NCBI GenBank assembly: GCA_028279745.1
Contig: JANQNC010000001.1
Location: 540,001-572,000 of the forward strand
Direction of reading: 5' to 3'
DNA length: 32,000 nucleotides
Source: Candidatus Nanoarchaeia archaeon
GTDB taxonomy: Archaea; Nanobdellota; Nanobdellia; Woesearchaeales; JANQNC01
Positions 1 through 32,000 of this stretch are shown here, piece after piece. The notes beneath the pieces were generated by a model, which did no database searches, was not told the origin of the DNA, and saw only the letters and a list, made by a program, of their open reading frames with translations. The translations under genes and the position numbers were made by a program. Numbering within the stretch: the stretch's first letter is position 1; each line of letters starts with the position of its first letter.

Positions 1-1
1 C

Positions 2-679
2 AAAGAAGGAAATGTTGCTAAAGCAACAAGAGCAAGCATGTCAATACCTGGAGTTTTTGATCCTGTGGAGATACATGGGAAAAAATTAGTTGATGGAGCG
101 ATGGTAGACCCAATACCTACTGAAGACTTGAAAGAGATGGGAGCAGATATAGTCATAGCGGTTGATTTAAGTATAAACATACATGAATACTACATGAGCA
201 AAAAAGACGTAAAAGAACAAGGCGGTTTTACAGAAGTACTAAAAGAAAAATTAGTGACAGAGGAAATAAGACATCTTAAAACATCAATCAAGAAAAGAAA
301 GTTTTGGGTTCCTAGATTCCTATTGTTCTTATTATCGCCCCTATTAAAACCAAAAAAGATACTTAGATTTATGACCGGAAAACAGATGCCAGAGATAATA
401 CAGATACTGCTGCAAGCACAAGACATGCTAGGAAACCAACTAAGCAAAGAGAAATTAAAGAATCAAGATATTGACGTTGTAATCAAACCAAAGTTCAAAG
501 GAGTCAAGTGGGCAGAGTTCGATAAAACAAACCATTGCATACAAGCAGGAGAAATAGCAGCACTGAGAGCTTTACCAGACATAAAAAAAGCGATAAGGAA
601 ATTTAATAGAGGGAAAAAAGCAAGTTCTGGAAGTAAAAGGAAAAAAGGCAAATTAAAAAGTAAACGTAAAAATAAATAA
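2..679 (+). CDS. Patatin-like phospholipase, C-terminal part (5' end lies upstream of the window)
   Basis: The frame is open from base 2 (KEGNVAKATRAS precedes the listed Met). ATRASMSIPGVFDPV and VDGAMVDPIP resemble the patatin blocks around the catalytic Asp (DG[AG] box). The protein ends in a Lys-rich tail (SKRKKGKLKSKRKNK). Confidence 0.75.
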   Translation, partial: KEGNVAKATRASMSIPGVFDPVEIHGKKLVDGAMVDPIPTEDLKEMGADIVIAVDLSINIHEYYMSKKDVKEQGGFTEVLKEKLVTEEIRHLKTSIKKRKFWVPRFLLFLLSPLLKPKKILRFMTGKQMPEIIQILLQAQDMLGNQLSKEKLKNQDIDVVIKPKFKGVKWAEFDKTNHCIQAGEIAALRALPDIKKAIRKFNRGKKASSGSKRKKGKLKSKRKNK

Positions 680-721
680 ATCATACCTTTGCTAATTAGA
701 GGCGGTTCTGTTTATCACTGC

Positions 722-1315
722 TTAAATTAAGAAAAGTCTATCTTCAAAAATAATAACTTTGACATTCTTGCCAACAGGTAATTTCTTTTGGTTAACAACA
801 GGAACAGAATCATAAGTTGTTGGATGCAAAACTTCTAACTGCGGAGTGTTCTTTGTTACTTGAGTCTTGTGCTTCTTGTCAATCTTTTCCAGTTTCTCTT
901 TATTGTAATCAACAATAACTTTGTTTTTCTTACTTAAGTCTTCCAGTGTAATTTTAGTCTTATTAACAGAAAATACCGAATAAACATTGCCATCAAACAC
1001 CACAACTTCCTTCTTCACCAGTCTTGGAAGGTTTATCAAGACAGTTTCACGAAATATCTGTTTACTGGTTAATTTGTCAATACCGTGAATCTTATCAGAG
1101 AAAATAACTTCCCCGCCTAACCTTTCCTGAACTTTTGAGGCAACAAATCTGAGGAAGGACTTCTTCTTCACGTAGAAATCTACACCCCCCCTAACAATCT
1201 TTTCCTCACTGATCATATTAGGCATTTTCTCTTTCGCAAGCCTTCTGACTAACCTAATCGAGTCATCAGTGCAATTCCTTAACTGCACAATCCCTTCATA
1301 ATAACCTTCGTGCAT
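722..1315 (-). CDS. NMD3-like protein (ribosome large-subunit biogenesis/export adaptor homolog) lacking the N-terminal Cys-cluster region
   Basis: GGVDFYVKKKSFLRFVASKVQERLGGEVIFSDKIHGIDKLTSKQIFRETVLINLP matches my memory of the NMD3 core (G-x-DFYF ... S-x-KL-x-G-x-D ... lp). The track ORF starts at a TTG (1357). The first ATG is at 1315 and lies 26 nt from a TATA box, so I prefer it. There is only one Cys in the whole protein. Confidence 0.5.
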   Translation of the reverse strand: MHEGYYEGIVQLRNCTDDSIRLVRRLAKEKMPNMISEEKIVRGGVDFYVKKKSFLRFVASKVQERLGGEVIFSDKIHGIDKLTSKQIFRETVLINLPRLVKKEVVVFDGNVYSVFSVNKTKITLEDLSKKNKVIVDYNKEKLEKIDKKHKTQVTKNTPQLEVLHPTTYDSVPVVNQKKLPVGKNVKVIIFEDRLFLI

Positions 1316-1336
1316 ATATTCTAGAAATGAAAAAGC

Positions 1337-1345
1337 TTTTATATA
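1337..1345. promoter_or_regulatory. Shared bidirectional TATA box for the divergent NMD3-like and signal peptidase genes
   Basis: TTTTATATA is centred at 1341, exactly 26 nt from the minus-strand ATG (1315) and 26 nt from the plus-strand ATG (1367). It is flanked by A-rich, BRE-like sequence on each strand (aaaagc / revcomp caaaac). Confidence 0.45.
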
Positions 1346-1366
1346 GTTTTGTAACAATAAGTCATT

Positions 1367-2044
1367 ATGAGCTGGAAAAAGATTAAAAATGCAGTGGGAA
1401 AAACATGGAATTTTCTATGGAACGATAACAGCTGGCAAAGCTGGCTAGTATCAATAGTGGTTGCATTTGTATTTATCAAATTCCTATTCTTACCTGGTGT
1501 GGGGCTATTGTTTGGAACACAACTACCAATAGTTGCAGTAGTATCAGGAAGCATGGAACATGGAAAAGTAGGAGACAATGTTTTAGGGATACCCCACATG
1601 TGTGGAAAAAGTTATGTTAAAGAAGATTACTATATGAAATTTGATGATTACTGGCAGGAATGTGGAGAGTGGTATGAGAAAAGAGGCATTACCAAAGAGG
1701 AATTTAAAGAATACTCATTCAAGAACGGATTCAACAAAGGGGACATAATGTTCTTACATGGTGTTGAAGCAGAAGAAGTTGAGATAGGTGATGTGATAGT
1801 CTTTCAAAGCAGACAAAGACCAGAACCGATAATACACAGAGTTGTGAAAAAAACTTTTACAAATGGCAAATACGTATTTGAAACAAAAGGAGATCACAAT
1901 GGAATGTCTGGAGCTGTAGACTTTAACATAACCGAAGAACAACTTTACGGAAAAGCATACTTCAGACTGCCATTACTAGGCTATGTGAAAGTGTTTGCAG
2001 CAGAAGCTTACTATGCAATAACTGGAAAACAGATACCAATATAG
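1367..2044 (+). CDS. Signal peptidase I, archaeal/ER (Sec11, S26B) type, with a large insertion
   Basis: N-terminal TM anchor, Ser box SGSMEH, then KGDIMFL, IGDVIVFQS, the His box IIHRVV and TKGDHNG. This order is typical of Ser/His S26B peptidases. Confidence 0.8.
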   Translation: MSWKKIKNAVGKTWNFLWNDNSWQSWLVSIVVAFVFIKFLFLPGVGLLFGTQLPIVAVVSGSMEHGKVGDNVLGIPHMCGKSYVKEDYYMKFDDYWQECGEWYEKRGITKEEFKEYSFKNGFNKGDIMFLHGVEAEEVEIGDVIVFQSRQRPEPIIHRVVKKTFTNGKYVFETKGDHNGMSGAVDFNITEEQLYGKAYFRLPLLGYVKVFAAEAYYAITGKQIPI

Positions 2045-2055
2045 GAGGAAAAAGA

Positions 2056-2358
2056 ATGTTTTGCCCAAAATGCGGATCAATGTTAATACCTAAACAAGGA
2101 AAAGTTGAATGCAGCTGCGGATACAAAAAAGACGAAGCAGGAGATTTCAAGATAAAACAAGAGTTAGAAGAAAAAGAAGAAGTCCAGCTGATAGACAAAG
2201 AAGTTGAGATAAGACCTTTAGATAAAGATGCAGAATGTCCTGAATGCGGCCACAAAGGCGCGTTGTACAGAACACAACAGACAAGAGCTTCAGACGAACC
2301 GGAAACAAAATTCTATGAGTGTGAGAAGTGCCATCACAGATGGAGAGATTATAGTTAG
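2056..2358 (+). CDS. tfs: Transcript cleavage factor TFS (RNA polymerase subunit M-like zinc ribbon protein)
   Basis: N-terminal CPKC...CSC ribbon and C-terminal CPECGH...QQTRASDEPETKFYECEKCHHRW with the acidic DE loop. AGGAGG lies 7 nt upstream of the ATG. Confidence 0.85.
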   Translation: MFCPKCGSMLIPKQGKVECSCGYKKDEAGDFKIKQELEEKEEVQLIDKEVEIRPLDKDAECPECGHKGALYRTQQTRASDEPETKFYECEKCHHRWRDYS

Positions 2359-4191
2359 CTATTTTTTAGACTTTTTATTTGATTCTTTACTTACTTTCGC
2401 CAACGCTCGTTTAATAGCAGAAGAAAACCAAACATAAGCAAACAACAACCCTGAAAAGAAACCGATAAAGAAAAGCAAAGACTGCTTTAATATGGGCGAT
2501 ACAAAAGTACGATCACTTCTCTTTTCAAAATACAGATCAGTATTAGAAAGCTCTAAAGCGTACTCTGCATACAGCAAAGCAGCACCAGGATCGTTCTCTT
2601 TTAGACTTGAAGCGTACTCATAGTAACTGTAACCAAGAATAGGAAAAACACCATAATGAGTTTGTCTCCCAATGCTTTGTTCAACTGCATCAAGCTTAAC
2701 ATCAATAAGATCACTAAACTCAGACCTATTAACGCTGACAGAACTCATAAAACCATTAATGTTAGCTTTTAACTCAGAAGATTTCAACAAACAGAGTTCA
2801 TACTCTTCTTGCTCAATAAGTTCTGTAATATCATCTAGCTCATCATTTAGAGCTATAATACTCAAAGGAAAATGAATCCTGCCATACTCAAACCTTTCCT
2901 GAGCTTCAGAAAGCTTCAAAAGACAAGCACTCTTCACTTTACTACTGTCCAAAATAAACTCAGTCTTACCAGAACCAAAAAAAGACGACCAAGATCTTAC
3001 TGTGTAAAGTCTTTCAATAGAAGTTGCCAGATAGTAAAGAGCAGAATCCGTCTCGTTAATCTTAAGCCTGTCAACTGTCAGATCCAAAAACCTCTCAGCA
3101 TCATAAAGCCTGTCTTTGACAATCATATAAGTCTGCAAATCAGTTATTGTGCTGTGGTTTGAGTTATTAAGCAAAGATCTAAATTTAGAAATCTGAGAGT
3201 TGGTGCTAGAAACTAACGAATTAATTTCATCAATAGAATAATCTTCTTGTACGAAATAAAGAAACTTGTGTCTTATATTATTTGAGTAACAGAAAGACGC
3301 AGCAGAATAGTGGTCATTTAGGCTTAGCGAGATGTTAGCTTTTTGAGAATCGTTAATTGAGACTTTATAGATTTCAGAAACATTAAAAGAAGAATTATCA
3401 AGCTGAACATCTGAAAATTTGTAACTAGATGACAAATCGTTGGAACGATTGCATAATTCAAAAGCTATCTTTTTCATTACATCTGCATAAGAGTTATCAA
3501 CAGAAAAATTAAACACTTCTTCTTTCCTTTTTCCTGTAAGAACATGCATAACATCATCTAAAGTAGCAACCTCAATAACTGAAATGTTATACTGAGAAGC
3601 ATAATCAGAAAGGTTAAGCTCTCTCTTTGTTATGTTGGTTGTGTTTGTTTCATTAACAGATACATTGATTATTTCTTCGGCATCGACAAGCGTGCTTCCT
3701 TTAGGGATCAAAACAGTAGTTATATTTGCTGCATATGCCGCGTCAACTTTCGCTTTTAATGCGCCGACATTACCTACAAAACCTCCAGAGTTGATAGTGC
3801 CTGTGATGGCAACTGAGTTATCAACCTCGTAACCTTTTAGCAATGAAGCGGTTAGAGATGCTATGCTGGCACCAGCAGAAGGACCTCCAATGATTGACGT
3901 GTCTGAAGTTATCCTATAAAAAAAATCATAGTTGTTGCAGTCAACATCAATATACCTGCAAGCAATATCTTTAGCAAATCTGGTTGAAAGTTGAGTGTCC
4001 ATCTTAGCCAAAGGGAAAGTTTCCATAAACACCCTGCCCCTGCCAGGAGTAATCTCCAAATAGAGACTTGCAGGGCTTCCTTGATATTCCCCATCTACAT
4101 CCTTAGCAGCCAATAAAGGCATATGACCTTCAACAGCAAAAGCTAAAGGAAACATCAAGAACACTAAAAAAAGTACCATTATCTTTTTCAT
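2359..4191 (-). CDS. Secreted, C-terminally membrane-anchored Lon-like (S16) serine protease
   Basis: Signal peptide MKKIMVLFLVFLMFPLAFA. The Lon proteolytic-domain motifs IIGGPSAGASIA (Ser) and GALKAKVDAA (Lys) are present. A long Asn/Ser-rich region follows, then a C-terminal TM helix and basic tail. The listed 695-aa ORF is trimmed to the Met at 4191, which has a TATA box about 27 nt upstream. Confidence 0.7.
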   Translation of the reverse strand: MKKIMVLFLVFLMFPLAFAVEGHMPLLAAKDVDGEYQGSPASLYLEITPGRGRVFMETFPLAKMDTQLSTRFAKDIACRYIDVDCNNYDFFYRITSDTSIIGGPSAGASIASLTASLLKGYEVDNSVAITGTINSGGFVGNVGALKAKVDAAYAANITTVLIPKGSTLVDAEEIINVSVNETNTTNITKRELNLSDYASQYNISVIEVATLDDVMHVLTGKRKEEVFNFSVDNSYADVMKKIAFELCNRSNDLSSSYKFSDVQLDNSSFNVSEIYKVSINDSQKANISLSLNDHYSAASFCYSNNIRHKFLYFVQEDYSIDEINSLVSSTNSQISKFRSLLNNSNHSTITDLQTYMIVKDRLYDAERFLDLTVDRLKINETDSALYYLATSIERLYTVRSWSSFFGSGKTEFILDSSKVKSACLLKLSEAQERFEYGRIHFPLSIIALNDELDDITELIEQEEYELCLLKSSELKANINGFMSSVSVNRSEFSDLIDVKLDAVEQSIGRQTHYGVFPILGYSYYEYASSLKENDPGAALLYAEYALELSNTDLYFEKRSDRTFVSPILKQSLLFFIGFFSGLLFAYVWFSSAIKRALAKVSKESNKKSKK

Positions 4192-4236
4192 TGACGGAGA
4201 ATTAAAGGAAGTAGTATAAAAATATTTAGGAAAACA

Positions 4237-4287
4237 GCTGTCCCGCCCAGCTGGCATGCGAAGCGGGCGTAAAGCCCACTGGTGGCG
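4237..4287. other. GC-rich palindromic element between divergent promoters (function unknown)
   Basis: 36 of 51 nt are G or C in an AT-rich context. It contains CCAGCTGG (4247-4254), GCATGC (4254-4259), stem CCCGC (4242-4246) / GCGGG (4263-4267), and an alternative stem GGGC (4265-4268) / GCCC (4274-4277). Confidence 0.3.
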
Positions 4288-4320
4288 TTTAAAAGCAAAT
4301 AATAACAAATCCATAACCTT

Positions 4321-4329
4321 TTTATAAAA
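4321..4329 (+). promoter_or_regulatory. TATA box upstream of topA
   Basis: TTTATAAAA is centred 30 nt upstream of the ATG at 4355. Confidence 0.4.
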
Positions 4330-4354
4330 CACATAAAACCAGCTTATAAACAAA

Positions 4355-6418
4355 ATGGGATATGAACTTATAATCACTGAGAAGCCAAGTTCTGCAAAAA
4401 AGATAGCGGACGCTTTAGCAGACAGCAAAGCAATAAAGAAAAACAATAAAGGGATCCCTTATTATGAACTTACACACAACAAAAAAGACGTCGTAGTTGC
4501 GTGTGCAGTAGGACACGTATATGGATTAGCTGAAAGAGAAAAAGGAGCTTGGACATACCCCGTTTATGACATCGAATGGAAACCAAGCTATGAGGTAAAT
4601 AAAGGTTCAGCACACACAAAAGCATACTTACAAACAATACAAAAACTAGCAAAAGGCGCAGATTCTTTCCTTGTTGCAACAGATTATGATATTGAAGGTG
4701 AAGTTATAGGGTTAAACGTAGTTAGGTTTGCATGCAAACAAAAAGATGCAAAAAGAATGAAGTTTAGTACCTTGACCAAAGGCGAATTAGTCAAATCACA
4801 CGACGGCGCGCAAAAAACACTAGACTGGGGACAGGCAACAGCGGGAGAGACAAGACACGAACTAGACTGGTACTACGGTATAAACATTTCAAGAGCGCTA
4901 ACACTGGCAGTAAAAGAAGCAACGGGCGGATACAAACTATTAAGTTCTGGGAGAGTTCAAGGGCCCGCACTTAAGATCGTTGCAGAAAAAGAAAAAGAGA
5001 TAAAAGCGTTTGTAGCAAAAAAATTCTGGCAAATACAGTTACTGACTGAAACTGATAAAGGAATACTAGAAGCGTGGCATAAAGAAGACAAATTCTGGGA
5101 AAAAGATAAAGCAGATGAAGTGATGAACAAAGTAGAAGGACAGAAAAAAGGAAAAGTAGCAAAACTAGACAAAAAAGAATTCAAACAACAACCCCCCAAC
5201 CCATTTGATCTTACTTCTTTGCAGACTGAAGCATATAAATTATTCAAAATTAAACCAAAAGAAACACTGGAACTTGCCCAATCACTATATACTGGAGGAT
5301 TCACCTCCTACCCACGAACAAGCTCACAAAAATTACCTGCAAGTTTGGATTACAAAAAAATACTAAACGGGCTGAAAGGAATTGGCGACTATAAGAAAAA
5401 ATGTGAAGAGCTGCTTTCTTTGAAAGAGTTAAAACCAAACGAAGGAAAGAAAACAGATGATGCCCACCCAGCAATACACCCAACCGGAGAACTTCCTGGA
5501 AACTTAAGTGCACGAGAGCAGAAAATATATGACCTGATCGTTAAAAGATTCATGGCAACTTTCGGAGAGCCAGCAATAAGAGAGACAAACACCATAACGA
5601 TAGATGTCAACACAGAACCATTTGTAGCTAAGGGAACTTTGACAAAAGAAAAAGGTTGGCACCACTTCTACGAACCTTACGTAAAACTAGAGGAAGAGGA
5701 ATTGCCTGTGTTAGAAAAAGATTCTGAGTTAGATATCAAAGATGTGACACAACACGAAAAAGAGACTCAGCCACCAAACAGATACAACCCTGCATCACTG
5801 ATCAAAGAACTGGAAAAGAGAAATTTGGGGACTAAAGCAACAAGATCAGCAATAATAGAAAACTTATACAATAGAGGCTACATAAAAGAAGAAAGAATGG
5901 AAGTTACTGAGCTAGGGATGAAAACAGAACAGGTATTGGAGAAGTATATTCCAGACATAATAGATGTCGAATTAACAAGACAGTTTGAGGAAGAGATGGA
6001 AGAAATCAGAAAGAAAAAAACAACCCGAGAAAAAGTCCTGGATAAAGCAAAGAAAGTACTTAATGACATTCTTAAAAAATTCGACACCAAGAAAAAAGAA
6101 GTTGGGAAAGAGTTATCAGAAGCAAATAGAACCACAATAAACGTAGCAAACTCAGTAGGTAAATGTCCTAACTGTGACGAAGGGATGCTGATCATACGAA
6201 AAGGAAAATACGGCAGATTTATCGGATGTAACAAGTATCCAGACTGCAAAACAATCTTTAAAGTTCCGCCAAAAGGAATGCTTAAACCGACAGACCACTT
6301 ATGTGATGAATGCGGGTATCCAGTTGTATACATAAAAGAATTCAAACAAAAAGCAAGAGAAGTATGCATCAATCCAAAATGTCCAACATGGGATCCTAAA
6401 TATAAGAAAAAAAGTTAG
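4355..6418 (+). CDS. topA: DNA topoisomerase, type IA (TopA / archaeal Topo III-like)
   Basis: TOPRIM start LIITEKPSSAKKIADAL, DYDIEGE, active-site Tyr context GGFTSYPRTSSQ, and C-terminal zinc ribbons (CPNCDEG...GCNKYPDC and CDECGYP...CINPKCP). Confidence 0.95.
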   Translation: MGYELIITEKPSSAKKIADALADSKAIKKNNKGIPYYELTHNKKDVVVACAVGHVYGLAEREKGAWTYPVYDIEWKPSYEVNKGSAHTKAYLQTIQKLAKGADSFLVATDYDIEGEVIGLNVVRFACKQKDAKRMKFSTLTKGELVKSHDGAQKTLDWGQATAGETRHELDWYYGINISRALTLAVKEATGGYKLLSSGRVQGPALKIVAEKEKEIKAFVAKKFWQIQLLTETDKGILEAWHKEDKFWEKDKADEVMNKVEGQKKGKVAKLDKKEFKQQPPNPFDLTSLQTEAYKLFKIKPKETLELAQSLYTGGFTSYPRTSSQKLPASLDYKKILNGLKGIGDYKKKCEELLSLKELKPNEGKKTDDAHPAIHPTGELPGNLSAREQKIYDLIVKRFMATFGEPAIRETNTITIDVNTEPFVAKGTLTKEKGWHHFYEPYVKLEEEELPVLEKDSELDIKDVTQHEKETQPPNRYNPASLIKELEKRNLGTKATRSAIIENLYNRGYIKEERMEVTELGMKTEQVLEKYIPDIIDVELTRQFEEEMEEIRKKKTTREKVLDKAKKVLNDILKKFDTKKKEVGKELSEANRTTINVANSVGKCPNCDEGMLIIRKGKYGRFIGCNKYPDCKTIFKVPPKGMLKPTDHLCDECGYPVVYIKEFKQKAREVCINPKCPTWDPKYKKKS

Positions 6419-6434
6419 AAAAATAAAATAAGAA

Positions 6435-7232
6435 TTATTTCTTTTTAACAGTAATTATTGCAACTAAAGCAACGACAATAGCCAATAAAACAATTACACC
6501 AGCATCATTAATTTCAGGAATGTCATCACCTTGCTGAGAATAAGAATTATACAAACCAGAAACCTCAGACTGACTCAAAGTACGATTCCAAATAGCAACA
6601 TCATCAATCAAACCATTCCAATAAACAATAGAAGATACAGAATAAGAATAAGTTTTTCCAAAAAGTAATCTCTCCCCTGAATCCATAATTCCATCATTAG
6701 TGCCTGAATTTTCTAAAACACCATCCACATAGATATAATGTGAAGTACCACTTTTTACACCAACTACATGATGCCAATCAGAATCTACATGAGAACTAGA
6801 AGAAATTCCTTGTGAAGTTGCAGCATTTCCAACAAGCAACCTGTACTCATCAGTACCTGTTCCGGTTATACCCCATCCGAAATAGTTTCCAGTGTATATT
6901 ATTTTACCAATCAATTGATTAAAATCACCATTACCAGGGTCATTATTTTTAACCCACAAACTCATTGTAAAATTATCAAGATTTAAACTAGAATCATGTG
7001 TAACTTCAACATAATCAAGATCACCATCTAAATCAAAAGCTTGACCAACTATACCCGTTGCATAAGTATTAGCAGCAAAACTACCATGATTACTGCCAAC
7101 AGCATCATTAGCAGTATTATCAGCAGTCCAATAAGAAACTAAACCAGTACTATAATCCAAAGGGCCCGCACTAACAAAAGCAATACTAAATAAGACAAGT
7201 ATTGTAAATAGAATAGATTTGTTTGAATTCAT
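6435..7232 (-). CDS. Secreted LamG / concanavalin A-like lectin domain protein with C-terminal TM anchor
   Basis: Signal peptide; FDLDGDLDYVEV, FTMSLWVK, WHHVVGV...HYIYVDGVL and GLIDDVAIWNRTLSQSEVSGLYN fit the Laminin_G_3 pattern. The C-terminus is IPEINDAGVIVLLAIVVALVAIITVKKK. Confidence 0.75.
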   Translation of the reverse strand: MNSNKSILFTILVLFSIAFVSAGPLDYSTGLVSYWTADNTANDAVGSNHGSFAANTYATGIVGQAFDLDGDLDYVEVTHDSSLNLDNFTMSLWVKNNDPGNGDFNQLIGKIIYTGNYFGWGITGTGTDEYRLLVGNAATSQGISSSSHVDSDWHHVVGVKSGTSHYIYVDGVLENSGTNDGIMDSGERLLFGKTYSYSVSSIVYWNGLIDDVAIWNRTLSQSEVSGLYNSYSQQGDDIPEINDAGVIVLLAIVVALVAIITVKKK

Positions 7233-7284
7233 ATATTAAAAATCATATTTACAGTATAAAAACCTTTCTGTTACTAAGCAAAAA

Positions 7285-7293
7285 TAATATATA
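7285..7293 (+). promoter_or_regulatory. TATA box upstream of the NurA-like gene
   Basis: TAATATATA is centred 26 nt upstream of the ATG at 7315. The divergent LamG gene has its own box (complement of 7255-7262), about 26 nt from its ATG at 7232. Confidence 0.45.
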
Positions 7294-7314
7294 GAAATCA
7301 GACAAAACACCCTT

Positions 7315-8334
7315 ATGAATTCAAAGATAATAGATAAAATATTAACAAGAATAAATAAAACATCAAAAGAGAAAGCAAAATTTGCAATCATAAAAGATTA
7401 CAAACCAATACCTTTCTCTGAAAACAATTTTCACAAAATTACTGAAGAAAACTATAATTGTAAAGTTGCATACATAGATGGAGGCAACACAGAAATACTA
7501 AAATCCTCAGAATTGTCTTTACAGCTAGTTCAAGTTTATGGGTGTGTACAGGAGGATAATAAAACAGTAAAAAGTGAAAAAAGATCATTCTATGTATTAA
7601 CACAAACAGAAGATGTTAATGGAGACATATATTTCATAACAAACTTATTTCCACTACAAGGAGAGTTATTAGTAAAACAAGAAGATCTCTGCATAAACTC
7701 AATGGATGCTACGCTAAAGACAGGGGTTAATCGAGCTAGCATCTCTTCAATAGGAGGAGTTGCAAGAAAGTTTGCAGAATGGGGCTTGTGTAATGAGCTG
7801 ATGAAAGAGATGGAATCAGGAGATATAGTTGTAAGAGATGGAAATTTAGATATTGATGTGGTGAATGAGAAAAATTATGCAGAACTTGCACTTGAGAATG
7901 CAAAGAATAAGAAAATAATCTTATCAGGGTTAGCAAAAACAAGCAAAGTTTTCTGCGATAATGGAAATAATGTAGGTGTTGAGCTAGATTCTTATGGTTT
8001 CAAGGGGAAATGGCACTATTACCCTCTGGCTGAAAATTGCGGAACACTATTTGCAAAACTACATGAAAGCTCAAAACACGTTTTCAGGATAGATTTTATG
8101 TGCGGCGATTTAGAGGTTGATAAACTGGTGAAGGTGTTAAGTGAGAACTCAAAAGATATGTCATTTCCAGGGTACCCTTACGGGTTAGTTGAAGCTGATG
8201 CTCAAGCAAGAGTATCAGATAAAGAAAAAGAATTCTTGAAAACATTACTTATGTCAAAAGCAGGAAAAGATTTGGAGAAAATTGAGAAGCTAATGACAAC
8301 AGAGAATGCGCATAGCATATTGGATAATATGTAA
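7315..8334 (+). CDS. NurA-like 5'-3' nuclease (tentative)
   Basis: The order of blocks resembles NurA: VAYIDGGN, ARKFAEW, DIVVRDGNLD, LSGLAKTSKV, VFRIDF, PGYPYGLVEADAQARV. The length (339 aa) is typical. This is called from memory of the family pattern only. Confidence 0.5.
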   Translation: MNSKIIDKILTRINKTSKEKAKFAIIKDYKPIPFSENNFHKITEENYNCKVAYIDGGNTEILKSSELSLQLVQVYGCVQEDNKTVKSEKRSFYVLTQTEDVNGDIYFITNLFPLQGELLVKQEDLCINSMDATLKTGVNRASISSIGGVARKFAEWGLCNELMKEMESGDIVVRDGNLDIDVVNEKNYAELALENAKNKKIILSGLAKTSKVFCDNGNNVGVELDSYGFKGKWHYYPLAENCGTLFAKLHESSKHVFRIDFMCGDLEVDKLVKVLSENSKDMSFPGYPYGLVEADAQARVSDKEKEFLKTLLMSKAGKDLEKIEKLMTTENAHSILDNM

Positions 8335-8358
8335 CTAGTATACGCTGTCAAGTAACAA

Positions 8359-8365
8359 TTATAAA
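8359..8365 (+). promoter_or_regulatory. TATA box upstream of the HD hydrolase gene
   Basis: TTATAAA is centred 27 nt upstream of the ATG at 8389. Confidence 0.4.
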
Positions 8366-8388
8366 CTCTTTGTTATTCTTCAGTCTGT

Positions 8389-9009
8389 ATGGACATCCCA
8401 AAATATCTTACTGAAAAAGAGCTTGTTAAATATATTAAAGAGAGAGTTCCATTTTCAGAAAGAGTTAAGTCTGCAATTTCCCAAGCAAAGAAATCTCATG
8501 AAAACCAAACTAGGGAAGATGGACAACCTTATCTAAATGAACACATCTACCCAGTTACAAAGCTAGCAATTGACTATTTTGACAAAAATTTAACTGAAGA
8601 ATTGATAAGCTCTGTAATCCTTCATGATGTATTAGAAGATGACGCAGAGATGACCGATTCCATCTTTAAAGAAAAATTTGGAGATGGTATATTTTCAACA
8701 GTTAAACAACTATCCAAACCAATTGTTGACGGAGATACTGAGACTGAGAGACGTGAGAAAGCGAACAAGGCTTACTTTGAAAACTTAAGAAAAGCTTCGC
8801 ACAATGCAAAAATAATTAAGTTACTGGACCGGATAGATAACTTGTTCTGGGCAATGACTTTTGGAGAAGAACTAGTTAAAATATATATTAAAGAAACAAA
8901 AGAGTTCTATTTAGGACTAGCACATGAAACTGATCAACTTATTTACATAGAGATAAAAAAACTATTACACGCTTTAGAACAGAAAGCAAAACAAGCAGGA
9001 TTTGTTTAA
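8389..9009 (+). CDS. HD-domain protein of the RelA/SpoT hydrolase type (small alarmone hydrolase-like)
   Basis: SHENQTREDGQPYLNEHIYPV (H-x2-Q-x-R-x2-G-x-PY-x2-H), ILHDVLEDD and IIKLLDRIDNL follow the SpoT/Mesh1 hydrolase block order. No synthetase domain is present. Confidence 0.7.
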   Translation: MDIPKYLTEKELVKYIKERVPFSERVKSAISQAKKSHENQTREDGQPYLNEHIYPVTKLAIDYFDKNLTEELISSVILHDVLEDDAEMTDSIFKEKFGDGIFSTVKQLSKPIVDGDTETERREKANKAYFENLRKASHNAKIIKLLDRIDNLFWAMTFGEELVKIYIKETKEFYLGLAHETDQLIYIEIKKLLHALEQKAKQAGFV

Positions 9010-9023
9010 TCTTCTCAGAAACC

Positions 9024-9031
9024 TTTAAAAA
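9024..9031 (+). promoter_or_regulatory. TATA box upstream of the PfkB kinase gene
   Basis: TTTAAAAA is centred about 26-27 nt upstream of the ATG at 9054. Confidence 0.4.
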
Positions 9032-9053
9032 GTCAAAAAATAAAAATAAAAAT

Positions 9054-10028
9054 ATGGCAAAGTTTGATGTTATAACAATAGGAAGTTCAACAGTAGATGC
9101 TTTTGCACAGACAGACACAAAATCGGTGTCAGTAAAAAAAGGAAAGATACAATATCCCAGCGGAGAAAAAATACTTCTAAGCGATTTAAAGTTCACAATA
9201 GGTGGCGGAGGAACTAATACTGCAGTCTCATTTTCAAGACTTGGGCTAAAAACAGCATACTTAGGAAGAATGGGAGAACATTCAAACTCATCAAGAGTAA
9301 TATTCGAACTAAAAAAAGACAAAATAGACACCTCACTTGTTGTAAGAGGGAAAGGAAGAACTGGCTACTCAATAATCTTAGATCCAAAAGGGCACGATCG
9401 AACAGTGCTAGCGTACAAAGGAAGTAACGACTGCCTCAACATAAACCAGATCAAACTATCTAAACTAAACACAAACTGGATCTACTTCTCATCAATGTTA
9501 AAAGAAGGATTCAAAACAATAACTAAAATCGCAGACTACGCAAAGAAAAAAGGAATTAAGACTGCGTTTAACCCTTCAAGCTATCTAGCAGGAAAAGGAA
9601 AAAGATACCTTAGTAAAATGATCTCAAAAACAGACATTATTGTCATGAACAAAGAAGAAGCAAGAATGATAACAAGAAAACAAAAAATAGAAAGCATGAT
9701 GAAAGACTTATTAAAAATGGGACCAGAACTTGCAGTGATAACAAACGGAGATGAAGGTGCTTTTGCTTACGACGGTGAAAACTTAAGACAAGTAAAAGCA
9801 AGCAAGATCAAAGTTTTAGATACAACTGGCGCAGGAGATTCATTTACATCAGCATTTGTAGCGGGACAGATAAAAGGTAAAACAATAGAAGAATCATTAA
9901 AGATGGGAATGGTAAATGCGCAATCAGTAATCACAAAAATAGGAGCAAAAGAAGGATTGCTCAATGTAAGAGATCTTAACAAACTAATGAAAACTAAACT
10001 CTGTAGAATAACAAAGAAAAAAATTTAG
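9054..10028 (+). CDS. PfkB-family carbohydrate/nucleoside kinase (substrate not assignable)
   Basis: IGGGGTNTAVSFSRLG (the GG lid motif) and DTTGAGDSFTSAFVAG (PfkB signature 2). Confidence 0.9.
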   Translation: MAKFDVITIGSSTVDAFAQTDTKSVSVKKGKIQYPSGEKILLSDLKFTIGGGGTNTAVSFSRLGLKTAYLGRMGEHSNSSRVIFELKKDKIDTSLVVRGKGRTGYSIILDPKGHDRTVLAYKGSNDCLNINQIKLSKLNTNWIYFSSMLKEGFKTITKIADYAKKKGIKTAFNPSSYLAGKGKRYLSKMISKTDIIVMNKEEARMITRKQKIESMMKDLLKMGPELAVITNGDEGAFAYDGENLRQVKASKIKVLDTTGAGDSFTSAFVAGQIKGKTIEESLKMGMVNAQSVITKIGAKEGLLNVRDLNKLMKTKLCRITKKKI

Positions 10029-10031
10029 AAC

Positions 10032-11006
10032 TTACTTCTTGAATAAAGACTTGTTCCTACACTGCATGATATCAAACAGCTTGATTGCAGCAGTCTCAAC
10101 ATACTCTTCAGCAATCCTTAACCATCTTCTATAATCAAACCTATCCTTGTCAGGCATGAAATCCGCTTCATCAACACCTTCAGGAGGCGCTATCGCATCT
10201 TCATTCTGCTTCCAATATTGGTAAACAGCTTTTGCAAACTCCATCTGGAATCTTGTATCTTTGTTTAACTTGACAGCACCAGCCATAACACACTGCTTCT
10301 GCTGTTTTGGTGTTAAGCCAGACGCGCCGTGAATAACTAAACCAACATCAAGATTGTTCTCTTTGAATGCAGCTGCAAGTTCGTTAAGCAAATCAATGTT
10401 TAATTCAATCTTCTCTCCTTTTGTAACTCCATGATTAGTGCCAATACCTGGAGCAAATAGATCAACACCAGTTTCCTTAACAAATCTAACTGCTTCATCA
10501 ACATCAGTATAAACTGACTCTTTACTGCTGACTTCATCTTCAGAACCTTTTATCCTTCCAAGTTCTGCCTCAACTAAAATATCATTTTGGTGAGCAAGTT
10601 CAACAATCTCTTTAGTTACCTTAATGTTATCTTCAATAGGTTCGGCTGAAGCATCAATCATAACCATCGATGCAAGCTTAGCGTTAATTATGAATTTTAA
10701 CCAATCAACATGCTCAGGCGTGCAATGATCAATGTTAATAGCAACACCAGTTTCATACTGTTTAGCAATAGATTTAGCAAGACCTGCTAAAATTCTTACA
10801 CCCTCATAAACATCCTGCTTCTTACCCGAAGCGAATTTACAAGATGACATTGAAATCTGAACAATCATATCTGCTTTAGAAAAGTCACCTGCCTGGATAA
10901 TTCCTCTGGCAACAACATCACCAGCAAAATTAGCCGCAACTAACCCATATTTTTCCTTTTTTGCGTTCTCAAAAACCTTTTTCAGTTGCTTTCCGTCTAT
11001 GTACAT
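10032..11006 (-). CDS. fba: Class II fructose-1,6-bisphosphate (or tagatose-bisphosphate) aldolase
   Basis: NIDHCT, VMIDAS, EAELGRIKGSED, FAPGIGTNHG and LVIHGASG are the class II metal-aldolase blocks. The start is set at the second ATG (11006), which has GGGGG 6 nt upstream. An alternative ATG lies at 11021. Confidence 0.85.
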   Translation of the reverse strand: MYIDGKQLKKVFENAKKEKYGLVAANFAGDVVARGIIQAGDFSKADMIVQISMSSCKFASGKKQDVYEGVRILAGLAKSIAKQYETGVAINIDHCTPEHVDWLKFIINAKLASMVMIDASAEPIEDNIKVTKEIVELAHQNDILVEAELGRIKGSEDEVSSKESVYTDVDEAVRFVKETGVDLFAPGIGTNHGVTKGEKIELNIDLLNELAAAFKENNLDVGLVIHGASGLTPKQQKQCVMAGAVKLNKDTRFQMEFAKAVYQYWKQNEDAIAPPEGVDEADFMPDKDRFDYRRWLRIAEEYVETAAIKLFDIMQCRNKSLFKK

Positions 11007-11094
11007 TTTAGACCCCCACATTCAATTATTATAGTAAAAAATTAGGATAGGTAGTATTTAAAGGTGTTGCTTAAATCATATATTAATAAGAAAT

Positions 11095-12297
11095 TCACTT
11101 TTTAAATGAATCAAAGCTTATTTCAAGAGCCAAAATGCCAGGTAATTCTTCACCTGCCATAAATGCAACTAATGCTCCACCAGCAAGACTAAGATATGAA
11201 AGTTTTGATGGATCCAACCCAAGTTCTTCAATTGAAGAAACTGTGTGGCCGCCGCCAGCAATCGTGAAGGCATCAGAATCAAGAACTGCACTAAAAATTT
11301 CTTTTGTTCCTTTAGCAAAATTTGCATCTTCATAATGCCCCATCGGCCCTTTAAGATAAATTGTCTTAGCATCCTTAATCTTTTCTTTGAATAAAGCAAT
11401 CGTGTTATCACCAATATCATCGATCATGCTATCTGAAGGAAGTTCTGAAATAGGAACTTCTTTTCTTCCGTCTTGGTCTAGTGCAACATCAACAGGCAAC
11501 ACTATCTTATCTCCTGTTTTGTTTAACAAGTCAGCTGATTCAGGTAGAGCATACCCTTTTTCTTCTAAGAATGTTTTTGCATGACCCAAATCAACACCTT
11601 TTGCAATCATTAGACTCATCCCTAAAAATCCAGCACATAATGCATATTCAATCTTATCATTTTCAAGATTGTATTTTAGCAATTTGTAGACATCTTTTGG
11701 TTTTGCACCACCAAACACACAGATGTATGGATGATCACATTCAGAAATCTTGCTTAAACCTTTTAGTTCTTTTTCCATCTGCCTTCCAGCAATATTTGGA
11801 ATGTTAATGAACCCAACCACAGATGCTTGAGCCCTGTGGGATACAGAAAAAGCATCATTCACAAAGAAATCAAACTTAGGTTCAAGGTAAGAAATGACTT
11901 CATTTTTGTTATGCTCTTCTGGGGAAATTTTATCAGTCTCATGGGAAAAAGAACGCACATTTTTCAATAACAAAATAGTGCCATTTTCCATACTGTCTAA
12001 ATCACCGTCAATGCCCGTTAAAGAGTCAACATATTTGACCTCTTTTTGGCAATGTTCTGAGAGAAAACTTGCATGCTCATTAAGCTTAGAAAAATCGTCC
12101 CCCCCTAAACGGCCCTGATGCCCCAAAACTACCACCTTAGCACCCTTAGAAGCCAATTCAGATATTGTAAATGATGACACTTTTAACCTATCATTATCCT
12201 GTACTTTTCCAGCCTCATCAAGGGGGCTGTTTATGTCAACTCTTACCAAGACTTTCTTGCCTTCAAAGTTAATGTCATCAAGCGTCAAAAATTTCAT
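11095..12297 (-). CDS. pgk: Phosphoglycerate kinase
   Basis: KKVLVRVDINSPLD, VLGHQGRLGG, FVNDAFSVSHR and GGGHTVSS. A TATA box (complement of 12321-12329) lies 28 nt upstream of the ATG. Confidence 0.95.
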   Translation of the reverse strand: MKFLTLDDINFEGKKVLVRVDINSPLDEAGKVQDNDRLKVSSFTISELASKGAKVVVLGHQGRLGGDDFSKLNEHASFLSEHCQKEVKYVDSLTGIDGDLDSMENGTILLLKNVRSFSHETDKISPEEHNKNEVISYLEPKFDFFVNDAFSVSHRAQASVVGFINIPNIAGRQMEKELKGLSKISECDHPYICVFGGAKPKDVYKLLKYNLENDKIEYALCAGFLGMSLMIAKGVDLGHAKTFLEEKGYALPESADLLNKTGDKIVLPVDVALDQDGRKEVPISELPSDSMIDDIGDNTIALFKEKIKDAKTIYLKGPMGHYEDANFAKGTKEIFSAVLDSDAFTIAGGGHTVSSIEELGLDPSKLSYLSLAGGALVAFMAGEELPGILALEISFDSFKK

Positions 12298-12496
12298 GAA
12301 AAGACGAGCACAAAGAAAGGTATTTAAAATTTACCCCAAAAAATATCAGTTCACTCAGCAATGGTAACGAATGTTTAAATATCCATTTATTAATAAAGAG
12401 AGTTAAGATTGATTTAACGATCGATATTTATGCCTAGTCGATTTCTAGTTGTGCGCGCGTGCTGGTTGTACCTATGAAGAACGAGGACAACACAGT

Positions 12497-13744
12497 ATGA
12501 AAGTATTAATGTTTGGATGGGAGTTCCCACCCTTCAAGTCAGGAGGTTTAGGTACTGCTTGCTTTGACCTAACCAAAGGTCTAAACAATCAGGGTGTGGA
12601 GGTTACCTTTGTAATGCCAACCGCACCTGATGGCGCTAAATCCGACTTCGTTAAATTAGTTGCTGCTGATAAATTAAGCAGAACTAAAAAAATCAAGATA
12701 AGAAAGATAAATACAATACTGACACCATACATGACTTCTGAATCATATGATGACGCAATACATCACCACACAGAAAAGATAACAGGAACAAAAGGAAGCA
12801 AAGAAGTTTACGGAGATAATTTACATGAAGAAGTATACAGATATTCCGAAGTAGCAAAAGCGATAGCAGAAGATGAAGAATATGACCTAATACACGCACA
12901 CGACTGGATGACATACCAAGCAGGAATAAACGCAAGAGAGATTTCTGGAAAACCCTTAGTTGTACACATACACGCAACAGAGTATGACAGAACGGGAGGA
13001 AATCCAAACCCATACATTGCAGAACTAGAATATAAAGGAATGAGTGAAGCAGATATGGTAATAGCAAACAGCGAGTTTACCAAAAATAACGTAATAGAAG
13101 CATATGACATAGATCCAGAAAAAATAAAAGTCGTGCACTGGGGAATAGATCCTCATGACGAAAAATATAAAACAAACCACACCTCCGCAATAAGCAAAAA
13201 AGACAAACTAGTTCTATTCTTGGGAAGGATAACAATACAAAAAGGACCTGAATACTTTGTGAGAGCTGCAAAATTGGTTGCAGATCACGTGCCGAATGTA
13301 AAGTTTGTCATGGCCGGATCAGGAGACATGGCAAACAAAATGATAGAAGAAGCAAACCATCTAGGCTTAGCAGATAAAATATTATTTGCAGGATGGTTAA
13401 AAGGCAATGATTCACATAAAGCATTCCAGATGGCAGATCTATATGTTATGCCATCAGTATCAGAACCATTCGGGTTAGTTGCTTTGGAATCAATGGCAAA
13501 CGGAACACCAGTATTAATCTCAAAACAGTCAGGCGCATCAGAAGTGATACAAAACGCACTAAAAGTAAACTTCTGGGACGTAGCAGGAATGGCAGACAAA
13601 ATGATCGGAGTGCTGAAACATTCAGTACTGCATGAAGAACTTTCTGAAAACAGCTACAAAGAAGTGATGAGCTTCAGCTTAGATGAGCCAGCAAGAAAAA
13701 CAATAGATTGTTACGAACAAGCATTAGGGGGTGAAAGAAAATGA
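12497..13744 (+). CDS. glgA: Glycogen synthase, prokaryotic GT5-like (GlgA type)
   Basis: MKVLMFGWEFPPFKSGGLG (K-x-GGL motif), HAHDWMTY, and the E-x7-E region PSVSEPFGLVALESMANGTPV. The start is trimmed from a TTG (12449) to the ATG at 12497, which has GAGGA 9 nt upstream. Confidence 0.85.
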   Translation: MKVLMFGWEFPPFKSGGLGTACFDLTKGLNNQGVEVTFVMPTAPDGAKSDFVKLVAADKLSRTKKIKIRKINTILTPYMTSESYDDAIHHHTEKITGTKGSKEVYGDNLHEEVYRYSEVAKAIAEDEEYDLIHAHDWMTYQAGINAREISGKPLVVHIHATEYDRTGGNPNPYIAELEYKGMSEADMVIANSEFTKNNVIEAYDIDPEKIKVVHWGIDPHDEKYKTNHTSAISKKDKLVLFLGRITIQKGPEYFVRAAKLVADHVPNVKFVMAGSGDMANKMIEEANHLGLADKILFAGWLKGNDSHKAFQMADLYVMPSVSEPFGLVALESMANGTPVLISKQSGASEVIQNALKVNFWDVAGMADKMIGVLKHSVLHEELSENSYKEVMSFSLDEPARKTIDCYEQALGGERK

Positions 13745-14949
13745 CATCAATCTGTTTTTATTTCCAGGTACACCAACCATACAGAGTAAAAGAGTATTCT
13801 GTATTTGATATAGGATCTGGACAAAGTTATTTTGACGAAGTCAAAAATGAAGAGGTAACAAAAAAAGTTGCAAGAAAGTGTTACTTGCCAACCAACAAAC
13901 TATTACTAGACCTAATCAAAGAACACCAGGGAAGATTCAAAATAAGTTTCTCAATAACAGGCACAGCAATAGAACAGTTTGAAAAATACACCCCTGAAGT
14001 AATTCAAAGCTTCAAAGAGTTAGCAGAAACAGGTTGTGTTGAGTTTTTAGCAGAAACATACCACCACTCCCTCTCCTGGTTAAAATCAAAAGACGAATTC
14101 AAGAAACAGATAGAAATGCATGCAAAGAAGATAAAAGAACTATTCGGACAAGAACCAAAAGTATTCAGAAACACAGAGCTAATATTCAACAACGAGATAG
14201 CACATGATGTAGAGGAGATGGGATACAAAGGAATAATCGCAGAAGGCGCAGACAAAATACTTGGATGGAGATCGCCAGACCACCTATACAAAGCAAAAAC
14301 AACAGACAAAATAAAATTGCTTTTGAAAAATTATAAATTATCAGATGATATAGCTTTCAGGTTCTCAAACAAAGGATGGGAAGAACACCCTCTGACAGTA
14401 GACAAATACACACACTGGATAAAAGAAGTTCAAGGTGAATGTGTTAATCTGTTTATGGACTACGAAACATTCGGAGAACACCAATGGGAAGACACAGGAA
14501 TATTTGAATTCATGAGACACTTACCTGGAAGGTTGATGGAACATGGACACATAGACTTTAAAACACCATCAGAACTAGTAGACAGCTATGAAGTAAAAGA
14601 TGAACTGGATGTGCACCACATCATAAGCTGGGCAGACATGGAACGAGACATCACAGCTTGGCAAGGAAACAAGATGCAAGTGTCAGCACTAAATATGATA
14701 TACGATGTAGAAAAAGAGGTAATGCTGACAAATGACACCAAACTAATAGACGACTGGAGAAAACTAACTACATCAGACCACTATTACTACATGTGTACCA
14801 AATGGTTCTCAGACGGGGATGTGCACAAATACTTTTCACCATATGAATCACCTTATGACTCATTCATATACTTCATGAACGTATTGAATGATCTAAAGAT
14901 GAGAATACAACAGACACAAGAAAGAGTAGAGGTAGATAGTATTGAGTAA
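13741..14949 (+). CDS. Glycoside hydrolase family 57 protein (alpha-amylase / possible branching-type enzyme)
   Basis: ICFYFQVHQPYRV, KCYLPTN, FSITGTAIEQ, VEFLAETYHHSL and FRNTELIFN are the typical GH57 N-terminal blocks. There is an ATGA start/stop overlap with glgA, and GGGGGTGA lies 6 nt upstream. Confidence 0.85.
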   Translation: MTSICFYFQVHQPYRVKEYSVFDIGSGQSYFDEVKNEEVTKKVARKCYLPTNKLLLDLIKEHQGRFKISFSITGTAIEQFEKYTPEVIQSFKELAETGCVEFLAETYHHSLSWLKSKDEFKKQIEMHAKKIKELFGQEPKVFRNTELIFNNEIAHDVEEMGYKGIIAEGADKILGWRSPDHLYKAKTTDKIKLLLKNYKLSDDIAFRFSNKGWEEHPLTVDKYTHWIKEVQGECVNLFMDYETFGEHQWEDTGIFEFMRHLPGRLMEHGHIDFKTPSELVDSYEVKDELDVHHIISWADMERDITAWQGNKMQVSALNMIYDVEKEVMLTNDTKLIDDWRKLTTSDHYYYMCTKWFSDGDVHKYFSPYESPYDSFIYFMNVLNDLKMRIQQTQERVEVDSIE

Positions 14950-15250
14950 ACGAAAAAGACTGACCAAAGGACAGAGAAGAAGAAAGTTAGCAAAAAATGC
15001 TAAAGAAGAACAAAGCTTTGTGCTTGCAGATGGAAACAAGATAAGAAACTTGATTGATCTAGCTGAAGCAATGGAAACCATAAGCCATGAATTATATTCC
15101 CAACACGTAAACGAAGAAAAAAATGATTTCAGCACCTGGACCAAAGAAGTAATAGGTGAGAAAACATTAGCAAGAAACTTGTTGGGTGTAAGCGACAAAA
15201 CACAAGCGCAGATAACAATACTAAAACACATAGTAAAAAACACAACCTAA
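14942..15250 (+). CDS. Small protein of unknown function, paralog 1 (basic N-terminus plus NEEKNDFS-W domain)
   Basis: The TTG start overlaps the GH57 stop by 8 nt, with GAGGT 8 nt upstream. Residues 25-80 align without gaps to residues 22-77 of the next gene. The N-terminus is KRKRLTKGQRRRKLAKNAK. Confidence 0.6.
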   Translation: MSKRKRLTKGQRRRKLAKNAKEEQSFVLADGNKIRNLIDLAEAMETISHELYSQHVNEEKNDFSTWTKEVIGEKTLARNLLGVSDKTQAQITILKHIVKNTT

Positions 15251-15265
15251 GGGGGTGAAAACAAA

Positions 15266-15718
15266 ATGAACCAAAACCTAAAATCAGAAGACATCGATTT
15301 TGTGCTTTCAGATGTTGATCCAGAACACTACTTCATAACAAGAAACGGAGAAGAGATAAAAAGCATGCAGGACATGGCAGACAGACTAAGCCAGATGGAT
15401 GAAGAAACATTTAATCATCACGCAAACGAAGAAAAAAATGATTTCTCAAACTGGATACAAGATGTAGTAAAAGACAGAGAGCTAGCTCAAGAGATAAAAG
15501 ATAAAGGAAAAACAGAAGCGGCTGATGAGATAGCATCAAAAGTAAAAAGATTAAACAAAGTAAAAGAACATCTAAAAGTCATAGAAGACCATGAGAAGAA
15601 AGCATTTGATGAATTAGAAAACACAGTAAAATCAAAAGGAAGAAACCCAATACACGACTACGTGTATGGAATAATAATAGGAACTGTGACTGGCTTATTG
15701 CTTGGATCGTTACTGTAA
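15266..15718 (+). CDS. Small protein of unknown function, paralog 2 (NEEKNDFS-W domain, charged helix and C-terminal TM anchor)
   Basis: GGGGGTGA lies 7 nt upstream of the ATG. It shares a domain with the preceding gene. The C-terminal hydrophobic segment YVYGIIIGTVTGLLLGSLL sits at the very end of the protein. Confidence 0.7.
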   Translation: MNQNLKSEDIDFVLSDVDPEHYFITRNGEEIKSMQDMADRLSQMDEETFNHHANEEKNDFSNWIQDVVKDRELAQEIKDKGKTEAADEIASKVKRLNKVKEHLKVIEDHEKKAFDELENTVKSKGRNPIHDYVYGIIIGTVTGLLLGSLL

Positions 15719-15748
15719 TAACAAAAAAAATAAAAAAGGGGTCGATAG

Positions 15749-17536
15749 ATGAAAAAAGAGGCAGACTACTTACTAGAATCATCCTGGGAAGTATGCAACA
15801 AAGTAGGTGGAATATACACAGTATTATATTCAAAAGCCGAAAAGACAAAAGCAGTATACGGAGAAAAATATTTCTTAATAGGACCCTATCTGCCAGGCAA
15901 AAAAGTTCCCGAATTTGAAGAAAAATCCCCTCCACCAGACATACAAAAAACATTCTTAGAACTAGAAAAACAAAATATAACCTGTTATTTTGGGACGTGG
16001 GCAATAAAAGGAGAACCAAACGCAATACTAATAGACTTCTCAAGAATAACCGACCAGATAGACTCTGTCAAAACAACACTTTGGGAAAAATACAGAGTAG
16101 ACTCACTAAATTCAGGTTGGGAATTCAACGAACCAATCATATTCAGCTGGGCAATAGGAAAATTCATAGAAGAATTCTCAAAAAACTGTTACGGAAAAAT
16201 AATTTCTCAATTTCACGAATGGATGACAGGCGCAGGACTGTTATACCTAAAAGACACAAACCCTTCAGTCGGGACTGTGTTTACAACACACGCAACAATG
16301 CTTGGAAGATCAATAAGCGGAAGCGGAAGAAAACTATTCGGAGAGATGGAAAACATCAATCCGGAGGAAGAAGCATACAAGATAGGGGTTCATTCAAAAT
16401 TCCAGATGGAAAGAGCATGCGCAAAAGAAGCAGACATATTCACAACAGTATCAGACACAACATCGATGGAAGCAGAAATAATACTTGGAAGAAAACCAGA
16501 CATAATAACATACAATGGGTTGGATATGGATGAATACCCCAACTTTGAAGACAGAGCAGTCAAGCACAAAATGGCAAAAGAAAGAATAAAAGACATGATT
16601 GCAGCATACTTCTTCCCATACCAAAACTTCGACTTAGATGAAACCTTTATCTACTACACATTCGGAAGATATGAATTCCACAACAAAGGCATAGATACAA
16701 CAATAAGAGCACTTTCCAAAGTAAATCAAGCACTGAAACAAAAAAAATCAAACAAAACAGTGGTAATGTTCTTCTGGATACCTGCCGGAACAGCAAAAAC
16801 AAAAACAGAGATATTGGAGAATAAAGCGTTCTATGATGATATGAAAACCGCAATAAACAGACACTCAATGGACATAAAAAGAAAAATACTGAATGCAATA
16901 ATAAACAAGAAAGCAATATCAAAAATAAAACTGATTGATAAAGAATTTGAAAGGGAGGTAAGAAGGGATGTGATGAACTTCACAAAAGAAGGACAACCCC
17001 CGATATGCACACACGAACTCTACGGCGAAAATCAAGACGCAATAGTCGGAACTTGCAGAGCAGCAGGATTAAATAATCTGCCAGAAGACCGAGTTAAAGT
17101 AATATTCCACCCAGCATATCTAACTGGAACGGATGGCTTGTTAGATCTAACTTATTACGAGGCGATGGTAGGCGGACAAGTAGGAATATACCCAAGCTAC
17201 TACGAACCTTGGGGATACACACCTTTAGAGACTGCAGCGTTTGGCGTCAGTGCCATAACAACTGATTTAGCAGGGTATGGAAGATGGCTGATGAACAAAA
17301 CAGACCAAACAAAAAAATGCGGCGTACAAGTCCTAAAAAGATATGAAAAAACTGATGAGGAATCAGAAGAAGAGCTCGCAAAAATACTGCTAGATTATGT
17401 GTTAATGACAAAAAAACAAAGAATGAACCTTAAACTAGACGCAAAAAGGATTGCAGACATGTCAGACTGGAAAACCTTGGTAGAACATTACATAGAAGCA
17501 CATAATGGAGCAATGAAAAAAGCAGAACAAAGATGA
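15749..17536 (+). CDS. Glycogen synthase, GT3 family (animal/fungal type)
   Basis: It is colinear with my memory of human GYS1 over nearly the full length: WEVCNKVGGIYTV, FHEWMTGAG, VFTTHATMLGR, GRKPDI, FGRYEFHNKG, PPICTH, DRVKVIFHPAYL, YPSYYEPWGYTP. Confidence 0.93.
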   Translation: MKKEADYLLESSWEVCNKVGGIYTVLYSKAEKTKAVYGEKYFLIGPYLPGKKVPEFEEKSPPPDIQKTFLELEKQNITCYFGTWAIKGEPNAILIDFSRITDQIDSVKTTLWEKYRVDSLNSGWEFNEPIIFSWAIGKFIEEFSKNCYGKIISQFHEWMTGAGLLYLKDTNPSVGTVFTTHATMLGRSISGSGRKLFGEMENINPEEEAYKIGVHSKFQMERACAKEADIFTTVSDTTSMEAEIILGRKPDIITYNGLDMDEYPNFEDRAVKHKMAKERIKDMIAAYFFPYQNFDLDETFIYYTFGRYEFHNKGIDTTIRALSKVNQALKQKKSNKTVVMFFWIPAGTAKTKTEILENKAFYDDMKTAINRHSMDIKRKILNAIINKKAISKIKLIDKEFEREVRRDVMNFTKEGQPPICTHELYGENQDAIVGTCRAAGLNNLPEDRVKVIFHPAYLTGTDGLLDLTYYEAMVGGQVGIYPSYYEPWGYTPLETAAFGVSAITTDLAGYGRWLMNKTDQTKKCGVQVLKRYEKTDEESEEELAKILLDYVLMTKKQRMNLKLDAKRIADMSDWKTLVEHYIEAHNGAMKKAEQR

Positions 17537-19467
17537 ACCCGATAGAACAAAAAGACATCATAGGCAATGAAATTCTAAAAAGACACGTTGACAACCAAAT
17601 AAGCTTCTTACTTTCAAACGAGATAGGAGGATATTTCTCAATCCCAGTTGCAGGAGAAAACATAAGCAAATACCAAGGAGTCACAACTTGCCACTTTCAC
17701 AACGGAGGGTGGGATCTGTTTAAAGTCATAGAAAACATAAAGCACAATAAACCCGTAACAAAAGTAAACAATGAACTATTCCAGCTAACAAGACTGGGAG
17801 AAGGATTCAAAGAAACATTCTTCATGCCTTACTATTATAACGCAGTTGTGTATGAAACTGAAGGCTTGGACGAAGTAGATGTTATTCTGGATATGCGGCA
17901 CATACATGACTTCAGCACAGAAGGAAGACTGTATAATATTTATGAAGAAGATGGAAAAATAATTGTAGAATACAAAAAAGAAGGACAAGAAGACAAAAAC
18001 AGAATATTCGAAGAATACTTTGTATACTTAGTGATTGACTCTGACAGTATTGACTATAAAAAGATAGAAAAGTGGGAAGAAACAAAATATTCCTATGATG
18101 AGTACAGAAAAAGCCACCCTTCAACATGGCATGTGTTTAACGCACTTAAACTAAAACCAAAACAAAACTCGCCAATCGTATTTTCTTACTCAAGAGATAA
18201 AGAAAAAGCAGTAAGTCTTGCTAGCTACATAAGAAGAAATCTGGAGATACTAAAAAACTCACAGAAAAAATATGTTGAAGAAGCAACAAGCACAAACCTA
18301 AAGATAGACAATCCTGAAGTAATGATAGCATACAAATGCGCACTAAAGTCAATAGATGAACTAAGTGTGACAATAAATGGCAAACACGGAATCTATGCAG
18401 GGTTGTGGTGGTTCTTTCAGTGGTGGTTAAGAGATGAAGCACAATCAATCAAAGCATTAATGATACAAAAAAAGTATCTAGAAGTAAAAGAAATCCTGTT
18501 TAGAGAAATCGAGATAATATTGCTTGATGGAAGAGTGCCAAACAGGTATCCCTATTCTGAGTTGGGGTCTGCAGATGGAGTTGGATGGGTATTCAAAAGA
18601 ATACACGACTTTTTAGACATTTTAGAAAAAGAAGAATCAAGAGACAGATATATCAACATAACAGACTTATTAGAGATACAACAAAAACTAGAGCTAACAA
18701 TCACAAAAGTAAGAAAACACTACATGAATGAAAAAGGACTGATGTTCAATAATGCAAAAGAGACTTGGATGGACACCACACTGAGTGACGGAAGCGATAC
18801 AAGAGAAGGGATGAGAATAGAGATACAAGCACTACTGCTATCACTATATGGGCTAATGATCCATTTATCAGAAATGTTAGGAAATGAGAAACAGTTAGAA
18901 AAGTACAAAGGGTACAAAGAAGACTTCTTGAAAACTGTAAGAGAGGATTTCTGGAACGGCTCATATCTAATTGATGGCATAGAGTTTGACGGAAGCAAAG
19001 ACGAAACGATAAGACCAAACCCATTCATCGCAGCATATCTGCACCAAGATATACTCTCAGATGAAGAATGGGAAAAATGTTTTGAGACAATACTTCCCAA
19101 ATTATGGTGTGACTGGGGTGAATATGGTGGGGGGCTGGCAACAATAGACAAATCCTCGCCACTATTCCACGAATGTTACTCAGGAGAAAAACCTGATAGT
19201 TATCATAGGGGTGACAGCTGGTATTTTCTAAACAATCTAGCAGCAATAATGATGCATAGGATAAATCCTAAAAAGTTTAAGATCTACATAGACGCAATAT
19301 TAAAATCATCAACATACGCAAGTCTTTATTCAGGAGTCATAGGACAAATGTCTGAATTAAGCTCAGCAAAAAGATTTGAAAGTAATGGAAATTTAGCACA
19401 AGCATGGAGCGCGGCGTTCTACATCGAGCTGATAAACGAGCTCTATGGCGAGGAGGGAGCAAAATGA
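17533..19467 (+). CDS. Amylo-alpha-1,6-glucosidase / glycogen debranching enzyme family (GDE_C type)
   Basis: GLWWFFQWWLRDEAQSI, IRPNPFIAA, GGLATID...YSGE, YHRGDSWYFLNN and AQAWSAA. There is an ATGA overlap with the GT3 gene. Confidence 0.85.
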   Translation: MNPIEQKDIIGNEILKRHVDNQISFLLSNEIGGYFSIPVAGENISKYQGVTTCHFHNGGWDLFKVIENIKHNKPVTKVNNELFQLTRLGEGFKETFFMPYYYNAVVYETEGLDEVDVILDMRHIHDFSTEGRLYNIYEEDGKIIVEYKKEGQEDKNRIFEEYFVYLVIDSDSIDYKKIEKWEETKYSYDEYRKSHPSTWHVFNALKLKPKQNSPIVFSYSRDKEKAVSLASYIRRNLEILKNSQKKYVEEATSTNLKIDNPEVMIAYKCALKSIDELSVTINGKHGIYAGLWWFFQWWLRDEAQSIKALMIQKKYLEVKEILFREIEIILLDGRVPNRYPYSELGSADGVGWVFKRIHDFLDILEKEESRDRYINITDLLEIQQKLELTITKVRKHYMNEKGLMFNNAKETWMDTTLSDGSDTREGMRIEIQALLLSLYGLMIHLSEMLGNEKQLEKYKGYKEDFLKTVREDFWNGSYLIDGIEFDGSKDETIRPNPFIAAYLHQDILSDEEWEKCFETILPKLWCDWGEYGGGLATIDKSSPLFHECYSGEKPDSYHRGDSWYFLNNLAAIMMHRINPKKFKIYIDAILKSSTYASLYSGVIGQMSELSSAKRFESNGNLAQAWSAAFYIELINELYGEEGAK

Positions 19468-20285
19468 ACAAGAAAATAACATCTCTATTAATCATATTAT
19501 TAATGATTCCAGCTGCATTAGCAACAGTAACACTAACATCAGACCAACAAGAATATGAACCAGGAGATAGGGTTGAGTTAGTTTTAAATTACACCAACAC
19601 CGGGAAATTCAATGTAACAACCAAATTTATACACCTAGAAGTTCAAAAGTTCGGGATAACTGCAATAGCACAGACAAGAGACCAAAGGAAATCACTGATG
19701 CCTGAACAAATCGAGTCAGGAATACATACATTTTCTTTGCCTGTTTTCTCCCCACCCGGACAGTATGACATAATCGGATACGTAGAGCATGATGATGGAA
19801 GTTTAACAGAAGAGGTTACAATAGAGATAACTGCAAAAGAAAGCATGCTGTTTAAGATAGTAAGATGGGCGTTTATAATATTGTTTATACTGATCTTGTT
19901 AATTATACTGACTAAAATAGTTAGATTTGTTAAAAGAAAATCTAAAGACAAACCTCATCGAAATTCTGAACCCAAAGAAGAACACAAAGGGATGGTCAGA
20001 CAGAAACCCAAAGAAAAAGATGAGATGACAAAGAAAACAGAGACAAGTTTGAGTAAAACTTCAGACGAGAAAATTCAAAAGCAGAAGAAAAAAGAAGAGA
20101 TATCAAAGGCAAAAGAATACTTAGCAAAACCCAAACCTGAAGAAGTAAAAAAAGAAACGCCAAAAGGGATAGAAAAGAAAACAAAAGAGCCAGAAGCTAA
20201 TGTTAATGCTGCCGCAGAATCAGATGACGATATGCCTGCACCTAACGAAGAAGAAAAACAAGGAAAGTATAATAACGAATTATAG
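19464..20285 (+). CDS. Single-pass membrane protein: signal peptide, Ig-like beta-rich ectodomain, TM helix, Lys/Glu-rich tail
   Basis: The start is trimmed to the ATG at 19464, which forms an ATGA overlap with the GDE stop and has GGAGGG 6 nt upstream. Signal peptide MNKKITSLLIILLMIPAALA, TM helix WAFIILFILILLIILTKIV, and a low-complexity charged tail of about 110 aa. Confidence 0.7.
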   Translation: MNKKITSLLIILLMIPAALATVTLTSDQQEYEPGDRVELVLNYTNTGKFNVTTKFIHLEVQKFGITAIAQTRDQRKSLMPEQIESGIHTFSLPVFSPPGQYDIIGYVEHDDGSLTEEVTIEITAKESMLFKIVRWAFIILFILILLIILTKIVRFVKRKSKDKPHRNSEPKEEHKGMVRQKPKEKDEMTKKTETSLSKTSDEKIQKQKKKEEISKAKEYLAKPKPEEVKKETPKGIEKKTKEPEANVNAAAESDDDMPAPNEEEKQGKYNNEL

Positions 20286-21338
20286 ATACTTGTCCAGTTT
20301 TTTCTTCTTAAGCTCATGAACTACTTCTTTTACCTTCTGTGCATCTTTCTTAGGGCAAACAAGCAAAGCATCATCAGTGTCAACAACAATCATATCCTTA
20401 ATGTTGTACAAAGCTACAAGCTTTTTCTTGTCTTTAGAAAGAACCACATTGCCCTTAGAGTTCATAGCCAATGTTTTTCCAAATGCAACATTTCCACTTT
20501 TATCTTTTTTATGAACTTCTTCCATAAGTCTCCAGTCTCCTACATCTTCCCAAGGGAAGTCTCCTTTAACGACAACAGTCTTAACAGAGTTCTCCATAAC
20601 CCCAAAATCAATTGAAACCTTTTTCAGTTTAGAGAAAACTTCATGCTTAACCTTATCACTAAAATTTGATCGCTTTATCTTGATTAGGCCTTTATACAGT
20701 TGAGGCATGTACTTCTTTATCTCTTCCAACATAACAGAAGCTTTGAAAACAAACATGCCAGAATTCCACAGATAGTTGCCTGCTTTAAGGAATTGCTTAG
20801 CTTTGGATAGATTTGGCTTTTCCTTAAACTGTTTCAGTTCTAAAACCTTAATCTTTCCCTTATTGAACTGTTCGCCATGTTTAATATAACCAAAACCTGT
20901 GTTAGGGAAAGTTGGCTTAATACCAATCAAGACAATATGGTCGTTCTTATCAGCTTCATCATAAGCGGCTTTAATGTGTTGTAAATATTTTTTAGGATTC
21001 AAATAAACGTGATCTGCAGTTTCTACAAAAATAACTGCATCTTTGTGTTTCTTCATAACTTCTATGCATGACAAACCAATCGCCGCTGCAGTGTCTCTTC
21101 CGAATGGTTCTAACACATAGCTAACCTTAGGAAGAACTTTCTTGATATGCTTGCTTAAAGTCTTGTTTGTTGAGATAAAAATATTCTTCTGAGGAATCAA
21201 GGGTTTTAATCTGTCTACAGTGTCTTCAATAATCGATTTTTTTGTAACAATCTTAAGGCACTGTTTAGGCATACTTATCCTTGAAAGAGGCCAGAACCTC
21301 TCTCCTTTGCCGCCTGCCATAATAACTGAAACTAACAT
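20280..21338 (-). CDS. manC: Mannose-1-phosphate guanylyltransferase-like sugar nucleotidyltransferase
   Basis: MLVSVIMAGGKGERFWPLSR is the G-x-G-x-R-x-W-PLS signature. There is no C-terminal cupin/PMI domain. The start is set at the ATG at 21338, with AGGTGG 6 nt upstream. Sugar specificity cannot be proven from sequence. Confidence 0.75.
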   Translation of the reverse strand: MLVSVIMAGGKGERFWPLSRISMPKQCLKIVTKKSIIEDTVDRLKPLIPQKNIFISTNKTLSKHIKKVLPKVSYVLEPFGRDTAAAIGLSCIEVMKKHKDAVIFVETADHVYLNPKKYLQHIKAAYDEADKNDHIVLIGIKPTFPNTGFGYIKHGEQFNKGKIKVLELKQFKEKPNLSKAKQFLKAGNYLWNSGMFVFKASVMLEEIKKYMPQLYKGLIKIKRSNFSDKVKHEVFSKLKKVSIDFGVMENSVKTVVVKGDFPWEDVGDWRLMEEVHKKDKSGNVAFGKTLAMNSKGNVVLSKDKKKLVALYNIKDMIVVDTDDALLVCPKKDAQKVKEVVHELKKKKLDKYL

Positions 21339-21339
21339 A

Positions 21340-21693
21340 TTAACCACCTAACCCGATGAACGATACACCGATTATTATCAGAGCAATACCTGCCCATTTC
21401 CAAATGTTCATCTTTTCTTTTAAGAATCTGATAGATAAAAGCTCAACCCAGACATAGGTTAAAGCAATGAAAGGGTAAACTATTGATAGCTGGCTTCCCT
21501 TAAGCGAAAGAGCCCAGATAAAGAACACTGTTGAAGCACCATAAAAGAATACTGCAGTGTAAAGACGCCAGTTAGTGATTATTGCTTTTAGTTTAAATGA
21601 AAGTTTATCTGCTCCAAACTTGAAGAATAAAGCTCCTACTGCACCTAACAAAGATGCGATTAAAGTCAATCCTAATGCTGCAATTGAAGTCAT
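21340..21693 (-). CDS. Small 4-TM EamA/SMR-like (DMT superfamily) membrane protein, subunit B
   Basis: Four hydrophobic helices. It is a paralog of the upstream gene (LSIVYPFIALTYVWV / NIWKWAGIALIIIGVSFIG versus LSVLYPIIATSYVWV / NFWKWIGVFSILLGVSLIG). There is an ATGA overlap with the upstream gene. Confidence 0.6.
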   Translation of the reverse strand: MTSIAALGLTLIASLLGAVGALFFKFGADKLSFKLKAIITNWRLYTAVFFYGASTVFFIWALSLKGSQLSIVYPFIALTYVWVELLSIRFLKEKMNIWKWAGIALIIIGVSFIGLGG

Positions 21694-22034
21694 TTAGAAT
21701 CACCTCTACCGATCAAACTAACACCTAACAAGATTGAAAACACCCCAATCCATTTCCAAAAGTTTAAGGGTTCCTGGAATAGGAAAAAAGCTGCAACCGT
21801 AACCCAAACATAACTTGTTGCAATAATTGGGTATAACACAGATAAGTCTCCCCCTTTTAACGCGATAACTAAAAGAACCGCACCAACACCATAAAGTGCA
21901 AGACCAAGAGCAATCCATAAAACTTTATAGTAAAATAGTTCCTGACTAACACCCGTCTTATAGATTATCTGGGCAGAGCTAGTCACAAGGGTACAAAAAA
22001 CCATCAAGATAACAGCCCATAACTTAGTTGCCAT
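21690..22034 (-). CDS. Small 4-TM EamA/SMR-like (DMT superfamily) membrane protein, subunit A
   Basis: See the paralog above. The tandem half-size arrangement recalls the ArnE/ArnF-type heterodimeric flippases. Confidence 0.6.
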   Translation of the reverse strand: MATKLWAVILMVFCTLVTSSAQIIYKTGVSQELFYYKVLWIALGLALYGVGAVLLVIALKGGDLSVLYPIIATSYVWVTVAAFFLFQEPLNFWKWIGVFSILLGVSLIGRGDSK

Positions 22035-22043
22035 AAAAGAATC

Positions 22044-22640
22044 CTAAGTTTTTTTGTTTATAAGAGTTTCTAATTTCATAAGCAAAGGATAGACGATAAT
22101 AGCAAGAACTGCACCTAAAGTATTGCTGATCATATCCCAACTAGAATTATTCCACTCACCAAAGTCGCCAGTGCCGTAGAAAAGTAAACCTTCACCCTCA
22201 CCTAAAAAAGAATAACCAACAAATTCCATAATCTCCATCATAGAACCTAAACCAGTTGCAACAAGAATAGCAAGAAGCGCTGTTGCAAGAAAATTAGTTC
22301 TAATCCTTGAGGTTGTGAAATAGTGAAAGAAAATAAGCGATAAAGCAACACCTGCTGTGAAATGCATAATCCTATCAAAAGGAATGCCTGCATAGAAGTT
22401 TCCGTAGAGTTTAAGATGGTGCATGAGTAATGTTAGTAAACTGAATATCACAATCGGAGCATTTAATCTCATCTTGTCATAAAGAAGGAATGCTGCCAGG
22501 ATAGCTGCTGCTGTAAAGAACCTGTCAAATATGAACTCAACATCCCAGAAAACAATTGTGATTGAACCCCAAACAAGAAAAGCTATGAAAGTTAAGAAAA
22601 GAATGTACTTAATTGCCTGATGTTTATCCCTCTTTTTCAT
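22044..22640 (-). CDS. Polytopic membrane protein (about 6 TM), family uncertain (possibly YjdF/DUF2238-like)
   Basis: Six hydrophobic segments, plus MEIMEFVGY and WDMISNTLGAVLA blocks. It is the first gene of the minus-strand operon 22640-20280. Confidence 0.4.
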   Translation of the reverse strand: MKKRDKHQAIKYILFLTFIAFLVWGSITIVFWDVEFIFDRFFTAAAILAAFLLYDKMRLNAPIVIFSLLTLLMHHLKLYGNFYAGIPFDRIMHFTAGVALSLIFFHYFTTSRIRTNFLATALLAILVATGLGSMMEIMEFVGYSFLGEGEGLLFYGTGDFGEWNNSSWDMISNTLGAVLAIIVYPLLMKLETLINKKT

Positions 22641-22718
22641 AGTATATTACTTAGAATTTTAGTTTATAATAGTTTCTATGGGAAAAGTTAATAAACAGAA
22701 GAATTAGTTGGTTAGTAA

Positions 22719-23780
22719 ATGAACAAACAGATAAAGAGTTTAGTTGAAGCAAGCAAAAAAGTCCTTAAGGACTGTGCATTGCCAAACGGAGCGTTAGTTG
22801 CAGCAAATTCTACTAAAAAATATTTTCCAAAAGGAGCAAAAAATTACAAGTATGTGTGGCCAAGAGACGGAGCATACAACTGTATGGCAGCAAACATCTT
22901 AGGTGTTAAAGTTCAAGAGAAATTCTTCAAATGGTTAATTAAAGCAGAAGGATGGAAAAAAACTGGTTTGTTTTATGAAAAGTATTACGTTAATGGGAAA
23001 AAAGCATTACATCATCTTCAACCAGACCAAACAGGAAGCGTACTAATGGCAGTACACGATTATTACAAAGACAAAAAGATGCCTCCTGAAATTATGAAAT
23101 TAGTTTCACACTCAGCAGAAGGACTATGTAAAATATGGCAGAAAGATCATTTTACAGTTGTCACTCAAGACTTATGGGAAGAAAGACTATGTTTCCCGGA
23201 CTATAAAGAAAACTTCACATATTCGCTTGCGTCATGCAGCAAAGGGCTAATGTTAGCAAATGAGATGATACCCAACAAAAAATGGCTAAAAAAAGCATGT
23301 GAGATGAAAGAAACTGCGCTTAAAGCAAAAAGTTATTTCTTTAGAGCAAATGGAAGTGTTCCTGACAAAAGGGTTGATGCATCTTTGATTGGGTTAACGT
23401 GGCCATTTGAGATTGTTGATGCAAAAGAAAAAAGAATGGTTGCAACTATCAAAAATATTGAAGGAAAACTGGGTGGAATGAAAGGAATACATCGATATGA
23501 AAATGATGAGTATGATGGTTGGATGTACAAAAGATACGAACACAGAAAAAAGGGTGCAGGGTATTGGCCTTTGTTAACTTTCTGGATGTCAATATACTAT
23601 GTCGAGAAAGGCAATAAGAAAAAAGCACTTGCTTATTACAATAAAGTTCTAAAAGATTTGAAATCAGACCATATACCAGAACAAATATTCAACAACAAAA
23701 TACAAATTTCAGTTTCTCCACTGGCTTGGTCACACTCAATGTTTGTAATAGCTTCTAAAAAATTAGGATATCTAAAATAA
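22719..23780 (+). CDS. GH15 glucoamylase-family protein, catalytic (alpha/alpha)6 domain only
   Basis: YKYVWPRDGAY, QDLWEERL (general acid region), GYWPLLTFWMSIYY, IPEQI and PLAWSHSMF. Confidence 0.85.
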   Translation: MNKQIKSLVEASKKVLKDCALPNGALVAANSTKKYFPKGAKNYKYVWPRDGAYNCMAANILGVKVQEKFFKWLIKAEGWKKTGLFYEKYYVNGKKALHHLQPDQTGSVLMAVHDYYKDKKMPPEIMKLVSHSAEGLCKIWQKDHFTVVTQDLWEERLCFPDYKENFTYSLASCSKGLMLANEMIPNKKWLKKACEMKETALKAKSYFFRANGSVPDKRVDASLIGLTWPFEIVDAKEKRMVATIKNIEGKLGGMKGIHRYENDEYDGWMYKRYEHRKKGAGYWPLLTFWMSIYYVEKGNKKKALAYYNKVLKDLKSDHIPEQIFNNKIQISVSPLAWSHSMFVIASKKLGYLK

Positions 23781-25487
23781 TCATCTAATGTAAGCCTTGC
23801 TTACATACTGCAGAACCATTCTTCTAGTCGTAAAGAAAGAACCATTAAACGCAATAGCATTCTTCATAATATGAATCCATTCATCACGTCTACTGTAGTA
23901 AGTAGGCAAAATAACATATTCTAACTTACTGTAAATGTCTTTAGCATCTTCATCATCAACGTTAGCATCTGCATCAAGACTAACTTCAGTTGGCTTATGA
24001 CCTATACCCCAACCAGTAATGTTTTCAGCATGGCCTTCAATCCACCAACCATCTAAAACTGAAAAGTTAGGGACTCCATTGTGAGCAGCTTTCATTCCTG
24101 ATGTTCCAGAAGCTTCTCTTGGTCGCATAGGTGTGTTAAGCCAGACGTCCACACCAGATACCATCAACTTTGCCAAGTCCATATCATACCCTTCTAAGAA
24201 TACAACTTTAACTTCACCACCTAGTTCTTTAGCTACATCATAAATCCGTTTAATATTATCTTTACCTTCACCATCGTTAGGGTGAGCTTTACCAGCGAAA
24301 ACAATCTGGATGTTGCCTGCGTTTTTGACAACTTCTCTTAATCTTTTCAAATCATGGAAAATTAAGTGAGCCCTTTTGTAGCCTGTAGCTCTTCTAGCAA
24401 AACCAATAGTGAAAATTTCAGGATCATAATCAATGTCTGTTTTTTCCTTGATAACTTGGAATAATCTTCTTTTAGCATTTTGGTGAGCTTCCCAAATCTC
24501 GTTGCTTGGAATAACAACAGCACTTCTTAGGTTGAATGGGTCTACTCTCCAGTCCTCCAAATGTTTGTCGAAAACTTCGGCTAGCTCATCACAAGTCCAA
24601 GTGTTACTATGGATACCGTTAGTTATAGCTCTAATGTTATAACCAGGGAACATGTTTTTAGAAACTACTGAGTGTTTCTTTGCAACAGCATTTGAGAATC
24701 CAGATAAGTTTAATGCAAGTTGAGTTGTGTTTAACTCACTATCTCCTGCGTATTTTTTTATTAAGTCAATCGGGAAATTTTCAGTATCAATTATAGATTG
24801 CACAAGATTGTAGTCAAACTTATCATGACCTGCAGCAACAGGTGTGTGAGTTGTGAAAACACAAACATCCTTTACAAGTTCTTCGTTGTTGTCAGAATCT
24901 TTTAGAAGTTCTAAAGTTAGTAAAGAAGCATGACCCTCATTCATATGGAACTTTTCTAATTTGTCAAAACCTAAAGATTCAACAAGTCTAACCCCTCCAA
25001 TACCAAGAATAATTTCTTGTTTAAGCCTGTAGGATCTATCTCCACCATAAAGTCTCTTGGTTAACTGTCTGTCTTGTTCCTCATTGCCTTCAACATCCGC
25101 ATCCAGCAAGAAAACAGGAATAATTCCACCATTAACACTTTCTATCTCATATCTCCAAGCTTTAAGTTTAACATCTCTGCCTTCAATCTTTACAGACACG
25201 TCATTTGGCATCAGTTCCATAAAATCAGCAGGATTCCATTTACTAGGTTGTTCTGACTGATTTCCATCAGGATCAACACTTTGATCAAAGTAACCTTCTG
25301 CGTGAAGCAGGGATACTGCAACTAACGGCAGTTTAAGATCTGCAGCAGCTCTTAACGTGTCTCCAGCAAGAACTCCTAAACCACCAGAATATGTAGGAAT
25401 ATCAGATTGTAAAGCAATTTCCATAGAAAAATACGCAATCCTAGGATGAGTTGGTTCTATAACTTCCTCAATCTTCTTCAATTCCAT
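23781..25487 (-). CDS. glgP: Alpha-glucan phosphorylase (GT35, short GlgP-type)
   Basis: AYFSMEIAL...PTYSGGLGVLAGD, and EASGTSGMKAAHNG (the PLP lysine context). GAGGTGA lies upstream of the ATG. Confidence 0.95.
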   Translation of the reverse strand: MELKKIEEVIEPTHPRIAYFSMEIALQSDIPTYSGGLGVLAGDTLRAAADLKLPLVAVSLLHAEGYFDQSVDPDGNQSEQPSKWNPADFMELMPNDVSVKIEGRDVKLKAWRYEIESVNGGIIPVFLLDADVEGNEEQDRQLTKRLYGGDRSYRLKQEIILGIGGVRLVESLGFDKLEKFHMNEGHASLLTLELLKDSDNNEELVKDVCVFTTHTPVAAGHDKFDYNLVQSIIDTENFPIDLIKKYAGDSELNTTQLALNLSGFSNAVAKKHSVVSKNMFPGYNIRAITNGIHSNTWTCDELAEVFDKHLEDWRVDPFNLRSAVVIPSNEIWEAHQNAKRRLFQVIKEKTDIDYDPEIFTIGFARRATGYKRAHLIFHDLKRLREVVKNAGNIQIVFAGKAHPNDGEGKDNIKRIYDVAKELGGEVKVVFLEGYDMDLAKLMVSGVDVWLNTPMRPREASGTSGMKAAHNGVPNFSVLDGWWIEGHAENITGWGIGHKPTEVSLDADANVDDEDAKDIYSKLEYVILPTYYSRRDEWIHIMKNAIAFNGSFFTTRRMVLQYVSKAYIR

Positions 25488-25601
25488 CTTTCACCTCTTT
25501 TTGATATATAATTCGCATATTGATTTTATAAATCTTTCTGAAGTTATGAAACTGCAAAAAACGTCCGATTATTTTATATATCTCTTCATTAACATATTAG
25601 T

Positions 25602-25847
25602 ATGGATAAGAAGGAAGAGCTTGTTATCAAACTTTTTGATGAATTAGAGAAGAATAAAGATATTGTAACTAGTCAAGAAGTTGTATTCATCATGAATAAT
25701 CATAAGCCAGATCATTTCAAAGATCAGGAAGAATGTGATAACACACTGGCAAAATTGATTTCTAAAGGGAAAATTAAAAAGAAATTTCTTATTGAAGACA
25801 AGACTTGTCCTTTTAATTTAAAATTAAAAGAAGCGATGAAGAACTAG
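25602..25847 (+). CDS. Hypothetical small protein (possibly winged-helix-like)
   Basis: An 81-aa ORF with TTTTATATA centred 26 nt upstream of the ATG. I recognise no motif. LAKLISKGKIKKK is faintly wHTH-like. Confidence 0.35.
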   Translation: MDKKEELVIKLFDELEKNKDIVTSQEVVFIMNNHKPDHFKDQEECDNTLAKLISKGKIKKKFLIEDKTCPFNLKLKEAMKN

Positions 25848-25895
25848 TCCAGGGTAATTTATTAACCCAAACCTATATAAACCAATTACTTATTC

Positions 25896-26948
25896 ATGTT
25901 TGGCATGAAGCTTAACGAAAATTTGAAACAAAAATTCATGGAAGGAGAGAACTTTCCAAGAATAATCGCACAAGATGAGACAAAGCAACAAGTAAAATCC
26001 GCACTTTCTGTAGGAAGACACATAATCATAGTGGGACCGCCAGGTATTGGCAAAACTACTTTAGCAAGAAACGTTTCTAAAATCCTACCAGATGCAGAAG
26101 TTGTGAAAGGGTGCCAGTACCATTGCACACCAGACAACCCAATCTGCCCAGAATGCAAAAAAGAAGTCAAAGAAAAAGAGACAATCAAAGGAGAACAAAG
26201 ATTCATAAGAATACAAGGAAGCCCAGACCTAACAGTAGAGGATCTGATGGGAGATATAGACCCAACAAAAGCGCTACAATATGGACCGTTAAGCATAGAA
26301 GCATTCACACCAGGAAAAATATTCAAAGCAAACAATGGCATATTATTCTTTGACGAAATAAACAGATGTCCTGAGAAACTACAGAATGCATTACTGCAAG
26401 TGTTACAAGAAGGGACCGCAACAATAGGAAGCTACGAAATAGAGATTCCCGCAAATTTCATCTTCATAGGAACAATGAATCCAGAGGATTATTCAGCAAC
26501 AGAACAGATGAGTGAAGTGTTTATGGACAGATTTGATGTTGTATATATGACCCACCCAGAAACAATAGACGCAGAAAAACAGATAGTGATGGAAAGATCA
26601 GAAAAAATAGAAAACATAAACTTCCCAGAAGAGCTATTAGCAGTTTCTACATTATTTGTTAGAAGGTTAAGAGATAATAAAGACATAGAAAAAAAACCAT
26701 CAGTAAGAGCGACAATAGGACTGTATGAAAGAGCACAAGCAAATGCAATGTTAAGAGGAAGCGACAAAGTAGAGTTAGAAGACATCAAAAATGCAGTAAT
26801 CTCTGTAATCTCACATAGAATAAAACTAAAGCCGTCAGTGAAGTATCTACAAACAACAACTGAATTCATCAATGAAGAGCTAAATGAATTTCTTAACAGC
26901 AACGAAGCACAAAGACTGATGGAAGGTAAAGAATCAGAATTGGGGTAA
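25896..26948 (+). CDS. ChlI/BchI-like (MoxR-related) AAA+ ATPase
   Basis: Walker A GPPGIGKT, Walker B ILFFDEIN, GTMNPED and MDRFD, plus a four-Cys insert GCQYHCTPDNPICPEC after the P-loop segment. The start may be the fourth-codon ATG at 25905. Confidence 0.85.
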   Translation: MFGMKLNENLKQKFMEGENFPRIIAQDETKQQVKSALSVGRHIIIVGPPGIGKTTLARNVSKILPDAEVVKGCQYHCTPDNPICPECKKEVKEKETIKGEQRFIRIQGSPDLTVEDLMGDIDPTKALQYGPLSIEAFTPGKIFKANNGILFFDEINRCPEKLQNALLQVLQEGTATIGSYEIEIPANFIFIGTMNPEDYSATEQMSEVFMDRFDVVYMTHPETIDAEKQIVMERSEKIENINFPEELLAVSTLFVRRLRDNKDIEKKPSVRATIGLYERAQANAMLRGSDKVELEDIKNAVISVISHRIKLKPSVKYLQTTTEFINEELNEFLNSNEAQRLMEGKESELG

Positions 26949-27055
26949 CACCAACTGAAGAAGAACAGGTAGACGTAGAAGAATTCTCAACAGCGGAAGC
27001 ACTATCAGGAAAAACAGAAAAACAGCTAGAGGAAGACAAACTGGCAAGTTCTGTA

Positions 27056-28135
27056 ATGCAAAATGATAAAGAAACAATAGATGACGGAAAAATAATCAAA
27101 GAAGCACTAAACCAATCAGTACACTCATTCACTCCCGATCTAATGATCGAGCAACACGTAAACAATTATTCACTAGCAGAAAATCTTTATGGGCCAAAAA
27201 TGTTAAGCGTATTATCAGGGTATGATGATAGCTACACAAAAAAGAACATAAACATACCAGAATTTCAGAGAGAGCTGAAAAAAAGAATCAATGAAAAACT
27301 AGATCAACTAAAAGCAAAAAAATTACTAGACAAAGATAACTCAATCAATTTACAAGGAATAAAATTGGCTGCTTTGACTATGTATACAGAAGAATTAGAT
27401 AAATTAACTGCAAAAGGAATCTCTGGCGAGAAGTATCACAAAAAAGCAAACATACATGGCGACAGACAAGATATCAAAAATTACAAAAAAGGAGACAGAT
27501 ACAGAGATATAGCAATCAAAAGATCCGCAAAAAAAGCAATAAGAAGAGGACACAAAAAGATACAAGAAGAAGACCTGCAAGTATTTGAAAAACAAAGCAA
27601 AGGACAGATCAACATAGTGCTGGGAGTTGATGCATCAGGCTCAATGAAAGGAAGCAAGATAGAGATGAGCAAAAAAGCAGGCATAGCATTAGCGTACAAA
27701 GCAATACAAGAAAAAGACAAGGTAGGATTAGTGGTGTTTGGGACTGAAGTCAAAGATATGGTAGAGCCAACTCAGGACTTCATGAAACTAATAACAACAA
27801 TAACAAAAGCAAAAGCAAGCAAGGAAACAAACTTATCAGGAAGCATAGAGAAATCAATAGAGCTATTCCCACCACGAAATGAAACAAAACATTTAACAAT
27901 AATAACTGACGCATTACCTACAACAGGAAAAGATCCACAAAAAGAGACACTAGATGCAGTAGGAAAAGCAAAAGCCGCAGGAATAACAACCTCACTAGTT
28001 GGGATAAATTTGGATGACAAAGGAGTTGAGTTAGCGAAAAGAATGGTGGAAATAGGTGAAGGCAAATTTCACGTAGCAAAAGATCTAGATGACGTAGATC
28101 AAATCGTGCTGGAGGATTACTATGACGTCAAGTAA
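27056..28135 (+). CDS. von Willebrand factor A (vWA) domain protein, ChlD C-terminal-like
   Basis: MIDAS motif VLGVDASGSMKG begins near residue 190 and is followed by LVVFG and IITDALPTTG. The N-terminal half is helical and Lys-rich. Confidence 0.85.
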   Translation: MQNDKETIDDGKIIKEALNQSVHSFTPDLMIEQHVNNYSLAENLYGPKMLSVLSGYDDSYTKKNINIPEFQRELKKRINEKLDQLKAKKLLDKDNSINLQGIKLAALTMYTEELDKLTAKGISGEKYHKKANIHGDRQDIKNYKKGDRYRDIAIKRSAKKAIRRGHKKIQEEDLQVFEKQSKGQINIVLGVDASGSMKGSKIEMSKKAGIALAYKAIQEKDKVGLVVFGTEVKDMVEPTQDFMKLITTITKAKASKETNLSGSIEKSIELFPPRNETKHLTIITDALPTTGKDPQKETLDAVGKAKAAGITTSLVGINLDDKGVELAKRMVEIGEGKFHVAKDLDDVDQIVLEDYYDVK

Positions 28136-28604
28136 ACATTTGATAAGAAGCATTATCATAATTGCAATTCTTGGAATTTTAGTCTATGCACTTGTTTTAG
28201 GTGTTATGGACATAGGTAAAGTAAAAAAGTTAGAAACACAAGAAGTAGTAATAATTACTAGTGCAGGTAATGTAAGTGTTACAGCAGAGATAGCAGATGA
28301 TACACAAGAAAGAATGAAAGGATTGATGCACAGAAAAAAAATGGGAGAAGATGAAGGGATGCTATTCATATTTCCAGGAGAGCAACCACTTGCATTCTGG
28401 ATGAAAAATACATTAATACCTTTAGACATGTTATTTATAGATTCTGAAGGAGTGATAGTTGACATAAAACAATACGTTCAACCATGTAAAGAAGATCCTT
28501 GTCCAAGCTATCCCGCAAAAGAAAAAGGAAAATATGTACTAGAAGTAAATGCAGGCTTTACAGAAGAACACAATATAGATGAAGGAGACAAACTAATCAT
28601 TTAA
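28122..28604 (+). CDS. DUF192 (COG1430) family protein with N-terminal TM anchor
   Basis: VTAEIADDTQERMKGLMHRKKMGEDEGMLFIFPGEQPLAFWMKNTLIPLDMLFID fits the DUF192 pattern. It overlaps the vWA gene by 14 nt, and GGAGGA lies 5 nt upstream. Confidence 0.8.
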   Translation: MTSSKHLIRSIIIIAILGILVYALVLGVMDIGKVKKLETQEVVIITSAGNVSVTAEIADDTQERMKGLMHRKKMGEDEGMLFIFPGEQPLAFWMKNTLIPLDMLFIDSEGVIVDIKQYVQPCKEDPCPSYPAKEKGKYVLEVNAGFTEEHNIDEGDKLII

Positions 28605-29024
28605 CTCTTCAATCAACAATTCTTTATGCATCCTTTCTTCATACGACAGATGCAACAGCACATCTTTAGTTTTCTTATCTTCAATAAGTTCACTAAGCTT
28701 AAGATAAAACAGCTCTGAAGATGCCTCGTGCTTTACTGCAAACTTGATCATATCTTTGACACTCTTAAAATCTTCAGTATGAACATGCTTAGTTATTTCA
28801 GAAACATCAATACCTACAAGATCCTCCGGAAGGATATTAACATTCATCTCCGCCAAATATAATTCTTCTAATTTTTTCTTATGCCCTTTCTCTTGTTCAG
28901 ACAGTTTTAGAAATCTTTCCTTAACTTCTTTATTAGTTGACTTTTCAGCAAGCTTCTGATAAAAAACATAAAAATATTCTTCATCACTTATCGCAATCCT
29001 AAAAATTCTTTTTAGCTTATCCAT
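28593..29024 (-). CDS. Ferritin-like / rubrerythrin-domain diiron protein (no rubredoxin domain)
   Basis: Two E-x-x-H motifs (EKGH and ERMH), each preceded by a helix carrying Glu. The size fits a four-helix bundle. The start is set at the ATG at 29024. Confidence 0.6.
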   Translation of the reverse strand: MDKLKRIFRIAISDEEYFYVFYQKLAEKSTNKEVKERFLKLSEQEKGHKKKLEELYLAEMNVNILPEDLVGIDVSEITKHVHTEDFKSVKDMIKFAVKHEASSELFYLKLSELIEDKKTKDVLLHLSYEERMHKELLIEELND

Positions 29025-29107
29025 AACATGTACCTCAACACACAATTACTTAAATATTACTATTTAAAAACAAAAGATTCAAAAAGAGTGAAATAATAAT
29101 ATTAAAA

Positions 29108-29704
29108 ATGAAAATATACACATTCACAGACTTACACTCAGACATTGAAACACTTCTGAAAATAAAGAAAAAAGCAAAAGCAGGAAAAGCAGAACTTATA
29201 CTGTGTGCAGGGGATGTGAGCATATTCGGATCAGAACTAAAAATAATAATGAAAGAGCTGAATAAGATAAATATTCCTGTATTAATCATACATGGCAATC
29301 ACGAAACAGTACAAGAGATGAATTCTGCCTGCAAAGGTTTGAAAAATATCAAATTCATACACAAGAAAGTTTACAAACACGGAAACTACAAAATAATAGG
29401 ATATGGTGGAGGAGGATTTGCATTCACAGACTCAACATTTGTAAAAACAATGAGAGCGATGAAAAGCAAAATAAAAAAGACAGACAAAGTAATACTTATG
29501 ACACATCAACCACCTTACGGTACAAAAACAGACAAGATCTACAACGATTATGCTGGAAACAAATCTTTCACATCATACATAAAGAAAGAACAACCAAAAA
29601 TAGCAATATGTGGACATTTACATGAGAACGAAGGCAAAAAAGACAAGATAGGCAGAACTCTAGTTCTAAACCCAGGATATCAGGGAGTATTGCTTGATGT
29701 ATAG
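29108..29704 (+). CDS. Calcineurin-like metallophosphoesterase
   Basis: FTDLHSD, CAGDVSIFG, IIHGNHE and CGHLHENEG. Confidence 0.85.
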   Translation: MKIYTFTDLHSDIETLLKIKKKAKAGKAELILCAGDVSIFGSELKIIMKELNKINIPVLIIHGNHETVQEMNSACKGLKNIKFIHKKVYKHGNYKIIGYGGGGFAFTDSTFVKTMRAMKSKIKKTDKVILMTHQPPYGTKTDKIYNDYAGNKSFTSYIKKEQPKIAICGHLHENEGKKDKIGRTLVLNPGYQGVLLDV

Positions 29705-29709
29705 AAACC

Positions 29710-29718
29710 TTTATAAAA
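29710..29718 (+). promoter_or_regulatory. TATA box upstream of the small secreted protein gene
   Basis: TTTATAAAA is centred 26 nt upstream of the ATG at 29740. Confidence 0.45.
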
Positions 29719-29739
29719 AATCAAATCAAAATTGACAAT

Positions 29740-30009
29740 ATGAAAAGAATAACATTAATCCTAACATTACTTTTGGCAATAACAATAGTTACAGCAGTAG
29801 AGTACAGAGGAATTAGATGTGGTGACACCGAAGACTGCGTAGAAAGATATGGGGAAGATTGGGTTTGTGTAACAGGACAAAACAACCACAACATATGCAT
29901 AGAAGCTGAAGGAAAGATGGTTGTGCCAGAATTCACAGGACCTGCACTATTCGTAATGATAGCAGTAGGAATAGGCGCATTATACATGCTTAAGAAAAAG
30001 AAAGGATAG
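29740..30009 (+). CDS. Small secreted 4-Cys protein with PEF-CTERM-like sorting signal
   Basis: Signal peptide MKRITLILTLLLAITIVTA, four Cys in about 27 residues, then VPEFTGPALFVMIAVGIGALYMLKKKKG at the extreme C-terminus. Confidence 0.6.
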   Translation: MKRITLILTLLLAITIVTAVEYRGIRCGDTEDCVERYGEDWVCVTGQNNHNICIEAEGKMVVPEFTGPALFVMIAVGIGALYMLKKKKG

Positions 30010-30016
30010 TTCTAAG

Positions 30017-30529
30017 ATGGAATTCAAAGAAGCGCTAGAAAAACTAGAGAATAGTCAAGAGATCAAAAAATTATCTGAAGAAAGTTATCTGGCTCATGGA
30101 TTCATAACACTAAACGAAAACATGGAACAGGCACAGCCATGGAATATAGGATACTACAACAAGAAAACAGACAAGATAGCAACATTCGCAGTAACAGAAC
30201 ACGTGATAGAAGAGTTGGGAGAAGAGGACGTGTTTAAGGAACCGGGAACAGAAGTTGATAAGTTAGATACCGACAAAGTTGGGAAAACACTTTCAGATGC
30301 TGTTGAGATAACGAAAAAGACAGTTGAGGAAAAATATAAAGCACAGATTCCAACAAAAGTACTTGTTTTGATACAGAATATCAAAGATGTAGGAATAGTG
30401 TGGAATGTAACAATAGTAACAAAACAGTTGAACACTTTGAATATTAAGATAGATGCTGAAACCGGCGAAATCAAAGAAGAGAAGCTGACAAGCCTATTAC
30501 AGTACAAAGATAAGAAGTATTCAGACTAG
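30017..30529 (+). CDS. Hypothetical protein (C-terminal part faintly PepSY-like)
   Basis: A 170-aa ORF 7 nt after the previous gene. VWNVTIVTKQLNTLNIKIDAETGEI resembles the PepSY beta-hairpin pattern, but I cannot confirm this. Confidence 0.45.
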   Translation: MEFKEALEKLENSQEIKKLSEESYLAHGFITLNENMEQAQPWNIGYYNKKTDKIATFAVTEHVIEELGEEDVFKEPGTEVDKLDTDKVGKTLSDAVEITKKTVEEKYKAQIPTKVLVLIQNIKDVGIVWNVTIVTKQLNTLNIKIDAETGEIKEEKLTSLLQYKDKKYSD

Positions 30530-30622
30530 AGTTTCCAAAAGTAGTTCTAAAAAACATATTTCAAAGATTAATATTCTTTAAATAGTAGCTCCCCCAGAAA
30601 AATAATAGGAGGGGTGATAGTA

Positions 30623-30706
30623 ATGAGGATGAATGAAGTAAATTACAAAGAAGCAAATAAAAACCAAAGCCTAGACCAATTCTTTAAAGAAAACAAAGAA
30701 GACTGA
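30623..30706 (+). CDS. Candidate 27-aa small ORF (MRMNEVNYKEANKNQSLDQFFKENKED)
   Basis: It is preceded by the longest anti-SD complement in the window (GGAGGGGTGAT, 30608-30618) 4 nt from the ATG, and by CTTTAAATA (30576-30584). It is too short to judge from composition. Confidence 0.3.
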   Translation: MRMNEVNYKEANKNQSLDQFFKENKED

Positions 30707-30718
30707 AATCATTTCAGT
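30702..30718. terminator. Perfect 8+8 inverted repeat spanning two convergent stop codons, followed by a T-run
   Basis: ACTGAAAT-C-ATTTCAGT. The small ORF's TGA (30704-30706) lies in the left arm and the gpmA stop (complement of 30709-30711) at the centre. TTTTTT follows on the plus strand, and a T-rich tract follows on the minus strand. Confidence 0.3.
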
Positions 30719-31389
30719 ATCTTTTTTGATTTAATTTCTCCCTTATTATTAACATTATAGACAATAGGAACACCAGTAGCAATCTCCAAATGAGGTATGT
30801 CTTTCTCAGAAATGTTCTCCAAATGCATAACAATAGACCTTAAGCTGTTTCCAGAAGCTACAATCAAAATATTTTTCCCATCTTTTAGTTTTGGAAGAAC
30901 TTTCTTTTTGAAAAAAGGCAAAGTTCTCTTAACTGTGTCTTTTAACGATTCGCCACCAGGCGGTCTTATGCTGTAACTTCTACGCCAGATATGAACTTGC
31001 TCTTTGCCAACTTTCTTCATAAGCTCTTTCTTGTTCAAGCCTTGCAAATCACCATAATACCTTTCGTTAAGAGCTTCATCAATATGGACGGGCAAGTCAC
31101 CATTTCCAAAATTAACGTGGTGACTCCAAGCTTTACCTCTGCCACCTCTATGCTGGATTATAGGAGTTAGATCTGACTTAAGATAGTCACATAATATGAC
31201 TAACGTTTCGATAGCTCTAATTAAGTAACCAGAATAAGCAACATCAAACTTGGTGTTGTTTAATAGAGTTCCTGCTCGTTTAGCTTCAGCTATACCTTTC
31301 TTACTTAATGGAATATCAACCCAGCCAGTAAACCTATTCTGAAGATTCCACCAGCTCTGACCATGACGAACTAAAACTAACTTAGACAT
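30709..31389 (-). CDS. gpmA: 2,3-bisphosphoglycerate-dependent phosphoglycerate mutase
   Basis: LVLVRHGQSWWNLQNRFTGWVDIPLSKKG (RHG catalytic His motif), ERYYGDLQG and VASGNSLR. GAGGT lies upstream of the ATG. Confidence 0.9.
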   Translation of the reverse strand: MSKLVLVRHGQSWWNLQNRFTGWVDIPLSKKGIAEAKRAGTLLNNTKFDVAYSGYLIRAIETLVILCDYLKSDLTPIIQHRGGRGKAWSHHVNFGNGDLPVHIDEALNERYYGDLQGLNKKELMKKVGKEQVHIWRRSYSIRPPGGESLKDTVKRTLPFFKKKVLPKLKDGKNILIVASGNSLRSIVMHLENISEKDIPHLEIATGVPIVYNVNNKGEIKSKKILK

Positions 31390-31488
31390 TTAATTTACCT
31401 CTTTTTACATATAAATAAGATTAAGAGTTTATAAAATTAATTGTAATTTAGAAAGAATTAGATTGTAAAAAATCACGAGGTCGTTTGG

Positions 31489-31953
31489 TTAGTTGCATAG
31501 CAGTTTGGTTTTAGTGTATGAGATAGTGAATTTTTTTTCACCGATGGATCCTTCAATGTTTAATAAGTCGTCTTCTTCAGGATAATATTGGGCGTAATTT
31601 CCATCGCTAGTGCTAACTTTAACAGAGTTGTTAGTATCTCTGCTTAGTTCAATCGCGTCATAACGTTCTCTAATTTTAACATCCCCCACATTGACAGATT
31701 CTTCACAACTATTTTCAATTTCAATTATTCCTCCATTGCAGTTGTTTATTCTTAGTGTTAAACAAGATGTTTCTGGTTCAATTTTGAGATCTTTGATCAT
31801 TGCTTTACCTGAACAACCACCATAGCCGAAGTTAAGACCGCACCCAGGCACCATAAGTCCTAAAATAAACCCTCTGACCAGAAGAAACAATACTAACAAA
31901 ATAACAAAGGCAATAATCACTACTTTTACCATCTTACGTGAAGGTCTAACCAT
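31489..31953 (-). CDS. Hypothetical membrane-anchored or lipobox-like Cys-rich secreted protein
   Basis: An N-terminal hydrophobic helix is followed by MVPGCGLNFGYGGCSG and further Cys residues. A TATA-like box lies about 27 nt upstream of the ATG at 31953. Confidence 0.5.
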   Translation of the reverse strand: MVRPSRKMVKVVIIAFVILLVLFLLVRGFILGLMVPGCGLNFGYGGCSGKAMIKDLKIEPETSCLTLRINNCNGGIIEIENSCEESVNVGDVKIRERYDAIELSRDTNNSVKVSTSDGNYAQYYPEEDDLLNIEGSIGEKKFTISYTKTKLLCN

Positions 31954-32000
31954 AATAATATTTAATCAAACACAATTTAAAAAACTATCTAAACATTTAG

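Follow-up and report, generated by a model that had tools for sequence, protein, structure and literature searches.

The 32-kb stretch of archaeal DNA analysed here (the window) contains two small genes, P1 and P2, which lie among the enzymes of a glycogen operon, between a GH57 glycoside hydrolase and a eukaryote-type GT3 glycogen synthase. This arrangement raises two questions. First, to what family of proteins do P1 and P2 belong? Second, with which of the neighbouring enzymes would they work, and in what manner? The positions of the pair, of its parts and of its neighbours are collected in Table 1. The operon is compact, with overlaps of 4 nt between GlgA and GH57, 8 nt between GH57 and P1, and 4 nt between GT3 and the debranching enzyme (GDE), and with spacings of 15 nt between P1 and P2 and 30 nt between P2 and GT3. 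The true start of GlgA is probably the ATG at 12497. On a metagenome contig (L001), a pair 49-54% identical to P1 and P2 is located at the equivalent position (the P2 ortholog P0002 has 54% identity), and because of this pair in the identical position we regard P1 and P2 as real genes. The operons most similar to that of the window carry the label Woesearchaeota. The initial annotation of the window had described two gene-like reading frames with good Shine-Dalgarno motifs in a tightly coupled operon, flanked by GH57 and a eukaryote-type GT3, and this description is borne out in full by the orthologous pair, the motifs, the overlaps and gaps, and the Pfam matches of the two flanking genes.

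Table 1. Position of the P1/P2 gene pair, its sequence elements and the neighbouring genes in the window.
Feature	Position	Strand	Remarks
GlgA-type (GT5/GT4-like) glycogen synthase	12449..13744	+	PF08323 and PF00534; first gene of the operon
GH57 glycoside hydrolase, 402 aa	13741..14949	+	PF03065, E 4e-81; upstream neighbour of P1
Shine-Dalgarno-like GAGGT	14929..14933	+	8 nt 5' of the P1 TTG, within the 3' end of the GH57 gene
P1, 102 aa	14942..15250	+	TTG start; basic N-tail, one OrfY-like (DUF5752) repeat, C-terminal helix
P1 basic N-tail MSKRKRLTKGQRRRKLAKNAK	14942..15004	+	net charge +10 over 20 residues
P1 OrfY-like domain, residues 22-85	15005..15196	+	from alignment; includes H-V-NEEKNDFS-T-W
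22-mer AAACGAAGAAAAAAATGATTTC, first copy	15109..15130	+	encodes NEEKNDF
Shine-Dalgarno GGGGGTGA	15251..15258	+	7 nt 5' of the P2 ATG
P2, 150 aa	15266..15718	+	ATG start; one OrfY-like repeat, long charged helix, C-terminal hydrophobic helix
P2 OrfY-like domain, residues 19-82	15320..15511	+	from alignment
22-mer AAACGAAGAAAAAAATGATTTC, second copy	15424..15445	+	within the P2 domain
P2 long charged helix, residues 82-124	15509..15637	+	AlphaFold2 prediction; linker from head to putative anchor
P2 predicted C-terminal tail anchor HDYVYGIIIGTVTGLLLGSLL	15650..15715	+	GxxxGxxxGxxxG glycine zipper
GT3 (eukaryote-type) glycogen synthase	15749..17536	+	PF05693, E 1e-153; downstream of P2
GDE_C amylo-alpha-1,6-glucosidase-like debranching enzyme	17533..19467	+	PF06202, E 4e-31; last gene of the coupled block

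P1 and P2 have a domain of about 64 aa in common. Residues 25-80 of P1 and 22-77 of P2 align without gaps and with 19 identities in 56 positions, BLASTP gives 20 identities over 62 (E 8e-15), and the block H-x-NEEKNDFS-x-W is found in both proteins. The alignment, the block and the accompanying 22-nt identity at the DNA level all reproduce what had been noted before. No third copy of the 22-mer was detected in the window with up to 2 mismatches allowed, with 0 matches expected from shuffles. Recent gene conversion was rejected as its origin, since the DNA of P1 and P2 is identical at just 93/168 positions (55%) over the entire domain; the 22-mer therefore results from seven shared residues for which both genes use the same A-rich codons.

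The family to which this domain belongs was revealed by an exhaustive HMMER scan, which gave 4376 clusters, mostly from DPANN archaea; word-indexed searches with the single proteins returned 2 matches each, and a 71-sequence domain profile returned 27. In Pfam, P1 and P2 match DUF5752 (PF19027) with 22.5 bits (E 8e-5) and 22.9 bits (E 6e-5), respectively, each just short of the gathering score of 23, and both matches span positions 22-105 only of the 208 positions of the profile. Among the 150 best relatives, 134 match PF19027 at E <= 1e-3. The 71-sequence profile matches Thermoproteus tenax OrfY (4cso_A) with an E-value of 6.4e-8 and 35.3 bits, the alignment covering both OrfY repeats (at residues 26-89 and 167-191), and a 4-sequence profile gives an E-value of 1.1e-3 for 4cso. 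The AlphaFold2 models of P1 (pLDDT 91) and P2 (pLDDT 89) both have 4cso as their best Foldseek match in the PDB, with a probability of 0.98 over 83 aligned columns and a query-normalised TM-score of 0.48-0.50 for P1 and a probability of 0.82 for P2; no other PDB fold is matched with a probability >0.1 by either model. The predicted domain is mainly helical, with a small two-stranded hairpin set against the helices and the motif HHxNxxKNDFxxW. On the grounds of profile and model, we place P1 and P2 in the OrfY-like/DUF5752 family as members with a single repeat each, having the same predicted fold and the same NDF(S/A)xW motif as OrfY. The initial annotation had assigned the domain to no characterised family and had suggested a profile search, in which a characterised and unrelated family would have counted against its functional proposal; the domain is actually one repeat of a family with a solved structure, and the match is not to a characterised unrelated one.

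OrfY and the 208-position Pfam model have two repeats per chain, whereas a chain of ~210 aa with two tandem repeats is absent from P1 and P2, each of which contains one. As judged from the alignments, P1/P2 is a split single-repeat variant, with the two repeats coming from two adjacent genes. Also unlike OrfY, P1 has an added basic tail and P2 an added membrane anchor (predicted). Two tandem repeats are found in about 45 of the 150 best relatives, and two to four domain copies stand side by side in 40 of the 80 genome loci described below; the window has just P1 and P2, as found by an HMM scan of all its ORFs of at least 60 aa.

OrfY may be part of the trehalose operon of T. tenax, a placement on which no argument here relies; it is not mentioned in the papers on the trehalose operon and the genome of this organism. 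No treatment of the role of the DUF5752/OrfY-like family was found in the literature searched, and a search on 4CSO gave a single paper, which is unrelated. In the alignment of relatives, the near-invariant positions of the domain are F, G, L, H, N, D, F, W, L and A. Of these, H, N, D and W might indicate a ligand-binding or active site, an observation that counts against the adaptor reading proposed below. The conserved His, Asn and Asp would suit a small enzyme acting on a glucan or a sugar nucleotide, and one published comment does call the OrfY-like domain enzymatic, with no supporting data in the passage concerned (PMC5906684). We consider such an activity highly improbable, given a domain of only ~64 aa, no catalytic fold matched in the PDB by Foldseek, and copies with very different tails within one operon.

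The neighbourhood of the domain was compared across 80 genome loci, chosen via the pattern H[VA]NE[EQ][KR]ND and similarity to P1; the genome scan used a 4-sequence alignment and the loci are biased toward P1-like relatives. A GH57 gene is located within 1 kb of the domain gene at 46 of them, which makes the linkage of 58% a figure for the P1-like subfamily and not for all 4376 clusters, and GlgA is near or upstream of the domain gene at 42. Within 10 kb, GT3 is found at 16/80 loci, compared with 47/80 for GH57. The same gene order is repeated on metagenome contigs, and a bacterial contig has a similar layout of GT5 synthase, small protein, GH57 and GH77. In addition, fusions of GH57 with the domain (490-519 aa) are present at six Aenigmarchaeota loci and one metagenome locus, with the domain at the C-terminus of GH57 in the Aenigmarchaeota proteins (confirmed by Pfam for L036 and for L068, at 1372-2841), whereas no fusion to GT3 was found. 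By gene linkage, the associate of the module is GH57, a glucan enzyme, rather than the adjacent GT3 synthase. This disagrees with the earlier suggestion that GT3 is the partner and is docked in a glycogenin-like manner. The likeness to the glycogenin C-terminal peptide and eukaryotic GT3 consists in a small element encoded beside a GT3-type synthase in the window; unlike that peptide, the P1/P2 module is a folded domain according to the models, GT3 is not its conserved neighbour, and its fusions are with GH57.

A transketolase subunit has the domain at its C-terminus, and KaiC and HerA ATPases are fused to it as well; there are also relatives joined to TrmB and to cold-shock domains, and some large relatives bear CarboxypepD_reg repeats. 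At 32 of the 80 loci there is no glycogen gene inside the flanks examined, and the neighbours of these loci are heterogeneous, with no dominant theme. Moreover, the domain is absent at 50 of 71 evaluable metagenome loci with a GH57 that is 56-68% identical to that of the window, so GH57 does not need the module. Both counts also weigh against the adaptor reading proposed below. On this gene content, the module is neither glycogen-specific nor obligatory. Of the accessory role in glycogen metabolism suggested by the initial annotation, the link to glucan genes holds up, as the count of neighbours it had called for finds the domain adjoining GH57 and GlgA and six fusions join it to GH57, but the specificity does not, in view of the other fusions, the loci lacking glycogen genes and the many GH57 loci lacking the domain.

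These fusions and neighbours bear on the function of the domain, referred to as the head hereafter. If the head were a carbohydrate-binding module, glycogen particles would be coated or tethered directly by P1 and P2, with the fused copy serving GH57 as its glucan-binding domain. The position in glycogen operons, the fusion at the C-terminus of a glycoside hydrolase (the usual site of binding modules), the CarboxypepD_reg repeats, which are typical of surface proteins, and the invariant Trp together with Asp, Asn and His, which are typical of sugar contacts, would all fit. Nevertheless, we hold this to be quite unlikely, with no known binding-module family matched (Pfam at E <= 1; PDB folds), a mainly helical fold that is unusual among such modules, and the KaiC, HerA and transketolase fusions and the 32 loci without glucan genes being hard to fit. 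Alternatively, the head could be a small-molecule sensor in the style of ACT or CBS domains; it would bind a sugar (or a sugar phosphate or nucleotide sugar) and adjust the enzyme or ATPase to which it is attached or next to which it is encoded. P1 and P2 would then be trans-acting regulators of GH57 or GlgA, and the head would represent a small domain of a new kind that regulates sugar metabolism. The near-invariant polar or aromatic residues (H, N, D, W) are grouped within and near a single loop; GH57, the transketolase subunit, KaiC-type signalling ATPases and the sugar regulator TrmB all carry the domain as an appendage; and GH57 does without it in many lineages, as would be expected of a regulatory add-on. 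However, N-D starts a predicted helix and F and W are spaced like core residues, so that the conservation may be structural only, no known ligand-binding fold was matched by Foldseek in the PDB, and the conserved anchors, basic tails and ParA/MinD neighbours described below would be left unexplained. A sensor therefore appears unlikely to us.

We tentatively propose, as a possible rather than an established role, that P1 and P2 are non-catalytic targeting adaptors of the GlgA-GH57 glycogen module in DPANN-type archaea. The ~64-aa head would engage the glucan machinery, most likely by binding GH57, and would probably pair head to head with another copy, in the manner of the repeats that OrfY unites within a single chain; the tandem repeats of many relatives and the side-by-side copies at half of the 80 loci favour such pairing. 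The tails would set the location of the complex, with a possible effect on glycogen synthesis or granule placement. The module appended to the transketolase subunit, KaiC and HerA suggests a more general attachment role.

In P1, the Arg/Lys-rich tail would keep the complex attached to a polyanionic surface such as nucleoid DNA/RNA or acidic lipids. The strongly basic N-terminus had been noticed before and recurs as a class: a basic N-tail is present at 35 of 50 GH57-linked loci, with charges from +4 to +33, and some tails are AKK-rich, with AKK repeats in the orthologs at L017, L023 and L051. Composition is what is conserved in these tails and nothing beyond it, and basic tails at either the N- or the C-terminus are widespread. 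A low-complexity K/R-rich tail, as would be looked for in a histone-H1-like polyanion tether, is thus present in P1. A precedent is PhaM of Ralstonia eutropha, which tethers polyhydroxybutyrate granules to the nucleoid through a lysine-rich, histone-H1-like tail and which binds and activates polyhydroxybutyrate synthase. Like PhaM, P1 is a small protein encoded beside storage-polymer enzymes and has a low-complexity K/A/R-rich tail. The two differ in that the sequences are unrelated and the polymer is glycogen; and while the partner of PhaM is the synthase, the conserved neighbour of P1/P2, as known from genes alone, is a GH57 hydrolase or transferase.

The basic tail might instead bind DNA in a regulatory manner, with P1 being an autoregulator of the operon and membrane-bound P2 sequestering P1 by head pairing, in the way of Mlc and PtsG. 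The molecule name of 4cso, 'ORFY PROTEIN, TRANSCRIPTION FACTOR', would agree with this, as would the widespread N- or C-terminal basic tails and the relatives fused to TrmB, to cold-shock domains and, according to a published comment, to Cren7 (PMC5906684). However, no support for the 'transcription factor' label was found in the literature searched, the head has neither a helix-turn-helix nor another DNA-binding fold (Pfam, Foldseek), and the basic tails are alike in composition only. Genes located mid-way in a translationally coupled enzyme operon and fused to enzymes would also be unusual for repressors. We regard autoregulation as distinctly improbable.

To return to the adaptor reading, P2 would fix the complex to the cytoplasmic membrane by its glycine-zipper tail anchor. 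The charged helical region and the hydrophobic C-terminal helix previously described in P2 are both recovered by AlphaFold2, which places the terminal helix at residues 129-149, and the hydropathy of the protein reaches its maximum of 1.8 at residue 132 of 150. P2 agrees in its predicted features with a tail-anchored protein, which has a single hydrophobic helix within about 30 residues of the C-terminus, a cytosolic domain at the N-terminus and no signal sequence there. The class recurs, as a C-terminal membrane anchor is predicted at about 24 of the 50 GH57-linked loci, and GxxxG is present in 22 of 24 scored orthologous tail anchors. The linker between head and anchor varies from 50 to over 280 aa in P2 orthologs and is often acidic.

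At seven loci (L007, L027, L029, L050, L069, L079 and L087), a ParA/MinD-like gene follows the P2-like gene by 0-23 nt. The P2-like proteins of all seven lack the anchor and end in a conserved peptide, (I/L)xxLKKV(Y/F)(R/K). That anchor and ParA are never found together is an observation based on a few related lineages. No ParA/MinD gene was found in the window by tblastn with the L007 ATPase. In such related operons, according to the adaptor reading, the ATPase encoded downstream would take over the positioning. ParA/MinD systems that work through a small adaptor are exemplified by McdAB, which positions carboxysomes, and the partners of ParA typically have basic N-terminal peptides. The relatives resemble these systems in the ATPase gene directly after the P2-like gene and in the conserved end peptide. 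Unlike McdAB, the window has no ParA/MinD gene and has a predicted transmembrane anchor instead, and P1/P2-type proteins have no homology to McdB or ParB.

A broader form of the proposal, which we consider somewhat unlikely, is that the head and its interchangeable anchors constitute a modular system that positions glycogen enzymes or particles in DPANN archaeal cells. Three kinds of anchor would serve: a basic tail resembling that of histone H1, a tail anchor containing a glycine zipper, and a ParA/MinD ATPase acting through a C-terminal docking peptide; enzyme-fused heads (GH57, transketolase) would dock onto anchored heads. If true, this would be the first archaeal storage-polysaccharide positioning system described, and it would give a role to a family of >4000 clusters with a solved structure. 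The OrfY-like/DUF5752 family has had a crystal structure since 2014 and no function assigned, and the window and its relatives provide a testable context: a module that comes after GH57 in glycogen operons, both in archaea with small genomes and in some bacteria of candidate phyla, a GH57 fusion in one lineage, and three alternative localisation devices, as proposed here. This context bears on how carbon storage is organised in minimal-genome cells.

The tail classes are not cleanly separated by the domain sequence, whose mean identity is 0.37-0.40 within and between classes alike; the nearest neighbour shares the tail class in 33 of 45 cases for basic copies and in 15 of 28 for anchored ones. 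A further motif is located behind the head. The C-terminal helix of P1 bears ILKHIV. Among basic-class proteins, 22 of 45 have Q-x-x-x-LKH-x-V after the head, compared with 0 of 29 among the anchored ones.

P1 (102 aa) and P2 (150 aa), the two single-domain proteins of the glycogen operon, match OrfY in both profile and fold and DUF5752 (PF19027) just under its cut-off, and are therefore one repeat each of a module that is present twice per chain in OrfY and DUF5752. The initial annotation had assigned the shared domain, hereafter the head, to no characterised family; the profile match to 4cso and Foldseek place it in this known one. The single solved structure matched by the domain profile is 4cso, OrfY of Thermoproteus tenax (E 1.1e-3 with four sequences, 6.4e-8 with 71), and the NDF(A/S)RW motif aligns to OrfY twice, at residues 64–85 and 167–191. 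The AlphaFold2 models of P1 and P2 are confident, with pLDDT of 91 and 89, respectively. In a Foldseek comparison with the PDB, they matched 4cso with probabilities of 0.98 (query-normalised TM-score ~0.5) and 0.82, and no other credible match was found. The Pfam alignments span only positions 22–105 of the 208-position DUF5752 model. P1 and P2 share the profile homology and the fold of OrfY, their Pfam scores lie just under the cut-off (22.5 and 22.9 bits against 23 bits), and they do not have the two repeats in one chain; the pair is a split, single-repeat variant.

The ungapped alignment of the two paralogs reported initially is exact, with 19 identities in 56 positions (BLASTP E 8e-15), and theirs are the only ORFs in the window that carry the domain. 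The 22-nt identical DNA stretch is also real, occurring at its one place in P1 and one in P2 and nowhere else in the window. Recent gene conversion was rejected as its source, since the two domains as a whole agree at only 55% of their nucleotides; what the match represents is therefore seven identical residues in the same A-rich codons.

In the window, the genes for GlgA, GH57, P1, P2, GT3 and GDE_C form, in that order, a tightly packed plus-strand block, the junctions being overlaps of 4 nt and 8 nt or gaps of 15–30 nt. P1 starts at a TTG, preceded by GAGGT, with an 8-nt overlap with the GH57 stop; P2 starts at an ATG with GGGGGTGA upstream. The GlgA ORF as listed begins at a TTG 16 codons (12449–12496) 5′ of an ATG (MKVLMFGWEFPP...). 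Its true start is probably 12497, because the ATG there fits the usual N-terminus of such synthases. The surroundings of the operon, throughout the window, are a glucan and glycolysis island, and the archaeal markers NMD3 and NurA also lie within the window.

Coordinates of features in the window and in the compared loci (L handles, genome or metagenome loci)
Feature	Position	Strand	Remarks
Lon_C-domain ORF	2359-4446	-	695 aa, TTG start
Topoisomerase IA ORF	4355-6418	+	
GlgA-type synthase	12449-13744	+	Pfam Glyco_transf_5 / Glycos_transf_1
GH57	13741-14949	+	PF03065, E 4e-81
P1	14942-15250	+	102 aa
P2	15266-15718	+	150 aa
GT3 glycogen synthase	15749-17536	+	PF05693, E 1e-153
GDE_C debranching-type enzyme	17533-19467	+	PF06202
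293-aa ORF	19404-20285		
Sugar-phosphate nucleotidyltransferase	20280-21347		
EamA-type gene pair	21340-22034		117 + 114 aa
GH15	22719-23780		
Glycogen phosphorylase	23781-25487		
MoxR-type AAA ATPase, DUF58/VWA protein	25896-28135		
PfkB kinase, class-II FBP aldolase, PGK			elsewhere in window
GH57-domain fusion ORFs	L068:1372-2844; L036:4583-6058; L149:1204-2664		
Transketolase C-terminal subunit with C-terminal OrfY-like repeat	L034:14628-15905		Transket_pyr + Transketolase_C; also L021, L028, L031, L037, L046, L062
Transketolase-domain fusion, shorter form	L040:14359-15369		
ParA/MinD/CbiA-family ATPase gene	L079:10771-11547; L007:8318-9094		directly 3′ of anchor-less P2-like gene; also L050, L027, L029, L069, L087
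P0004 (P1 relative)	L002:1088-1381; L003:439-732		
Bacterial contig	L004/L005:2751-12453		

For the P1/P2 subfamily, the domain is linked to glycogen genes. A scan of species-representative genomes, with an alignment that favours P1-like relatives, yielded 80 loci, whose neighbours were scored against the window's enzymes. By record title these are chiefly Woesearchaeota, Nanoarchaeia, Aenigmarchaeota, Iainarchaeum and Micrarchaeota, with a minority of Patescibacteria, Saccharibacteria and Chloroflexi. About 25 loci besides L008, L010, L011 and L013 are titled 'uncultured Methanosarcinales archaeon'; these genomes have the same glycogen operon and OrfY-like genes as Woesearchaeota/Nanoarchaeia, and the assembly labels may be unreliable. 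In the neighbour count proposed with the initial annotation, GH57 lies within 1 kb of the domain gene in 46/80 loci, where we estimate chance adjacency at well below 1% for a ~1-Mb genome with one such cluster. Within 10 kb, GH57 is found in 47 loci, GlgA in 42, GT3 in 16 and GDE in 12. From these neighbourhoods the conserved partner appears to be GH57/GlgA, not the GT3 synthase that had been put forward. That the head is a glucan-binding module is improbable.

Independent metagenome contigs have the gene order of the window. A similar arrangement is seen on a bacterial contig: a 1620-aa GT5 synthase, a 111-aa ORF, the domain protein, GH57 and GH77. This contig also encodes an NAD-dependent DNA ligase; its 1620-aa protein is an alpha-amylase-like and GT5 synthase fusion, the domain protein (P0168) has 99 aa and the GH57 808 aa, and the upstream genes are those for trehalose-6-phosphate phosphatase and GH65.

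The view of the domain as a glycogen accessory module holds as far as the operon association goes, but glycogen genes are absent from the examined flanks of 32 of the 80 loci (at least 19 of them with full 10-kb flanks), and the neighbours at these loci are heterogeneous. In a reverse test on 80 metagenome loci with a GH57 56–68% identical to that of the window, of which 71 were evaluable, the domain was downstream of or fused to GH57 in 21 and had no copy in 50. The module is therefore an optional, lineage-specific accessory and not a core GH57 subunit. Close P1 relatives also exist outside the glycogen operon. The gene for P0004, the closest P1 relative outside the P1 ortholog (45% identity), has genes for FKBP and an epimerase as its neighbours and none for glycogen metabolism.

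Gene fusion is the strongest evidence for the glycogen link. GH57 and the domain form one ORF of 486–519 aa in six Aenigmarchaeota loci (L036, L068, L071, L072, L074 and L075) and in one metagenome locus (L149), with Pfam confirmation in two of the loci; in the window the two genes are separate and in different frames. The transketolase C-terminal subunit ends in the domain in seven or eight Woesearchaeota loci. Transketolase is thus a second sugar-metabolism enzyme fused to an OrfY-like module, and the fusion gene follows the glycogen cluster at a distance of ~5 kb. When 1.84 billion representative proteins were scanned exhaustively with HMMER, 4376 matched at E ≤ 1e-3, and 2319 still did so at E ≤ 1e-10. 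Among the best 150 relatives, 134 match DUF5752, ~45 have two tandem repeats, and the partners fused to the module are KaiC-type and HerA-type ATPases, CarboxypepD_reg repeats, a cold-shock domain and a TrmB domain. Near-invariant positions of the domain are F, G, L, H, N, D, F, W, L and A. A head acting as a small-ligand sensor would fit the conserved H, N, D and W as well as the enzyme and ATPase fusions, and we consider it unlikely; that the head is itself an enzyme is very improbable.

Both tail types form conserved classes. Of 50 GH57-linked loci, 35 contain a copy whose N-tail is basic (+4 to +33), in some cases AKK-rich and histone H1 tail-like. An anchored copy, consisting of the head, a variable and often acidic linker and a C-terminal hydrophobic helix, occurs in ~24 of 50, a count that includes the window, where the P2 anchor is just below the script's hydropathy threshold. 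The helix motif Q-x-x-x-LKH-x-V follows the head in 22 of 45 basic-class proteins, P1 included (QITILKHIV), and in none of 29 anchored ones; GxxxG is present in 22 of 24 scored tails, and it often takes the form of a glycine zipper, P2 (GIIIGTVTGLLLG) being an example. The tails had been taken initially as membrane and polyanion attachments, and the conservation of both classes is consistent with such targeting. The PDB entry calls OrfY a "transcription factor", one published comment (PMC5906684) describes the OrfY-like domain as enzymatic, and nothing further on the role of the family was found in the literature; a DNA-binding regulator sequestered by its membrane partner is quite improbable.

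In seven loci, a P2-like protein without the anchor has a ParA/MinD-family ATPase gene 0–23 nt downstream; four of them (L027, L029, L050 and L079) have the operons most similar to the window's. These anchor-less proteins end in a conserved peptide, (I/L)xxLKKV(Y/F)(R/K), e.g. IIAHLKKVYR. In several Aenigmarchaeota loci a ParA-like gene lies 50–400 nt from the domain gene; in L074 and L075, which are among them, its neighbour is the GH57 fusion. The window has no ParA gene, and no locus among those compared has both the anchor and an adjoining ParA gene. This mutual exclusion is only suggestive, because the lineages concerned are few and related.

We tentatively propose that P1 and P2 are a non-catalytic adaptor, the reading that best accounts for four features together: a head that is conserved, ends that can be exchanged (basic tail, membrane anchor or ParA-linked peptide), fusion in cis to enzymes, and the many pairs or tandem repeats. 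In this model the GH57/GlgA machinery would be engaged by the head, which would probably also pair with another head, and the assembly would be fixed to the membrane by the P2 end and to a polyanionic surface, e.g. the nucleoid, by the P1 end. What the comparisons establish is homology, synteny, fusions and conservation of the tail classes; the contacts themselves, and any influence on glycogen, are inferred. In way of working, P1 and P2 would be most like PhaM-type storage-granule tethers and McdAB-type ParA-adaptor systems, both unrelated in sequence. They would be unlike glycogenin docking on the GT3 synthase, an analogy drawn initially that does not fit GH57/GlgA as the conserved partner.

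Several other genes of the window deserve mention. As listed, the 293-aa ORF shares 64 nt with the end of the GDE gene, and an internal Met near 19464 (MNKKITSLLIILLMIPAALA), where the sequence resembles a signal peptide, is the likelier start. In its product, a hydrophobic segment lies mid-chain and the C-terminal region is long and K/E-rich; no Pfam family fits it convincingly. Next to the sugar-phosphate nucleotidyltransferase gene are two small adjoining EamA-type half-transporter genes, whose adjacency with a 4-nt overlap suggests a paired small multidrug-resistance-like transporter. Just past the glycogen phosphorylase gene, the gene for a MoxR-type AAA ATPase precedes that for a DUF58/VWA protein, MoxR–VWA being a usual gene pair. 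The Lon_C-domain and topoisomerase IA ORFs overlap at their 5′ ends by 92 nt, and for one of the two the start as listed has probably been set too far 5′.
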